64,000 bases of DNA from an uncultured Pelagibacteraceae bacterium (GTDB taxonomy: Bacteria > Pseudomonadota > Alphaproteobacteria > Pelagibacterales > Pelagibacteraceae): contig CACEIY010000003.1 of assembly GCA_902559635.1 (NCBI GenBank), positions 1,027-65,026 of the forward strand, read 5' to 3'. Shown here in pieces: positions 1 through 64,000 of the stretch; position 1 is the first letter of the stretch; every line of letters begins with the position of its first letter. The notes under the pieces are model-generated. The model saw nothing but the letters and a program-made list of their open reading frames with translations, was not told the origin of the DNA and did no database searches. Both the position numbers and the translations under genes were made by a program.

Positions 1-2
1 AT

Positions 3-341
3 AAACATCAATTTATATCATTTGGAAAAGGCGCACCTTCACCAGTTTATAATCCTGATTGGGCATTAAAACTGGGCATGCATGATGGAAAAAAAAGAAA
101 GTCTATTATGAAGGTTAATAGCGTAATGGGATTATTATTAGCTGTTGAGTCAGGAGTAGGTCTAGCAGCTTTACCTGACTATTTAGTAAGTAATTCAAAT
201 AATGTTATTAAAGTATTACCTAAGTCTGAAGGTCCTATTACAGAAGCCCATTTTGTATACCCACAATCATTAAAAAATACAGCTAGAGTTCAAGCATTTA
301 GGAACTTTTTATTCAGTAAAATAGGCGACTGGAAAGCCTAA
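3..341 (+). CDS. LysR-family transcriptional regulator, C-terminal part (truncated by window start)
   Basis: Frame is open from position 3 (KHQFISFGKGAPSP...). Contains LysR substrate-domain pattern 'LLAVESGVGLAALPDY...HFVYP...ARVQAFRNFL'. Confidence 0.85.
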   Translation, partial: KHQFISFGKGAPSPVYNPDWALKLGMHDGKKRKSIMKVNSVMGLLLAVESGVGLAALPDYLVSNSNNVIKVLPKSEGPITEAHFVYPQSLKNTARVQAFRNFLFSKIGDWKA

Positions 342-389
342 ACCCCTTAAAACAAGAAAAATCAACACAACTTTAAGGTGCGACATTAG

Positions 390-433
390 TGCGATTGATA
401 ATCATTCGCAATGATAATAGTTATCATTCTCAA
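390..433 (+). promoter_or_regulatory. Tandem Fur-box-like operator upstream of iron-binding protein
   Basis: AATGATAA-TAG-TTATCATT inverted repeat at 410-428 (7-1-7 TGATAATnATTATCA with one mismatch), preceded by a second TGATAATCATT at 396-406. Lies directly before an Fe(III)-binding protein gene. Confidence 0.8.
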
Positions 434-462
434 TAAATTATGCGGAAGAATATGGAGAAATA

Positions 463-1491
463 ATGAAAAAAATATCAATTTTGACATTGATTACATCTTT
501 ATTTGTAACAACTTTTGTTGTTGCAAACGAGGTAAATGTTTTTAACGCAAGACATTATAAAGCAGACTCTGAGCTTTATTCCAAATTCACAAATATGACT
601 GGAATTAAAGTTAATCTGATAAATGGAAAATCAGGTGCTTTAGAAAAAAGAATAATTGAAGAGGGAGCTGATTCTTCTGCAGATCTTTATATCACTGCTG
701 ACGCTGGAAGATGTGGTGCTATGGATAAAAAAGGTCATCTTCAAGGTGGTTTAACATCTGCAGCTATAAAAGCTGCCGTTCCAAAAAGCTTTAGAACAAG
801 TAAATGGGTTGGAATAGCTAAAAGAGCTAGAATAATTTATTATTCACCCGAAAGAGTTACTGGTGCTGAATTATCAGGAATGACTTATGAAGGTCTAGCC
901 GATCCTAAGTGGAAAGGAAGATTAGTAATAAGAAAATCTAGTAACATATATAATAAATCTCTTGTAGCTTCATTAATTGAAAATAATGGAAAAAAAGCTA
1001 CAGCTGAATGGGCAAAAGGAGTTGTAGCAAATATGGCTAGAGACTCTAAAGGAAATGATAGAGCTCAAATTATGGCAGTAGCTGCTGGAGAAGCTGATAT
1101 TGCTGTTGCTAATACTTATTACTTGGCTCTAATGTTATCTGGTAAAAAAGGTGCAGAGCAACAAGAAGCTGCTAAAAAAGTTAAAGCTTTCTTCCCTAAT
1201 CAGAATGATAGAGGAACGCACATGAATGTTAGTTGTGCAGCTTTAGTTAAAGGAGCGCCTAACAAAGTTAATGCCGTTAAACTTGTAGAGTTTTTATTAA
1301 CTCCACAATCTCAAGAGCATTTTACAAACAATACTTTTGAGTTTCCTATGATTGATGGTGTTTCACCAAGTCCATTAGTAGTGAACAACTTAGGATTAGA
1401 CTTCAAACAAGATATGAAAACTAAGTTATCTTCTTATGGAAAAAACCAAGCTACAGCATTAGAAGTAATGACAGCTGCTGGTTGGAAGTAA
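463..1491 (+). CDS. sfuC: Fe(III) ABC transporter periplasmic binding protein (FutA/FbpA/SfuC type)
   Basis: Signal peptide, 'ARHY', 'ADLYITADAG', 'IYN', 'ANTYY' tyrosine iron ligands. Confidence 0.93.
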   Translation: MKKISILTLITSLFVTTFVVANEVNVFNARHYKADSELYSKFTNMTGIKVNLINGKSGALEKRIIEEGADSSADLYITADAGRCGAMDKKGHLQGGLTSAAIKAAVPKSFRTSKWVGIAKRARIIYYSPERVTGAELSGMTYEGLADPKWKGRLVIRKSSNIYNKSLVASLIENNGKKATAEWAKGVVANMARDSKGNDRAQIMAVAAGEADIAVANTYYLALMLSGKKGAEQQEAAKKVKAFFPNQNDRGTHMNVSCAALVKGAPNKVNAVKLVEFLLTPQSQEHFTNNTFEFPMIDGVSPSPLVVNNLGLDFKQDMKTKLSSYGKNQATALEVMTAAGWK

Positions 1492-1498
1492 TAAATAA

Positions 1499-1669
1499 GT
1501 GAAAACTAAAAAAAAATTTATTTCTGATATTGATTTAAATAAATCTTCCAAAGCATGTTCCCCATGTAAACTGGAGTGTGAAAAAATTGATAAAAGAATA
1601 AATCAAAGAAAAATGTCTCAAATTAAAACTAAGGAGGTTCCGCATATCCTAAAAGTATTTAATTTTTGA
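1499..1669 (+). CDS. Small Cys-motif protein (56 aa, CxxCxxxC), not in ORF track
   Basis: GTG...TGA frame read by hand: MKTKKKFISDIDLNKSSKACSPCKLECEKIDKRINQRKMSQIKTKEVPHILKVFNF. Fills the gap between sfuC and a terminator. Confidence 0.6.
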   Translation: MKTKKKFISDIDLNKSSKACSPCKLECEKIDKRINQRKMSQIKTKEVPHILKVFNF

Positions 1670-1680
1670 TTTTCTTAAAT

Positions 1681-1727
1681 AGTGTCCGAAGCAAATGGGG
1701 ATTTACTTCGGACACTTTACTTTTTTC
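1681..1727 (+). terminator. Intrinsic terminator / stabilising hairpin between binding-protein and permease genes
   Basis: AGTGTCCGAAG...CTTCGGACACT perfect 11-bp stem followed by TTACTTTTTT. Confidence 0.75.
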
Positions 1728-1750
1728 ATGTTTATAAGGCGGATTATAAT

Positions 1751-3370
1751 ATGAAATTTAATAGCTGGTATCTTTCATCTTTATTAATTTCTTTAATCGT
1801 ATTAATTCCAATTATTACCGTATTTACAAGTTTTTTTGAAAACACATCTAATTATTATGAAATTTTAAAAAATACTTTTTTAATGGAGTATATATTTAAT
1901 TCATTTATTTTATTATTATTTGTATTATTACTAACATTCCTAATAGGCACTGGAACCGCATATCTAGTTTCTTTTTATAAATTTCCAGGAAGTAATTTTT
2001 TCAAATGGGCATTAATATTATCATTTGCAGTGCCACCTTATATTTACGCTTATTCCTTAACAGCCTTTTTTGAAAATTATGGTACTGCGTTTACTATTTT
2101 AAAAAATTTATTTGGTGATGCAAATTATAATAAGAGTATACCCAAATTTGATGGTGTGTTCGGTGCAATAATATCAATTACTTTTTCCTTATATGCTTAC
2201 GTTTATATTCTTACTAGAGCATCATTTTTATACCAGTCACAGAATTTGATCGATTTAGGTAGAAATCTTGGCTTTTCTAAATTTAAATCGTTTTATAAAA
2301 TAATATTACCTAGCGCTCGACCAGCTATAGTCGCTGGATTATCATTAGTTGCAATGGAAACTTTAGCTGAGTTTGGAGCAGTTGATTTTTTTTCAATAAA
2401 TACTTTAACTACAGGCATTTATAATTCATGGATAACATTTGATGATTTAGCTTTTGCTAATCGAATATCTTTTTTCTTACTATTGTTTATTTTTTCGTTA
2501 TTTATATTAGAAAATTTCTCTAGACGAAAAGCAAAATATCATTTTAATTCTAGAGAAGGATTGAAGCAAAAAGAAAAATTTAAACTTTCTGGTTTTAAAT
2601 CCTTCTTAGCATTTTTGTTTTGTTTTTTTATATTTTTTATGAGTTTCTTATTTCCATTATGTCAAATGTTATACTGGACAATATTGTTCCCAGAGAATTT
2701 GCAAGATTTAAAAGTAATAAATCTTTTATTAAATACTATTTACCTGGTAGCGTTATCTAGTTTAATTTTAATAACATTTTCTTTAATTTCTAATTATGGT
2801 AATAGAGTTTCAAATAATAAAACTCTAAATTATTTATCTACATTATCAATTTCAGGTTATGCAATTCCAGGAGTAATTTTAGCAATAGCTTTTATTACTT
2901 TTATAGCATGGTTTGATGATAATATAATCAAGTCTTTAGGTTTTTTATCTATAAAAAAATTATTCATAGGCTCAATTCTTGGATTGGTTTTGGTTTATTT
3001 TATAAGATTTTATTCTTTAGCTTTTAATGGAATAAAATCTGGATATGAAAAAATTAATATTTCAGTGGATGAGAGTGCTTACTTACTTGGTTACTCTAAA
3101 AGAAAAACATTTATGAATATTCACATTCCATTTTTAAGAAATTCTCTTTTATTTATCATAATCTTGATTTCATTAGAAATTATAAGAGAATTGCCTATAA
3201 CTTTAATCTTAAGACCTTTTAATTTCGAAACTTTTGCTACTACAGCCTATATATCTGCTTCTGAGGACTTGTTAGAAGCTGCAGCTGTACCATCATTATT
3301 TTTAATTTTGATTGCAAGTTTGTTTATTATGATTACATCAAAGTATATTCTAAGAGAAAAATATGAATAA
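1751..3370 (+). CDS. sfuB: Fe(III) ABC transporter permease (FbpB/SfuB)
   Basis: Two permease repeats with EAA-like loops ('DLGRNLG', 'DESAYLLG'), 'ARPAIVAGLSLVAMETLAEFG'. Start moved to ATG 1751 because the track start (1682) lies inside the hairpin. Confidence 0.9.
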   Translation: MKFNSWYLSSLLISLIVLIPIITVFTSFFENTSNYYEILKNTFLMEYIFNSFILLLFVLLLTFLIGTGTAYLVSFYKFPGSNFFKWALILSFAVPPYIYAYSLTAFFENYGTAFTILKNLFGDANYNKSIPKFDGVFGAIISITFSLYAYVYILTRASFLYQSQNLIDLGRNLGFSKFKSFYKIILPSARPAIVAGLSLVAMETLAEFGAVDFFSINTLTTGIYNSWITFDDLAFANRISFFLLLFIFSLFILENFSRRKAKYHFNSREGLKQKEKFKLSGFKSFLAFLFCFFIFFMSFLFPLCQMLYWTILFPENLQDLKVINLLLNTIYLVALSSLILITFSLISNYGNRVSNNKTLNYLSTLSISGYAIPGVILAIAFITFIAWFDDNIIKSLGFLSIKKLFIGSILGLVLVYFIRFYSLAFNGIKSGYEKINISVDESAYLLGYSKRKTFMNIHIPFLRNSLLFIIILISLEIIRELPITLILRPFNFETFATTAYISASEDLLEAAAVPSLFLILIASLFIMITSKYILREKYE

Positions 3371-4424
3371 AAATTTTTTTGAAGTAAAAAATGTTGATTT
3401 TAATGTTGATGGTAAAGTTAAAGTAAGAAATGTATCTTTTTCGATCAAAAATGAAGGAGATGTAATATGCCTTTTAGGTCCATCTGGCATTGGAAAAACT
3501 ACTATATTAAGAACAATTGCAGGATTGGAAAAAATAAATAATGGTTCAATAGAATTAAAAGGTAAAATTCTATCATCTTCTAAAAAAAATGAAGAACCAG
3601 AAGACAGAAACATATCTCTTGCTTTTCAAGAAAACAGTTTATTTCCACATTATACAGTTGAAGAAAATATATTATTAGGTTCTGAAAGAAATAAAGGAAA
3701 AAAAAATAAAAAAATTAGTTTTAAAGAAATAGTGGGTTTATTGGATATTTCTCAAATATTAAGTAAATATCCCCATCAGATTAGTGCAGGCGAAGCCCAG
3801 AGAGCTTCTCTTGCAAGATCTTTAATAACTCAGCCTGACCTTTTGCTATTAGATGAACCTTTATCAAATGTTGATCAAAGTTTTAAGGAAGAAATTCAGG
3901 TAAGATTAAAAAAAATATTAAATAAATTAAAAATTTCCACAATAATTGTTACACATGATTCTTATGAAGCATTTTATTTAGGCTCAAAATGTGGAATAAT
4001 TTTAGATCAAGAGCTCAAGCAATTTGATGATCCTTATAAAGTTTATCATTTTCCAAATTCAGTTGAAGTTGTTAATTTTTTAAATAGAGGAATATTAATT
4101 CCTGCCAAAGTAACTGGAGAAAATTCATTAGAGAACGAAGATTTAGGTACAATAAAAGGAAATTTTATAAAAAATTATCCAAGAGGATCTAATGTAAAAT
4201 TATTAATTCAGCCAGAAGATTTAGAACATGATGACAAAAGCAATTTAAAACTTGAAGTAGTTGATAGAAAATTTAGGGGTACAAATTTTATCTATACACT
4301 TAAAGCTCCTAGTAATACTTTAATTCCAGTTTTTGTCCATTCTCACCACATTCATCAGCATGAAGTAGATGAAAAATTTGGTATCAAAAGACCAATTCAT
4401 ATTGATCATATTGTTTGCTTCTAA
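3363..4424 (+). CDS. sfuA: Fe(III) ABC transporter ATP-binding protein (FbpC/SfuA)
   Basis: Walker A GPSGIGKT, signature ISAGE, Walker B LLLLDEP, His-rich C-terminus. Confidence 0.9.
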   Translation: MNKNFFEVKNVDFNVDGKVKVRNVSFSIKNEGDVICLLGPSGIGKTTILRTIAGLEKINNGSIELKGKILSSSKKNEEPEDRNISLAFQENSLFPHYTVEENILLGSERNKGKKNKKISFKEIVGLLDISQILSKYPHQISAGEAQRASLARSLITQPDLLLLDEPLSNVDQSFKEEIQVRLKKILNKLKISTIIVTHDSYEAFYLGSKCGIILDQELKQFDDPYKVYHFPNSVEVVNFLNRGILIPAKVTGENSLENEDLGTIKGNFIKNYPRGSNVKLLIQPEDLEHDDKSNLKLEVVDRKFRGTNFIYTLKAPSNTLIPVFVHSHHIHQHEVDEKFGIKRPIHIDHIVCF

Positions 4425-4442
4425 TAAAAGCTCTTAAATAAA

Positions 4443-5135
4443 ATGAAAAGCAGTTTTAAAATTTTTTTGAAAGGAATTATTGATGTAAGTCCATTAATGA
4501 TACCAGTGGTACCATTTGGTTTAATATTTGGTGTTTTAGCAATTGATATTGGATTTAGCCCTTTAGAAACAATGGGAATGTCCTTAATTATATTTGGTGG
4601 AGCCTCTCAAATAGTTCTTTTACAATTATTTTCTGGAGGAGCTTCTTCTTTAGTTATTATTAGTTCAGTTGGGGCAGTGAATTCAAGACATTTACTTTAT
4701 GGAGCTGTAGTTTCCGAGCACTTATCAGATTTAAAATTGATTTGGAAAATAATTATTTCTTATTTTTTAATTGATCAGGCATTTGCAATATCAAATGAAT
4801 ATTTAAAGAAAAATAAGAATAATAATAGGTACTTTCACTTAGTTGGTGGTGGAGCGACTTGTTGGGTAATTTGGCAATCAACTACTTTATTAGGAATTAT
4901 ATTAGGTTCTGCTATACCAGAAAAACTTGGTTTAAGTTTTGCTGTTCCCTTAACTTTTTTAGCATTGTTAGTAAATGATTTTAGGAAATTTATAAATGTA
5001 GTTGTTATAATTATTTCAGGTTTAGTGGCTACGCTGGGGTATAATTATATTCCCTTTAAGGCTTATGTAATAGTTGCTGCTTTGGTTGGATTATTTACAG
5101 CAATGATATTAACAAAAAAAATTAAAACAAAATGA
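4443..5135 (+). CDS. azlC: AzlC-family branched-chain amino acid exporter subunit
   Basis: 'PFGLIFG', 'FGGASQ', 'VNSRHLLYG', 'LIDQAFA' AzlC motifs. Confidence 0.85.
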   Translation: MKSSFKIFLKGIIDVSPLMIPVVPFGLIFGVLAIDIGFSPLETMGMSLIIFGGASQIVLLQLFSGGASSLVIISSVGAVNSRHLLYGAVVSEHLSDLKLIWKIIISYFLIDQAFAISNEYLKKNKNNNRYFHLVGGGATCWVIWQSTTLLGIILGSAIPEKLGLSFAVPLTFLALLVNDFRKFINVVVIIISGLVATLGYNYIPFKAYVIVAALVGLFTAMILTKKIKTK

Positions 5136-5446
5136 GTAATTGGGCTTTAATTATATATTGTGGATTAATTACCTATCTTACTAGATTTACAATGATAGCT
5201 TTAATTAAAAAGGAAATGTTTAATGACAGGATAAGGGAAGTATTGTCCTTTGTACCTTCTGCCATATTTCCAGCTATAATTTTTCCAGCAATTTTCATAA
5301 ATGATTCAGGGTCATTTCAATTAGAGGATAATCCAAAGATAATTGCAGCAATAATTGCAATGGTTATTGGTATATTTACAAGAAGTATTATTGCGACAAT
5401 ATTTTCAGGATTAGCATCTTATTGGTTTTTAATATTTGTTATATAA
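5132..5446 (+). CDS. azlD: AzlD-family small membrane subunit
   Basis: 'TYLTRF', 'LSFVPSAIFPAII'; ATGA overlap with azlC. Confidence 0.8.
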   Translation: MSNWALIIYCGLITYLTRFTMIALIKKEMFNDRIREVLSFVPSAIFPAIIFPAIFINDSGSFQLEDNPKIIAAIIAMVIGIFTRSIIATIFSGLASYWFLIFVI

Positions 5447-5453
5447 AAATTTC

Positions 5454-5822
5454 ATGAGAAGATTTTTTATACTTATTTTTTGTATATTTGCATTTAGTGC
5501 AAACTCCTTAGAAAAGAAATCTAATTTTAATAAAGAGTTATTCAATAAAGCTCAATCAGAAGGTAAACTTGTGGTGGTAAGTTCTTGGACTAAATATTGC
5601 TCATCTTGCGCGAGTCAAATGAAAGTTTTGAATAAAGCAAAAAATGAATTTGATAATATTGAATACTTTACATTTGAAATAACAAATAAAGAAGTTGCTA
5701 AATTACTAAATGTTCAATATCAAACAACACTTTTAATTTTTAAAGATAATAAAGAAATTTATAGAAGCATTGGCGAAACAAGTAGGGAAAAAATTTATAA
5801 AGCAATAAAATCTTCAATCTAG
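5454..5822 (+). CDS. Secreted thioredoxin-like protein
   Basis: Signal peptide MRRFFILIFCIFAFSANS, CSSC motif, 'QTTLLIFKD.KEIYR'. Confidence 0.7.
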   Translation: MRRFFILIFCIFAFSANSLEKKSNFNKELFNKAQSEGKLVVVSSWTKYCSSCASQMKVLNKAKNEFDNIEYFTFEITNKEVAKLLNVQYQTTLLIFKDNKEIYRSIGETSREKIYKAIKSSI

Positions 5823-5824
5823 AC

Positions 5825-6505
5825 CTAAGCACCTAAGTTAATATTTTTAGAAACATTAAACTCAATTTCAGAAGGTTTTTTTAAATTTAAATTATTCATA
5901 ATTTCAATATATTCTTCAACATTATTTACTTGTAGTCTAGGATTGAATTTTTTTTCTTTTCCAATTGTACTATTTTTTTCTCCATTATAATCATGTGCTG
6001 GATATAAAAGTGTTTCGTCAGGTAACTTTAAAAGTCTATTAAATATTGAATTGTAAGCATCTTTTGAACTTCCATTTTGAAAATCAGTTCTTCCAGTTCC
6101 ATTGATAAGCAAAGTATCTCCTGAAAAAAGATAATTATTCATTAAAAAACTGTAACTATCTGATGTATGTCCCGGAGTATATATTGCTCTTATTTTTAGA
6201 TTATCTAAATTAATAAACTCATCATCTTTAACTTTAATTTCTACCGCTTCAGCTGGAGTATGTTCACCCATAATTGTTGAGCACTTAGTTATATCTTTAA
6301 GTTTAGAAGCACCAGTTACATGGTCTGCATGTATATGAGTATCAATTACTTTTACTAGTTTTAAATCAAGTTCTTTAAGTAAATTAATGTATTCATTTAC
6401 ATTTTTTATAACAGGATCAATAATCAAAGCTTCTCTGCCTTGTCCAGAAGAAATCAAATAGGTATACGTAGAAGATTTTGTATCGAATAATTGTTTAAAA
6501 ATCAT
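5825..6505 (-). CDS. ETHE1-like persulfide dioxygenase (metallo-beta-lactamase fold)
   Basis: 'FKQLFD..SSTYTYLI', 'DTHIHADHVTG', 'TPGHT', 'GRTDFQNG', 'YPAHDY', 'NPRL'. Confidence 0.85.
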   Translation of the reverse strand: MIFKQLFDTKSSTYTYLISSGQGREALIIDPVIKNVNEYINLLKELDLKLVKVIDTHIHADHVTGASKLKDITKCSTIMGEHTPAEAVEIKVKDDEFINLDNLKIRAIYTPGHTSDSYSFLMNNYLFSGDTLLINGTGRTDFQNGSSKDAYNSIFNRLLKLPDETLLYPAHDYNGEKNSTIGKEKKFNPRLQVNNVEEYIEIMNNLNLKKPSEIEFNVSKNINLGA

Positions 6506-6592
6506 TTTTACATAATAACACATACATTATAACATTTAAGAACAATTTGACCCATTGATATAGTATTTTAGAATATTATTTTTCTAAATAAT

Positions 6593-7096
6593 ATGAATAA
6601 AATTATTACTGTTTTAATTATAATATTCTTAACTTCATTTGCTTACGCAGATGAAAATATGAAAATTGGTTCTAAAGGTAATTTAAGTGAAGTAACTCGA
6701 ATAATAAAAGTTATTATGTATGATAATTATTATGAACCAAGTTCTTTTCAAATAAAGGAAGGTGAAACAATAAAGTTTGAAGTAAAAAATGCAGGTAAAT
6801 TAGTCCATGAATTTAATATTGCAAACAAAATGATGCACATGAAACATCAGCCGGAGATGGAAATGATGGTTGAAAACGAAATTCTTTTTGCTGACTTTAT
6901 TGATTATGATAAAATGAAAAAAATGGCAAAGATTGATAAATCTATGGGCCACTCACATAATAATAGCGTTTTATTAGAACCAAATCAGAAAGCAGATATT
7001 ATTTGGAAATTTGATAATGCAATTAATATTGAAATTGCATGTAATGTTCCTGGACATTATCAAGCTGGAATGATTGCTAAGGCTAATATAAATTAA
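6593..7096 (+). CDS. Periplasmic cupredoxin (CopI/azurin-like copper-binding protein)
   Basis: Signal peptide, 'HEF', type-1 Cu site 'CNVPGHYQAGM', Met/His-rich insert. Confidence 0.85.
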   Translation: MNKIITVLIIIFLTSFAYADENMKIGSKGNLSEVTRIIKVIMYDNYYEPSSFQIKEGETIKFEVKNAGKLVHEFNIANKMMHMKHQPEMEMMVENEILFADFIDYDKMKKMAKIDKSMGHSHNNSVLLEPNQKADIIWKFDNAINIEIACNVPGHYQAGMIAKANIN

Positions 7097-7100
7097 TTTA

Positions 7101-7547
7101 ATGGAAAACAGTGCTAATACTAACTTTGATTGGTTTTGTGTACGCACTTGGACAACAAGTGCAAAAAATACTGGGTGGTGTTTATTTGGATGCGCAATTG
7201 GTGACTTTGGAACAATTTTATTTTTTCAATTAACCAAAATTCCATTTCCAGTTTTAGCAATAATGATTTTAGCAATTATAAATGGTTTAGTTACCAGTAT
7301 TATTCTCGAAACGTTTATTTTAATGAAACAAAATCTTGATTTTTCAAAAGCTTTTAAAACAGCAATGGGAATGAGTTTTATTTCTATGATTAGTATGGAG
7401 ATCACAATGAATCTAACAGATTATTTTTTAACTGGGGGAGCTATTTTAACATGGTGGGTAATACCAATTATGCTCTTAGTGGGCTTTTTAACTCCTTGGC
7501 CATATAATTATTGGAGATTAAAAAAATTTGAAATCAGCTGTCATTAA
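7101..7547 (+). CDS. DUF4396-like membrane protein
   Basis: 'WCLFGCAIGDFG', 'SMISME', 'GFLTPWPYNYW'. Confidence 0.75.
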   Translation: MENSANTNFDWFCVRTWTTSAKNTGWCLFGCAIGDFGTILFFQLTKIPFPVLAIMILAIINGLVTSIILETFILMKQNLDFSKAFKTAMGMSFISMISMEITMNLTDYFLTGGAILTWWVIPIMLLVGFLTPWPYNYWRLKKFEISCH

Positions 7548-8247
7548 AAATTGGGATAATAAAACTTGGCTTTCTTCATATGATTATATTAAGTCATTTA
7601 ATAAATTTTTATCTAAAAATACTAAATTTAGGTCTAATTCAAAAATTTTAGATATTGGATGTGGCCGAGGAAAAATCATTGGAGATTTAAGTTCTCGATT
7701 AAATCTTAAAATAAAACCAATAGGAATAGATTTAGTAAATCACATTGATAAAGATAAAAGAATTAAATTCATAAAAAAAGATGCTTTATCTTTTTTTAAA
7801 GATAATAAACAAAAATTTGATTTAATTTTAATTAAACAAACAATTCATTTGTTAAGTATAAATAGTATAAAAAATTTGGTAAATGAATGTAAAAAAAATC
7901 TTAATACAGACGGGAAAATATTTATTTTTACGTTGGACCCATTTAAAAATGAAATACCGTCATTTGAATTGATGAAAAAAAAACTAAAAAGATCTCTTCA
8001 AAGAGACAAAATAATATTAAAATTTTTGTCTCAACATAATTCTAGTAAAAATTCAAAAAAATTTTTTTACAAAGTAAAAATAACAAAAAAAAAATATTTA
8101 AAAATGATTCAAAATAGATTTATATCGACCTTATTGCCTATGACAAAAAAGCAGATATCAAATGGAATTAAAGAGATAGATTTGAAATTTAACAAAATAT
8201 TGAAATTTAATGATAATTTAATTTGTGTTATTTTAAAAAAAAATTAA
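7528..8247 (+). CDS. Class I SAM-dependent methyltransferase
   Basis: 'ILDIGCGRG' motif I, 'KFDLIL'. Confidence 0.8.
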   Translation: MKSAVIKNWDNKTWLSSYDYIKSFNKFLSKNTKFRSNSKILDIGCGRGKIIGDLSSRLNLKIKPIGIDLVNHIDKDKRIKFIKKDALSFFKDNKQKFDLILIKQTIHLLSINSIKNLVNECKKNLNTDGKIFIFTLDPFKNEIPSFELMKKKLKRSLQRDKIILKFLSQHNSSKNSKKFFYKVKITKKKYLKMIQNRFISTLLPMTKKQISNGIKEIDLKFNKILKFNDNLICVILKKN

Positions 8248-8256
8248 AGTATTAAT

Positions 8257-8439
8257 ATGTCAAAATATATATCTGGTTTAATAAATTTAATAGCAAGTCT
8301 CGTTGTTTCGACATTTATTATTTATGCGATAAATTTCATTGCAGGTTTTTCAGGTGCTGATTATTCTTTTACAAATGGAGAAGTTTTTGTAATTTGGATT
8401 TTAATGGCAATTTTAGTTAATAATTGCTTTAAAAAATAA
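8257..8439 (+). CDS. Small two-TM hypothetical protein
   Basis: 60-aa hydrophobic ORF packed within a same-strand gene run. Confidence 0.6.
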   Translation: MSKYISGLINLIASLVVSTFIIYAINFIAGFSGADYSFTNGEVFVIWILMAILVNNCFKK

Positions 8440-8450
8440 ATTTTTATAAA

Positions 8451-8738
8451 ATGGCAAATTCAGCTAAGACTGATGACATAATCTTTAATTTTTTTAAACA
8501 AATTTGTGATGAAAAGAATGATCAAAAATGTGTTCAGCTCGGTAATGATTGGATTAATTCAATGGAAAAAAATTTAAAAAATATGGAAACTAATTTAGAT
8601 GAAAAAGATAAAGTTAAATACAAATTTGATATTCAAAACAATCGTAATCATTTAAATAGCCTTAAAGGTAAAAGCCCATCAGAGTGGAGAGAATATGCCA
8701 CTCAGTGTATGATTGAAATAATGGATAATAAAAGATAA
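8451..8738 (+). CDS. Hypothetical protein (95 aa, likely helical)
   Basis: ORF fills gap in same-strand run; no recognised motif. Confidence 0.65.
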   Translation: MANSAKTDDIIFNFFKQICDEKNDQKCVQLGNDWINSMEKNLKNMETNLDEKDKVKYKFDIQNNRNHLNSLKGKSPSEWREYATQCMIEIMDNKR

Positions 8739-8740
8739 TA

Positions 8741-8814
8741 ATAACTTAAGGGGTGTCTTAACAGACTGAGATTAAACCCTAAGAACCTGTCCGGTAATTC
8801 AGAAAGGGATAATT
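8741..8814 (+). ncRNA. TPP-class riboswitch (variant aptamer)
   Basis: GGGGTGTC-TTAACA-GACTGAGATTAAACCCTAAGAACCTG..GGTAAT..AGGGA matches the TPP core (GGGGUG/CUGAGA/ACCC/GAACCUG/GUAAU/AGGGA). The RBS overlaps the aptamer 3' end. Confidence 0.85.
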
Positions 8815-10257
8815 ATGGATAAAATCTATTTAATAAATCAATCCACGTCGCTGACGCTAGTTTTTATTATTAGTCTAATTTTTGCATTTTTAGGCCTATA
8901 TCATTCGAAAAAAAAACAAGGATTAAATAGTTATTTAACAGCTAATAGAAATATTGGATTATTTTCATTAACCACAAGTTTAACTGCTTCAGCTTTGGGT
9001 GCTTGGATTTTATTTGGTCCAGTCTCAGCAGCTAGTTGGGGAGGTATAGGAGCTATTATTGGCTATTCTTTAGGAACAGCATTTCCAATGATTTTTTTAA
9101 TTTATTTAGGAAAAAAAATTAGAAAAGAATTTCCTAAAGGATCATCTTTAATTGAATTCATGAGAAAGAAATTTGGAAAAAGTTTATTTAAACTTATTTT
9201 GTTAATGACTATTTTTTATATGTTTATTTTCTTATGCGCAGAAGTAACTGCCATTGCAGTTTTAATAAATTATATATCAGGAACAAAACTTTGGATTACA
9301 GCTTTAATTGTCTTACTGTCGACTTTAACTTACACTTTGTATGGTGGATTAAGAGCTTCAATATTTACAGATAATATTCAAATGATAGTAATTGGAATTT
9401 TATTATTGATTTCTCTATCATATATAATTTCTTTTACGGGGTCTCAATTTTCTTTTAATTTTATAAAACAAAAAAATCCTCATCTTTTAAGTAGCGCTTA
9501 TATACCAAGTTACACTTCTGGTTTAACTTTTTTTATTGCAGTAGCTGCAACTAATTTATTTCATCAAGGTAATTGGCAACGAGTATATGCAGCAAAAAGT
9601 TTTGAAATATTAAAAAAAAGTTTGTTATTATCTTTTTTTATAATTGTTCCAATAGTTTTCTATATGGGTTTTATAGGAATGGTTGCCTTTACAATTGACT
9701 CAACTACTAGACCCGATCTTGGTTTTTTTTCTTTACTTCTTAAAGAACAAACTGAATTGTTATCTTTATTAGTAATAATACTTGGTCTAGCATTGACTAT
9801 TTCAACAGTTGATACTTTGATAAATGCTATATCAAGTTTGATTATAGTAGATGGAAAAGCTACTTTTAATTTTAAAAAGAAAATAAATTATTTAAACTTT
9901 TCTAAATATATTATCGCATTATTATCAATAATATCATTCATAATTGCATCAAAAGGATACGATATTTTATATTTATTTTTATTAGCTGATTTATTCTGTT
10001 GTGCTTTTGTTTTGACAGTTTTTTATAGTTTTTATAATAAAGATGTTGATGAAAAAACTGCATATTTCTCAATTATTTTTGGATTAATTGGTGGTTTTTT
10101 GGTTTTTCCTACCCCTGATTTTTCAAAAAGTTTGTTAGTTGGTGTTTTGATGCCTAAGGAACTTTTTGCTCCTTTTATAATACAATCGCTTTTATTTTTG
10201 TCTTTTGTAATAGCAACTTTTTTACCATTTATAGTTTTAAAAATTAAAAAGTTTTAA
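8815..10257 (+). CDS. thiV: Sodium:solute symporter, ThiV-type thiamine-precursor transporter
   Basis: SSS motifs 'YTLYGGLRASIFTD', 'WQRVYAA', 'STVDTLINA'; directly behind a TPP riboswitch. Confidence 0.8.
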   Translation: MDKIYLINQSTSLTLVFIISLIFAFLGLYHSKKKQGLNSYLTANRNIGLFSLTTSLTASALGAWILFGPVSAASWGGIGAIIGYSLGTAFPMIFLIYLGKKIRKEFPKGSSLIEFMRKKFGKSLFKLILLMTIFYMFIFLCAEVTAIAVLINYISGTKLWITALIVLLSTLTYTLYGGLRASIFTDNIQMIVIGILLLISLSYIISFTGSQFSFNFIKQKNPHLLSSAYIPSYTSGLTFFIAVAATNLFHQGNWQRVYAAKSFEILKKSLLLSFFIIVPIVFYMGFIGMVAFTIDSTTRPDLGFFSLLLKEQTELLSLLVIILGLALTISTVDTLINAISSLIIVDGKATFNFKKKINYLNFSKYIIALLSIISFIIASKGYDILYLFLLADLFCCAFVLTVFYSFYNKDVDEKTAYFSIIFGLIGGFLVFPTPDFSKSLLVGVLMPKELFAPFIIQSLLFLSFVIATFLPFIVLKIKKF

Positions 10258-10304
10258 CATTACTCGATTGTATTAAAAGAATTAATAGTTATATATCTGT
10301 TTCA

Positions 10305-11240
10305 ATGTCAGATAATCAAATATCAATTAATGGTCTTACAAAAGTTTATGATAATGGCTTTAATGCTTTAAAGAATATTAATCTAAATATAAAAAAAGGA
10401 GAAATTTTTGCAATGCTTGGACCAAACGGAGCAGGAAAAACTACCTTAATAAATATTATTTGTGGAATAGTAAAACCGTCCTCAGGAGAAGTTAAAGTTG
10501 AAGAATTTGATATCATTAGAGATTATAGAGAGACACGTTCGAGAATAGGTTTAGTTCCTCAAGAATTAACTTTAGAAGCATTTGAAACAGTTTTTAATAA
10601 TGTTTCTTATTCAAGGGGTCTTTACGGAAAGAAACCAAATCCCTCACATATAGAAAAAGTTTTAAAACAGCTAAGTCTTTGGGACAAAAAAGATATAGGA
10701 CTTAGACAGTTATCGGGAGGAATGAAAAGAAGAGTTTTAATTGCTAAAGCTTTATCTCATGAGCCTAGAATTTTATTTTTAGATGAACCTACTGCAGGAG
10801 TTGATGTTGAGTTAAGACAAGAGATGTGGAAAGTAGTTAAGTCACTAAGAGAAACGGGTGTAACAATTATTTTAACAACCCATTATATTGAAGAAGCAGA
10901 AGCTATAGCAGATAGAGTAGGGGTAATCAATCAAGGTGAAATTATAATTGTAGAACAAAAAAAAGAACTTTTAAAGAAAATGGGTCATAAAAAATTAACT
11001 GTTGAATTACAAGATGAAATTAAAGAAATCCCTATTTCATTGAAAAAATATAATTTAATTATTGGAGATAACAAAATGTCATTAGATTACACTTATAATA
11101 TAAGTGAAAAACAAACTGGGATAACAAATCTTTTACAAGATTTGAAAGATTCAGGATTAAAATTAAAAGATCTCAAGACAGAGCAAAGTAATTTAGAAAA
11201 AATATTTGTTAGTTTAGTAAGGGAAAATAATGAAATTTAA
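10305..11240 (+). CDS. ABC-2 type transporter ATP-binding protein (YadG-like)
   Basis: GPNGAGKTT, LSGGMKRR, LFLDEPTAGVD, TTHYIEEAE. Confidence 0.9.
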   Translation: MSDNQISINGLTKVYDNGFNALKNINLNIKKGEIFAMLGPNGAGKTTLINIICGIVKPSSGEVKVEEFDIIRDYRETRSRIGLVPQELTLEAFETVFNNVSYSRGLYGKKPNPSHIEKVLKQLSLWDKKDIGLRQLSGGMKRRVLIAKALSHEPRILFLDEPTAGVDVELRQEMWKVVKSLRETGVTIILTTHYIEEAEAIADRVGVINQGEIIIVEQKKELLKKMGHKKLTVELQDEIKEIPISLKKYNLIIGDNKMSLDYTYNISEKQTGITNLLQDLKDSGLKLKDLKTEQSNLEKIFVSLVRENNEI

Positions 11241-11997
11241 TTACTACGCTTTTAAAGCAATTTATCTTCACGAAATGGATAGGTTCAGAAGAACTTTAGG
11301 ACAATCACTTTTGTCTCCTGTGATATCTACTTCATTATATTTTATAGTTTTCGGATCTGTTATTGGAGGTTATGTGCAAAATATTGATGGTATTAGTTAT
11401 GGATCTTATATTGTCCCTGGTTTGTTAATGCTGACTTTATTAACTCAATCTATAAGTAATACCTCTTTTGGAATTTTTTTTCCAAAATTTAATGGAACAA
11501 TTTATGAGATACTAGCAGCTCCAATATCAACTCTAGAAGTAGTTTTAGCTTTTGTAGGAGCTGGAGCAACTAAAACAGTGATTGTTGGAGTTATGATATT
11601 TATAACATCAATGTTTTTTGTTGAGGTAGAGGTAAAATATCCGTTACTAATGATTTTTTTATTATTATTAGTTTCTTTTACTTTTGCTTTATTTGGTTTT
11701 TTAATTGGATTAGTGAGTACAAATTTCGAACAAATGTCAATTATTCCTTCTTTAGTTGTTACACCAATGGTTTTTTTAGGTGGTAGCTTATATTCTTTAG
11801 ATATGTTGCCAGAATTTTGGCAAATGGTAACCTATTTTAATCCGGTGGTTTATCTAATAAATGGTCTTAGATATTCTTTTTATGGTGTCTCCGATTTTAA
11901 TATTTGGATAAGCATAAGTTTGATGATTTTATTTTTAATCATTTGCATAACTATGGTCTCAGTACTCTTAAAAAGAGGATATAATATAAAAACTTAA
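11230..11997 (+). CDS. ABC-2 type permease (YadH-like)
   Basis: 'SPVISTSLYF', 'YIVPGL', 'NPVVYLINGLRY'. Confidence 0.88.
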   Translation: MKFNYYAFKAIYLHEMDRFRRTLGQSLLSPVISTSLYFIVFGSVIGGYVQNIDGISYGSYIVPGLLMLTLLTQSISNTSFGIFFPKFNGTIYEILAAPISTLEVVLAFVGAGATKTVIVGVMIFITSMFFVEVEVKYPLLMIFLLLLVSFTFALFGFLIGLVSTNFEQMSIIPSLVVTPMVFLGGSLYSLDMLPEFWQMVTYFNPVVYLINGLRYSFYGVSDFNIWISISLMILFLIICITMVSVLLKRGYNIKT

Positions 11998-12009
11998 TCG
12001 ACTTAATTT

Positions 12010-13284
12010 TTAGAACTGTTCAGACTCTGTAGAACCTTCCATTGCGGTAGTAGAGCTTTTTCCACTACTTATTGTATTAGAAACAGCATCAAAATAAGAT
12101 GTTCCAACTTCTCTTTGATGTTTTACACTAGTGTAACCATCTTTCTCACGTGCAAATTCTTGTTCTTGTATTTTTGAATATGCGCTCATACCTTCTTTTT
12201 TATATTTTGCCGCAAGTTCAAAAATAGCAATATTTTGAGTATGAAATCCAGCAAGAGTAATAAATTGAAATTTATAACCCATTTTACTAATTTCTTCTTG
12301 GAAAGAAGCTATTTGGGTATCAGATAAATGTTTTTTCCAATTAAAAGAAGGTGAACAATTATAAGCTAAAATTTTTCCTGGAAATTTTTCATGTATAGCA
12401 TCAGCAAATTTTTTAGCTTCTTCTAGATTAGGAGTGGCTGTTTCACACCAAATTAAATCAGAATAAGGAGCATAAGCCAGACCCCTAGAGATAGCTTGTT
12501 CTATTCCTGCTTTTACATAATAAAAACCCTCTGGCGATCTTTCACCATTTAAGAATGGTTTATCGTTTTCATCATGATCATTTGTAATTAGTTTTGCGGC
12601 ATTAGCATCTGTCCTCGCTAAAATAATCAAAGGAACATCAGCTATATCAGCAGCAAGTCTTGCAGCTTTTAAGTTTTTGACCATAGTTCCAGTTGGAACT
12701 AGGACTTTACCTCCCATATGACCACATTTTTTTTCACTTGCTAACTGATCTTCGAAATGCACACCAGCAGCTCCAGCTTTTATAAATTTTTTTGCAAGCT
12801 CAAATACATTTAATGGTCCTCCAAATCCTGCTTCACCATCTGCGATGATTGGTAACATATAATCAACTTTTTTTTCCTCTTTCATATCACCATCTTTTAT
12901 TTCCATGTGCTGTATTTGATCTGCTCTAATTAAAGCATTGTTCATTGACTCCACAAGTTTAGGTGCACTGTCATAAGGATAAAGAGATTGATCTGGATAC
13001 ATTTCACCAGCACTATTTGCATCTGCTGCCACTTGCCAGCCACTTAAGTAAATTGCTTTTAAACCTGCTTTAGCATGTTGTACTGCGTGGTTTCCAGATA
13101 AAGAACCTAAAGTATTAACATAGGACTCTGTATTAAGTAATTTCCACAATTTTGTAGATTGTTGTTTACATAAAGAATATTCAATTTTTATTGAGCCTCT
13201 TAGTCTTTCCACTTCTTCTGGAGTATAATCTCTTTTAATTCCAGCAAATCTTTTTAAGTCATAAGAGACATTTTCTGCACTCAT
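12010..13284 (-). CDS. aceA: Isocitrate lyase
   Basis: 'KKCGHM' catalytic motif, 'LSGWQVAAD', 'YNCSPSFNW', 'KHQREVG', C-terminal 'STESEQF'. Confidence 0.97.
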
Positions 13285-13336
13285 TTATAATTCCTTATTT
13301 TAGTTATTTTTTTAGAAAATTGATTAGTTGAACGAA

Positions 13337-13498
13337 TTAGTTGTTGTCGTTAAGAGTCTCAACAAGGTCTTTCATTCCACTTGAACCCCAATCACAATGA
13401 TCATCTCTCATATAAATTCCTCTCCTATTATGTCTAGCTAGATCTTCATGATTTATGATTTGAGCCTCATTTTCTTGATTTTTTATTTTTTCGTCCAT
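13337..13498 (-). CDS. Small ORF upstream of aceA (53 aa, or 24 aa from an internal RBS-preceded ATG)
   Basis: Read by hand: MDEKIKNQENEAQIINHEDLARHNRRGIYMRDDHCDWGSSGMKDLVETLNDNN. AGGAGAGGA lies just before the internal ATG. Confidence 0.55.
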   Translation of the reverse strand: MDEKIKNQENEAQIINHEDLARHNRRGIYMRDDHCDWGSSGMKDLVETLNDNN

Positions 13499-13599
13499 GT
13501 AAATTATATAATTTACAGGATTTACAAAATCTATTAAAAAGTTTAAAAACCTTGTAAATTAAAGAAAAAAATTGTAAAAATAAATTTACAAAATTTACT
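13498..13599. promoter_or_regulatory. Operator array for the RamB/ScfR regulator in the aceA/regulator divergent promoter
   Basis: Perfect 20-bp palindrome TGTAAATTATATAATTTACA (13498-13517) plus TGTAAA/TTTAC half-sites at 13521, 13553, 13573, 13585 and 13594. Confidence 0.65.
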
Positions 13600-13609
13600 A
13601 ATAGAAAAT

Positions 13610-15040
13610 ATGAGTCAATTAGATTTAAAAATAGGTCCAAAAATCAAGGCTTTTCGAAGACAACTAGGACTTCAAGCCAATAAGCTTGCCGAAGACTTGG
13701 GCATATCTCCTAGTTATTTAAACCTCATAGAAGGAGGTAAAAGAAAAATTGATGGAGATCTTTTGCTTAGAATTTGTGAAAAGTTAAATATAGAGCTTTC
13801 TCAATTAACTTCAAAAACAGATATTAACTTAGAAAATACATTATCGGAAATTTTAGACGATAAACTTTTTGAAGATTTAGATATTTTAGGGCCGGAGGTA
13901 AAAGATCTTGTAGGTACTAATCCAAAAATAGGAAAAGCAATCGTAAGATTAGGAGATATTTTAAAAAAAAAAGATCACGAATTAGTTAATAAAATTGAAA
14001 AGATGTCAGGTAAAATTGTTGATAATAGAAAAAACTCTTTTCCAGGAGAAGTTATTTCTGATTTTCTTCAAGAAAATAAAAATTATTTTCCAAAACTTGA
14101 AGAGTTTGCAAATAAAGTTTTTGATAAAGTACAAAAAAATAATCGAACAAGATACATTGCTCTTTGTGATTATTTAAAGATAGAATATGGTATAACAGTA
14201 AAGGATGTAATTCCTGAAGAAGATAAACCTTTTTCAAAAATTTTTTATAAAAATAAAAAAGAATTATTATTGAGCGATTATAGTTCATTAGAAACTAAAA
14301 AACTACATGCCGCTGCTCAAATTGCACAAGAGGGAGCAAATAAAGAAATAGAGGATTATTTATCTAATTTTACATTTCCATCTGAAGAATCTAAAAAATT
14401 ATCAAAGGTAGCGCTACTGAATTACTGTGGGGCAGCTATATTAATGCCATACAAACATTTTCATTCAGAATGTAAAAAGCTTAAATATGACTTGGAATTA
14501 TTACAAAATACTTTTGCAACATCTTTTGAGCAAGTTGCACATAGAGTAACTTGTTTACAAGATCCAAAATTACCAGGAATACCATTCCATTTTTTAAGAG
14601 TTGATATGGCAGGAAATATTTCAAAAAGATTTTCATTATCTGGAATCGAAATACCTAGGTATGGAGGCGCATGTCCAAGATGGAATGTTTACTCAGCTCT
14701 TACTAGACCTGGAGTTATTCAAGCTGCAGTTAGTAAAATGACTAATGGTGAAAAGTATGTTTGTATTGCAAGGACAGTTGAAAAAGGAATTGGAAGATTT
14801 GGTCAATCAAAAAGTATTTTGTCAATTGGACTTGGATGTGAAGCTAAATATGCAAAAGATTTTGTATATACAGAAAATATGAATATCAATGATAAATCTA
14901 CAGAAATTCCAATAGGCGTATCATGCAGAACATGCGATAGATTAGACTGTTCACAAAGAGCATTTCCTCCTTTACATAAAAAGTTTGACGTTGATATTAA
15001 TACTAGAGGAGTATCTGTTTATGTTGGTGACGAAAATTAA
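13610..15040 (+). CDS. ramB: ScfR/RamB-family XRE transcriptional regulator (short-chain acyl-CoA regulator)
   Basis: N-terminal XRE HTH 'LGISPSYLNLIE', 'SFEQVAHR', 'GNISKRFS', 'GGACPRW', C-terminal 'CRTCDRLDCSQRAFP'; divergent from aceA. Confidence 0.88.
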   Translation: MSQLDLKIGPKIKAFRRQLGLQANKLAEDLGISPSYLNLIEGGKRKIDGDLLLRICEKLNIELSQLTSKTDINLENTLSEILDDKLFEDLDILGPEVKDLVGTNPKIGKAIVRLGDILKKKDHELVNKIEKMSGKIVDNRKNSFPGEVISDFLQENKNYFPKLEEFANKVFDKVQKNNRTRYIALCDYLKIEYGITVKDVIPEEDKPFSKIFYKNKKELLLSDYSSLETKKLHAAAQIAQEGANKEIEDYLSNFTFPSEESKKLSKVALLNYCGAAILMPYKHFHSECKKLKYDLELLQNTFATSFEQVAHRVTCLQDPKLPGIPFHFLRVDMAGNISKRFSLSGIEIPRYGGACPRWNVYSALTRPGVIQAAVSKMTNGEKYVCIARTVEKGIGRFGQSKSILSIGLGCEAKYAKDFVYTENMNINDKSTEIPIGVSCRTCDRLDCSQRAFPPLHKKFDVDINTRGVSVYVGDEN

Positions 15041-15051
15041 TAAATGCAATA

Positions 15052-15216
15052 ATGATTAAATTTATAATTCCAGCAGTAATTTTCTTTTTAATTGTCTTAT
15101 TTTGGGAAAAAATAAATAAGGCAATTTATAAAAATTTTAATATTAAAATTAACAATATTATTATCTTAATATTATTAGTCATTTTAGGGATAATATTTAC
15201 TTTATTGTATTACTAA
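15052..15216 (+). CDS. Small two-TM membrane protein (54 aa), not in ORF track
   Basis: Read by hand: MIKFIIPAVIFFLIVLFWEKINKAIYKNFNIKINNIIILILLVILGIIFTLLYY. Confidence 0.55.
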   Translation: MIKFIIPAVIFFLIVLFWEKINKAIYKNFNIKINNIIILILLVILGIIFTLLYY

Positions 15217-15306
15217 TTTTATGAAAAATTGTCATAGCTAAGTTGTTAAATGATCATATGATGTCCAAATCTTATTAGGTAATTATAAGCTAATTAAATA
15301 TATCCA

Positions 15307-15930
15307 ATGAAAGAAATATTCAAAAATGTAAGGGAAAAACTAGTTGCTAAATATTTAGATAGTAACAGTTCAAAAAACACTAAAAAATTTAAACCTAGAC
15401 TCAAAGCTAGAATGAGAAAAAATAAACAAATCATTGGGAAAAATATTGATAATTTATTTGACTGGATTAAGGGGGCAGAACTAGTTGAGTTAAAAAAATG
15501 TAATACAGATGAAGATCCTGTTAGACCAGAATTAGATAATGTTTTTAGAAGAAGTTATGGAAGAAAAATATATGGAGTAAAGTATGGTGGAGAAATTCAT
15601 GCTGTAATGTGTTTTGCATATACTAATCAAATACCAAGGAATGTTGATGAACTAAATAAACTTAGTCATGATGCATATTTACAAAGTGCACAAAGAGATC
15701 AAAATATAGGACAAATTGCAATTGCCTATACAGTTTGGTCCAAAAAAAAAGGTGGGGGAAAATTAATTGTAAAAGAAGTTTTTAAAAAAATTAAAAAATC
15801 TAATCATTTAAACAGACTAGTGACACTTTCACCACTTACAGAGATGGCAACTAAATTTCATACTAGAAATGGTGCTAAACTTTTACAAATTAATGAAACC
15901 ACTCAGAATTTTGAATATAAAATTCTTTAA
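15307..15930 (+). CDS. Hypothetical protein, probable GNAT fold resembling malonyl-CoA decarboxylase catalytic domain
   Basis: 'AIAYTVWS...GGGKLIVKEV...RLVTLSP' parallels MCD 'AIFYSIS...GNFLIKRV...TF.TLSP'. Confidence 0.5.
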   Translation: MKEIFKNVREKLVAKYLDSNSSKNTKKFKPRLKARMRKNKQIIGKNIDNLFDWIKGAELVELKKCNTDEDPVRPELDNVFRRSYGRKIYGVKYGGEIHAVMCFAYTNQIPRNVDELNKLSHDAYLQSAQRDQNIGQIAIAYTVWSKKKGGGKLIVKEVFKKIKKSNHLNRLVTLSPLTEMATKFHTRNGAKLLQINETTQNFEYKIL

Positions 15931-16981
15931 TTTTTTAATTATATTTATTTTAATTTTTATTTATAATTGTTTATCAATAGCTATGGATAAAAAACCTTAT
16001 CATCATTTACCAGATGGAACATTTAGAAATCCAGAAGGATCTCCTGTGAGAGATATAAATTTTAAATGGTCATTTAAAATTTTTAATAAAGAAAAAAAGA
16101 AATTAGATATGACAGTTCCTAAAGAACACGTAGTTAAAAAGGAAAAAGTATTATCAGATTTAGAAAAATTAAAAGATGATGATTATATTGCATGGATTGG
16201 ACATGCTACATTTATTATTAAATTAGGAAATACTACAATTATAACAGACCCTGTTTTTTCTAAAAATGCAGGACCATTAATATTTGGTCCAAAAAGATTT
16301 ACTGAACCAGCCTTAAAATTAAATGAAATTCCTAAAATTGATCTATTTTTACTTACTCATAATCATTACGATCATCAAGATATGATGACTATACGTAGGT
16401 TTCCTTTCAAGGATGCAAAAGTGATGCTTCCACTTAAACTTGGAAAATATTTTACAAGAAATGGATATAGAGATGTAAATGAAATGGATTGGTATGATGA
16501 GATAAATATTAATGAAAAATTAAAAATCACATTCCTTCCTGCAGTTCATTGGTCCAAAAGAAGCTTAACAGATACAAACAAAACTTTATGGGGTAATTTT
16601 TTAATTGAATATGATGGAAAAAAAATTTTATTTGCTTGCGATACTGGAGTTGGAAATATTTATAAAGATTTAGGAAATAAATATGGTCCAATAGATATCT
16701 CTTTTATTAACATTGGCGCTTATAATTTTTATCCAATATCACCTTATAAAGATAAATCTACTTATCATACTAATCCTGAAGAAGCCCTAAGTATAGGTAG
16801 AGATTTGAAAAGCAAAAAAGTTATAGGAACTCACTGGGGAACTTTTGTTTTATCTTTAGAGCCAATTATGGAACCTCCAGTTAGATTTAAAGAAAATGCT
16901 GAAAAATATGGTTTTAAAAAAGAAGATGCTATTATTTTTAAAATTGGCCAATTTAACAATTTACAAGATATAATTAATTAA
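15869..16981 (+). CDS. MBL-fold metallohydrolase, RomA/NAPE-PLD-like (true start probably 15893 or later)
   Basis: 'FRNP', 'WIGHAT', 'TDPVFS', 'THNHYDH', 'PAVHWSKR', 'HTNPEEA', 'HWGTF'; hydrophobic N-terminus. Confidence 0.85.
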   Translation: MVLNFYKLMKPLRILNIKFFNFLIIFILIFIYNCLSIAMDKKPYHHLPDGTFRNPEGSPVRDINFKWSFKIFNKEKKKLDMTVPKEHVVKKEKVLSDLEKLKDDDYIAWIGHATFIIKLGNTTIITDPVFSKNAGPLIFGPKRFTEPALKLNEIPKIDLFLLTHNHYDHQDMMTIRRFPFKDAKVMLPLKLGKYFTRNGYRDVNEMDWYDEININEKLKITFLPAVHWSKRSLTDTNKTLWGNFLIEYDGKKILFACDTGVGNIYKDLGNKYGPIDISFINIGAYNFYPISPYKDKSTYHTNPEEALSIGRDLKSKKVIGTHWGTFVLSLEPIMEPPVRFKENAEKYGFKKEDAIIFKIGQFNNLQDIIN

Positions 16982-16982
16982 T

Positions 16983-17885
16983 ATGGGAAATAAAAATTCT
17001 AGAAACCTAGTCGGTTATGGATCAAAGGGTAAAAAAATCTCTTGGCCCAACAATGCAAAATTAGCTCTTCAAATAGTTTTAAATTATGAAGAAGGAGGAG
17101 AGAACTGTGTTTTAAATGGAGACAAATATTCAGAGACTTTTTTATCAGAAATTATAGGAGCAAAAGCAATCAAAGGTAGACATATTAGCATGGAAAGTAT
17201 TTATGAATATGGTTCTCGAGCAGGCTTTTGGAGATTAGATAAATTATTTAAAGAAAAAAATATTCCAGTTACAGTTTTTGGTGTAGGACTAGCTTTAGAA
17301 CAAAATCCTGAAGTTTGTAAAGCAATAAAAAATGGCAATTACGAAGTTGCTGCTCATGGCTATCGTTGGATTGATTATCAAGATATAAAAAAATCGGATG
17401 AAAAGAAGCATATGCAAAAAGCAATTAAAACTATTAAGAAAATTTTTGGTTCAAGACCGCTTGGATGGTACACAGGAAGATGTAGCCCAAATACAAGAGA
17501 TTTAGTTTTTGATGAAGGTGGTTTTTTATATGACAGTGATAGCTATAGTGACGACATTCCTTACTGGGAATATAGAGGTAAGAAAAAACAACTAATTATT
17601 CCGTATACTTTAGATAATAATGATATGCGATTTGCAACTAACCAAGGTTTTAATACTGGAGATCATTTTTACAATTATTTAAAAGATAGTTTTGATTCAT
17701 TGTACGAAGAAGGTAAAACAAATCCTAAAATGATGTCAGTTGGTTTACATTGTAGATTGATAGGAAGGCCAGGAAGAATTCAATCTTTAAAAAGATTTTT
17801 AAATTATGTTCTAAAATTTAATGATATTTGGATATGTAAAAGAATAGATATAGCAAATCACTGGATAAAAAATTATTCAAATTAA
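16983..17885 (+). CDS. puuE: Allantoinase PuuE (polysaccharide deacetylase fold)
   Basis: 'LNYEEGGE', 'ESIYEYGSRAGFWR', 'HGYRWIDYQ', 'GWYTGR', 'YTLDNNDMRF', 'GLHCRLIGRPGR'. Confidence 0.93.
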   Translation: MGNKNSRNLVGYGSKGKKISWPNNAKLALQIVLNYEEGGENCVLNGDKYSETFLSEIIGAKAIKGRHISMESIYEYGSRAGFWRLDKLFKEKNIPVTVFGVGLALEQNPEVCKAIKNGNYEVAAHGYRWIDYQDIKKSDEKKHMQKAIKTIKKIFGSRPLGWYTGRCSPNTRDLVFDEGGFLYDSDSYSDDIPYWEYRGKKKQLIIPYTLDNNDMRFATNQGFNTGDHFYNYLKDSFDSLYEEGKTNPKMMSVGLHCRLIGRPGRIQSLKRFLNYVLKFNDIWICKRIDIANHWIKNYSN

Positions 17886-17893
17886 TAGTTATA

Positions 17894-18886
17894 ATGAAAA
17901 AAAAAAATATTATTTACTTAAATGGATTAATTGATTTAGCTCAGTCAAGATTAGGTTCGAAAATAGTTTACAAAACAGATGAGTTTTTTGCACCTGCTAA
18001 AAGAATTATTAATCCTTGGCCCCCTGTATTTAAAGAAGGAGTATTTGATAAACATGGAAAATGGATGGATGGATGGGAAACTAGAAGAAAAAGAACAAAA
18101 GGCTTTGATTTTTTAATTTTAAAATTTGGAAAACCAGGTTTAATAAAAAAAGTTGATATTGATACATCATATTTTTCTGGAAATCATCCAGATCAAGTTT
18201 CATTACAAGCTTGCATTAGTAAAAAAAAAATACCTAATAAAAAAACTAAATGGATAACAATTGTTAAAAAAAGCAGAACTAAAGCAAACAGCCATCATCT
18301 ATTTAATGTAAAAAATAAAAATTACTTTACTCATATAAAATTAAATATTTTTCCTGATGGTGGAGTAGCAAGATTAAGAGTATACGGATCTATGAAAATT
18401 GTAAACAAAGTACAGAATAAAATTCAAAACCTAACATCAGTTGTGAATGGGGCAGTGCCAATAGCTTGTAATGATGAACATTTTGGAAGAGCTGAAAATA
18501 TACTTGCTCCAGGAACTGGAAAAAATATGGGTGATGGATGGGAAACTAGAAGGAGTAGGGGAAAAAATTTTGACTGGATAATAGTAAAATGTTCATCACC
18601 AGGAAAAATTAATAAAATTCAACTTGATACACATCACTTTAAAGGAAATTATCCTGATAAGTGTTCTGTACAAGCTGCCTATATTCCAAATAAAATTTCA
18701 GAAAAACATATTGTTAATAACTCAAAAAAATGGGCTTACCTTCTAAATAAGATTAAACTTCATGCCCATAAAAAACATAACTTTAATAACAAAGTAATGA
18801 AAAATAAAAAAGTAAATTATATTAGAATTAATATATTCCCAGATGGTGGAATTTCTAGAATAAGAGCTTTTGGAAAAGTAGAATGA
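17894..18886 (+). CDS. alc: Allantoicase
   Basis: Two repeats each with 'DGWETRR' and 'IFPDGG.RLR'. Confidence 0.95.
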   Translation: MKKKNIIYLNGLIDLAQSRLGSKIVYKTDEFFAPAKRIINPWPPVFKEGVFDKHGKWMDGWETRRKRTKGFDFLILKFGKPGLIKKVDIDTSYFSGNHPDQVSLQACISKKKIPNKKTKWITIVKKSRTKANSHHLFNVKNKNYFTHIKLNIFPDGGVARLRVYGSMKIVNKVQNKIQNLTSVVNGAVPIACNDEHFGRAENILAPGTGKNMGDGWETRRSRGKNFDWIIVKCSSPGKINKIQLDTHHFKGNYPDKCSVQAAYIPNKISEKHIVNNSKKWAYLLNKIKLHAHKKHNFNNKVMKNKKVNYIRINIFPDGGISRIRAFGKVE

Positions 18887-19386
18887 CTGAAAAAATAATT
18901 AAACCTCAACTTATAACTAAAGAAAATTTTAAAAAGTTTGGTGATATGATAACAACTAATGACATTAAACCTTTAGAAATAAATAATGGCTATGCCAAAA
19001 GATATGATGGTATAGCGAACTTGAACACCAAGAAAGACAATGGTGAATCCACAATTAGTATTTTTTCAGCACTTAAAAGATCTTTTCCTATGAAGATTGA
19101 CATGATGGAAAAGCATCCACTTGGAAGTCAAGCATTTATTCCAATGAAAGAAACCGTGTTTTTAGCGTTTGTTGCTCCTGAAGGTGAAAAACCAGACTTG
19201 AACAAAATTGAGTCTTTTATTATTCCTAAAGGGATAGGTGTTAATTACAATCCTGGTATTTGGCATTTTCCATTAATATCGACAGAAGATATGAATTTTT
19301 TAGTTGTAGATAGATTAGGTAGTGGAAATAATTTAGTTCTTCATGACCTAAATGAAGAAAATATTACTTTAGAATTTCAAGTATAA
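18883..19386 (+). CDS. allA: Ureidoglycolate lyase
   Basis: 'MMEKHPLGSQAFIP', 'GVNYNPGIWH', 'FLVVDR'. Confidence 0.93.
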   Translation: MTEKIIKPQLITKENFKKFGDMITTNDIKPLEINNGYAKRYDGIANLNTKKDNGESTISIFSALKRSFPMKIDMMEKHPLGSQAFIPMKETVFLAFVAPEGEKPDLNKIESFIIPKGIGVNYNPGIWHFPLISTEDMNFLVVDRLGSGNNLVLHDLNEENITLEFQV

Positions 19387-19425
19387 AAAAAAGCCCATCA
19401 ATTTCTATTGATGGGCTTTAATTTT
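19385..19425. terminator. Bidirectional intrinsic terminator
   Basis: AAAGCCCATCAAT-TTCT-ATTGATGGGCTTT between convergent allA and NCS1 genes. Confidence 0.85.
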
Positions 19426-19434
19426 AAAACTTAA

Positions 19435-20886
19435 TTATTTTTTAGATGATATCGCTAAGTGAATTACAGCACCTAAAGATGCTCCAATTATCCAAGCATA
19501 TCCTCCTCCTCCACCTAGATTAGAGAAGAAATCATCCATTCCTAAGAATAAGATGTTTGGCCATACTGTACCCACAGCTATATATCCTGAAAGTATCCAG
19601 GCTAACATTCCTTTACCATTGAAACCACCATTATAATGATACTTGCCATTAGGTGAGTCACTAAATAAATCATCAACATCTAATTTTTGTTTTTTGATTA
19701 TATAGTAATCAGTAATCATTATACCAAATACAGGTGCTAAAATTGCACCTAATGTATTTACAAAAGGAAATAATCCCATTTGCGTGATTACCGCAACCCA
19801 CATACCACCAATAACAAAACCAAAACCTGCAGTTATTAAACCACCAATTCTGAAATTAATTTTGCTTGGTATTAAGTTCGCAAGGTCATATGCAGGAGGT
19901 ATAAAGTTTGCAACCATATTAATACCAACTGTTGCTGCAAAGAATGCAAATGCTGCAACAATAGTTAATACAATATTGTCTACTTTAGCTACCATATCTG
20001 TTGGACTTGCTACATATTCTCCAAAGATAGCAATTGTACCACCAGTGATCATTAAAGTAATGAATGAGAAGAAAATAACGTTACCTACTAATCCCCATAG
20101 GTTACCTTTTTTCATTTCATCTTCATTTTTAACAAATCTTGCAAAGTCACCGAAGTTAATTACTACTGCAGCAAAATATCCAACCATAATTGAAAATACT
20201 GCTAAGAATGCACCAAATGAACCTAGGCCTTCAAATCCACCTGAACGTTCTCCACCTGAAAATATTTCACCAACTTCTGATAAAAGATTTCCCCCAGCTT
20301 TGAACCAGATTACAAGCATTAATAGAACCATAACTACATAAACAGCTGGTCCAGCAAAGTTTAAAAATCTTTTTACAAGATCTATACCCTGCCAGAATAA
20401 GTAAACTTGAAACCCTGATACAAATATAAATGACACCCACATCACACCTGTCATTCCTAAGAACATTTCAGTGCCCGGGTTACCAGTAATGCCAGTAATT
20501 AAAAGTGCTACTGCCGTCGAAGCCGCATAAGTTTGTGCTCCATACCAGAACATCGCCACTAGTCCTCTTGCCATTGCTGGAAAATTAGCTCCAAACACAC
20601 CCATACTTACCCTAGCAAATACTGGATAAGGAATTCCATGTTTGACGCTTGGTTTTCCTGATAAATTCACTAGCCACATAATAAAAAAGCCAGCAAGTAT
20701 TAGTGCTAAGAATACTGCCCAACCATTTAATCCTGAAGCTAAAAATAAAGATGCTGCCAAAGTATATCCAAATAAACTTTGTACATCGTTTGCCCACACG
20801 TTAAAGATTTCGAACCATCCCCAATTTTTTTTATTTGATGGAGTTGGTGCTAAATCCGCATTGTAGAGCGACTTTGATCTACTCAT
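19435..20886 (-). CDS. NCS1-family nucleobase:cation symporter (probable allantoin/purine permease)
   Basis: 'GIPYPVFARVSMGVFGAN', 'WYGAQT', 'INFGDFARF', 'GINMVANF'; next to allantoin catabolic genes. Confidence 0.9.
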   Translation of the reverse strand: MSRSKSLYNADLAPTPSNKKNWGWFEIFNVWANDVQSLFGYTLAASLFLASGLNGWAVFLALILAGFFIMWLVNLSGKPSVKHGIPYPVFARVSMGVFGANFPAMARGLVAMFWYGAQTYAASTAVALLITGITGNPGTEMFLGMTGVMWVSFIFVSGFQVYLFWQGIDLVKRFLNFAGPAVYVVMVLLMLVIWFKAGGNLLSEVGEIFSGGERSGGFEGLGSFGAFLAVFSIMVGYFAAVVINFGDFARFVKNEDEMKKGNLWGLVGNVIFFSFITLMITGGTIAIFGEYVASPTDMVAKVDNIVLTIVAAFAFFAATVGINMVANFIPPAYDLANLIPSKINFRIGGLITAGFGFVIGGMWVAVITQMGLFPFVNTLGAILAPVFGIMITDYYIIKKQKLDVDDLFSDSPNGKYHYNGGFNGKGMLAWILSGYIAVGTVWPNILFLGMDDFFSNLGGGGGYAWIIGASLGAVIHLAISSKK

Positions 20887-21050
20887 ATTTCCCCCTATGT
20901 TTTCGCAACTCAGAAACCTTAGATAAATAAGACTATTAAGTCTAGCATTTTATGCCAAATCTTGAATAAGAAGCGCTCAAGTTGGGCCATAATTATTGAA
21001 ATGCATGTTTAGGGTAGTTATAAAACTAATTTAAAATTCAAAATTTAATA

Positions 21051-21560
21051 ATGACAAAATTTATATCATTTTATGTAAACATAGTAGATACCATCTGCGA
21101 GAAGGTTGGCAGGTTCGTTATGTATTGGGTCTTCTTTATGATGTTCCTTTTAATTTTATCTTTTGTTACGCGTAACATAATAAATTTTCCATTAATGTGG
21201 ATAATAGAAATGGCTCAGTTTACAATTACAGCATACTATCTGTTGGGAGGAGGCTACTCTATGCTCACAGATGATCATGTTCGTATGGATTTATTTTACG
21301 GGAAGCTCTCAAAAAAAGGAAAAGCTAAAATGGATATTTTTACTAGTATATTTCTAATTTTCTTTTTATCTATTTTATTTTTTGGTTCTATAACCAGTTT
21401 AATTTATACTATTGAAACTAAACAAAAACTTTTTACTGCCTGGGCTCCATATGTTTGGCCAATTAAAAGTTTGATGTTAGCTGGAATATTATTGATGTTG
21501 CTTCAGGCTTTTTCAACATTATTTAAAGATATAGCTAAAGTTAAAAACATAAAGATATAA
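21051..21560 (+). CDS. TRAP transporter small permease DctQ
   Basis: Four TM segments, 'HVRMDLFY'. Confidence 0.9.
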   Translation: MTKFISFYVNIVDTICEKVGRFVMYWVFFMMFLLILSFVTRNIINFPLMWIIEMAQFTITAYYLLGGGYSMLTDDHVRMDLFYGKLSKKGKAKMDIFTSIFLIFFLSILFFGSITSLIYTIETKQKLFTAWAPYVWPIKSLMLAGILLMLLQAFSTLFKDIAKVKNIKI

Positions 21561-21562
21561 TT

Positions 21563-22900
21563 ATGCTAGCAGAATATTTAAGTTACGAATTTATTGCTCT
21601 TTTCATGTTTATAACAATGCTTGTTATGATGTTTACAGGACAAAGAGTATTTGGTGCAATTGGTTTTGTTGCATCTGCTTCAGCACTATTAATATGGGGA
21701 GACGGTTCTATGGAGATGCCGTATACCGCAACTTGGAAACTTTTTAAATGGTATCCAATGTTAACTTTACCTTTATTCATCTACATGGGCTTTATGATAT
21801 CTGAATCAGGAATTGCAAATGACCTTTATAAAATGTTTCATGTTTTATTTGGCGGATTGAGAGGTGGGCTTGCTATTGGAACAATGTTTATGATGGTAGC
21901 TATTTCTGCAATGAATGGTTTGAGTGTTGCAGGCATGGCAATAGGGGCAACAATTGCCTTACCAGAAATGTTAAAAAGAAATTATGATAAAAGGATGATA
22001 ACAGGAGTTGTCCAAGCTGGAAGTTCACTTGGGATTTTAATCCCTCCAAGTGTAGTGATGGTTTTATATGGTATGATTGCGCGTCAACCTGTTAGTAAAC
22101 TTTGGATGGCTGGAATTCTTCCAGGTCTATTAATGGCTACATTATTTTTAATTTACATTTACGTTAGATGCAAACTCCAGCCTGAACTCGGACCACCTTT
22201 AAAAAAAGAAGAAAGAAATGTAAGCACTATTGAAAAAATTAGGTTATTAAAAGCAGGAATAATTCCATTTTTAATATTTTTTTTAATGACAGGTTTATTT
22301 TTAATGGGTATAGCAAGTTTGGTTGAGTGTTCAGCTGTAGGAGCTTTCTTAGCAACATTAGCAGCAATTTATAAAAAAAGATTTAATAGACAAGTTTTAG
22401 AAAATACTCTTAAAAAGACTTTAGGTGTATCCTGTATGTTCATGTGGATTATTTTAGCCGCATTATGTTTTGGCGCAGTATTTGATGGTTTAGGAGCTGG
22501 TCGGGCAATTGAAACACTCTTTATAGAACGATGGAATTTAACTCCTTGGGGTGTATTAATAATGATGCAGCTATCCTATATCCTTATGGGAATGTTTTTA
22601 GATGACACTGCAATGTTAGTAATTGTTGCTCCATTGTATGTGCCTTTAATAATTGCATTAGGTTTTGATCCTATTTGGTATGGGGTTCTTTATACTATTA
22701 CTTGTCAAATTGCCTACATGACTCCTCCATTTGGTTATAATTTGTTTTTAATGAGAGCGATGGCCCCAAAAGAAATAACCTTACAAGACATTTATAGATC
22801 TATAATTCCGTTTGTTCTTATAATGGTTTTTGGTTTAGCTATAGTTATGATCTTCCCAGAAATTGCAACCTATCTTCCTGAAAAATATTTATCTAAATAA
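21563..22900 (+). CDS. TRAP transporter large permease DctM
   Basis: 'LPLFIYMG', 'SSLGILIPPSVVMVLYG', 'YMTPPFGYNLF'. Confidence 0.92.
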   Translation: MLAEYLSYEFIALFMFITMLVMMFTGQRVFGAIGFVASASALLIWGDGSMEMPYTATWKLFKWYPMLTLPLFIYMGFMISESGIANDLYKMFHVLFGGLRGGLAIGTMFMMVAISAMNGLSVAGMAIGATIALPEMLKRNYDKRMITGVVQAGSSLGILIPPSVVMVLYGMIARQPVSKLWMAGILPGLLMATLFLIYIYVRCKLQPELGPPLKKEERNVSTIEKIRLLKAGIIPFLIFFLMTGLFLMGIASLVECSAVGAFLATLAAIYKKRFNRQVLENTLKKTLGVSCMFMWIILAALCFGAVFDGLGAGRAIETLFIERWNLTPWGVLIMMQLSYILMGMFLDDTAMLVIVAPLYVPLIIALGFDPIWYGVLYTITCQIAYMTPPFGYNLFLMRAMAPKEITLQDIYRSIIPFVLIMVFGLAIVMIFPEIATYLPEKYLSK

Positions 22901-23029
22901 TTCAACTTGAAGTTTAATTTAATTTTTTACTTATTAAAATATCTTCAGATTATTTTGAATTATTAAGTTTAATAATAATTTAATTTATAATACAATTTTT
23001 TATTAAATTATAAAACGAGAGGAGACCAA

Positions 23030-24106
23030 GTGAAAAAAAACAAAAAAATAATAACGAATAAAAGACGTTCGTTTATTAAGAAAGCAGGTTTACTAACGTT
23101 AGGTGCAGCAGGAGCAACAGCAATTAAAGCTCCATATGCTTATTCTGCATCAAATCCAATCAAATGGAGATTACAGACTTATTCAGGTGCTCCACTTGGT
23201 GCACATGTTGTTAAACCACAAATTGAAGCTTTTAATAAAGCTGCTCATGGCGAGATGGAAATCGAACTTTACTATGCTGACCAACTTGTGCCTACTGATG
23301 AACTGTTTAGAGCTATGCAAGCAGGAACTATCGATGCGGTACAAAGTGATGATGCAACAATGGGTTCGCCAGTTGACATTCAGGTATTCGGTGGATACTT
23401 CCCATTTGCAACAAGATATAGTTTAGATGTTCCATCATTATTTAAATATTATGGTTTAAATGAAATTTGGGATGAAGCATATAGCGAAGTAAAAGGTGTG
23501 AAATGGTTGAGTACTAGTGCTTGGGACCCATGTCATTTATTTACAGTTAATAAAAAAGTAACCTCTTTAGCTGACATGAAAGGTTTAAGAGTTTTTGGTG
23601 TACCTACTGCAGGTAAATTCTTAGCTAAGTATGGTCTTATTCCGGTAATAGTACCATGGGATGATGTAGAGGTTGCTATGCAAACAGGTGAACTAGATGG
23701 TGTTTGCTGGTGTGGTTTCACGGAAGCTTATGAAGTGGGTTGGGCTGATATTTGTAAATACGCTCTAACTAATGCTGTAACTGGTGCATGGTTTGGATCT
23801 TATTTTGCTAACGAAAAAAGTTGGAATAAATTAAGTCCTAAACTTCAAGCTCTTTATAGAATGTCAATTAATGACTCTCATTACTATAGACAAGTATGGT
23901 ATTGGGGTGGAGAAGCCGATCTTCGTGTTAACGGTAAGAAAATGGAGTTAACAAGTCTTCCAGATAATGAGTGGAGTAAAGTTGTAGAAGACTCAAAAGC
24001 ATTCTGGGATGAAACTTCTAAGATTAGTCCAAGAGCTAAAAAAGTTGTTGATGCATTTAAGTTATATGCACAAACAATGGAGAAAGCTGGATATCCTTAC
24101 AGATAA
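23030..24106 (+). CDS. TRAP solute-binding protein, amine/ethanolamine-binding type, Tat-exported
   Basis: Tat motif 'RRSFIKK'; DctP fold; the usual carboxylate-binding Arg position reads 'GLRVF'; 'WDP' and 'WCGFTE' motifs; strong RBS GAGAGGAG before GTG. Confidence 0.8.
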   Translation: MKKNKKIITNKRRSFIKKAGLLTLGAAGATAIKAPYAYSASNPIKWRLQTYSGAPLGAHVVKPQIEAFNKAAHGEMEIELYYADQLVPTDELFRAMQAGTIDAVQSDDATMGSPVDIQVFGGYFPFATRYSLDVPSLFKYYGLNEIWDEAYSEVKGVKWLSTSAWDPCHLFTVNKKVTSLADMKGLRVFGVPTAGKFLAKYGLIPVIVPWDDVEVAMQTGELDGVCWCGFTEAYEVGWADICKYALTNAVTGAWFGSYFANEKSWNKLSPKLQALYRMSINDSHYYRQVWYWGGEADLRVNGKKMELTSLPDNEWSKVVEDSKAFWDETSKISPRAKKVVDAFKLYAQTMEKAGYPYR

Positions 24107-24119
24107 AAGATTATATTTC

Positions 24120-24146
24120 TTAGGCGCCTTAAACAAAGGCGCCTAA
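24120..24146. terminator. Hairpin terminator between convergent genes
   Basis: TTAGGCGCCTT-AAACA-AAGGCGCCTAA. Confidence 0.75.
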
Positions 24147-24155
24147 TTAAAATTT

Positions 24156-24911
24156 CTAAGGTTTTGAAGTAATACCACCATCTATAATTATTTCAGTTCC
24201 GGTAATATAATTGGCTTGTTCACTTAATAAAAACATACAACTATTCGCGATATCTTTTGGATGCCCAACTCTTTGAAGAGGTATTAATTTCTCTAATTTT
24301 TTTTTAGATTTAGGATTTTTTTTCCAACGTTTTTGCATGCCAGTTTCTATTGGACCAGGTAGTATGACATTTGATCTGATGTTATTTGAAGAAAATTGTA
24401 TCGCAAAAGATTTTGATAATCTAATCATAGCAGCTTTAGATGCTCCATAAGCATCTTGGGGTCTGTCATCACCGGATAAGGCATCAATTGAGGATAGATG
24501 AACCATTGACCCAAAATTGTTTTTTTTCATTAGTGGAACAATTATTTTAGATAAATACATCATCGATTTTAAATTAATCGCAAAAACCTTATCCCAAATT
24601 TTTGGTTTTATATCTGTAGCAGATATATCTTTATTGAACCATAATACTCCGGTAGTATTAATTAAATAATCAATGCTTTTGTTTTTTTTATAAAAAGTGT
24701 TAATTACAGATTTTAATTTATTTAAATTAGAAACATCTACTTTTTTAAAAGTACAGTTATTATTCTCTTCTAAGAATGTTTTACCTGGACTTTGAAGATC
24801 TAACATCAAAACGTTAATATCATTATCTGATAACATTTTAGAAATTTCTATACCCATACCACCACTACCACCTGTTACGATTGCATTTTTACCTTTATAA
24901 AAAAGTTTCAT
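24156..24911 (-). CDS. Short-chain dehydrogenase/reductase
   Basis: TGGSGGMG, YGASK, 'ITGTEIIIDGG'. Confidence 0.9.
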   Translation of the reverse strand: MKLFYKGKNAIVTGGSGGMGIEISKMLSDNDINVLMLDLQSPGKTFLEENNNCTFKKVDVSNLNKLKSVINTFYKKNKSIDYLINTTGVLWFNKDISATDIKPKIWDKVFAINLKSMMYLSKIIVPLMKKNNFGSMVHLSSIDALSGDDRPQDAYGASKAAMIRLSKSFAIQFSSNNIRSNVILPGPIETGMQKRWKKNPKSKKKLEKLIPLQRVGHPKDIANSCMFLLSEQANYITGTEIIIDGGITSKP

Positions 24912-26288
24912 TTATTGTTCTTTTCTTAAATGATAGCTTTTAGGAGCAGTAAGTTTTTCATATGCTACTTCAGATAAAGAACATCCTTTTCCTGTTTCTT
25001 TGACACCAGTCCAAGAAAGAGCTGGATCTAAATAATCACATCGATTCATATAAAAAGTTCCTGTTTCAATTTTATTTCCAATTTTTTCAGCTATTTCAAT
25101 ATCTTTTGTCCAAATTGAAGCTGTTAAACCATAAGGACTATCATTCATTAATTTAATTGCCTCTTCTTCATTTTTTACCTTCATTATTCCAACACAAGGG
25201 CCAAATGTTTCTTCAGTCATAAAATTCATTTCATGATTTACATTAGTTAGTATTTGGGGAATTAAATAATTTTTATGTTCATCAGGAAATTCAAATTTAT
25301 TTTCATTAATCATCTTTTTAGCTCCTTTAGCTACCGCACTATTCATCTGATTTATTATAAATTTAGCTGAAGATAATTTAACAACAGGTCCAATATTATT
25401 GCTTTTTTCTAAAGGATTACCAAGTTTATAATTATAAGTTTTATTGATAAATAAATTTAAAAAATTATCATAAATTTTTTCATCAACATAAATTCTTTCA
25501 ATTCCACAACAGGATTGACCTGAATTAAAAAATGAACCATCAACTAAATTCTCAACTGTTTTTTCTAAATCGCAATCATGTCTTGCGTATGCAGGGTCTT
25601 TGCCACCAAGTTCTAAGGCCATATCGATAAATTTAGTATGAGTTGCTTTTTGAACATCATATCCAGCTTTAACTGATCCAGTAAAAGAAACAAAATTAAT
25701 TCTTTTATCAGATACAATTTTTAAACTATCTTCATGATTTAAATGTAAATAATTAAATATATCTTTAGGTAACTTTTTTTTTGCTGATTGATAAAGTTGT
25801 TCAGCGCATAAGGGAGTTTGAGCAGAATGTTTTAAAATTACCGTATTTCCAGCAGCCATTGCAGGGATTATTGAATTTACTGCAGTTAAGTAAGGATAGT
25901 TCCATGGAGCAATAACAAAGACAACTCCTAAAGGTCTTCTTCTAATAAAATTTTTAAAATTTTTATCTTTTGTTACATCTATGTCAGATAATTTTCTTTC
26001 TGCGATTGATAGCATGTAGTCAGCTCTCTCTTTAAAACCACCGAGTTCTCCGGCTGCCTGAGTTATTGGTCTACCAATTTGTCTGCATAATTCTTCAACT
26101 ATAATTTCTTTTCTTGACAAAAAATCTTCAACAAAATTACCTAATAATTCTACTCTTTCTTTAACACTCATACTTGCCCAGCCTTTTTGAGCATTTACAG
26201 AATTATTAATGGTGTCTTCAATTTTCCCAGAATTATATTCTCTTTCAATATATAGAGTATTATCTATTGGAGTAATTGTCTTCTGCAT
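24912..26288 (-). CDS. Aldehyde dehydrogenase
   Basis: 'PWNYP', 'FTGS', 'LELGGKDP', 'FNSGQSCC', 'EETFGP'. Confidence 0.93.
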   Translation of the reverse strand: MQKTITPIDNTLYIEREYNSGKIEDTINNSVNAQKGWASMSVKERVELLGNFVEDFLSRKEIIVEELCRQIGRPITQAAGELGGFKERADYMLSIAERKLSDIDVTKDKNFKNFIRRRPLGVVFVIAPWNYPYLTAVNSIIPAMAAGNTVILKHSAQTPLCAEQLYQSAKKKLPKDIFNYLHLNHEDSLKIVSDKRINFVSFTGSVKAGYDVQKATHTKFIDMALELGGKDPAYARHDCDLEKTVENLVDGSFFNSGQSCCGIERIYVDEKIYDNFLNLFINKTYNYKLGNPLEKSNNIGPVVKLSSAKFIINQMNSAVAKGAKKMINENKFEFPDEHKNYLIPQILTNVNHEMNFMTEETFGPCVGIMKVKNEEEAIKLMNDSPYGLTASIWTKDIEIAEKIGNKIETGTFYMNRCDYLDPALSWTGVKETGKGCSLSEVAYEKLTAPKSYHLRKEQ

Positions 26289-26360
26289 AATTATTTTGGT
26301 TAAATTTATTTTATTAAATGATATATATCATCAAAATTTCTAAAACACTAAATATATAAC

Positions 26361-27524
26361 ATGAAAAAATTTAACTGGAATTATCCAACAACAATGTGGG
26401 TCGGCGAAAATAGAATTAAAGATCTTGGTTCTGCTTGTAAAACTTTAAATATAAATAAACCACTTCTTGTTACAGACAGTGGTTTAGCCCAATCAAATAT
26501 TGTAAGGAATGTATTATCAAATTTAAAAGCAGATGGAATAACTGTTGAACTTTATTCAAATGTAGTTGGTAATCCTACAGGTACAAATGTAAATGAAGGT
26601 GTTGATTATTATAAAAAAAATAAATGTGATGGAGTAATTGCATTTGGTGGAGGAAGTGGATTAGATGTTGGAAAAGCGGTTGCTTTTATGTCCTGTCAAA
26701 CTTTATCAATATGGGAATTCGAAGATGTTGGAGACAATTGGACTAAAGCTAATTCAGATAAAATTGCACCAATCATCGCTGTTCCAACAACTGCAGGAAC
26801 TGGATCAGAAACTGGAAGAGCATCTGTAATTTTAAACGAGGAAACAGGTGTTAAAAATATTATTTTTCATCCAAAATTTTTACCTTCTATAGTAATTTTA
26901 GATCCAGTTTTAACTGTTGATTTACCACCAAAAATTACTGCAGCTACTGGAATGGATGCATTGGCTCATAATTTGGAAGCCTATTGCGCACCAGGTTTTC
27001 ATCCAATGGCAGATGGGATTGCTCTGGAAGGTATGAGGTTAATTAATAAATGGTTAATTGAAGCAGTTAAAAATGGATCAAATTTAGATGCAAGAATGAA
27101 TATGCTGACTGCTGCAAGTATGGGTTCAACTGCATTTCAAAAAGGTTTAGGTGCAATTCATTCATTAAGCCATCCAGTGAATGCATTAAATAACGTTCAT
27201 CATGGTTTATCAAATGCAATATTTATGCCATATGTATTAACGTATAATAGAGATGTGATTGAACAAAAAATTATTAAAGTTTGTGATTATTTAGAATTAA
27301 AAGATAAAACATTTAAAGGATTTATTAATTGGGTTCTAGACTTGAGAAAAAAATTAGATATTCCTCATAAACTATCTGAAATAATTGAAGAAAAAGACTT
27401 TCAATTAGATCGTTTATCAAAAATGGCTTTAAAAGATCCTTCTACTGGAGGCAATCCAAAAAAATTAACAGAAGCAGATATGAAAATTATGTATCAAAAT
27501 AGTATGTCTGGCAATCTTTTTTAA
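26361..27524 (+). CDS. Iron-containing alcohol dehydrogenase
   Basis: 'GGGSGLD', 'PTTAGTGSE', 'GMDALAHNLEAY', 'HSLSH', 'HHGLSNA'. Confidence 0.93.
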   Translation: MKKFNWNYPTTMWVGENRIKDLGSACKTLNINKPLLVTDSGLAQSNIVRNVLSNLKADGITVELYSNVVGNPTGTNVNEGVDYYKKNKCDGVIAFGGGSGLDVGKAVAFMSCQTLSIWEFEDVGDNWTKANSDKIAPIIAVPTTAGTGSETGRASVILNEETGVKNIIFHPKFLPSIVILDPVLTVDLPPKITAATGMDALAHNLEAYCAPGFHPMADGIALEGMRLINKWLIEAVKNGSNLDARMNMLTAASMGSTAFQKGLGAIHSLSHPVNALNNVHHGLSNAIFMPYVLTYNRDVIEQKIIKVCDYLELKDKTFKGFINWVLDLRKKLDIPHKLSEIIEEKDFQLDRLSKMALKDPSTGGNPKKLTEADMKIMYQNSMSGNLF

Positions 27525-28318
27525 TGACTAATTTGAATATTCTTATAGTAGAAGGAAACAATCTTGCAGATAATGAAGTTTTTGAGAAAGCTGCTGGAGC
27601 ATCTTGTTCTAAAAATTTTAAAAATCTTATTTTAAAATTAGAACCTAATACCAATATTAAAATAATTAATCCAGCAATAGATGAACAAACTAAAAAAGCT
27701 TTAGACAATATGAAAGAATATGATGGTATTATTTTTACAGGAGGTGCAATGAGATTGAATGACATGACCGATGAAATTAAAAAGCACATCAAATTTGCAT
27801 CTAATTGCTTTAATCATAATAATAAAATTTTAGCTATTTGTTGGGGATTACAAGTTTGTTCAACTGCTGCAGGAGGTAAAGTAGCACCTGGAAAAAAGGG
27901 CGTACATATTGGCATTGCATCTGATGTGGAGATTAATGAAGAAGGAAAAAAAAATCCTATCTATAAAGATAAAAAATCTAAATTTACTTCTCCTGCATTT
28001 AATTTTGATGAAGTATATGAAATGCCTAATGATGCTACTTTATTGTCGAGTGATAAAATTAATAATGTAATGGGATTATATTTTAAATCTGGTAACTCTG
28101 AAATTTGGGGTCTACAATATCACCCAGATTATGAATACTGGCAAATGATTAATTTATCTAATGTAAGAAAATTACGTATTATAGCTAATAAACATTTCGA
28201 AAATGAAAATGATTTTGAAAAGCATATAGAATATTTAAAAAGTGAAGATAAAAAATTAAATTTTGTTAATAGAACTTGCGAAGTTCGAAATTGGCTAGAT
28301 ATAATTAAAAATAAATGA
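27524..28318 (+). CDS. Class I glutamine amidotransferase-like protein (possible gamma-glutamyl amide hydrolase)
   Basis: 'DGIIFTGG', nucleophile 'AICWGLQ', 'GLQYHPD' (HPE becomes HPD); translationally coupled to Fe-ADH. Confidence 0.8.
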   Translation: MTNLNILIVEGNNLADNEVFEKAAGASCSKNFKNLILKLEPNTNIKIINPAIDEQTKKALDNMKEYDGIIFTGGAMRLNDMTDEIKKHIKFASNCFNHNNKILAICWGLQVCSTAAGGKVAPGKKGVHIGIASDVEINEEGKKNPIYKDKKSKFTSPAFNFDEVYEMPNDATLLSSDKINNVMGLYFKSGNSEIWGLQYHPDYEYWQMINLSNVRKLRIIANKHFENENDFEKHIEYLKSEDKKLNFVNRTCEVRNWLDIIKNK

Positions 28319-28629
28319 AAATTTATTTTATTTACTCAACATTCAAATCATTAAGAGAAGCAAAAAAAATAAGTTCTAAACTAGTTAAACTAAAATTAGC
28401 AGCTTGTACTAATATAATTCCAACTATTTATTCAACTTATGTATGGAAAAAAAAAACGCATATAGACAAAGAATGTTCTATGATTATAAAAACTTCAAAA
28501 TCAAAAGTACAAAAAGCTATTATCTTTATTAAGAAAAAACATTCTTATGAATGTCCTGCAATATCTGCTTTTCCAATAAAAAAATCTCATAAAGACTTTG
28601 AAAAATGGATAATAGATCAAACAAAATAA
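28315..28629 (+). CDS. cutA: Divalent-cation tolerance protein CutA
   Basis: 'KLAACTNI', 'STYVW', 'HSYECPAI'. Confidence 0.9.
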   Translation: MKIYFIYSTFKSLREAKKISSKLVKLKLAACTNIIPTIYSTYVWKKKTHIDKECSMIIKTSKSKVQKAIIFIKKKHSYECPAISAFPIKKSHKDFEKWIIDQTK

Positions 28630-28667
28630 CTGTTTAAATTATATTTTTTTGTAATTACTATTAATTT

Positions 28668-29297
28668 ATGTGTGGAAGATACGTTGTAACAAACCCAGTT
28701 TCAAAAACTAAAAAATTAGTAAAATCTGCAATACAGGTAGAAGATAATGAAAATTATAATGCACATCCTAATCAAAAATTACCAGTTATCAAAAAATATA
28801 AAAATGGAAATACTTTAGAAAATCTTAAATGGGGTTTATTACCTAGTTGGGCCAAAGACAAAGATTTTAAATCTTTGATAAACGCAAGATTAGAAACAAT
28901 AGATGAAAAAGTTTCTTTTAAAAAACTTATTAAAGATTTCAGATGTGTAGCGATTGCAGATGGTTTTTATGAATGGAAGAGAGAAGATAAAAAAAAAATC
29001 CCTTATTATTTTATTCGTCAAGATAAAAAACCTATTTTTATAGCAGCTATTTTTGAAAATGATCAATTTTGTTTAATTACAGAAGAAGCAAAAGAAAATA
29101 TTAGATCAATTCATCATCGTCAACCAGTTATTCTAAATCATACAGATATTAATCGATATTTAAATTTAGGACTATTAGGGTCTGGTTTTTTAAAAGAATG
29201 TAAAAAACCAGATTTAATTTTTCATGAAGTTTCTAAAGATGTTAATATACCTACTAATAATACCGCTTCATTGATACAAAATGTATCAAATAATTAA
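28668..29297 (+). CDS. SRAP/YedK (HMCES-like) abasic-site processing protein
   Basis: N-terminal MCGRY, 'INARLET', 'GFYEW', 'HHRQPVIL'. Confidence 0.9.
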   Translation: MCGRYVVTNPVSKTKKLVKSAIQVEDNENYNAHPNQKLPVIKKYKNGNTLENLKWGLLPSWAKDKDFKSLINARLETIDEKVSFKKLIKDFRCVAIADGFYEWKREDKKKIPYYFIRQDKKPIFIAAIFENDQFCLITEEAKENIRSIHHRQPVILNHTDINRYLNLGLLGSGFLKECKKPDLIFHEVSKDVNIPTNNTASLIQNVSNN

Positions 29298-29335
29298 AGA
29301 CTATTGAGTAAATTAAATTTAATATTAATATAAAA

Positions 29336-30451
29336 ATGATGCTTAATTATATAATACCATTTATTATAGTGATTCTTGTAGTTGTGTTTATTCATGAGTA
29401 TGGACACTATTATTTTGCAAAAAAGTATGGTGTAGGGGTTACTGATTTTTCTATAGGTTTTGGTAAAGAAATTTTTGGATGGAATGACAAATCTGGTACT
29501 AGATGGAAAATTTGCTGGATACCCTTAGGTGGATATGTAAAATTCTTTGGAGATAGAAATGTTTATTCTCAAGCAGACCATAAAGATATTCTTCAAAAAT
29601 ACAATGAAGATGAAAGAAAAAAACTATTTACATTAAAACCTTTATATCAGAGATCATTGATTGTTTTTGGTGGTCCTTTAGCTAATTTTATTCTTGCATT
29701 AGTAATTTTTTTTTCAATTTATACTTTTATAGGTAAAGATTTTACACCTGCAGTAATTAATGAAGTCCAAAAAGACAGCCCAGCTATGATTGGTGGATTA
29801 AAACAAGATGATATTATTTTAGAGATAGATGGCAATGAAGTTAAAAGTATTATGGATGTTTCAAAATTTATTACAATGTCCACTGATGAGTATATCGATT
29901 TTAAAGTTAAGAGATCTTATGATGAAATATTATTAAAGATTAAACCTATTATGGTTTTAAGCGAGGATAATTTAGGAAATAAGGTAAATAAAAGAATTGT
30001 AGGTATTAAGCTTGGAGCATATAATAATGAGATAAATCATGTTAAATTAGGTCCTGCTCAGGCTCTATTACATGCAGCTAATGAAGTATATTTTGTTAGC
30101 ATTTCCAGCTTAAAATATATTGGAGGAATGATTGTTGGAAAGGCTGATACATCTCAACTAGGGGGACCTATTAGAATTGCAAAAATTTCAGGTCAAGTAG
30201 CAGATATTGGTTTACTACCTTTTATTAGTATGATGGCATATATTTCTATAAGTCTTGGGCTTGTTAATTTATTCCCAATACCTATGCTCGATGGCGGACA
30301 TTTGATGTTTTATGCTTTTGAAAAAATTTTAGGACGTCCTTTATCTCAAAAAACACAAGAGGGTTTTTTTCGAATCGGACTGTTTATGTTGTTATCTTTA
30401 ATGTTTTTTACGACTTTTAATGACTTAAAAGACCTAGGTTTATTTCAATAA
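29336..30451 (+). CDS. rseP: RIP metalloprotease RseP
   Basis: HEYGH, 'PLGGYVK', 'GPLANF', PDZ domain, 'NLFPIPMLDGGH'. Confidence 0.95.
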   Translation: MMLNYIIPFIIVILVVVFIHEYGHYYFAKKYGVGVTDFSIGFGKEIFGWNDKSGTRWKICWIPLGGYVKFFGDRNVYSQADHKDILQKYNEDERKKLFTLKPLYQRSLIVFGGPLANFILALVIFFSIYTFIGKDFTPAVINEVQKDSPAMIGGLKQDDIILEIDGNEVKSIMDVSKFITMSTDEYIDFKVKRSYDEILLKIKPIMVLSEDNLGNKVNKRIVGIKLGAYNNEINHVKLGPAQALLHAANEVYFVSISSLKYIGGMIVGKADTSQLGGPIRIAKISGQVADIGLLPFISMMAYISISLGLVNLFPIPMLDGGHLMFYAFEKILGRPLSQKTQEGFFRIGLFMLLSLMFFTTFNDLKDLGLFQ

Positions 30452-30607
30452 TACAAATCTATTAAATGTGAAAAAAACCAGTAAAATCAACATAAATTTA
30501 ATATTTTACAAGATGTAGTGTTAATAAAAATTTAAGACACAAAAAAAAAGCTTGATTTATAGGGGTTATTTTGAAAGATAGAAAATAACCAATAAATTGG
30601 AGCTAAA

Positions 30608-30883
30608 ATGAATAAAAAACAATTAGTTGTTAAACTTTCTGGGGCATTAAATTTGAGCAAAGCTGATGCTGAAAGAACTTTTGATACAATTACCAACACT
30701 ATTTTAGATGCTTTAAAAGGAGATGACTCAGTAAAAATAGCTGGATTTGGCACCTATAAAGTCGCTAAAAGAAAAGCTAGAGTTGGAAGAAATCCTAGAA
30801 CTGGTGAGCAGATACAAATTGCTGCATCTCAAAAGGTTAAATTCTTACCCGCAAAAGCTTTAAAAGAAGTATTCAATAAATAA
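30608..30883 (+). CDS. hup: HU family DNA-binding protein
   Basis: 'GFGTY', 'RKARVGRNPRTGE'. Confidence 0.95.
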   Translation: MNKKQLVVKLSGALNLSKADAERTFDTITNTILDALKGDDSVKIAGFGTYKVAKRKARVGRNPRTGEQIQIAASQKVKFLPAKALKEVFNK

Positions 30884-30890
30884 TATTTTT

Positions 30891-30928
30891 AACAGCCTTA
30901 ATGTATACAGATGCGTTAAGGCTGTTTC
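30891..30928 (+). terminator. Intrinsic terminator after HU
   Basis: AACAGCCTTAATGTAT-ACAG-ATGCGTTAAGGCTGTT stem-loop. Confidence 0.75.
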
Positions 30929-30929
30929 T

Positions 30930-30948
30930 ATATGCAAATATTGCATAT
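30930..30948. promoter_or_regulatory. Palindromic candidate operator upstream of amt
   Basis: ATATGCAA-ATA-TTGCATAT perfect 8-3-8 inverted repeat about 70 nt before amt. Confidence 0.4.
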
Positions 30949-31019
30949 CCAATTTTCTTAATCAGCGTTAGTTTTTAAAAATTTTAAAAATATAAAGGTC
31001 TCTTTAATAGGGAGGTCTT

Positions 31020-32318
31020 ATGACAAAATTAATAAAAAAAATAAGTGTGCCACTTATTAGTTTAATTTTTTTATTAAACATGAGTAGTGCAGGAATGGCT
31101 GAAACAACAGTTTCGGCTGAAATAAGTTTTATATTTAATACATTGCTATTTTTAATCTGTGGATTCTTGGTGTTTTTTATGGCTTGTGGATTTGCAATGC
31201 TAGAATCAGGCATGGTTACATCTAAAAGTGTATCAGTAATTTGTGCAAAAAATATAGGTTTAATATCAATATCTGGAATAATGTTTTGGATGTTTGGTTA
31301 CAATCTCGCTTATGGAATACCTGAAGGAGGATATATTGGTAAATTTATTCCATGGTCAGATGCAAGTGCTGTTGACACTGGTTATGCTGATGGTTCAGAC
31401 TGGTATTTCCAAATGGTCTTTTGTGCTACAACTGTATCAATTGTTTCAGGAACTTTAGCTGAAAGAATTAAATTATGGCCATTTTTCTTATTTGCAGCAA
31501 TTTTATCAGGAATTTTGTATCCTATCGTAATGGGATGGCAGTGGGGTGGAGGATGGTTAGCTTCAATAGGTTTCTCAGATTTTGCTGGTTCAACTTTAGT
31601 TCACTCTACAGGTGGAGCTGCAGCACTAGCTGGTGCAATAATTTTGGGCCCTAGACTTGGAAGATTCACTAAGTCTGGCGTAGCACCAATAAAACCATTT
31701 GCGGCATCTTCAATACCATTGGTGACCGTTGGGGTTTTTATTTTATGGTTAGGTTGGTTTGGATTTAATGGTGGTTCGCAACTAGCTATAGGAACAGCAG
31801 ATGATGCTATAGCAGTATCAACAATTTTCCTTAATACATTTTTAGCAGGAGCAGGTGGAGTAACAGCTGCGGCAATTGTCACAAGATTAAATTTTGGAAA
31901 AACAGATGTTGTGCAAATGTTAAATGGATGTATTGGTGGATTAGTAGCAATTACTGCCGAACCATTAATGCCTTCACCTTTAGCTGCAATCTTAATCGGT
32001 GCAGTTGGCGGTGTAATAGTGGTGTATGGAACTAAACTATTATTCTCAATGAAAATTGATGATGTAGTAGGAGCAATTCCAGCTCACTTGTTTGCAGGTA
32101 TTTGGGGAACTTTAGCTGTGCCAATTACAAATTCAGATGTATCGTTTAGTGCTCAGTTAATTGGCGTTCTTTCAATTAATATATTTGTTTTTGTAACCGC
32201 TTATATCATTTGGAGTTTAATGAAAGCAACCATTGGTATCAGATTAAGTAAAGAAGGTGAAACCAAAGGTACTGATGTTACTGAAACTGGCGTGATTGCT
32301 TATGCAATTCGTGACTAA
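31020..32318 (+). CDS. amtB: Ammonium transporter
   Basis: 'GFAMLESG', 'FQMVF', 'DFAGSTLVH', 'LWLGWFGFNGGS', 'IDDVVGAIPAH'; both pore His present; RBS GGGAGG. Confidence 0.95.
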   Translation: MTKLIKKISVPLISLIFLLNMSSAGMAETTVSAEISFIFNTLLFLICGFLVFFMACGFAMLESGMVTSKSVSVICAKNIGLISISGIMFWMFGYNLAYGIPEGGYIGKFIPWSDASAVDTGYADGSDWYFQMVFCATTVSIVSGTLAERIKLWPFFLFAAILSGILYPIVMGWQWGGGWLASIGFSDFAGSTLVHSTGGAAALAGAIILGPRLGRFTKSGVAPIKPFAASSIPLVTVGVFILWLGWFGFNGGSQLAIGTADDAIAVSTIFLNTFLAGAGGVTAAAIVTRLNFGKTDVVQMLNGCIGGLVAITAEPLMPSPLAAILIGAVGGVIVVYGTKLLFSMKIDDVVGAIPAHLFAGIWGTLAVPITNSDVSFSAQLIGVLSINIFVFVTAYIIWSLMKATIGIRLSKEGETKGTDVTETGVIAYAIRD

Positions 32319-32414
32319 TTGTTAACAATAAAGGGACTCTTCGCTCTCTGTGTAATCGCAACGTTACCACTGAAGGGTCCCTTAAAAATTTTTCTTCCTC
32401 TAGTTAGCTAAATT

Positions 32415-32440
32415 AAAGCCCTTCTCTGAAGGGCTTTTTT
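32415..32440. terminator. Bidirectional terminator
   Basis: AAAGCCCTTC-TCT-GAAGGGCTTTTTT between amt and the convergent GT gene. Confidence 0.8.
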
Positions 32441-33404
32441 ATTTATTTTCTTCCCATAATTTTTTGTAATCAATAAATGGTGAAAGACCATAACTTGAAT
32501 TAATATTAGTTAAATGTAGAGACAAACTTTTGAGAGGAGAAAAACAAAATTCATTAAGATAAATTTCATTAAGATATTTTTCAAAAGGATCATGACGATC
32601 CAGACATGTTTTTTCAAACATCAGCCAATATTGATCTAGCAAGCTTTTGCTAGTCATAAATGTACAAAGTGTCTTATTTGTTGTTCTCCAATGTCTTTTA
32701 TTGCCAATCAAAACATTAGTTTTTTCATTATTCATATAAAGGAAAGGATAATCTGTAGGACACATAAAAATATCTTTACCTATTTGAGTAGCTATTCTTT
32801 CATATGAAGCAATCATTTCTTCCAACATTGGTTCAAAATGAAGATAGTCATCCTCTACAAAAAAAATTAAATCATTTCCTAAATCTTTTCCAATTTCGAA
32901 ACTTTGTAGTAAACTGGCTAAGTTAGAAAAAGTTTCTTTTGTTTTTTGTTTCTTTATTTTTGTCTTAAATTTTTCATGCTCAAGTTTAATAATTTTGATA
33001 TTATTATTAACTAATTTTTTAATTTTATTTAAATTTTCCTCACTTGAATTATCGTCAATAATTATAGTTTTTATTTCTAAATTTGGATATTTGTTTTTAC
33101 AAAAATTAATTGAATTAATAAGGGAATTTATTGAACGAATTGAATATTCTATTTTTGGCTGTTCAAATAATCTTTTTTTACTTTGATCCCATATTTCTAT
33201 TTCAGTATTCATTCTGACTATAATTAAGATTGAATTTACTTTTCTAGTAATTTTAACTTCTCCTAATGGTAAAACTATCGATTTTTCGTTAATTATTGAT
33301 AAATCTTTATTTAATTCTTTATGTAATGTAGGAGATAAAAATTTATTTTGATCAATAATTTCAAAGCCAAGTAACTTAATAATTTTTATGAAAAGTTTTT
33401 TCAT
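32439..33404 (-). CDS. GT-A fold glycosyltransferase-like protein (GT2-like)
   Basis: 'IIIDDNSS', 'LIFFVEDDYLH' DxD-like motif. Confidence 0.65.
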   Translation of the reverse strand: MKKLFIKIIKLLGFEIIDQNKFLSPTLHKELNKDLSIINEKSIVLPLGEVKITRKVNSILIIVRMNTEIEIWDQSKKRLFEQPKIEYSIRSINSLINSINFCKNKYPNLEIKTIIIDDNSSEENLNKIKKLVNNNIKIIKLEHEKFKTKIKKQKTKETFSNLASLLQSFEIGKDLGNDLIFFVEDDYLHFEPMLEEMIASYERIATQIGKDIFMCPTDYPFLYMNNEKTNVLIGNKRHWRTTNKTLCTFMTSKSLLDQYWLMFEKTCLDRHDPFEKYLNEIYLNEFCFSPLKSLSLHLTNINSSYGLSPFIDYKKLWEENK

Positions 33405-33439
33405 ATGTTTTTATTTATGCTATAAACACTTACATTATT

Positions 33440-33823
33440 ATGACAATTAAATCATCCCAAACTCTAGTGTCTGAAGCTCTTCAGGAAATAAAAACGATTT
33501 CTACAGATGAAGCGTATAAAATGGTCGATGATAAACAGTGTAACTTAATTGATATTAGGGATATAAGAGAACTTCAAAAAGAAGGACAAGTTGAGGGTGC
33601 AAATCATATTCCAAGAGGGATGCTTGAATTTTGGTTAGATCCTGAAAGTGTATATTTTAAGGAAGGAAAACTTGACCTTAATAAAGAGATGGTTTTGTTT
33701 TGTGCGGGTGGATTAAGATCTGCTTTAGCAGCTAAATCTTTAAAGGATATGGGCTTTAAAAAAGTTTCTCACATTGAGGGTGGTTTTGGTGCATTAAGAC
33801 AGAGTAAATTTAAAATTGTTTAA
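33440..33823 (+). CDS. Single-domain rhodanese (sulfurtransferase)
   Basis: 'LIDIRD', 'IPRGMLEF', active-site 'FCAGGLRSA', 'IEGGF'. Confidence 0.9.
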   Translation: MTIKSSQTLVSEALQEIKTISTDEAYKMVDDKQCNLIDIRDIRELQKEGQVEGANHIPRGMLEFWLDPESVYFKEGKLDLNKEMVLFCAGGLRSALAAKSLKDMGFKKVSHIEGGFGALRQSKFKIV

Positions 33824-34404
33824 GAGTTGTATTCATCTAAAGCATAATCTAATCGGTCCTGTCCCCAAAAAATTTTATTATTTACAACAAAAGTTGGAGC
33901 ACCAAAAATATCTTTTTCAAAAGCTTTATTAGTTAATTTTTTTAGTTCTTCTTTAATTTTTATATTTTGGATATTTTTAAAAAATACATTTTTATTTAAT
34001 CCAACCTTTTCTAAAATTTTGTTTAAATCTTTTTCTTTAGAAATATCGATATTATCTCTCCAATAAGCATCAAAACAAATATCAAAAAATTTTTTTTTTA
34101 ATAGATTATCTATTACAAGATAACCCCGCATCAGATATAAAGAATCAATTGGAAACTTTGTGTTCCATTTAAAATTAATATTGTTTTTAATTGCAACCAA
34201 CTCACAGTCATTTTTCATATTTTTCAGTTTTCGTTCATTAAATGCTGGAGGTGTTATTCCTCCTAGCTTATGCAGCCCACCAAGTAAAATTGGTTTATAA
34301 ATTATATTAACTTTTTCATCTTTGTTTAAAGATTTTAATCTTTTGTAGGCTAAAAATGCATAAGGACTTATAAAATCAAAATAAAATTCAATTGATTTAG
34401 TCAT
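33820..34404 (-). CDS. DsbA/kappa-GST family (2-hydroxychromene-2-carboxylate isomerase-like)
   Basis: 'FYFDFISPYAFL', 'PILLGG', 'FGAPTFVV', 'FWGQDRL'. Confidence 0.88.
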   Translation of the reverse strand: MTKSIEFYFDFISPYAFLAYKRLKSLNKDEKVNIIYKPILLGGLHKLGGITPPAFNERKLKNMKNDCELVAIKNNINFKWNTKFPIDSLYLMRGYLVIDNLLKKKFFDICFDAYWRDNIDISKEKDLNKILEKVGLNKNVFFKNIQNIKIKEELKKLTNKAFEKDIFGAPTFVVNNKIFWGQDRLDYALDEYNS

Positions 34405-34870
34405 ATAACTTTATGCTTTTGGCATGAAATATTCTAATTATCCAATATACAAATAAACCCAAAGGGCCAATTAAGTATGTAATTACAAGTGGTATAATTA
34501 AAATTATTTTATTTATAGAAAATTTTTGTGAATCTTTTACAATCCAACCACCAGTAAAAAGATTGATTGAAATAAAATGTATCCAAAACATCATTAAGAA
34601 AGTTTTGTCTGAAAATAACTCTGAAATATTATCGATACCAAAATAAAGACTAAAATTATCACTAAAATCAAATGAATTTAGATAAGATTTATAAAGCATG
34701 AATAAATATACGCCACTAAGAACAAAAATTGGAAATATAGAAGTTACTAAATATCTACATAGATGAGATTGTGGAAAAAAAATTAACATTAGCCAAAATG
34801 GGAGAACACCCAAATTCACCCAATAATACAGCATTTCAATTGTAAAATAATTATAAATTTGTTCGATCAT
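34397..34870 (-). CDS. ABA4-like / DUF4281 membrane protein
   Basis: 'VLPFWLMLIFFP', 'WIHFISINLFTG', 'GPLGL'. Start set at ATG 34870 to avoid overlap with the recX start region. Confidence 0.8.
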   Translation of the reverse strand: MIEQIYNYFTIEMLYYWVNLGVLPFWLMLIFFPQSHLCRYLVTSIFPIFVLSGVYLFMLYKSYLNSFDFSDNFSLYFGIDNISELFSDKTFLMMFWIHFISINLFTGGWIVKDSQKFSINKIILIIPLVITYLIGPLGLFVYWIIRIFHAKSIKLYD

Positions 34871-34898
34871 TTTAAAGTATATTATATTAAATCTTGTC

Positions 34899-35462
34899 AT
34901 GATTCCTATAAGAAAGAAAAAAAAAACTTTAAAAGTAACTGTTGAAGAAATGAGAAATTTTGCATTTGCTTACGTTGAAAAATACGCACCTTCTAGACAA
35001 CAGCTAAGAACTTATTTATTAAAGAAATATCTTAAAACTTCAGCACCCAATGTAAAAAAACAAGATATTACTGATTTAATCGATATCGTATTGTCAGATT
35101 TAGAAAAGAATAAATTTATAAATGATCAATTTTATTCAGAAAGCAAAGCAAAAAGCATGATTCAAAGAGGGAACTCAATTAATAAGATAAGAAGTTATTT
35201 AATTCATAAAGGAATTGATGATGAATTTATTCAAGATACTGTAAATAAAATTAATGATGAAAATTCTGATCAAGATTTTTTTTCAGCTATAAAAATTTGT
35301 AAAAAAAAAAGAATTGGCCCAGCAAGAACAGAAGATAATAGATCTTTATTTTACAAAAAAGATATGTCTTTATTAGCAAGAAATGGTTTTGATTTTGAGA
35401 CATCAAAAAAAGTTATGGATATAGAGAAGGATGATTTTCTTAAGATTATTAATTTACTCTAA
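34899..35462 (+). CDS. recX: RecX regulatory protein
   Basis: 'AYVEKYAPS..QLR.YL', 'FIND..YSESKA', 'RG.S..KI...L..KGI', 'LARNGF'. Confidence 0.8.
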   Translation: MIPIRKKKKTLKVTVEEMRNFAFAYVEKYAPSRQQLRTYLLKKYLKTSAPNVKKQDITDLIDIVLSDLEKNKFINDQFYSESKAKSMIQRGNSINKIRSYLIHKGIDDEFIQDTVNKINDENSDQDFFSAIKICKKKRIGPARTEDNRSLFYKKDMSLLARNGFDFETSKKVMDIEKDDFLKIINLL

Positions 35463-35597
35463 TTTTTTATTTTTTTCTTCTTTAACAAGGTATTCAATCT
35501 TATTCTTTAAGTAATTTCTAACAAATACAAAAACTATTAACCCAAAGATTGAAACAGAAATAATAATTATTAAAATGATTTTTAATTGATCCTCCAT
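35454..35597 (-). CDS. Small single-TM protein (47 aa), not in ORF track
   Basis: Read by hand: MEDQLKIILIIIISVSIFGLIVFVFVRNYLKNKIEYLVKEEKNKKLE; TAATG stop/start overlap with cysQ. Confidence 0.6.
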   Translation of the reverse strand: MEDQLKIILIIIISVSIFGLIVFVFVRNYLKNKIEYLVKEEKNKKLE

Positions 35598-36370
35598 TAT
35601 AAAATATTCTTACCTTTCAAAATTAAACTTGGATTTTTAAAATCTTTTTTGCCATATAATATTTCATTACCCTCAAAATCAACTATAATACCGCCAGAAT
35701 GTTTTAAAATTGCATGACCTGCAGCAATGTCCCATTCACATGCTCTAGGTTCTGCAACATAACCATCATATTCTCCTGCAGCTACTACACAAAATTTTAA
35801 TGAGCTTTTCATTCTGATATATTTTTTAACATTAAGTTCTTTATGAATTTTCTCAATTTCAGGTTTAATGTTATTAGAATAAGAAACAAATTTAATTTCA
35901 TTTTTATCAAAATTTTTTGAACTATTTAATTTAGTAGCTTCTCCATTAATTAATTCAAAAGCTAAATTTTCGCCATAAGAATAAAACATTCTTTTTTTTG
36001 CTGGTGCATAAATTAATCCTGCAGCTGGCTTTCTTTCTAAAATTAAACCAGCGTTAATTGTAAACTCTTCTAGATTATTTAAATAATCATGTGTCCCATC
36101 TATAGGATCTATTAACCAAAAATTCTTCAGATCTTTCAAATTTTTATTGTCAGAATTCTCTTCAGAAATAATTGGCAAATTAGGAGTTAATTTAATAATT
36201 TTATTTGAGATAATTTTGTTTACCTCTAAATCTCCATTAGTGACCGGAGTATTGTCTCTTTTTATCTTTTTTATAAGTCCTTTTTTTCTTAGCTCTAAAG
36301 AAATTTTTCCAGCATCTAAAAAAGTATCAATTAAACTTTCAATAATTTCTTTAATATTAATTTCCAACAT
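35597..36370 (-). CDS. cysQ: 3'(2'),5'-bisphosphate nucleotidase (inositol monophosphatase family)
   Basis: 'PVTNGD', 'ISEE', 'FWLIDPIDGT', 'SSLKFC', 'EWDIAAGHAIL'. Confidence 0.9.
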   Translation of the reverse strand: MLEINIKEIIESLIDTFLDAGKISLELRKKGLIKKIKRDNTPVTNGDLEVNKIISNKIIKLTPNLPIISEENSDNKNLKDLKNFWLIDPIDGTHDYLNNLEEFTINAGLILERKPAAGLIYAPAKKRMFYSYGENLAFELINGEATKLNSSKNFDKNEIKFVSYSNNIKPEIEKIHKELNVKKYIRMKSSLKFCVVAAGEYDGYVAEPRACEWDIAAGHAILKHSGGIIVDFEGNEILYGKKDFKNPSLILKGKNIL

Positions 36371-36533
36371 TTATTTTTTTTAATTCAATATTCTCTGTAT
36401 TAATTACCTTTTTTCCAACATTTTGAAAATTTACTGTAACTTTTTCCTTAATTATTGATTGTACTTGTCCTATTCCCCAATCTTTATGTGCAGGATTAAA
36501 AACTTTGTCACCTGGTTCAAAATCAAAAATCAT
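36357..36533 (-). CDS. DUF3553-like small SH3/Tudor-type protein (58 aa), not in ORF track
   Basis: Read by hand: [58 protein letters not shown]; 'DWGIGQVQS...TVNF..GK' signature. Confidence 0.8.
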
Positions 36534-36574
36534 TTAATTTAACTTATATTAGAAATCAGTATAAATACCATCAA

Positions 36575-37693
36575 ATGAATAATGAATTAAACTCTATAGG
36601 ATTGAACAAAAAACCATCTGACACAACTGTAGTGGTTGCTATGTCAGGAGGAGTAGATTCATCTACAGTTGCTGGAATGATGAAAAAAGAGGGATTTAAA
36701 GTGATAGGTATTACTTTAAAATTATATGATGATGGTAAAGCTGTAGCTAAGTCAAAACAATGCTGTTCAGGTCAGGATATCATGGATGCAAAACGAGTAG
36801 CCCATAAATTAAATATAGAACATAAAATTTTATACTATCAAGATAAATTCAAACAAGGTGTTATAAACAATTTTGTTGAGAGTTATCTTAAAGGAGAAAC
36901 TCCCATACCATGTGTGCAATGTAACCAAACAGTAAAGTTTAAAGATTTGTTTGAGGTATCTAAAGATTTAAAAGCAGATGCTTTGATAACTGGACATTAT
37001 GTAAAAAGTTTCACTAAAAATTCAATAACAAATATGTATAGAGCAATAGATGAAAATAGAGATCAAAGTTATTTTTTATTTAATACATCAAGAGAGCAAT
37101 TGAATTATTTAAGATTTCCCTTAGGGGGTATGTTTAAAAATGAAACAAGATCTATAGCAAAAAGATTGGATTTAAATGTTGCTGATAAACCAGATAGTCA
37201 AGATATTTGTTTTGTTCCAAACGGAGATTATGCTTCTGTCATCCGTAAATTCAAACCAGACTCATTTAAAAAAGGAAATATTAAAAATTTAAATGGTGAA
37301 GTTATAGGTGTACATGATGGAATAATAAATTTTACTATTGGTCAAAGAAAAGGAATAAAAATTTCTGATAAACAGGCTTTATATGTTCTTGAAATTAATT
37401 CTAATAGAAATGAAATTATAGTAGGTCCAAAAGAAAATCTTGGAAAAAAAAATATTTATTTAAACAAATTAAATCTTTTGGTTGATAAAAAAGATTTTGA
37501 TAAAAAAATTTTGGTAAAAGTAAGATCAACTGGAAAACTTCTAGATGCAAAAATTAATTTAAAAGAAAATAATTCTGCTGAAGTTAATTTAGATAAACTT
37601 GAAGATGGAATTTCACCTGGCCAAGCCTGTGTATTTTATAGTCATGATAAATTAGGGTATAAAGTTCTAGGTGGAGGCTGGATTAATGGATAG
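36575..37693 (+). CDS. mnmA: tRNA 2-thiouridine(34) synthase
   Basis: 'AMSGGVDSS', 'TPIPCVQCN', 'TGHY', 'DQSYFL', 'KPDSQDICF', 'TIGQRKG', 'PGQACVFY'. Confidence 0.97.
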
Positions 37694-38770
37694 TTTTTTC
37701 CACATTAAAGCAGATAACAAATAGTAAAATAATAAACCGGCAAAATAATTCCATTCAAGTATATAATCTACTTTATTAGATAAGTTATATATTAACAAAA
37801 TAAATACCACTAACACAGAGATGGCAGCAATCAGAATTACGAATAATAATTTAATATTTATTATGTAAGTATTGCAATAATAATTGAGATTTTGTTTATT
37901 TTTAAATAATTGAATTGATAATAAAAATTGTGCAATTATTTCAGATAAAATAAATAAAATAATTATTAATTTTCTTAATAATTTAAAAATTTTGTTATCT
38001 ATTTCCATACCAAGAAATAATACATGAAAAAATAGAAATACAGCGGATGCTATACCAAAGAGAACAAATTTATTATTTTTAGAGTTTAAAATTTCACCAA
38101 ATAAGTAATTATAATTTCTCCAATATAAATACATAAAAATAACACTTATAAATAGAAGTGGCTTAAAAACTAAATTGATAGGAAATCTTTTAACAATGTT
38201 ACTAATTGATGCTTCACCGTTAATAAAAGGATTAATTGATGAATTTGATCCTAGTGATGAAATATTTCTTAGATCATATAAAAACTCATAATAAAAAGGA
38301 AAAAGCTCATACAATTTATAATATTTATAATTTTTTATACAAGTTTCATTTTTTTCATTAGTAAATTTTAAGATAAGTTCAATTTGTTTATTCTGATATT
38401 CAGGCTTTAACTCACTATTTGAGGTTAATTCGTTATTAATGAATAAAAATTTTCTGTCATTAAAAATTTTATTTTCAGAAATATAAGTAGTTTTAAATTT
38501 ATTTTTAAAACATTTTCCTAAAGAGTTCGAAACTTTCATAAAACCAAAATCTGGACTAGATAAGCAAAGTTCTTTATTTTTAGAACAATCAATTTTTTTT
38601 TGAAAAATTCCTTTGATATTTACTTTTTCATCAAAAAAATCTTTACGAAATTTAAATTCAGCAAGAGTGTTTTGCAACCAAAGTGAGCCTAATAAAGATA
38701 GTAGTGAGAATATAAATAAACTTAGTGAAATTTTTCTAATAAAGCTGATTCTTTTATTTAAAACCATCAA
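37667..38770 (-). CDS. Hypothetical membrane protein (N-terminal TM, large Cys-containing loop, C-terminal TM bundle)
   Basis: Long ORF with clear hydrophobic segments; no recognised family. Confidence 0.7.
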
Positions 38771-38778
38771 TATTGAAA

Positions 38779-38862
38779 TTATTTTTTCTTGTTTTTTCTT
38801 TTAGCTCTTCTTTTTTTAGAGCCCTGTTTTCTACGACCTCTATGTTTTTTTGGATAGCCCAT
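38779..38862 (-). CDS. 27-aa extremely basic peptide, not in ORF track
   Basis: Read by hand: MGYPKKHRGRRKQGSKKRRAKRKNKKK; RBS AAAGGAG just upstream of the ATG; TATAAC -10-like element further upstream. Confidence 0.75.
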   Translation of the reverse strand: MGYPKKHRGRRKQGSKKRRAKRKNKKK

Positions 38863-38938
38863 TATCTCCTTTAGTTATAATTTAATTGAAATTATTGTTG
38901 GGATATAGCATTGTCTTAATAACATATCAAATTTTTTT

Positions 38939-40114
38939 ATGAGTAGTTCTTTTAAGACATTTTTAAAGCACACAGCTAAAGATTTTCATAATCAATCAGT
39001 AAATCCTCCTGTAGTGAGAGCATCTACAATTATATTTAAGTCAATGAAGCATATCAGAAAGACTCAAGCTAAAGCTCTAAAAAATCCAACAGGAGGCCAT
39101 TATGATTATGGTAGACAAGGAACTTCAACAACTCACATACTTCAAAAAATACTTACAAAACTAGAGGAAAGCTATCATGTTTTCACTACTCCCACTGGTT
39201 TTGGTTCAGTCTTTCTTGCAATTTTTAGTATTGTAAGACCTGGAGATGAAATATTGGTATCTGATCCAGTTTATAGCCCGACAAGAATTTTAACAAAAGA
39301 TTTCCTTAAAGATTTTAATATAAAATCAATTTTTTATGATCCACATGATTTAAAAACATTGCAAAATAATATAACTAAAAAAACAAAATTAATTTTTGTT
39401 GAAAATCCAGGAAGTAATTCATTTGAATTTCAAGATTTAGGGAAAATTATTTCTATAGCGAAAAAGAACAAGTTAATTACAGCAATCGATAATACTTGGG
39501 CCACACCTTATTATTTCAAACCAATTAAATTTGGTTTTGATATGTCTATTGTATCTGCAACTAAATATTATTCAGGTCATTCAGATGTTATGGGAGGTAG
39601 TTTAGCAGTAAATAAAAAAGTTTTTAATAGAGTTAAAGCAGCTGAAAAAATTACAGGTTTAAGATTAGGACCAGATGACGCTTATTTAATCACTAGAGGA
39701 TTAAGAACTCTTGATATAAGACTAGATAGACACAGAGAAAACGCAAAAAAAGTTGCAGGTTTTTTATCTAAAAATAAAAAATTTAAATTACTCTATCCAT
39801 ATAAGAAAAACTCCTACAATTTTAGAATGTGGAAAAAATATTATTCTGGTGCCTCTGGTTTAATGGGATTAAAAATAAAAGCTAAAAATGTTAATTCAAT
39901 CAGAAAGTTTGTAAATTCACTTAAGTTGTTTGGATATGGGTATAGTTGGGGTGGGTTTGAAAGTTTAGTTTTACATCAAGAGTTTAGAGAAACTGGAAAC
40001 AGAAGGTATTTAAATTTAGCAAATAACGAACATCTTGTCAGATTGCATATAGGTCTAGAAGACCCCAATGACTTAATCGCAGATATTAAACAAGCATTAA
40101 GACACTTAAAATGA
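38939..40114 (+). CDS. metC: Cystathionine beta-lyase (Cys/Met PLP enzyme)
   Basis: 'VNPPVVRAST', 'YGRQG', 'DNTWAT', PLP-Lys 'SATKYYSGHSD', 'YSWGGFESL', 'RLHIGLED'. Confidence 0.9.
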   Translation: MSSSFKTFLKHTAKDFHNQSVNPPVVRASTIIFKSMKHIRKTQAKALKNPTGGHYDYGRQGTSTTHILQKILTKLEESYHVFTTPTGFGSVFLAIFSIVRPGDEILVSDPVYSPTRILTKDFLKDFNIKSIFYDPHDLKTLQNNITKKTKLIFVENPGSNSFEFQDLGKIISIAKKNKLITAIDNTWATPYYFKPIKFGFDMSIVSATKYYSGHSDVMGGSLAVNKKVFNRVKAAEKITGLRLGPDDAYLITRGLRTLDIRLDRHRENAKKVAGFLSKNKKFKLLYPYKKNSYNFRMWKKYYSGASGLMGLKIKAKNVNSIRKFVNSLKLFGYGYSWGGFESLVLHQEFRETGNRRYLNLANNEHLVRLHIGLEDPNDLIADIKQALRHLK

Positions 40115-41331
40115 GTTCAGAAAAATTTATTAGAAACAAAACTGCTTTAATGACCTTAGTTGCAGCAAGTTTAGTTGTTTTAATTTCATTAGGGGTAAGA
40201 CAAACTTTTGGTATGTTTTTCATGGATTTTAAAGATGACTTGGGAATTTCATTAACACAATCTGGTTTATCAATAGGTTTACAGATGCTGATGTGGGGAT
40301 TAACTGGCCCTATATTTGGAGCCATTGCAGATAAATATGGTGGGCATAAAGCTATATCATTAGCTTTTTTATTTTTTTTAGCAGGTGTTTATTTTCTTTA
40401 TGCAGGACCAAATACAGGAATATTTTTTCAAATTGATATGGGAATTTTAATTGGAATTGGTTTAGGTGGTACAGCGATAAGTATTCCTATGTCAATTGTC
40501 GGAAAGCATTTTCCATTATCTAACAGAACTATCGCAATGAGCATTGTGACCGCTGTAGGGTCTTTTGGGTATTTTTTGTCTCCTTTGTTAACAGAATATT
40601 CTTTAACAGAGAATGGATGGCAGAATACTCTATTAGCCTTTTTAATAACTTTAATGATAGGTTTAATAATATCATTTTTTGTAAGATCTCCATCTTCAGA
40701 GCAGAGCATTGAACAACCTAATAATCAGGGTACATTAGATGCTATCAAAGAAGCTTTTGGAAACAAAAGTTATGTGCTTTTAGTATCAGGATTTTTTGTT
40801 TGTGGGTTTCATATTACTTTAGTTGGCACTCATGTTCCAACTTATGTGATAGATCGAGGTTTAGAAAGCTGGACAGCTGCCGCAATTTTATCATTAATTG
40901 GCTTATTTAATATTTTTGGTTCACTATTAAGTGGTTATCTCTCATCTTTTATGAGTAAAAAAATAATATTAAGCGTAATTTATACTTTAAGAGGCATTTC
41001 GATTATTTTATTTATATTCTTACCAGCGAGTAATATTAACGCTTTTATATTTGGAGCAAGTTTTGGATTTTTATGGCTTTCTACTGTTCCAGCAACTAGT
41101 GGAATAGTTGCTCATATATTTGGAACAAAATATTTAGGTTTATTATATGGTATAGTCTTTTTAAGCCATCAAGTAGGTTCATTCTTTGGGGCTTATTTAG
41201 GTGGATTATTTCATGATCTTTATGGATCTTATAATTATGCGTGGTATTTAGCAATTGCTTTATCTGTATTTGCAGCAATAATTCACTTACCTATTAAAGA
41301 GCAACCAGTTTTGAGATTGAAAACAGAATAA
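40111..41331 (+). CDS. MFS transporter
   Basis: Multiple TM segments, 'GAIADKYG', 'FFVCGFH', 'SHQVGSF'. Confidence 0.9.
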   Translation: MSSEKFIRNKTALMTLVAASLVVLISLGVRQTFGMFFMDFKDDLGISLTQSGLSIGLQMLMWGLTGPIFGAIADKYGGHKAISLAFLFFLAGVYFLYAGPNTGIFFQIDMGILIGIGLGGTAISIPMSIVGKHFPLSNRTIAMSIVTAVGSFGYFLSPLLTEYSLTENGWQNTLLAFLITLMIGLIISFFVRSPSSEQSIEQPNNQGTLDAIKEAFGNKSYVLLVSGFFVCGFHITLVGTHVPTYVIDRGLESWTAAAILSLIGLFNIFGSLLSGYLSSFMSKKIILSVIYTLRGISIILFIFLPASNINAFIFGASFGFLWLSTVPATSGIVAHIFGTKYLGLLYGIVFLSHQVGSFFGAYLGGLFHDLYGSYNYAWYLAIALSVFAAIIHLPIKEQPVLRLKTE

Positions 41332-41332
41332 A

Positions 41333-42493
41333 TTGAATATAACAAATCAACTTACACAATTACACAATTCAGGAAAACCTTATATTATTTATAAATCTAA
41401 TAAAGGATTTAATTTATATACTGATTTTTCAAAAAAAATTATATTAAATAATAAAAATATTTATTCTTTTTTAAATAAAAAAAAAAAAATTAAGAAATCT
41501 AAAAATACAGACCTTTTCATAGGTTTTTTTGGATATGAATTATTGAATAATTTGATAGGCATAAAAATTCCAAAACAAAAAAATATTAACCTCCCAAAAG
41601 GTATTTTTTATAAACCAGAAATTAAAATCAGTTTACCAAATAACTTAAATTATAGAGATGATAATTGTGCTAAAAAAAAGAATAATTTTAAAATCAATAT
41701 AAATAAAAAATCTTATTCAAAAATTTTTGATAAATTTAAAAAAAAAATTAAAAGTGGTGAAACTTACCAAATTAAAATTTGTACAAAATATAAAACAATT
41801 TCAAAAATAAATCCTTTAGATTTTTTTTGTAGATTGTCAAAGACAAATTTAGCTCCAGAAGCTTTTATGATTAAAGATAAAAATTATTCAATAATAAGTT
41901 GTTCACCTGAAAATTTGGTGACTAAAAAAGGCTCTTTAATAACTACAAAACCTATAGCTGGAACTGTAAAAAAAAATAAAAATATGAACAAAATTAAGGC
42001 TTTAAATTATTTTAAAAAAAACATTAAAGAGACCAAAGAACATAATATGATAGTTGATATGGAAAGAAATGATTTATCTCGTATATGTAAAGTAGGTACA
42101 GTTAAATTATCAAAAGCAAAAGTTGTAGAAGAATATAAAGATCTTTTTCATTATGTTAGCTTAATAAAAGGTAAATTAAAAAAAAATACAAAAAATATCG
42201 ATGTTATTAAAGCTATGATGCCAGGAGGTTCTGTCATTGGCTGTCCTAAAATAAACACTCTTAATCTTTTAAATAATCAAGAAAAAGAAAATAGAAATAT
42301 CTACACTGGAAGTTTTGGTTATATAAAGTTTAATGGAGATATGAGATTTAATATCATTATTAGATCAATTTTAAATTTTAAAAATATATCAGAAATTTCA
42401 GTTGCTTCAGGTGTAGTAGTAGACAGTAATGTCCAGCATGAATTTAATGAAAATTATATAAAAGCAAAAGCATTAATTGATTTGTTTAAATGA
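41333..42493 (+). CDS. pabB: Chorismate-binding enzyme, probable aminodeoxychorismate synthase component I (short N-terminus)
   Basis: 'GETYQ', 'SPE', 'KPIAGT', 'EHNMIVDMERNDL', 'PGGSVIGCPK', 'FNIIIRS'; clustered with GATase and class IV aminotransferase. Confidence 0.75.
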   Translation: MNITNQLTQLHNSGKPYIIYKSNKGFNLYTDFSKKIILNNKNIYSFLNKKKKIKKSKNTDLFIGFFGYELLNNLIGIKIPKQKNINLPKGIFYKPEIKISLPNNLNYRDDNCAKKKNNFKININKKSYSKIFDKFKKKIKSGETYQIKICTKYKTISKINPLDFFCRLSKTNLAPEAFMIKDKNYSIISCSPENLVTKKGSLITTKPIAGTVKKNKNMNKIKALNYFKKNIKETKEHNMIVDMERNDLSRICKVGTVKLSKAKVVEEYKDLFHYVSLIKGKLKKNTKNIDVIKAMMPGGSVIGCPKINTLNLLNNQEKENRNIYTGSFGYIKFNGDMRFNIIIRSILNFKNISEISVASGVVVDSNVQHEFNENYIKAKALIDLFK

Positions 42494-43047
42494 TTTACCT
42501 AATTGACCATAACGATTCATTTACTCACAATGTAGTTCATCAATTTTCATTATTTGATAAAGTTGAATGTGATAATTATAATAATATAAGTAAAAACAAA
42601 CTGGAAAAAGCATCAGCAATTGTTTTATCACCTGGACCTGGAAGTCCAAAAAGTTATCCAATAACTTCAAAAATTTACAGGAAATTTAAGGGTAAAAAAA
42701 AAATAATTGGTATTTGTCTAGGTTTTCAACAAATATTATTTTGTGAAGGAGCAAAAATAGTTGAACAAAAAAAAATTTATCACGGATTTCAATCTAATAT
42801 CCAGGTGATAAGTGATAAATCATTATTTAAAAAAGGCAAAAAATTTAAAGTAGGTCGATATCATTCTTTAAAATTAAAAGAACCTTTTAAAATTAAAGAT
42901 TTTGAGATAACTATGAGATGTTTAGAATCAAAAGTTGCAATGTCTTTTGAAAATAACAAAAATAAAATTTATGGTTTTCAATTTCATCCGGAATCATTTT
43001 TAACTATCAATGGTAATTTACTCATTAAAAAAATCTTATCGGCTTAA
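42490..43047 (+). CDS. pabA: Glutamine amidotransferase component II (PabA/TrpG)
   Basis: 'IDHNDSFT', 'SPGPG', 'GICLGFQ', 'RYHSL', 'QFHPES'. Confidence 0.8.
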   Translation: MIYLIDHNDSFTHNVVHQFSLFDKVECDNYNNISKNKLEKASAIVLSPGPGSPKSYPITSKIYRKFKGKKKIIGICLGFQQILFCEGAKIVEQKKIYHGFQSNIQVISDKSLFKKGKKFKVGRYHSLKLKEPFKIKDFEITMRCLESKVAMSFENNKNKIYGFQFHPESFLTINGNLLIKKILSA

Positions 43048-43783
43048 AAATTTAGAGGAGATAAATTTTAGAGATTTGTGGGGTGATCATGGTATTTTTA
43101 CTACAATGTGGATTTTTGGAAAACCACCTAAGATTTTATTTTTTAAAAATCATATTAAAAATTTAATTAAATCTCTTAAAAAATATGGAATTAAAAAAAG
43201 ATTTATCAATAAAGATATTCTTAAAATTATAAATAAAAATTTATCAAAAAAAAAAAATTATAATCATTTACTTAGAGTTGCTTTAAATAAAAAAATTATT
43301 TCAATATCTCTCAGAAAAAGATTGCCTCCAAAAATAAATTTTGAATTAAAACTTGTAAATTTAAAGAGAGAAAACCCTCAATATAAAAATTTAAAATATA
43401 AAAAAATTTTATCACATTTATCTAAAATGGATAATTCAAAATCAGATATTGCACTTGTTTCTAAAAAGAAAATTTTGGAAACTGGAACATCCAATCTTTT
43501 ATTTATAAAAGATAAAAAAGTTTTCACACCTAAAAAGAATATCTATGAAGGAAATACTTATAAATATTTTAAAACAAAAGTTAAAAAAATAATTAAAAAA
43601 GATATTTTAATTAAAGAATTAAAAAATTACGATGAAATTCTATTAGTTGGATCTGGCAAAGGTGTCGCTTCAGTTAAACAAATTAAACAAATAGAATGGA
43701 AAAGAAAAAATTTAAGCCAATATAAAATTTTTTTTAAAAATTATCGTTTAGCAATTAATAACTGTAAATTTCATAAATTTTAA
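43010..43783 (+). CDS. pabC: Class IV aminotransferase, probable aminodeoxychorismate lyase
   Basis: 'GDHGIFTTM', 'LETGTSNL', 'EG.T', 'DEILLVGS'; operon context. Confidence 0.65.
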   Translation: MVIYSLKKSYRLKNLEEINFRDLWGDHGIFTTMWIFGKPPKILFFKNHIKNLIKSLKKYGIKKRFINKDILKIINKNLSKKKNYNHLLRVALNKKIISISLRKRLPPKINFELKLVNLKRENPQYKNLKYKKILSHLSKMDNSKSDIALVSKKKILETGTSNLLFIKDKKVFTPKKNIYEGNTYKYFKTKVKKIIKKDILIKELKNYDEILLVGSGKGVASVKQIKQIEWKRKNLSQYKIFFKNYRLAINNCKFHKF

Positions 43784-43784
43784 T

Positions 43785-44183
43785 ATGAGAGATCCAAATA
43801 ATCCATGTTTATTTTGTAATGCTAAAGAAAGTGAATATATTTTCGAAAATGATCTTGCTTATGCAAGTTATGACTCTTATCCTGTTACAGAAAATCATTG
43901 TCTAATTATTCCAAAAAGACATATTAAAAATTACTTTGATTTATCAAACCACGAACTTATTGCTTGTAATGATCTAATTAAAATAATCAAAGATGAAATA
44001 ACCAATAAAGACCAAACTATAAAAGGTTTTAATATCGGAACAAATATTGGAAAAGTTTCAGGTCAGTCTATTTTACACTGTCATATACACTTGATTCCTC
44101 GTAGAGAAGGAGATGTAGACAATCCTCAAGGAGGAGTGAGATCTGTCATTCCAAACAAGCAACACTATAAACGTAAAATATAG
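43785..44183 (+). CDS. HIT family nucleotide hydrolase
   Basis: 'CLFC', 'HCLIIPKRH', 'GFNIG.N.G..SGQ', histidine triad 'HCHIHLIPR'. Confidence 0.92.
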   Translation: MRDPNNPCLFCNAKESEYIFENDLAYASYDSYPVTENHCLIIPKRHIKNYFDLSNHELIACNDLIKIIKDEITNKDQTIKGFNIGTNIGKVSGQSILHCHIHLIPRREGDVDNPQGGVRSVIPNKQHYKRKI

Positions 44184-44278
44184 CCTGTTATCAAAGATAA
44201 ATTGGCCAGAGTTAGTAGTTGATCTATTTTTTTAAGTAGATTAGACATCTTTAAAATAATTTGAAAATAATCTAACAT

Positions 44279-45082
44279 ATGGCGGCCATGTTACAAACAA
44301 ATCCATTTTCTATTTTAGCAGAAATAATTACTCCTTTAGCAATGCAAGGTTTTATAATTTTAATGATAGTTTTAATTATAGCTGGAACTATAATTCAAAT
44401 GATTCATCATAAAAATCTTACTTATTTTTTTAACAATGCTAAAAAAGCAAAATTAGCAGCAACAAAAAAATTGGGTATTGGAGAAAGAACATCGATAATT
44501 GCAAAAACGGCAGTTTTAGACATTGGTACGACCTCAGAACTTGGTTTTGGAAAAAGAAGATTAGCGCACGTTCTAGGAATGTATGGAACAATATTATTTT
44601 GGTTATCATCTGTAGTTTTAGTTTTTTGTTATACAGGAGAAGGTAAATCTAATTCTGAAATATGGTCAATACTTTGGCACTTAGGTGCTATTTTAACTTG
44701 TTTAGGTGGATATTGGTTTTGGTTTTTTTTAAGAGTTGATGTGTCTTCAGAAGCTCACCCTTGGTATAGAATAATTAAAGCGGATTTATTTGTTTTAGCT
44801 TTATTAGCATGTTCAACTTTTGGATTAATTTGGTCTTATACACAATTTAATGATCAGATGAGTCTTTCTTATCTATTTTTAACTTTATTTATATCTTCTA
44901 ATTTAATTTTATTTGGTGGTGTTTATTGGTCTAAGTTTGCTCATATGTTTTATAAACCAGGAGCTGCAATACAAAAAAATTTAGCTGAAGCAGACGGATC
45001 AAGAGATAATCTTCCTCCACCAGCGGATGCACCTGAGCAATTTGGCCTAGGTATAAAAAGAGAAGAGCCAAAACATTATTAA
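44279..45082 (+). CDS. aprM: APS reductase membrane anchor
   Basis: Multi-TM protein, 'RRLAHVLGMYG', 'WSKFAHMFYKP'; directly upstream of aprB. Confidence 0.9.
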   Translation: MAAMLQTNPFSILAEIITPLAMQGFIILMIVLIIAGTIIQMIHHKNLTYFFNNAKKAKLAATKKLGIGERTSIIAKTAVLDIGTTSELGFGKRRLAHVLGMYGTILFWLSSVVLVFCYTGEGKSNSEIWSILWHLGAILTCLGGYWFWFFLRVDVSSEAHPWYRIIKADLFVLALLACSTFGLIWSYTQFNDQMSLSYLFLTLFISSNLILFGGVYWSKFAHMFYKPGAAIQKNLAEADGSRDNLPPPADAPEQFGLGIKREEPKHY

Positions 45083-45113
45083 TATGCTATTAGAAAAAGG
45101 AAAATAATAAATT

Positions 45114-45584
45114 ATGTCAACATTTGTATACATGACTAGGTGTGATGGATGTGGTCATTGTGTAGATATTTGCCCATCAGATATTATGCACATTGATGAA
45201 AACATTAGACGTGCAAAAAACATAGAACCAAATTTTTGTTGGGAATGTTATTCATGTGTGAAGGCATGTCCAAATCACGCAATTGATGTTAGGGGTTATG
45301 CAGACTTTGCTCCTATGGGTCATAGCGTAAGAGTAAGAAGAGAGGAAGAAAAAGGAACAATTTCTTGGAAAATAAAATTCAGAAATGGAACAGAGAAAAA
45401 CTTTGTATCTCCAATAACAACTAAACCTTGGGGTAAATTTATTCCTAAACTTGCTGAAGGTGATAAACCTAATCAAGGTGAAATAAATTCTCAAAGACTA
45501 TATAATGAACCTGAAGGTTTAAATACTAAAAAAGAATTACCATCTGTTCCTAAAGAGTCTTTTAAAAAAGGTGTCTATTATTAA
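45114..45584 (+). CDS. aprB: Adenylylsulfate reductase beta subunit
   Basis: Two 4Fe-4S motifs (CDGCGHCVDICP; CWECYSCVKACP), 'VRGYADF'. Confidence 0.96.
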   Translation: MSTFVYMTRCDGCGHCVDICPSDIMHIDENIRRAKNIEPNFCWECYSCVKACPNHAIDVRGYADFAPMGHSVRVRREEEKGTISWKIKFRNGTEKNFVSPITTKPWGKFIPKLAEGDKPNQGEINSQRLYNEPEGLNTKKELPSVPKESFKKGVYY

Positions 45585-47443
45585 TGGCTAAACACAAAAC
45601 TCATTTTGAAGATTGTGACGTGTTAGTTGTAGGTGGAGGTATGGCTGGCACAGGTGCTACTTTTGAAGCTAGACATTGGGGTAGAGACTTAAAGATTGTT
45701 TGTGTAGAAAAAGCAAATATTGATAGAAGTGGAGCAGTAGCCCAAGGTCTGTATGCAATAAATTGTTATATGGGAATGCAATGGGACGAAAACCAACCAG
45801 AAGATCATGTGAGATATGCTCGTAATGATTTAATGGGCTTGGTTAGAGAAGATTTAGGTTATGACATGGCTCGTCATGTAGATTCAACAGTACATATGTT
45901 TGATGAATGGGGCTTACCTATGATGAAAAATGAAAAAACTGGAAGATATTTAAGGGAAGGTAAATGGCAAATAATGATCCATGGAGAAAGCTATAAACCA
46001 ATTGTTGCTGAAGCTGCAAAAAAATCTGCTGATAAAATTTATAATAGAATAATGATTACTCATCTTCTAATGGATGAGTCTCAAGATAATAGAGTAGGCG
46101 GAGCTGTAGGTTTTAATATGAGAACTGGAGACTTCCATGTTTTTAGAGCAAAAACTGTAATCGTTGCAGCAGGTGGAGCATCTCACATTTTTAAACCTAG
46201 AGCTGTTGGAGAAGGAATGGGTAGAACATGGTATGCCCCTTGGAGCAATGGTTCAGCTTATGCTTTACCTATTGCAGCAGGAGCAAAAATGACTCAAATG
46301 GAAAATAGAATTGTTTTATGTAGATTTAAAGATGGATATGGACCAGTTGGAGCTTATTTTTTACACTTAAAAACTTACACACAAAATGCAAATGGAGAAA
46401 ACTACGAGAAGAAATGGTATGATCAAACTAAAGAACTAGTAGGAGAATATATTGATCACCATCCAACACCTACTTGTTTAAGAAATCATGCGTTCATCCA
46501 AGAAGTAGCTTCAGGTGGAGGACCAATCCATATGGTTACTACTGAAGCTTTTCAAGATCCTCATTTAGAAACTGTTGGCTGGGAGAATTTTTTAGGAATG
46601 ACAGTAGGTCAAGCAGTTGTTTGGGCATCTCAAAATATTGATCCTAAATACACAAATCCTGAATTAACAACATCTGAACCATATGTAATGGGTTCACATG
46701 CTACTTGTTCAGGAGCCTGGGTTAGCGGTCCTGAAGATTTATCACCACCGGAGTATTTTTGGGGGTACAATAGAATGCTTACAGTAGATGGTTTATTTGG
46801 TGCTGGAGACACAGTTGGTGGAAGCGCACATAAATTTTCATCTGGATCTTTTACTGAAGGTAGATTGGCTGCGAAAGCGGCAGTTAAATATATAGAGGAT
46901 AAAAAAGCAGAAGGATTAAAAGTATCTGATAAACAGTGTGAAGATTTTAAGGCTATGATCTACAAACCTTTAGAAAACTACACTATAGCTCAAAATGAAA
47001 TTACAGGAGGAACAGTTTCTCCAAGTTATATATCTCCAATTCAAGGACTTCAAAGATTACAAAAAATTATGGATGAATATGTTGGAGGAATTACTTCGAA
47101 CTATATGACGAATAATAATATGCTTAAAAGAGGTCTTGAACTATTAGATTGGCTTCAAGAAGATTTAGAACAAATTGGAGCTGAAGATTATCATCAGTTG
47201 ATGAGAGCTTGGGAGCTGAAACATAGAGCTTTAACTTCACAATGTGTAACAGAACATACATTATTTAGGGAGGAAACTCGTTGGCCAGGTTATTATTATA
47301 GAGGGGATCATATGAAACTAGATGATGAAAACTGGCATTGTTTAACAGTTTCTAGGAGAGACCCTAAAACAGGTAAGTTTAGTATGGAAAAAGTACCAGT
47401 TTATCACATCGTCGATGAGAAAGAGAAAAAAAAGGCTTCTTAA
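45584..47443 (+). CDS. aprA: Adenylylsulfate reductase alpha subunit
   Basis: 'RSGAVAQGL.AIN', 'GKWQIMIHGESYK', 'FKDGYGPVGA', 'HKFSSGSFTEGR'. Confidence 0.97.
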   Translation: MAKHKTHFEDCDVLVVGGGMAGTGATFEARHWGRDLKIVCVEKANIDRSGAVAQGLYAINCYMGMQWDENQPEDHVRYARNDLMGLVREDLGYDMARHVDSTVHMFDEWGLPMMKNEKTGRYLREGKWQIMIHGESYKPIVAEAAKKSADKIYNRIMITHLLMDESQDNRVGGAVGFNMRTGDFHVFRAKTVIVAAGGASHIFKPRAVGEGMGRTWYAPWSNGSAYALPIAAGAKMTQMENRIVLCRFKDGYGPVGAYFLHLKTYTQNANGENYEKKWYDQTKELVGEYIDHHPTPTCLRNHAFIQEVASGGGPIHMVTTEAFQDPHLETVGWENFLGMTVGQAVVWASQNIDPKYTNPELTTSEPYVMGSHATCSGAWVSGPEDLSPPEYFWGYNRMLTVDGLFGAGDTVGGSAHKFSSGSFTEGRLAAKAAVKYIEDKKAEGLKVSDKQCEDFKAMIYKPLENYTIAQNEITGGTVSPSYISPIQGLQRLQKIMDEYVGGITSNYMTNNNMLKRGLELLDWLQEDLEQIGAEDYHQLMRAWELKHRALTSQCVTEHTLFREETRWPGYYYRGDHMKLDDENWHCLTVSRRDPKTGKFSMEKVPVYHIVDEKEKKKAS

Positions 47444-47467
47444 TATTTAATTAAAGAATAAATACCC

Positions 47468-47818
47468 ATGGATCTATTATCTAAATCTGATGAGGAGATT
47501 TTCGCGATAGGTAAACCCTTCTGGGATAATTTGATAAGATCCTCAAATCTTAAAGATTATGGGAGTTTTACTAAAGATTTTTCAACTCAAATGTTGTTCG
47601 GTGCAAATGAAGTAGAGCTTGGTAAGCAATGGGCAAACAACGAACTTATCACCAATTTAAATGAAACTTATGAGCCTTTTGGAACCTTAAGAAGGGGTGA
47701 GCACATAACTGTTTTGATCAAGCAAACAAATAAGAAAATTCCTGGGGAATTTTTAGGAAGACTGGTCTTAGGAGTGGAAGACGGCACGGTAAAGGTCTTT
47801 GGTGCAACAATTTATTAA
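47468..47818 (+). CDS. Hypothetical protein (116 aa)
   Basis: Intact ORF after aprA; no recognised motif. Confidence 0.7.
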   Translation: MDLLSKSDEEIFAIGKPFWDNLIRSSNLKDYGSFTKDFSTQMLFGANEVELGKQWANNELITNLNETYEPFGTLRRGEHITVLIKQTNKKIPGEFLGRLVLGVEDGTVKVFGATIY

Positions 47819-47881
47819 AAAAAAAGTTTCTATATAATTTTAGTTTGACAATTTTTTTACTAGGTGTATTGAGAAATATAG

Positions 47882-48016
47882 ATGCATCTTCCAAATATAA
47901 AAATTCCTCAAAAACTTGTAGAAAAAAAGACAACATTTATTAAAACTGGAATTTTTTCAGCGATAGCTGCTTGTTGGGGCGTGATCTTAGTTGGAACTTT
48001 TCTAACTTTTAAATAA
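47882..48016 (+). CDS. Small C-terminal-TM protein (44 aa), not in ORF track
   Basis: Read by hand: MHLPNIKIPQKLVEKKTTFIKTGIFSAIAACWGVILVGTFLTFK; TTGACA at 47845 and GAGA upstream. Confidence 0.55.
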   Translation: MHLPNIKIPQKLVEKKTTFIKTGIFSAIAACWGVILVGTFLTFK

Positions 48017-48042
48017 ATTATAGTTATAATTTTTATTTTTAG

Positions 48043-49122
48043 ATGGAAGTTTTTTTACCTATAGCTCAAGTCTTTATTAATCCGATTGAAATACTTTTAT
48101 TAAGCGCAATAGTAGGAGTTCTATCAGGTTTATTTGGTGTTGGTGGTGGTTTTTTAATGACACCATTTTTAATTTTTATGGGCATCCCTCCAGCATATGC
48201 TGTTGCAAATGAAGCAAACAATATTTTAGCAACTTCAGTATCAGGATCTACTACTCATTATTTAAAAAATACTTTAGATTATAAAATGGGTTTCATGATT
48301 GTAATTGGTGGTTCAATAGGAACAGCTTTAGGTATTTATACTTTTACTTATTTTAAAGGTATTGGAAAAATTGATACAGTCATTTCTTTAGCTTATATGT
48401 ATATACTTGCAATTATTGGGACATTAATGTTGGTCGAGAGTCTTGGTGAAATTGATAAGGCAAAAAAAAATGTTGTAGAGAGAAAAAAATTACATGTACA
48501 TTACTGGATACACGGACTTCCTTTAAGAATGAGATTTCCAAAATCAAAATTATACGAAAGTATATTTACACCTATTTTAATTGGGTTAATAGTCGGTTTC
48601 ATAGCTGCAATAATGGGTATTGGAGGTGCTTTTATTTTAGTGCCAGCAATGATTTATATTATTAAAATGCCTACTAGATTAGTTCCTGGAACATCATTAT
48701 TTGTTACTATTTTTGTAAGTGTGATAGTTACTTTTTTACATTCATTTAATTATGGCTCAATAGATTTAATGTTAGTTGTTATGTTAGTAGTAGGATCAAT
48801 TATAGGTGTGCAAATTGGCCAAAAACTTGGAGAACAAATTGATAGTTCAGGACTTAAAGCTTTGTTAGCTATTTTATTATTGGTTGTTGGTATAGCTATT
48901 GCATATGATACTTTTTTTGCAGAACAAATACTAAATGGAACAACAAAAGTATTGAATACGGATTTAAATTTTTTCTCAAAATTCATTAAAGAATTTTCTA
49001 AAGATATGCCTTTCTTTTATGGATTATTTTCAATTATGTTTGCAGTTATACTTGGAGTTGGGGCAGCATTTATAAGACGTTTTATTTCAAATCTAAGAAA
49101 AAAATTTTTAGCTAAAGTTTAA
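48043..49122 (+). CDS. TauE/SafE-family sulfite exporter
   Basis: Two repeats 'GLFGVGGGFLMTP' / 'IMGIGGAFILVP', 'GTSLF'. Confidence 0.88.
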   Translation: MEVFLPIAQVFINPIEILLLSAIVGVLSGLFGVGGGFLMTPFLIFMGIPPAYAVANEANNILATSVSGSTTHYLKNTLDYKMGFMIVIGGSIGTALGIYTFTYFKGIGKIDTVISLAYMYILAIIGTLMLVESLGEIDKAKKNVVERKKLHVHYWIHGLPLRMRFPKSKLYESIFTPILIGLIVGFIAAIMGIGGAFILVPAMIYIIKMPTRLVPGTSLFVTIFVSVIVTFLHSFNYGSIDLMLVVMLVVGSIIGVQIGQKLGEQIDSSGLKALLAILLLVVGIAIAYDTFFAEQILNGTTKVLNTDLNFFSKFIKEFSKDMPFFYGLFSIMFAVILGVGAAFIRRFISNLRKKFLAKV

Positions 49123-50289
49123 TTAAGCGCTTCTGTAAAGTTTGGTCATTACAAATTCTTTATGACCTAATGCTTCAGCGCAGGTTAATCTACCATTTGC
49201 TACTCTCAAAGTAGTTTTAATTAATTCGTCTCCAGCCTCTGATAAGTTCATTTCCCTTGATAGAATTTTTGAAACATCACAATCTATATGTTCACCCATT
49301 CCTTTAACAGTTAATGGATTTGCAGTTAATTTAATGACTGGCTCAATTGGGTTACCAACAATATTTCCTTGTCCAGTTGGAAATAAATGAATATTAAACC
49401 CCGCTGCTGCTTGAAGAGTTACACACTCTGCCGCTGCTGAAGAAGTATCCATAAAATATAAGCCCTTACCTTTTTTTGGTTCTTCAGCTGGTTCAAGAAC
49501 ATCAATGAATTTACAATTTCCAATTTTTTGAAAATTTCCAAAAGCTTTTTCCTCAATAGTTGTTAAACCACCAGCAATATTCCCTGCTGTTGGTTGACTT
49601 TCTGAAAGATCATCTGTTGCTTCTTTTAAAATAAAATCATTATAATTGTTCCATGTTTTCATAAATTTGTCAGAAGCCTCTTTGGTTGCACCCCTAGTTG
49701 CACAAACTTTTTCAGCTCCAGTTAATTCTGAAGTTTCTCCGAAACATAAATGGACACCTAGAGGCTCTAATTTATCCATTAAGTTTCCTACTGTAGGATT
49801 AGAAGCTAAACCTGAAGTAGTATCAGACTCACCACACTTAACTGATATCCATAGATCACTTAAAGGACATTCTTCCCTTTGTTTTTCTGAAGCCCACATA
49901 ACAAATTCTTGAGCTTTTTTAGATGCTTTCATCGTAGTACCGATATCTCCAGTTCGTTCAATATGAAATCCTTCAACTGGCTTTCCTGTCTTAGCTATTC
50001 CATCAACAATTTTCTTAGTCCATTTAGGCTCAATTCCAATAACAATAACGGCAGCGACATTTGGATTACAACCAGTTCCAATCATTGTTCTAAAATGAAG
50101 TTCTAAATCAGCTCCAAATTGGAGTCTTCCGTATGAATGAGGAAGTGCTATTGTACCTTTAATATTATTAGCAACTGCTTCAGCACATGCATTTGAAATA
50201 TCATCAACTGGAAGAATAATAACATGATTTCTTGTACCTGCTCTTCCGTTTTCTCTTTTGTATCCTAAAAAACTTTTTGGAATTTCCAT
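49123..50289 (-). CDS. suyB: (2R)-sulfolactate sulfo-lyase beta subunit (UxaA family)
   Basis: '[22 protein letters not shown]', 'YGRLQFG', '[10 protein letters not shown]', 'GLTTIEEKA', 'MDTSSAAAE'. Confidence 0.88.
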
Positions 50290-50293
50290 TTTC

Positions 50294-50578
50294 TTACCAC
50301 TTCTTCGTTTTTACATTATGAACATGTACATGCTCACCTTTTTTTATAGATTTAACTACTTTACCAATATCATGACCATATTTTAAAATTGTATCACCTT
50401 CGTTAAGATCAATCATTGCAATTTTGTGTCCTAAAGGTATTTCATCTACTGATTGAATATTGATAGTACTGTTATTTTCCATAATCCAGCAAGAACATTC
50501 CTGTTTTGGAGTAATTTTTTCTATCACTACTACTCCTACATTGTCTTTTTCGTCGTGAATTATAATATCAGTTGACAT
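50294..50578 (-). CDS. suyA: (2R)-sulfolactate sulfo-lyase alpha subunit (SAF domain)
   Basis: 'DNVGVVV', 'IPLGHKIA', 'KYGHDIG', '[12 protein letters not shown]'. Confidence 0.88.
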
Positions 50579-50690
50579 ATAGTGTCGATTTGTTTGTTTG
50601 AAATTTGTAAAATCTTATATATTAATCGCAAAAATTAACAAACGAATTTTATTATAGTTTTAATTTTATATTTTAAAGAGGTTTAGTTTT

Positions 50691-52472
50691 ATGACAAAAA
50701 TGACAACAGAAGAAGCTTTTGTAAAAGTTTTACAAATGCATGGAATTGAACATGCTTTTGGAATTATTGGTTCAGCATTTATGCCAATTTCAGATATTTT
50801 TCCTGATGCGGGAATTACTTTTTGGGATGTAGCTCATGAAACAAATGGAGGTTTAATTGCTGATGGCTACACTAGAGCGACAGGAAAAATGTCCATGGTT
50901 ATCGCCCAGAATGGACCAGGTATTACAGGATTAGTTACTCCAATTAAAACTGCTTATTGGAACCATACACCTCTTTTATTAGTTACACCTCAGGCTGCAA
51001 ATAAAACTATGGGACAAGGTGGATTTCAAGAAGTTGAACAAATGAATTTATTTAAAGATATGGTTTGTTATCAAGAAGAAGTTAGAGATCCTTCAAGAAT
51101 GGCAGAAGTATTAAATAGAGTTATAGAAAAAGCTATTAGAGGATCAGCTCCAGCACAAATAAATGTACCTAGAGATTTTTGGACACAAGTAATTGATATA
51201 GAACTTCCTCCAATCGTAAGACTAGAAAGACAAGCTGGTGGAGTTGATGCTATTAAAAAAGCAGCTGATTTATTATCAAATGCTAAATTTCCAGTAATAT
51301 TATCTGGAGCAGGTGTTGTAATTGGAGACGCTATTGAAGATTGTAAAAAATTAGCAGAAAAGTTAGATGCGCCAGTTTGTTCTGGTTATCAACATAATGA
51401 CAGTTTTCCAGGAAGTCATCCTCTAGCTGCTGGGCCACTTGGATACAATGGTTCAAAGGCTGGCATGGAATTAATAAAACAAGCTGATGTTGTTTTAGCA
51501 TTAGGAACAAGATTAAATCCATTTTCAACATTACCAGGATATGGAATGGATTATTGGCCAAAAAATGCAAGCATCATTCAAGTTGATATGAATTCTGATA
51601 GAATTGGTTTAACAAAAAAAGTTACTGTTGGAATCTGTGGAGATGCAAAATTAGTTGCTAAACAAATATTAGAACAACTTTCACCTACTGCAGGAGATAA
51701 AGATAGACAAAAAAGAAAAGATAATATTCATCAAACTAAATCAGCTTGGTTGCAAAAATTATCAAGTCTTGATCATGAAGATGACGATGAAGGAACAGTT
51801 TGGAATAAAGAAGCAAGAGAAAGAGATTCTGATAGAATGTCCCCTAGACAAGCTTGGAGAGCAATTCAAGCAGGAATGCCAGAGGATGTAATTATATCTA
51901 GCGATATTGGAAATAATTGTGCTATTGGAAATGCTTATCCAACTTTTGAAAAAGGAAGAAAATATTTAGCACCAGGCTTGTTTGGTCCTTGTGGTTATGG
52001 TTTTCCCTCAATTTTAGGTGCAAAAATTGGTTGCCCAGATACTCCTGTAATAGGATTTGCAGGGGACGGGGCATTTGGAATAAGTATGAATGAAATGAGT
52101 TCCTGTGCCAGAAAAGAGTGGCCCGCAATTTCAATGGTTATTTTTAGAAATTATCAATGGGGAGCAGAAAAAAGAAATTCTATTCTTTGGTTTGATGACA
52201 ACTTTGTTGGAACAGAACTTGATCCTGAGTTAAGTTATTCAAAAGTTGCTGATGCTTGTGGATTAAAAGGTGTAACTGTTAAAACTATGGAAGAAACTAC
52301 AAATGCTATCAAGCAATCTTGTAAAGATCAGAAAAAAGGAATAACGACATTTATTGAGGTAATTCTTAATCAAGAGCTTGGAGAGCCTTTTAGAAGAGAT
52401 GCAATGAAAAAACCAGTAAAAGTTGCTGGAATTAATAAAGGAGATATGAAACCTCAAAAAGGTTTGATTTGA
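50691..52472 (+). CDS. xsc: Sulfoacetaldehyde acetyltransferase (ThDP enzyme)
   Basis: 'MTTEEAFVKVLQMHGIEHAFGIIGSA', 'GDGAFG...NYQWGAEKRN', 'ELGEPFRRDAM'. Confidence 0.95.
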   Translation: MTKMTTEEAFVKVLQMHGIEHAFGIIGSAFMPISDIFPDAGITFWDVAHETNGGLIADGYTRATGKMSMVIAQNGPGITGLVTPIKTAYWNHTPLLLVTPQAANKTMGQGGFQEVEQMNLFKDMVCYQEEVRDPSRMAEVLNRVIEKAIRGSAPAQINVPRDFWTQVIDIELPPIVRLERQAGGVDAIKKAADLLSNAKFPVILSGAGVVIGDAIEDCKKLAEKLDAPVCSGYQHNDSFPGSHPLAAGPLGYNGSKAGMELIKQADVVLALGTRLNPFSTLPGYGMDYWPKNASIIQVDMNSDRIGLTKKVTVGICGDAKLVAKQILEQLSPTAGDKDRQKRKDNIHQTKSAWLQKLSSLDHEDDDEGTVWNKEARERDSDRMSPRQAWRAIQAGMPEDVIISSDIGNNCAIGNAYPTFEKGRKYLAPGLFGPCGYGFPSILGAKIGCPDTPVIGFAGDGAFGISMNEMSSCARKEWPAISMVIFRNYQWGAEKRNSILWFDDNFVGTELDPELSYSKVADACGLKGVTVKTMEETTNAIKQSCKDQKKGITTFIEVILNQELGEPFRRDAMKKPVKVAGINKGDMKPQKGLI

Positions 52473-52485
52473 GTGCTTCAAACTG

Positions 52486-53676
52486 ATGTTAAGATATGTA
52501 GTAATATCTTTAGTTAGCATATTATTCTCAGTATATTTTTTTGAAAGTTATATACTTTTTAAAGATTATCTTTCTACTGATCAGATTTTAAAGAATCAGC
52601 TTTTAAAAGAAAAGATATATAAAAAAAGCACAGGAAAAAACTGGGATAACAGGACAAGATTTCAGATTTACGAAAACAAAAAAAAAATAAACAATGATAT
52701 TGCAATTAGGTTTCAACCCTCATATTTTTTAAATAAACAAAATTTATCAATTTTTCCTTTATCAGGTATTTCAAATTCTGAGACAATTCATTGTAATGAA
52801 AATGGATATTTCTCTATTTATCAAAGTGATAGATTTGGATTTAATAATCCAGATGAAGAATGGAATAATAAAGAAATTGAATATCTTTTAGTAGGAGACT
52901 CATTTACTCATGGTTCTTGTGTAAACAGACCAAATGACATTGCATCAGTTTTAAGAACTTTATCAAGCAAGTCTGCTTTAAATTTAGGATATGGAGGAAA
53001 TGGACCCTTGATAGAATATGCTACCTTAAGAGAATATGTTGCTCCAAATGTCAAAAATGTTTTATGGGTTTATTGTGAAAGCAATGATTTATTTGAATTA
53101 GTTATTGAAAGACAGAATAAAAATTTACTAAGATATTTAAATTATGAAAATCATTCTCAAAATTTAAAAAATAGGCAAAAAGAAGTTGATGAATTATTAA
53201 ATATAAACTTTGAAAAAGAACTACAGAACCAAATCAAAATAGAAACATTTAAGTCAGAAAAACAATTGTCAAAAAATAATAAGTTAAAATATAAAATCTT
53301 AAAATTTATTAGGTTGGATAGAACAAAAAAAATATTTAAAAAAAAAGATACCAAATATGATGATATAATTTTTGATGAATTTGAAAAAATTTTACAAAGT
53401 TCACTTAATTTATCCGAAACAAACAATGCAAAGTTAATTTTTGTATATATTCCTGAATACAGAAGATATAATAGTAGTAATTATTCTGATGAAAATTATA
53501 ATAAAATAACATCAATTGTAAAAAAGTTAAATATCGACCTTGTCGATATGAGAAAAGTTTTCGATAATGAAAATAATCCTAAAATATTTTTCCCTTTTCA
53601 ACAATTTGCTTGGCATTATAATGAAGATGGTTATAAAAAAGTTGCTGAAGCTATTTATAATTTAACTAAAGGTTAA
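52486..53676 (+). CDS. SGNH/GDSL hydrolase-family membrane-anchored protein
   Basis: N-terminal TM, 'VGDSFTHG', 'NLGYGGNG', 'ND', 'HYNEDGY..VAE'. Confidence 0.8.
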   Translation: MLRYVVISLVSILFSVYFFESYILFKDYLSTDQILKNQLLKEKIYKKSTGKNWDNRTRFQIYENKKKINNDIAIRFQPSYFLNKQNLSIFPLSGISNSETIHCNENGYFSIYQSDRFGFNNPDEEWNNKEIEYLLVGDSFTHGSCVNRPNDIASVLRTLSSKSALNLGYGGNGPLIEYATLREYVAPNVKNVLWVYCESNDLFELVIERQNKNLLRYLNYENHSQNLKNRQKEVDELLNINFEKELQNQIKIETFKSEKQLSKNNKLKYKILKFIRLDRTKKIFKKKDTKYDDIIFDEFEKILQSSLNLSETNNAKLIFVYIPEYRRYNSSNYSDENYNKITSIVKKLNIDLVDMRKVFDNENNPKIFFPFQQFAWHYNEDGYKKVAEAIYNLTKG

Positions 53677-53692
53677 AGTTATTTATTTTATT

Positions 53693-54079
53693 ATGAGTGA
53701 AAAAATTAAAATTGGTAGTAATAGAGGTTTTGGAATAGTTTTTTTTATAGTTTTTGTAATTATTGGAATTTATCCATTAATAGATAATGGTGAATTAAGA
53801 TTGTGGTCTATATTACTTTCCCTAATTTTTCTTACGCTTGGATTGATTAATTCAAATTTTTTAACTCCTTTAAATATATTATGGTTTAAATTTGGAATAT
53901 TTTTAGGAAAAGTAGTTTCGCCATTAATACTAGGATTTATTTTTTTTATTGTTGTTACTCCAACAGGAATTTTAGTGAGATTATTTAAAAAAGATTTATT
54001 AAATTTAAAATTTAATTCCAAAAAATCTTATTGGATAGAAAAAAGTGGACCAAAAAGTAAAATGAAAAATCAATTTTAA
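53693..54079 (+). CDS. SxtJ-family membrane protein
   Basis: 'SNRGFG', 'PLN..WFKFG..LG...SP', 'TPTG', 'SYWI...MKNQF'. Confidence 0.85.
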   Translation: MSEKIKIGSNRGFGIVFFIVFVIIGIYPLIDNGELRLWSILLSLIFLTLGLINSNFLTPLNILWFKFGIFLGKVVSPLILGFIFFIVVTPTGILVRLFKKDLLNLKFNSKKSYWIEKSGPKSKMKNQF

Positions 54080-54080
54080 T

Positions 54081-54230
54081 ATGAGTTTTATAAAAGAATT
54101 TTGGGAATTTTTAAAAATTAGAAAAAAATATTGGCTTCTACCAATTATAATTGTTTTGGTTATATTTGGTGGATTGATAGTTTTAACTCAAGGTTCAGCT
54201 GTAGCTCCATTTATTTACACAATTTTTTAA
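54081..54230 (+). CDS. SxtK/DUF5989-family small protein (49 aa), not in ORF track
   Basis: Read by hand: MSFIKEFWEFLKIRKKYWLLPIIIVLVIFGGLIVLTQGSAVAPFIYTIF; 'RKKYWLLP...GSA.APFIYT.F' signature. Confidence 0.88.
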   Translation: MSFIKEFWEFLKIRKKYWLLPIIIVLVIFGGLIVLTQGSAVAPFIYTIF

Positions 54231-54231
54231 C

Positions 54232-56034
54232 GTGTCATCAATTTTAGGAATTTCTGCATTTTATCACGATAGTGCTGCTTGCATCCTTAAAAATGGAAAA
54301 ATTATTGCAGCCGCTCAAGAGGAAAGATTTTCTCGAAAGAAACATGACTTTAGATATCCACATAATGCTATAGAGTTTGTTTTAAAATATGCAAATTTAA
54401 AACTAAGTGAAGTTGATCAGATAGTTTTTTTTGAAAAACCTTTTTTAAAATTTGAGAGATTATTAGAAACTTATGTTGCATTTGCACCAAAAGGTTTTGT
54501 TTCTTTTGCTAAAGCAATGCCTTTATGGATAAAGGAAAAGCTTTTCCAAAAAAATCTTTTATTTAATAAGTTAAAAGAACACGACAAAGATTATAAATCT
54601 GATGATAATATTTTTTTTTCAGATCATCATCTTAGCCATGCCGCAAGTGCATTTTTTCCATCACCCTTTAATGAAGCTGTAATTTTAACTGCAGATGGAG
54701 TAGGAGAATGGGCAACAACTACTGTAGCAGTTGGAAAAAATAATAGTTTAGAGATTAAAAAAGAAATTCATTTTCCACATTCTCTTGGTCTTCTTTATTC
54801 TGCTTTTACATATTACACAGGATTTAAAGTTAACGGGGGAGAATATAAGTTAATGGGTTTAGCTCCATATGGTAATCCAATTTATGAAGATAAAATTAAA
54901 AAAATTGTAGACATAAAAGATGATGGAACATTTAGATTAAACCAAGAATATTTTAATTATGCCACTGGATTAACAATGACCAGTGATAAATTTATTAAAC
55001 TATTTGGTCAAAAACCTAGGGATGCTAACAATGAGGATATAACACAATTTCATATGGATATTGCCTCTTCAATTCAGAAAGTAACAGAGGAAATAATGCT
55101 TAAATTAGCTCACTCAATATCAAAAGAATATAAAATAAAAAATTTATGTCTTGCAGGTGGTGTAGCTCTCAATTGTGTAGCTAATGGTAAAATTCTTAAA
55201 GAAAATATTTTTGAAAATATTTGGGTTCAACCAGCTGCTGGTGACGCTGGAGGATCACTTGGAGCAGCTTTAGCTCTTTGGCACATAGATCTTGGAAAAG
55301 AAAGAAAAGAAAATTTTACAGATAAAATGAATTGTAGTTATTTAGGACCTGAATATTCTAATAAGGAGATTGAAAATATACTTAAGAAGATAGGTGCAAA
55401 CTTTAGGTCACTCTCAAAAGATGATTTGTTAAATTTTACTGTTGAAAATTTAACAAAAGGAAATGCTATTGGCTGGTTCCAAGGAAAGATGGAATTTGGC
55501 CCGAGAGCCTTAGGTAATCGATCTATAATAGGTGATGCTAGATCGCCTGATATGCAAAAAAAGCTAAATTTAAAAGTAAAATTTAGAGAGAGTTTTAGAC
55601 CTTTTGCTCCTTCGGTTTTGCTAGAAGATTTAAATGATTGGTTTGATCTTAATACTGAGAGTCCCTACATGCTTATGGTTGGGAAAGTAAAAAAAGATAA
55701 ATTAATTGAGAGTGTTGATAATTTTAAATCGTTAAAAGGATTAGAAAAGCTGAATTTAGTACGGTCAAAAATACCTGCTGTAACCCACGTAGATAATTCT
55801 GCCAGAGTTCAGACAGTTACTAGTAAAAATGGAATTTATTATGATTTAATTAAAAGATTTAAAGATAAGACTGATTGTCCCATTATAGTCAATACTTCAT
55901 TTAATGTGAGAGGAGAACCTCCTGTGAATACTCCAATTGATGCTTATAAATGTTTTATGTCTACAGATCTCGATCTATTAATTATCGGTAATTGTGTTCT
56001 AGAGAAAAATAAACAAATAAATTTTAAATTATAG
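54232..56034 (+). CDS. O-carbamoyltransferase (NodU/CmcH/SxtI family)
   Basis: 'GISAFYHDSAA', 'QEERFSR.KH', 'HHLSHAASAF', 'DGVGE', 'GEYKLMGLAPYG', 'EFGPRALGNRS', 'NTSFNVRGEP'. Confidence 0.95.
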   Translation: MSSILGISAFYHDSAACILKNGKIIAAAQEERFSRKKHDFRYPHNAIEFVLKYANLKLSEVDQIVFFEKPFLKFERLLETYVAFAPKGFVSFAKAMPLWIKEKLFQKNLLFNKLKEHDKDYKSDDNIFFSDHHLSHAASAFFPSPFNEAVILTADGVGEWATTTVAVGKNNSLEIKKEIHFPHSLGLLYSAFTYYTGFKVNGGEYKLMGLAPYGNPIYEDKIKKIVDIKDDGTFRLNQEYFNYATGLTMTSDKFIKLFGQKPRDANNEDITQFHMDIASSIQKVTEEIMLKLAHSISKEYKIKNLCLAGGVALNCVANGKILKENIFENIWVQPAAGDAGGSLGAALALWHIDLGKERKENFTDKMNCSYLGPEYSNKEIENILKKIGANFRSLSKDDLLNFTVENLTKGNAIGWFQGKMEFGPRALGNRSIIGDARSPDMQKKLNLKVKFRESFRPFAPSVLLEDLNDWFDLNTESPYMLMVGKVKKDKLIESVDNFKSLKGLEKLNLVRSKIPAVTHVDNSARVQTVTSKNGIYYDLIKRFKDKTDCPIIVNTSFNVRGEPPVNTPIDAYKCFMSTDLDLLIIGNCVLEKNKQINFKL

Positions 56035-56943
56035 ATGACAGGTATTTTTAAAAAAAAATATATTATTAATGAAAATTTTATTCAATTTAATATTAATGAC
56101 AATACCGTAAAAAAAGTAATTGATTTTTATAGTGAAGCTCCATTTCCAAACTATGAGAAGAGTGATGATAAATCTTCTATTAATTTTAAAGGCGAAAAAA
56201 ACTATTTGTCTAGAGAATTTAAAAAGTTTATTGGATTTAATAAAGATGTTTTAGAAGTTGGTTGTGGAACTGGGCAACTATCTTTATATTTTAGCATAGG
56301 TACAAATAACAGAGTCTACGCTTTAGACCCAACACTTGAGTCTATTAATCTTGGTAATAAATTTTCGATAAAAAATAAAATAGAAAATATAAAATTTGTA
56401 AATGCAGATATATTTGACGATGTTTTTAATGATAAAACTTTTGATTTTATTTGGACAAATGGTGTTTTGCATCACACAAAAAATCCTAGCTTGGCATTTG
56501 ATTTAATTTCTAATTATTTGAAAAAAAATGGTTATATTCTCGTAGGCCTATATAATAAATATGGAAGATTAAGAACTTTATTTAGAAGGATACTTTATAA
56601 ATTTTTCGGGGCATTTTTAATAAAATTATTAGATCCAACATTGAGAAATATAAAAAAAGGAAATGATCAACAAATTAAAGCTTGGATTAGAGATCAATAT
56701 GAACATCCAGTTGAGAGTTTACACACTTTAGATGAGGTTTTAAATTGGTTTAAAAAAAATAATATTGAATTTATAAACTCAATTCCAACTTGTGGGTTAG
56801 ACAATGAAGGAAATTCAAATCTTTTTAAAAAATCTTCGAAAGGAAATTTTATAAGCCGCCTGTATTCTCAAATATCGATGTTATTTAATTACCTTGGAGC
56901 TGACGGCGGACTCTTTATTGTTATAGGAAAAAAGATTGATTAA
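56035..56943 (+). CDS. Class I SAM-dependent methyltransferase
   Basis: 'VLEVGCGTGQ', 'GVLHHT', 'W.RDQY.HP.E'. Confidence 0.88.
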   Translation: MTGIFKKKYIINENFIQFNINDNTVKKVIDFYSEAPFPNYEKSDDKSSINFKGEKNYLSREFKKFIGFNKDVLEVGCGTGQLSLYFSIGTNNRVYALDPTLESINLGNKFSIKNKIENIKFVNADIFDDVFNDKTFDFIWTNGVLHHTKNPSLAFDLISNYLKKNGYILVGLYNKYGRLRTLFRRILYKFFGAFLIKLLDPTLRNIKKGNDQQIKAWIRDQYEHPVESLHTLDEVLNWFKKNNIEFINSIPTCGLDNEGNSNLFKKSSKGNFISRLYSQISMLFNYLGADGGLFIVIGKKID

Positions 56944-56953
56944 AAATGGATAA

Positions 56954-58264
56954 ATGAAAAATGAATTAATAAATGATACTAGTTGCAGTTGGATAAATGA
57001 TTTAGATCCAAGAAAAAATATAAAAATTTTAAAAAAAAATGATGATTGTGAATGGCTTATTGTTGGTGCTGGTTATACAGGTTTATCAGCAGCAAGAAAA
57101 TTAGGGCAATTTTATCCAAATCAAAAAATTATTTTGATTGATGCTCAATTAGCAGGTGAGGGAGCTAGTGGAAGAAATTCTGGTTATTTGGTTGATACAA
57201 CACTAAATGATGGTTTTACATCAAATAAAGCAATGGAAAGTTATAAAAAGAAAGCTGATATTTATGAATTGGGAATTAAAATAGTTAAAAAATTTATAAA
57301 AGAATATCAAGTTGATTGTGATTGGAATGAATGTGGTAAATACTTTGCTTCTTCTAGGAAAGAAGATAGAAAAATACTAACAAATTTTTCAAATACACTT
57401 TCTCAATTAGGTTACAAACATAATTTATTAACTAATAATGAATTATTAAAAAGATTAGGAACTAATTTTTATAATATAGCCCTTCATACTGAAGGTGGGA
57501 TTTTATTACATCCAGGAAAATTAGTTAGATCAATGATAGATGTTTTACCAACTAATGTTTTTTTATATGAAAATTCATATTTATTGAAGTGGACTAAAAA
57601 TAAAGACACAATTTTTTGTAATTTTAAAAATGGAAAAATAAAAACAAAAAAAATTATTTTTGCAACTAATGGTTTTTTAAATTCTTTAGGCATTAGATCT
57701 AATTATAATTTTCCAATAACTTTAACAGCAAGCATGACAAGAACCTTAACTGATAAAGAGTTTAAATCTATTGGAGAGCCAAAAGAATGGGGTGTTTTAC
57801 CCGTAAGACCAATGGGAGCAACAATTAGAATGACCAAAGATAGAAGAATTTTAATTAGAAATACCGCAGAAGTTCACAATCCATTTCATATGTCAAAGAT
57901 AGAGTTAAATAGAAGAGCGATAAAGCAAAGGATTGGTATCAAAAAAAGATTTCCACAACTACCTGATGATATCATTCAATCTTCTTGGTCAGGGATTGTT
58001 TCAAGAACAAGAAATAGTTCTCAGATTTTTGAGAAAATAGATGACAGTATTTTTGTAGCTGGTTGTTATAATGGATCAGGTATAGGAGTAGGAACTTTAT
58101 TTGGAGAGCAAATCGCAATCAAAGCTAGTGAGGAAAAAACTAAGGAGATAGAAACTATAGAAGCTAGAAATAAACCTACCTGGCTTCCTCCAGAACCATT
58201 CTTAACCTTAGGTGTTAAAACTAGATTAATTTATGAACGTATAATAGCGAGATCTGAGGTTTAA
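56954..58264 (+). CDS. FAD-dependent oxidoreductase (DAO/PuuB/OrdL-like)
   Basis: 'IVGAGYTGLSAA', 'GASGRNSG', 'ATNGF', 'YNGSGIG'. Confidence 0.85.
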   Translation: MKNELINDTSCSWINDLDPRKNIKILKKNDDCEWLIVGAGYTGLSAARKLGQFYPNQKIILIDAQLAGEGASGRNSGYLVDTTLNDGFTSNKAMESYKKKADIYELGIKIVKKFIKEYQVDCDWNECGKYFASSRKEDRKILTNFSNTLSQLGYKHNLLTNNELLKRLGTNFYNIALHTEGGILLHPGKLVRSMIDVLPTNVFLYENSYLLKWTKNKDTIFCNFKNGKIKTKKIIFATNGFLNSLGIRSNYNFPITLTASMTRTLTDKEFKSIGEPKEWGVLPVRPMGATIRMTKDRRILIRNTAEVHNPFHMSKIELNRRAIKQRIGIKKRFPQLPDDIIQSSWSGIVSRTRNSSQIFEKIDDSIFVAGCYNGSGIGVGTLFGEQIAIKASEEKTKEIETIEARNKPTWLPPEPFLTLGVKTRLIYERIIARSEV

Positions 58265-59064
58265 TTTAATACAGACATTGGATCTAAACGAGTTTGAAAC
58301 CAATTTACTCTAAAATCTAAATGAGGTCCTGTTGATCTGCCAGTTGACCCAACTGTTCCAATTATATCACCTTGTAATATTTCATCGCCTACTTTTACAT
58401 TAAGTGTAGCTAGATGAGAATAAATTGTTGAGATCCCATGACCATGATCCATAATAATAGTTCCACCAGTATAATATAAATCTGGTTCAGCCATAGTAAT
58501 AATTCCTGTTGCTGAAGATTTAATATTTGTTCCTTTCTTAGCAGCAATATCTATTCCGTAATGAGGCCATTTAGGTTTACCATTTAATATTCTTTGACTT
58601 CCATAAACACCACTAATGATACCTTCTACAGGCATAATGAATTGATTTTTAAAAAAGGGTAAATCAGAATTAATTGCTCTTGCTTCACCAATCTTATTAT
58701 TTTCTTCTTTAATTCTTTTATAAACTGATTCAGGAGGAGTTACTTTACTTTCTTCTAGACCATCTATTCTTTGAATATTGTATTTTCGTTTAAGAACTTT
58801 TTTTATTATTTTTTCTCTTTTTTCATTAGTGATTTTTGTAATTGTTACATCAAATTTTCTATCTCTATCAATTCCAAAAACAAAATAACCATCTTTAGAA
58901 ACTCTTATTTCTTTTTTATCTATAATTATTTTAGCTGACGGATCAGTTATCCCAATTATGTAATGACCTTGTAAGAATTTACCTTTAAATTCAATAGCAT
59001 TTAGATGGGTTGATATAAAAAAGATTATTAAAAAAAATAATCTAGATATTATTTTGCAGTCCAT
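58261..59064 (-). CDS. M23 family metallopeptidase
   Basis: 'HYGIDIA', 'YSHL', 'GSTGRSTGPHLD'. Confidence 0.9.
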   Translation of the reverse strand: MDCKIISRLFFLIIFFISTHLNAIEFKGKFLQGHYIIGITDPSAKIIIDKKEIRVSKDGYFVFGIDRDRKFDVTITKITNEKREKIIKKVLKRKYNIQRIDGLEESKVTPPESVYKRIKEENNKIGEARAINSDLPFFKNQFIMPVEGIISGVYGSQRILNGKPKWPHYGIDIAAKKGTNIKSSATGIITMAEPDLYYTGGTIIMDHGHGISTIYSHLATLNVKVGDEILQGDIIGTVGSTGRSTGPHLDFRVNWFQTRLDPMSVLN

Positions 59065-59816
59065 CCACCATCAACTAATAATGAAGTTCCAGTAATCATA
59101 GATGCTGCATCTGATGCTAGAAAGACCACAGCAGTAGCAACATCAGATAATTCAGCAAATCTTCCAAGAGGTATATTTCCTAAAACTTCTCGTTTAAATT
59201 TTTTACTTTTTAAAAATTTACTAGTCATAGGTGTTACAACAAATGTAGGACATATTGTGTTCACTCTTATATTATATTTTGCAAGATCAATGGACATACC
59301 TTTTGTAAGTCCTTCTAATCCAAATTTTGTCATATTATACACACTTCTTATCGGACCTCCTACATGACCCATTTGTGATGACATATTTATTATTGCTCCA
59401 CCAACTTTTTTTCTGCTTTTTGATTTTATCATTTTAAGTGCACATAATTGGGCCAGATTAAAAGTTGCTATTGTGTTTATTTTAACAAGGTATTCCATAT
59501 TTTTAGTTTTAACTTTTGTGAAATGTTCTGGAATATTATTTCCAGCATTATTTACTAAAATATCTATTTTTACTTGTTTATTTATAATTTTTTTAATTTC
59601 ATTATAGTTAGTAATATCACAAACATAAGACTTGCATTTGGATTTTATTTTTTTTATTTTTCTTGAAACTTCATCAAGGTCTTTTTGAGTTCTACTTATT
59701 ATAACAAGATTTGCTCCAGCTTCTGCTAAAGCAATAGCACAAGCTCTTCCTAGCCCTTTCCCAGCTCCAGTAACAACAGCTGTTTTGTTTTTAATGTTAT
59801 ATTTTTTTAAATACAT
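59049..59816 (-). CDS. Short-chain dehydrogenase, HpsO-like (candidate DHPS 2-dehydrogenase)
   Basis: TGAGKGLG, NNAG, 'SSQMGHVGG..RSVY.MTK', 'RVNTICPTF', 'VDGGWTA'; sulfonate-gene neighbourhood. Confidence 0.65.
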   Translation of the reverse strand: MYLKKYNIKNKTAVVTGAGKGLGRACAIALAEAGANLVIISRTQKDLDEVSRKIKKIKSKCKSYVCDITNYNEIKKIINKQVKIDILVNNAGNNIPEHFTKVKTKNMEYLVKINTIATFNLAQLCALKMIKSKSRKKVGGAIINMSSQMGHVGGPIRSVYNMTKFGLEGLTKGMSIDLAKYNIRVNTICPTFVVTPMTSKFLKSKKFKREVLGNIPLGRFAELSDVATAVVFLASDAASMITGTSLLVDGGWTAK

Positions 59817-59819
59817 AAT

Positions 59820-60398
59820 TTAAATAAACAGTTTTATATCAGTATAAATCAATTCAATAGCAACAACTAGTATTGCTATTAATCCAAGCCAAGCTATCCA
59901 TTTATATTTCTTAATCCAACCTGAAATTAAAGTAGCTCCTACAGCCATAATCGCTATTGATAAGAGCAACCCAAATATTAATAATAAATAATGATCTTTA
60001 GCAGCTCCAGCTACACCCAAAACATTATCTAAGCTCATAGTAAAATCAGCAATCAACACAGTAGTTATAGCTTTAAAAAAGCTTGAATTATCTACTTTTA
60101 TATTATCATAATTTTCTGTTTGTTTTTTGATTACATCTACATAAAGTTTATAAACAATGTAAAGTAGAGCTATTCCACCAATTAATCTTAATCCTTTGAT
60201 TTGTAAGAGATAAGCAGTTAATAAAGTAAGTATTATTCTCAAAATAATTGCACCACTGATACCCCAAAATATTATTTTTTTTCTTTGTTCAGAAGGAAAT
60301 CGAGATGCAACCATTCCTATAATAATTGCATTATCTCCTGCTAAAACTAAATCTATTAAAATTATTTGGATAAATATTACGATTTGTTCAGATAACAT
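59820..60398 (-). CDS. TerC/YjbE-family membrane protein
   Basis: 'DLVLAGDNAIII', 'ADFTMSLDNVLGVAGAA'. Confidence 0.9.
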   Translation of the reverse strand: MLSEQIVIFIQIILIDLVLAGDNAIIIGMVASRFPSEQRKKIIFWGISGAIILRIILTLLTAYLLQIKGLRLIGGIALLYIVYKLYVDVIKKQTENYDNIKVDNSSFFKAITTVLIADFTMSLDNVLGVAGAAKDHYLLLIFGLLLSIAIMAVGATLISGWIKKYKWIAWLGLIAILVVAIELIYTDIKLFI

Positions 60399-62008
60399 TA
60401 TTCGTTCAATATCATATCTGCACCCTTTTCAGCAATCATAATTGTTGGAGCGTTAGTATTGCCTGATGTAATATTAGGCATTATTGAAGCATCAATTATT
60501 CTTAAGTTTTGTATTCCTCTTGCTTTTAAAGAATTATCTACAACAGCCATATCATCATTTCCCATCTTACAAGTTCCTACAGGATGAAAAATTGTTTGGG
60601 TAAAATCTGAGCCAGCTTTAACCAATTCTTCATCATCTGTTATATGAACACCAGGCCTATATTCTTCAGGATTATATTTTTTAAATGTTTCAGTTTCTAA
60701 CATGATTTTTCTAACAATTTTTAAACCTTGAGCAGCAACTTTTCTATCTTCATCAGTTGATAGATAATTCATTTTTATTTTTGGATAAATTCTACTATCA
60801 TTACTAACAATGTTTATTTCACCTCTACTAGTAGGTCTTATATTTGCGACAGTAGGAGTAATTCCTTCAAAATCATGCATAGGAGTGATACCCAAAATAT
60901 CAGTACTTACGGGTGAAACATGGAATTGTAAATTTGGTGTTGCTCTTGATGAATCACTTTTAACGAATCCACATACTTGACTTGCACCCATGGTTACTGG
61001 TCCACTTTGATTTACTATATATTCTAAACCCATTAAAAATCTTCCAAATAAACTTTCAACTTTTCTATTTAACGATTTTAAATTTTTAACTTTATAGACT
61101 GGTCTGAACATTAAATGATCTTGTAGATTTTTTCCAACTCCTTTAGACTCATGAACAACTTCAATTCCTAAATTTTTAAGTTTATTACTTTCCCCAATTC
61201 CAGAAACTTGAAGAATATGAGGAGATCCAATTGATCCTGCAGATAAAATTACCTCTTTATTTGCATTAGCTGTATATAATTTATCATCAATATAGTAGCT
61301 AACTCCTTTAGCTGTTTTTTCTTCAAAATTTATTTTCTGAACGTGAGCATTTACAACAATCTTTAAATTGGGTCTTTTTTTAACAGGATTTAAATATCCT
61401 TTAGCAGCACTACATCTTAATTTTAATCCTGGTTTATTAAAACTAGTAGTAAATTGAAAATAACCAACTCCAAAATTATCTCCAGTATTAAAATCACCCG
61501 TTTTTGGAATTCCAAATTCTTCAGCTGCATTTTGAAACTCATCTAATATTTTTAAATTTATTTTTTTATTAGCAACTGTAATTGGACCACTATTATTATG
61601 ATATTCACTTTTACCCAATTCATTATTTTCAGATTTTAGAAAATAAGGCAAAACATCACTCCATCCCCAACCAGTATTACCTAATTGTCTCCATATATCG
61701 TAATCTTCTTTTTGACCTCTAATCCACAAAAGTCCATTAATTGATGAACTTCCCCCTAAAGTTTTACCTCTTGGATATCTTATTGATCTATTATTCATAG
61801 TCTCATCTGGTTCAGTTTTAAAACACCAGTCGACTTTAGGATTATGCATGGTTTTGAAATAGCCAACAGGAACATGTATCCAGGGATAGGTATCCTTTCC
61901 TCCTGCTTCTAAAAGTAAAATTTTATTTTTTGGATTTTCCGAAAGTCTATTTGCTAAAACACATCCTGCAGAACCTGCACCAATTATAATAAAATCAAAA
62001 TTTTCCAT
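60398..62008 (-). CDS. GMC oxidoreductase (BetA-like; candidate isethionate dehydrogenase IseJ)
   Basis: 'GAGSAGCVLANRLS', 'PRGKTLGGSSSING', 'NLQDH', 'FHPVGTCKMG', 'SGNTNAPTIMIAEK'. Confidence 0.85.
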   Translation of the reverse strand: MENFDFIIIGAGSAGCVLANRLSENPKNKILLLEAGGKDTYPWIHVPVGYFKTMHNPKVDWCFKTEPDETMNNRSIRYPRGKTLGGSSSINGLLWIRGQKEDYDIWRQLGNTGWGWSDVLPYFLKSENNELGKSEYHNNSGPITVANKKINLKILDEFQNAAEEFGIPKTGDFNTGDNFGVGYFQFTTSFNKPGLKLRCSAAKGYLNPVKKRPNLKIVVNAHVQKINFEEKTAKGVSYYIDDKLYTANANKEVILSAGSIGSPHILQVSGIGESNKLKNLGIEVVHESKGVGKNLQDHLMFRPVYKVKNLKSLNRKVESLFGRFLMGLEYIVNQSGPVTMGASQVCGFVKSDSSRATPNLQFHVSPVSTDILGITPMHDFEGITPTVANIRPTSRGEINIVSNDSRIYPKIKMNYLSTDEDRKVAAQGLKIVRKIMLETETFKKYNPEEYRPGVHITDDEELVKAGSDFTQTIFHPVGTCKMGNDDMAVVDNSLKARGIQNLRIIDASIMPNITSGNTNAPTIMIAEKGADMILNE

Positions 62009-62140
62009 TACTAGTTGAATAGTTTTTTTTATAATTCTTTTAAATGTTATTTACACTCATAATGCTCAATTGTCACTTGTGTCAGCTTTATTTTTCTGAT
62101 TGTATGCCTTCGTTAAATTTAACTAACAAGAGGAAAAATA

Positions 62141-63235
62141 ATGAAAAAAATCATTTCAATGTTATTTGCAACTATTTTAGTACTTGGATTTACATCTAGT
62201 GCGAATGCTGCAAAGACACTTAAATGTCAAACAGTCCTTAACACAAAAGCTGATGAAGTTAAGATGTTAAAAGACTTTACAGATACAGTTACAACTTTAA
62301 CTGGTGGATCTCTTAAATTTGAAATCTTACCAGCTGGAGCAGTAGTGGGTGTTAAAGAAACTTTAGACGCAGTTGACAAAGGTCTGATTGATTGTGGTTT
62401 CGCATGGACACACTATTGGTCAGGAGATCACCCTGCAGCTATGTTATTTGGTTCGCCAGTAGCTGGTGGTGGTGTAGGTATTGATAATATCGCTTTCTTA
62501 TCATGGTTTCAATATGGTGGTGGTAAAGAATTATATGACCAACTTTGGAAAGAAATGGGAAGAGATATTAAAGGATTTATGATTCAACCAGTTGGACCAG
62601 AAGCTTTAGGATGGTTTCCAAAACCAATTAAAGATATGGCTGACTTTAGAAAATATAAATTCAGAACTCCTCCAGGAATTCCAGGACAAACTTATAAAGA
62701 CATTGGTATAGCATCTGTTGCTATGGGTGGTGGAGATATTCTACCAGCTCTAGAAGCAGGAACTATTGATGCTGCTGAATGGTGTTGTCCAAAACCAGAC
62801 TTAACATTTGGTTTCCAAAAAGTATTAAAGCACTACTATTTACAAGGTTTACACCAAGTAGTGGTAAATGCTGACTTTTATATTACTGGAAAAACTTATA
62901 ATGCTATGAGTGATCATGAGAAGAAGTCTCTTGAGGTTGCAGCTAATGCTTCATTAGCTAAATCTTTAAGTTACAGAATCTATGAAAACGGAAAAGCTTT
63001 ACAAGAGTTAACTACTAAACATGGAGTAATTTTAGAAGATACACCTTCTGATTATTTCACAGAGTATATGGCTGCTGCAAAAGCATCTTTAAATAAAAAT
63101 GCTGCAGAGAACAAATTCTTCAACGAAGTTTATAATTCTATGAAAGAATTTGCTGATATAGCTGTTCCATTCTGGAGTGGTGCTCAAATGTCTAATGCGA
63201 AGCTAGGAATGGCTCACGCAGCTACATTAAAGTAA
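62141..63235 (+). CDS. TRAP solute-binding protein DctP (anion-binding Arg retained)
   Basis: Signal peptide, 'LPAGAVVG', 'KFRTPPG', 'GTIDAAEW'; RBS GAGG. Confidence 0.9.
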   Translation: MKKIISMLFATILVLGFTSSANAAKTLKCQTVLNTKADEVKMLKDFTDTVTTLTGGSLKFEILPAGAVVGVKETLDAVDKGLIDCGFAWTHYWSGDHPAAMLFGSPVAGGGVGIDNIAFLSWFQYGGGKELYDQLWKEMGRDIKGFMIQPVGPEALGWFPKPIKDMADFRKYKFRTPPGIPGQTYKDIGIASVAMGGGDILPALEAGTIDAAEWCCPKPDLTFGFQKVLKHYYLQGLHQVVVNADFYITGKTYNAMSDHEKKSLEVAANASLAKSLSYRIYENGKALQELTTKHGVILEDTPSDYFTEYMAAAKASLNKNAAENKFFNEVYNSMKEFADIAVPFWSGAQMSNAKLGMAHAATLK

Positions 63236-63256
63236 TCAGTAATTAATCTTGATTTG

Positions 63257-63293
63257 ATTAGAGCGGACTTTTACAGTCCGCTCTAATTTTTTT
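63257..63293 (+). terminator. Intrinsic terminator/attenuating hairpin after dctP
   Basis: ATTAGAGCGGACT-TTTAC-AGTCCGCTCTAAT followed by T-tract. Confidence 0.85.
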
Positions 63294-63305
63294 AACTAAA
63301 ATTTT

Positions 63306-63920
63306 ATGGCAGACGAACCAAGTAAATTAGATATTTCAGATGAAATGATTGCCGAGAGGCGAGGAGGTTCAGGAAAAATGCCAGATGATATGCCATTATG
63401 GATGGCAAAATCTATTGTAAATATTGATAAATTTAGCAAGTGGATTGGCAATATTGTTTGCTGGATATTAATACCACTTATTTTTGCAATGACTTACGAG
63501 GTCCTTGCAAGAAAATTATTTTTAGCTCCAACGATTTGGGCTTATGATATTAGTCGTTTTTTATATGGAGCGCTTTTCATGTTAGGTGCTGGTTATGCTC
63601 TTTCTAGAGGAGTTCATATAAGAGCTGATTTTTTATATAGAAATTTTAAAATTAAAAATCAAGGCCTAATAGATTTTTGGTTATATCTTTTATTTTATTT
63701 TCCAGGTTTGATTGTTTTTCTTTATATGACAATAGGATATGTAGGAGAGTCTATCCAAAGAGGAGAGAGGGGCATGGATACTACTTGGATGCCCTACATG
63801 TGGCCAATAAAAACTTGTTTATTAATTGGTATTATATTTTTACTTATCCAAGGTATCTCCGAATTATTCAAAAGTTATTGGGCAGCAAAAAAAGGTGAAT
63901 GGCCTGGAGCCTCTAAATGA
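63306..63920 (+). CDS. TRAP small permease DctQ
   Basis: 'YEVLAR', 'APTIWAYD', 'HIRADF'. Confidence 0.9.
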   Translation: MADEPSKLDISDEMIAERRGGSGKMPDDMPLWMAKSIVNIDKFSKWIGNIVCWILIPLIFAMTYEVLARKLFLAPTIWAYDISRFLYGALFMLGAGYALSRGVHIRADFLYRNFKIKNQGLIDFWLYLLFYFPGLIVFLYMTIGYVGESIQRGERGMDTTWMPYMWPIKTCLLIGIIFLLIQGISELFKSYWAAKKGEWPGASK

Positions 63921-64000
63921 TAGCTGAGTTCATAGACCCTGCTATTTTAGGTTTTATACTTGTAGGAGTAATGCTTTTTGCAATCTTTGTAGGATTTCCT
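63917..64000 (+). CDS. TRAP large permease DctM, N-terminus (truncated by window end)
   Basis: ATGA overlap with dctQ; MIAEFIDPAILGFILVGVMLFAIFVGFP. Confidence 0.75.
   Translation, partial: MIAEFIDPAILGFILVGVMLFAIFVGFP

What the first reader, a model, noticed from the sequence alone, without database searches (positions are those of the whole stretch)
21051..28318. Amine-type TRAP plus ALDH, Fe-ADH and GATase: candidate variant ethanolamine-to-glycine pathway in a glycine auxotroph
Seen: the DctP has Phe ('GLRVF') where TRAP proteins carry the carboxylate-binding Arg, plus 'WDP' and 'WCGFTE' motifs; it clusters with an SDR, an aldehyde dehydrogenase, an Fe-alcohol dehydrogenase and a class I GATase. 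Known: the Chromohalobacter salexigens ethanolamine TRAP protein (Csal_0678) lacks that Arg and uses Asp/Trp/Glu, and its cluster glutamylates ethanolamine, oxidises it with Fe-ADH and ALDH, then releases glycine with an amidohydrolase. Inference: the same chemistry here, but with a GATase (unusual HPD triad) replacing the N-formylglutamate amidohydrolase-type enzyme, an extra SDR, and no glutamylase gene in the cluster. This would link phospholipid head-group scavenging to SAR11's glycine requirement.
Basis: partly seen in the sequence, partly recalled or inferred. Interest (0 to 1): 0.8.

Follow-up and report, generated by a model that had tools for sequence, protein, structure and literature searches.

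The report
SAR11 ethanolamine uptake and glycine-forming genes
A minority of the ocean's most abundant bacteria (SAR11) carry an importer for ethanolamine, a lipid head-group, next to enzymes that most likely turn it into glycine, which these cells need from outside; the gene for the first chemical step is missing and the route is untested.

Summary
Window 21051-28318 encodes DctQ, DctM, a Tat-exported DctP, SDR, ALDH, Fe-ADH and a class I GATase.

- **Binding protein.** It matches the ethanolamine-bound Csal_0678 structure 4UAB (E 9e-128). Phe189 replaces the TRAP carboxylate-binding Arg. W165, D166 and E232 are invariant in 73 relatives.
- **Dehydrogenases.** ALDH and Fe-ADH are orthologues of the gamma-glutamyl-ethanolamide pathway enzymes.
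- **GATase.** Its subfamily sits in GS-ALDH-FeADH-GATase operons of other Alphaproteobacteria. Its model best matches plant gamma-glutamyl peptidase 1. It therefore fits as the gamma-Glu-Gly hydrolase; no FGase gene was found.
- **Missing step.** No eto-type GS-like glutamylase exists in five complete carrier genomes.
- **Composite locus.** Of 120 Pelagibacter genomes, 101 have the Fe-ADH, 11 the SDR and the ALDH, and 10 the TRAP protein.

Prior work reduces the novelty. Strain HTCC1062 has the same enzyme genes (SAR11_1286-1289), drawn in 2011 as "methanol metabolism". Its SAR11_1290 binding protein resisted characterisation. SAR11 etoX was reported from metagenomes in 2023.

Verdict: a new variant of a known pathway, likely yielding glycine, with an open first step. 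Interest is moderate. A related ethanolamine importer was noted earlier in this scan on other DNA (e1-4856922).

The parts
21051..21560 (+). TRAP small membrane subunit (DctQ; EtoV-like)
   Evidence: Pfam DctQ, E 3.9e-19. 43-48% identical to the Q subunits of the canonical Ruegeria and P. albus ethanolamine clusters.
21563..22900 (+). TRAP large membrane subunit (DctM; EtoW-like)
   Evidence: Pfam DctM, E 4.7e-69. 69% identical to the M subunits of the Ruegeria and P. albus clusters.
23030..24106 (+). Tat-exported TRAP solute-binding protein, EtoX/Csal_0678 type (ethanolamine receptor)
   Evidence: phmmer E 9e-128 to PDB 4UAB over residues 39-358. Phe189 lies at the position of the conserved TRAP Arg. 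W165, D166, F189, E232 and W254 are invariant in 73 family members. Contigs from four marine RNA libraries lie on this gene.
24120..24146 (.). Perfect 9-bp GC-rich hairpin (TTAGGCGCC / GGCGCCTAA, 9-nt loop) between the convergent EtoX and SDR genes; likely a bidirectional terminator
   Evidence: Read directly from the sequence. Its function is inferred.
24156..24911 (-). Short-chain dehydrogenase (SDR), role unresolved; possibly a second gamma-glutamyl-ethanolamide dehydrogenase
   Evidence: Pfam adh_short_C2, E 2.4e-53. No NCBIfam model passes its cut-off. 57-69% identical orthologues sit in HIMB59-type EtoX clusters. Found only in the 11 ALDH-carrying genomes of 120.
24912..26288 (-). Aldehyde dehydrogenase, orthologue of gamma-glutamyl-aminoacetaldehyde dehydrogenase
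   Evidence: Pfam Aldedh, E 1e-115. 47-48% identical to the ALDH of the canonical clusters. 50-53% identical to the single best hit in five genomes, and that hit lies inside a GS-ALDH-FeADH-GATase locus.
26289..26360 (.). 72-bp AT-rich divergent intergenic region between ALDH and Fe-ADH (shared control region, inferred)
   Evidence: Sequence. Promoter-like matches are no more frequent than in shuffles.
26361..27524 (+). Iron-containing alcohol dehydrogenase, orthologue of gamma-glutamyl-ethanolamide dehydrogenase; near-core in the genus (SAR11_1287 type)
   Evidence: Pfam Fe-ADH plus ADH_Fe_C. 52-53% identical to canonical-cluster Fe-ADHs. The best hit in five other genomes is the operon gene (407-464 bits), while the next paralogue scores at most 260 bits. 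Present in 101 of 120 genomes.
27524..28318 (+). Stand-alone class I glutamine-amidotransferase-fold enzyme; proposed gamma-glutamyl-glycine hydrolase (SAR11_1286 type)
   Evidence: Pfam GATase, E 4.6e-17. Cys106/His200/Asp202. Its start overlaps the Fe-ADH stop (TAATG). Subfamily members lie in GS-ALDH-FeADH-GATase operons. AF2 model has pLDDT 95.6, and the best full-length PDB match is gamma-glutamyl peptidase 1 (TM 0.74/0.78).

Best explanation
The locus takes up ethanolamine and oxidises it to glycine through gamma-glutamylated intermediates.

1. The Tat-exported EtoX-type binding protein captures ethanolamine, and perhaps close amino alcohols, in the periplasm. DctQM imports it. The homology is shown; binding is inferred.
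2. Ethanolamine is joined to glutamate by an enzyme not encoded here. The candidates are the two resident GS-family paralogues: the GmaS/GlnT-like protein and the 489-aa GS-like protein on contig C2. This step is pure inference.
3. Fe-ADH, and possibly the SDR, oxidises gamma-glutamyl-ethanolamide to the aldehyde.
4. ALDH oxidises the aldehyde to gamma-glutamyl-glycine.
5. The stand-alone GATase-fold enzyme cleaves gamma-glutamyl-glycine through a gamma-glutamyl-Cys106 intermediate, releasing glycine and glutamate. It takes the place of the N-formylglutamate-amidohydrolase-type enzyme of the canonical pathway. Steps 3-5 rest on orthology, gene context and fold; no activity is shown.

The locus has two layers. 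Fe-ADH-GATase is a near-core Pelagibacter pair. TRAP+SDR+ALDH is an accessory module found in about 9% of species-level genomes and always joined to that pair or co-present with it.
For: **Binding protein**
- E 9e-128 to ethanolamine-bound 4UAB, with Phe at the Arg position.
- 187 of 358 columns are at least 97% conserved across 73 relatives. These include the binding proteins of the canonical FGase-QMP-GS-ALDH-FeADH clusters of Ruegeria and Microbulbifer. E232 corresponds to the Glu220 platform residue of Csal_0678 (PMC12410723).
- The Phaeobacter homologue binds ethanolamine with Kd 7.9 uM, and its operon is induced on phosphoethanolamine (PMC10132767).

**Dehydrogenases**
- ALDH is 47-53% and Fe-ADH 49-54% identical to the genes inside GS-linked operons. 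These are the top genome-wide hits in five genomes from three families.

**GATase**
- Profile matches in 52 of 401 sampled Alphaproteobacteria. In seven extended loci the gene lies in or next to GS-ALDH-FeADH.
- A Rhodospirillales contig has GATase-Q-M-P-GS.
- Catalytic Cys and His are invariant.
- The fold is closest to gamma-glutamyl peptidase 1.
- The gene is translationally coupled to Fe-ADH.

**Other**
- No FGase in the own genome or in five complete carriers.
- SDR, ALDH and EtoX co-occur even where they are unlinked, as in G677.
- A Streptomyces ethanolamine cluster with SDR, ALDH, GlnA4 and GATase gives precedent (PMC6529630).
Against: - No orthologue of the eto-type GS-like glutamylase exists. 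The best matches in five complete carrier genomes are 32-33% identical GmaS-like genes. Carriers and non-carriers have the same three GS paralogues.
- Fe-ADH and GATase are present in most Pelagibacter genomes that lack the importer, SDR and ALDH. The pair therefore has some role independent of imported ethanolamine.
- SAR11 GATases are only 25-29% identical to those in GS operons.
- 47-54% identity does not fix substrate specificity for ALDH or Fe-ADH families.
- The SDR has no assigned step.
- No enzyme or binding assay exists for any SAR11 protein here. [quoted passage not shown]
Confidence: 0.6

Rival explanations
1. Direct oxidation without glutamylation. Imported ethanolamine is oxidised as the free amine by Fe-ADH or SDR to aminoacetaldehyde, and by ALDH to glycine. 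The GATase-fold enzyme serves another gamma-glutamyl or glutamine-hydrolysing task.
For: - No glutamylase in the cassette and no eto-type GS in complete carrier genomes.
- Several HIMB59-type EtoX clusters also lack the GS gene while keeping SDR-ALDH-FeADH.
- GATase occurs alone in some genomes.
Against: - ALDH and Fe-ADH are orthologues of enzymes encoded in GS-containing operons.
- GATase is translationally coupled to Fe-ADH and syntenic with it in GS operons of other families.
- From general knowledge, free aminoacetaldehyde is unstable, which is the usual rationale for glutamylation.
Confidence: 0.15
2. Fe-ADH (SAR11_1287 type) is mainly a methanol or short-chain-alcohol dehydrogenase feeding the THF-linked C1 oxidation pathway, as proposed in 2011. 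Its adjacency to the ethanolamine module is secondary.
For: - Sun et al. 2011 proposed this and drew fhs-SAR11_1286-Fe-ADH-ssdH-SAR11_1289 as 'methanol metabolism' (PMC3160333).
- Fe-ADH is present in 101 of 120 genomes, mostly beside fhs and without TRAP, SDR or ALDH.
Against: - Its best relatives outside SAR11 are the Fe-ADHs inside GS-ALDH-FeADH-GATase and FGase-QMP-GS-ALDH-FeADH clusters, at 49-58% identity. Other Fe-ADH paralogues in the same genomes are at most 40% identical.
- It is always paired with the GATase, which has no role in methanol oxidation.
- No methanol activity was measured for the enzyme in that paper.
Confidence: 0.12
3. The main substrate is another small uncharged or cationic alcohol, such as L-alaninol, 1-amino-2-propanol, serinol or glycerol. 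The product would then be alanine, serine or another compound rather than glycine, and the SDR would handle a secondary alcohol.
For: - The same Csal_0678 sequence has a second PDB entry, 4XF5. From memory it holds an aminopropanol; this was not checked here.
- The SDR has no step in the two-oxidation ethanolamine scheme.
- EtoX-type TRAPs sit beside FGGY kinase, FAD oxidoreductases and a GlpR-type regulator in Paracoccus, Rhodobacter and Tabrizicola.
Against: - The binding-site motifs are invariant between the SAR11 protein and the binding proteins of canonical ethanolamine clusters.
- Two family members were shown experimentally to bind ethanolamine (PMC10132767, PMC4646407).
- In P. albus the kinase genes accompany GS-ALDH-FeADH rather than replace them.
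Confidence: 0.1

Closest known systems
Ethanolamine TRAP transporter and gamma-glutamyl pathway of Chromohalobacter salexigens (Csal_0678 cluster) and Phaeobacter sp. MED193 (EtoVWX, ETAGA, GETADH, GAADDH, GGAH; PMC10132767)
   Same: Orthologous Q, M and P subunits. The binding protein lacks the Arg and keeps the Glu platform and aromatic residues. Fe-ADH and ALDH are orthologous. The predicted end products are glycine plus glutamate.
   Different: No GS-like glutamylase. No FGase-type amidohydrolase; a class I GATase-fold enzyme stands in its place. No RpiR regulator. An added SDR. The enzyme genes are split into a near-core pair and an accessory module.
Streptomyces coelicolor GlnA4 ethanolamine utilisation cluster (SCO1610-1615; PMC6529630)
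   Same: A cluster of short-chain dehydrogenase, aldehyde dehydrogenase and glutamine amidotransferase proposed to process gamma-glutamyl-ethanolamide to glycine.
   Different: Streptomyces encodes the glutamylase GlnA4 and uses a permease rather than a TRAP system. It has no Fe-ADH. Its later steps are also only predicted.
GS-ALDH-FeADH-GATase operons of other Alphaproteobacteria (loci L117-L123, found here)
   Same: Same GATase subfamily (CWG...QYHPE/D...NW), same Fe-ADH and ALDH orthologues, and the same Fe-ADH-GATase adjacency.
   Different: They include the GS-like ligase, which is 67-72% identical to GS genes that sit beside EtoX elsewhere. They have no TRAP genes nearby. They carry HPE rather than HPD.
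Arabidopsis gamma-glutamyl peptidase 1 (PDB 9K7I-9K7L) and E. coli PuuD (gamma-glutamyl-GABA hydrolase)
   Same: Stand-alone class I GATase fold that hydrolyses a gamma-glutamyl amide through a Cys thioester. GGP1 is the best full-length structural match (TM 0.74/0.78).
   Different: Only about 17% sequence identity to GGP1. The Pfam Peptidase_C26 (PuuD family) match is marginal (E 7e-4). The third triad residue is Asp instead of Glu.
Candidatus Pelagibacter ubique HTCC1062 locus fhs-SAR11_1286..SAR11_1290 (PMC3160333, PMC11485210)
   Same: The same gene series of GATase, Fe-ADH, ALDH (ssdH), SDR and binding protein, in the order seen in loci L022, L023 and L050 beside fhs.
   Different: Here the cassette lies at another chromosomal site, after an allantoin module and not beside fhs. 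The published annotation is 'methanol metabolism' and the binding protein's ligand is unassigned. Equivalence to SAR11_1290 is inferred from gene order; the sequence was not compared.

Membership tests
EtoX / Csal_0678-type ethanolamine TRAP binding proteins | DctP (SBP_bac_7) fold with adjacent DctQ and DctM genes | tested here: met
   Pfam DctP E 4e-17, DctQ and DctM directly upstream.
EtoX / Csal_0678-type ethanolamine TRAP binding proteins | Loss of the conserved carboxylate-binding Arg (SiaP Arg147 equivalent), usually replaced by Phe | tested here: met
   Phe189 aligns with the Arg of 4YZZ and 2HZK. The position is invariant Phe in 73 relatives. The rule is stated in PMC4646407.
EtoX / Csal_0678-type ethanolamine TRAP binding proteins | Acidic platform residue (Csal_0678 Glu220) and surrounding aromatic residues | tested here: met
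   E232 in WCGFTE aligns with the Glu of WSGITE in 4UAB. E232, W165, W227, W254 and Y123 are invariant. The residue's role is from PMC12410723. The numbering offset is my inference.
EtoX / Csal_0678-type ethanolamine TRAP binding proteins | Measured binding of ethanolamine | not testable with these tools
   Binding is shown only for Csal_0678 and MED193_10041 (PMC10132767). The HTCC1062 homologue was insoluble (PMC11485210).
Gamma-glutamyl ethanolamine-to-glycine pathway (Csal/Phaeobacter type) | GS-like ethanolamine gamma-glutamylase | tested here: not met
   Absent from the cluster. The best matches in the own genome are 27-31% identical and in five complete carriers 32-33%. GS paralogue counts are equal in carriers and non-carriers.
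Gamma-glutamyl ethanolamine-to-glycine pathway (Csal/Phaeobacter type) | Fe-ADH-type gamma-glutamyl-ethanolamide dehydrogenase | tested here: met
   Orthology only: 52-53% to canonical-cluster genes, and top genome-wide hits lie in GS operons. Activity not tested.
Gamma-glutamyl ethanolamine-to-glycine pathway (Csal/Phaeobacter type) | ALDH-type gamma-glutamyl-aminoacetaldehyde dehydrogenase | tested here: met
   Orthology only: 47-48% to canonical-cluster genes, and it is the single top hit in GS operons at 50-53%.
Gamma-glutamyl ethanolamine-to-glycine pathway (Csal/Phaeobacter type) | N-formylglutamate-amidohydrolase-type gamma-glutamyl-glycine hydrolase (PF05013) | tested here: not met
   No PF05013 match in the own genome (77% complete) or in five complete carrier genomes.
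Class I GATase-fold gamma-glutamyl hydrolases (GGP1 / PuuD-like) | Cys-His-Glu catalytic triad | tested here: inconclusive
   Cys106 and His200 are invariant. The third residue is Asp202 (HPD) in cassette-type SAR11 copies and Glu in all other subfamily members. Whether Asp supports catalysis is untested.
Class I GATase-fold gamma-glutamyl hydrolases (GGP1 / PuuD-like) | Stand-alone enzyme without a synthase partner, with a fold like known gamma-glutamyl peptidases | tested here: met
   The neighbours are Fe-ADH and CutA. The AF2 model has pLDDT 95.6, and its best full-length match is GGP1 at TM 0.74/0.78. GMP synthase subunits match only the core, at TM about 0.55.
Class I GATase-fold gamma-glutamyl hydrolases (GGP1 / PuuD-like) | Hydrolysis of a gamma-glutamyl amide (here gamma-Glu-Gly) | not testable with these tools
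   Only gene context supports it: GS-ALDH-FeADH-GATase operons.

The most novel reading that the evidence does not exclude
SAR11 dispenses with the ATP-dependent GS-like ligase. The GATase-fold enzyme would work in both directions on its gamma-glutamyl-Cys106 intermediate. It would first transfer the gamma-glutamyl group from glutamine to ethanolamine, an ATP-free transamidation, and later hydrolyse gamma-glutamyl-glycine. One small enzyme would then replace both the glutamylase and the amidohydrolase of the canonical pathway. This would also explain why Fe-ADH and GATase form the conserved core pair.
Probability: 0.07. Interest if true: 0.8.

Novelty: new variant of a known kind. Interest (0 to 1): 0.55.

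Why it matters
SAR11 needs an outside source of glycine or serine (Tripp 2009 and Carini 2013, as cited in PMC3870248). Phosphatidylethanolamine head-groups are released everywhere in the sea, and etoX transcripts are abundant in Tara Oceans data (PMC10132767).

If this cassette makes glycine plus glutamate from ethanolamine, a defined subset of Pelagibacter can cover its glycine need from lipid debris. In the sample used here that subset is about 9% of species-level genomes, and it probably includes the type strain HTCC1062. The route would also supply nitrogen.

The reading would re-assign genes that have stood since 2011 as 'methanol metabolism'. It would also give a ligand to SAR11_1290, one of two HTCC1062 binding proteins left unassigned in 2024.

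It can be tested directly in a cultured strain on defined medium. The missing glutamylase is a concrete open question about how streamlined genomes re-use paralogues.

Tried and rejected
- **Rfam.** A scan of the whole window at gathering thresholds gave no match, so there is no glycine riboswitch or other known RNA at the locus.
- **Promoters and terminators.** The consensus scan found no more sites than in shuffled sequence.
- **Vetting et al. 2015.** The paper could not be read under three identifiers. The pathway scheme is therefore taken from PMC10132767 and PMC6529630.
- **Clifton et al. 2024.** No supplementary text is held, so what the authors predicted for SAR11_1290 is unknown.
- **Read laying.** Only contigs were available. 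The pile-up on the EtoX gene cannot rank expression, and the thin cover of the other genes is not evidence of silence.
- **Dedicated glutamylase.** The own genome, five complete carriers and five non-carriers yielded only GlnA, a GmaS/GlnT-like gene and a 489-513-aa GS-like gene.
- **Co-occurrence of the 489-aa GS-like gene with Fe-ADH.** It is strong (98 of 120 against 101 of 120, largely the same genomes). I reject it as evidence because the genes lie about 14-20 kb apart in one island and the genomes are kin.
- **GshA/GshB downstream of the GATase.** The GCS2-type ligase and glutathione synthetase found there in six loci were considered as a glutamylase. I set this aside as ordinary glutathione synthesis in a variable flank.
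- **Glycerol as the ligand.** This was considered because of FGGY-kinase neighbours in other taxa. It is not favoured because the binding-site residues are invariant across the family.

Full report
**What is there**

The window is low-GC DNA (about 28% GC) from a Pelagibacter (SAR11) single-cell or metagenome assembly. The assembly has 58 contigs and is 77% complete. The closest loci are all Pelagibacteraceae.

Positions 21051-28318 hold seven genes:
- DctQ, DctM and DctP on the plus strand
- SDR and ALDH on the minus strand
- Fe-ADH and a class I GATase on the plus strand

Three details of layout are read from the sequence:
- The DctP and SDR genes converge on a perfect 9-bp GC-rich hairpin at 24120-24146.
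- ALDH and Fe-ADH diverge from a 72-bp AT-rich spacer.
- The Fe-ADH stop overlaps the GATase start as TAATG.

**The binding protein**

It carries a twin-arginine signal. It matches PDB 4UAB with E 9e-128 across residues 39-358. 4UAB is Csal_0678 with ethanolamine bound (PMC12410723, PMC4646407).

In the alignments to ordinary TRAP receptors 4YZZ and 2HZK, Phe189 takes the place of their conserved arginine. PMC4646407 describes this arginine as the carboxylate selectivity filter and notes that Csal_0678 lacks it.

I aligned 73 family members from SAR11, HIMB59-type Alphaproteobacteria, Rhodobacterales, Rhodospirillales and Gammaproteobacteria. In that alignment 187 of 358 columns are at least 97% conserved. 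W165, D166, F189, E232 and W254 are invariant. E232 aligns with the Glu of Csal_0678 that PMC12410723 names as the platform for the ethanolamine amine and hydroxyl. The numbering offset is my inference.

The set includes the binding proteins of canonical clusters on a Ruegeria plasmid and a Microbulbifer plasmid. The Phaeobacter homologue binds ethanolamine with Kd 7.9 uM (PMC10132767). I therefore hold ethanolamine binding to be very likely, though it is untested for any SAR11 protein.

**The enzymes**

The canonical cluster reads RpiR, FGase, Q, M, P, GS-like, ALDH, Fe-ADH (scheme in PMC10132767).

The window's ALDH is 47-48% identical to the canonical ALDH, and its Fe-ADH is 52-53% identical to the canonical Fe-ADH. 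Other ALDH paralogues in these loci reach only about 28%.

In five complete or nearly complete genomes from three other alphaproteobacterial families, the best genome-wide hit lies inside a GS-ALDH-FeADH-GATase locus:
- Fe-ADH: 49-54% identity, 407-464 bits. The next paralogue scores at most 260 bits.
- ALDH: 50-53% identity.

This supports orthology with the gamma-glutamyl-ethanolamide and gamma-glutamyl-aminoacetaldehyde dehydrogenases. It does not prove the substrates.

**The GATase**

It has Cys106 in AICWGLQ and His200-Pro-Asp202. The Asp is conserved in cassette-type SAR11 copies. A second SAR11 paralogue type and all non-SAR11 members have HPE.

A profile of the subfamily finds it in 52 of 401 sampled Alphaproteobacteria. 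I extended twelve of those loci, and seven showed linkage to the pathway genes:
- GS-ALDH-FeADH-GATase, contiguous, in three loci
- GS-FeADH-GATase in one locus
- GS, ALDH and GATase together in three loci; in two of them Fe-ADH is also present, and the GS lies about 2.5 kb from the GATase

The GS genes in these loci are 67-72% identical to GS genes that sit directly beside EtoX in other genomes. A Rhodospirillales contig reads GATase-Q-M-P-GS.

An AlphaFold model built from 17 sequences has mean pLDDT 95.6. Its best full-length match is Arabidopsis gamma-glutamyl peptidase 1 (TM 0.74/0.78). GMP synthase glutaminase subunits match only the core, at TM about 0.55.

PF05013 (FGase) finds nothing in the own genome or in five complete carrier genomes.

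Together this makes the GATase the likely gamma-glutamyl-glycine hydrolase. The idea is not new in kind. The Streptomyces ethanolamine cluster holds an SDR, an ALDH, the proven glutamylase GlnA4 and a glutamine amidotransferase, and was proposed to run the same chemistry (PMC6529630).

**What is missing**

The GS-like glutamylase is absent from the cluster. In HIMB59-type relatives, whose binding protein is 84-85% identical, it sits directly after the binding-protein gene in most loci.

Five complete Pelagibacter genomes that carry the cassette have only three GS-family genes: GlnA, a GmaS/GlnT-like gene of about 445 aa, and a GS-like gene of 493-513 aa. Four of five complete genomes without the cassette have the same three. 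The best match to an eto-type GS is the GmaS-like gene at 32-33% identity.

In the own genome both GS-like genes lie on contig C2, each beside a set of N-methylglutamate-synthase-like genes.

So the first step is unassigned. A resident paralogue may moonlight. The pathway may run without glutamylation. Or, more speculatively, the GATase may transfer the gamma-glutamyl group from glutamine.

**The locus is composite**

Counts in 120 genomes of the genus that are at least 90% complete:

| Gene | Genomes with an orthologue |
|---|---|
| Fe-ADH (63-88% identity) | 101 |
| ALDH | 11 |
| SDR | 11 (the same genomes) |
| EtoX | 10 of those 11 |

The eleventh genome is cut at a contig end. In one genome (G677) the TRAP genes lie about 290 kb from SDR-ALDH-FeADH, yet all are present.

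Genomes without the module still have Fe-ADH-GATase, or the GATase alone. The pair usually lies beside formate-THF ligase.

Compared with one such genome (G023), the window carries two insertions:
- 9.4 kb upstream of Fe-ADH, comprising an allantoin/NCS1 module plus QMP-SDR-ALDH
- about 1 kb downstream of the GATase, comprising CutA and SRAP

Whether the module was inserted or repeatedly lost was not resolved.

**Relation to the literature**

- Sun et al. 2011 drew fhs, SAR11_1286 (glutamine amidotransferase), SAR11_1287 (Fe-ADH), ssdH and SAR11_1289 (SDR) of HTCC1062 as 'methanol metabolism'. They proposed the Fe-ADH as a short-chain alcohol dehydrogenase (PMC3160333).
- Clifton et al. 2024 could not express the next gene, the binding protein SAR11_1290. 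They list 4UAB among the structures cited (PMC11485210).
- Wilhelm et al. 2007 list SAR11_1288 among genes missing from the sister strain HTCC1002 (PMC2217521).
- Westermann et al. 2023 named etoX and assigned 19% of Tara etoX hits to Pelagibacterales (PMC10132767).
- Full-text searches found no paper that links ethanolamine with HTCC1062 metabolism or with the SAR11 glycine requirement.

That the HTCC1062 locus equals this cassette is inferred from gene order (loci L022, L023 and L050). The sequences were not compared directly.

**Expression**

Contigs from four marine RNA libraries, from three studies, lie densely on the EtoX gene and sparsely on the other genes. Because these are contigs, this shows only that such sequences occur in RNA libraries. 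It does not give relative expression.

**Verdict**

Four corrections apply:
1. The cluster is a near-core pair plus an accessory module.
2. The GATase variant recurs outside SAR11.
3. No glutamylase can be found in the genome.
4. Parts of the story are already in print under another label.

I put 0.6 on the gamma-glutamyl route to glycine. The value of the finding lies in a sharp, cheap growth and tracer experiment in a cultured strain, and in the open question of the first step.

Noticed in passing
window 16982-26360 and 28315-29297: Relative to an EtoX-less Pelagibacter genome (G023, locus L131), the window has a 9.4-kb insertion between a conserved 370-aa gene and Fe-ADH, made of the allantoin/NCS1 module plus DctQMP-SDR-ALDH. 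It has a further insertion of about 1 kb (CutA, SRAP) after the GATase. Flanks of the cassette differ among 24 SAR11 loci, so this is a variable region anchored on the Fe-ADH-GATase pair.
   Followed up: partly
L085 (Paracoccus albus plasmid) 2027-13924; also L056, L068, L077, L080-L082: EtoX-type TRAP genes sit beside an FGGY-family kinase, two FAD oxidoreductases and a DeoR/GlpR regulator. In P. albus these occur together with GS-ALDH-FeADH. In SAR11 loci such as L008 and L021 the cassette follows ABC transporter-FGGY kinase-GpsA-like-FMO genes. Glycerol-type and ethanolamine genes co-localise repeatedly, which hints at joint use of glycerophosphoethanolamine breakdown products.
   Followed up: partly
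own genome contig C2:43340-48032 and C2:58411-62669 (L003, L002): There are two separate sets of a GS-like ligase plus N-methylglutamate-synthase-like genes. One starts with a highly conserved 489-aa GS-like protein (82-98% identical across the genus). The other ends with a GmaS/GlnT-like protein that passes the TIGR03105 cut-off. The substrate of the first set is unknown.
   Followed up: partly
G008:C2:469507-470280 (L125); G023 (L131 9690-10478); G050 (L133 9576-10358): SAR11 has two paralogue types of the GATase. Type A has HPD and includes the window's copy. Type B has HPE and is 40-44% identical to it. Some genomes have both, and either type can be paired with Fe-ADH.
   Followed up: partly
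G677:C1:904428-905498 versus C1:615439-618798: In one complete genome the EtoX TRAP gene lies about 290 kb from SDR-ALDH-FeADH, yet all are present. This is co-occurrence without linkage.
   Followed up: no
window 24120-24146: A perfect 9-bp GC-rich inverted repeat (TTAGGCGCC ... GGCGCCTAA) in otherwise AT-rich DNA lies between the convergent binding-protein and SDR genes. The terminator scan missed it.
   Followed up: no
L028-L042 (HIMB59-type loci): Within this group the GS-like gene after the binding-protein gene is present in some loci (L028-L032, L035, L038, L041) and absent in others (L033, L037, L039, L042). The rest of the cluster is kept, so the dedicated glutamylase is dispensable in a second streamlined lineage too.
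   Followed up: no
window 20700-20966: The 3' end of the NCS1 permease gene is also heavily represented among contigs of the four marine RNA libraries.
   Followed up: no
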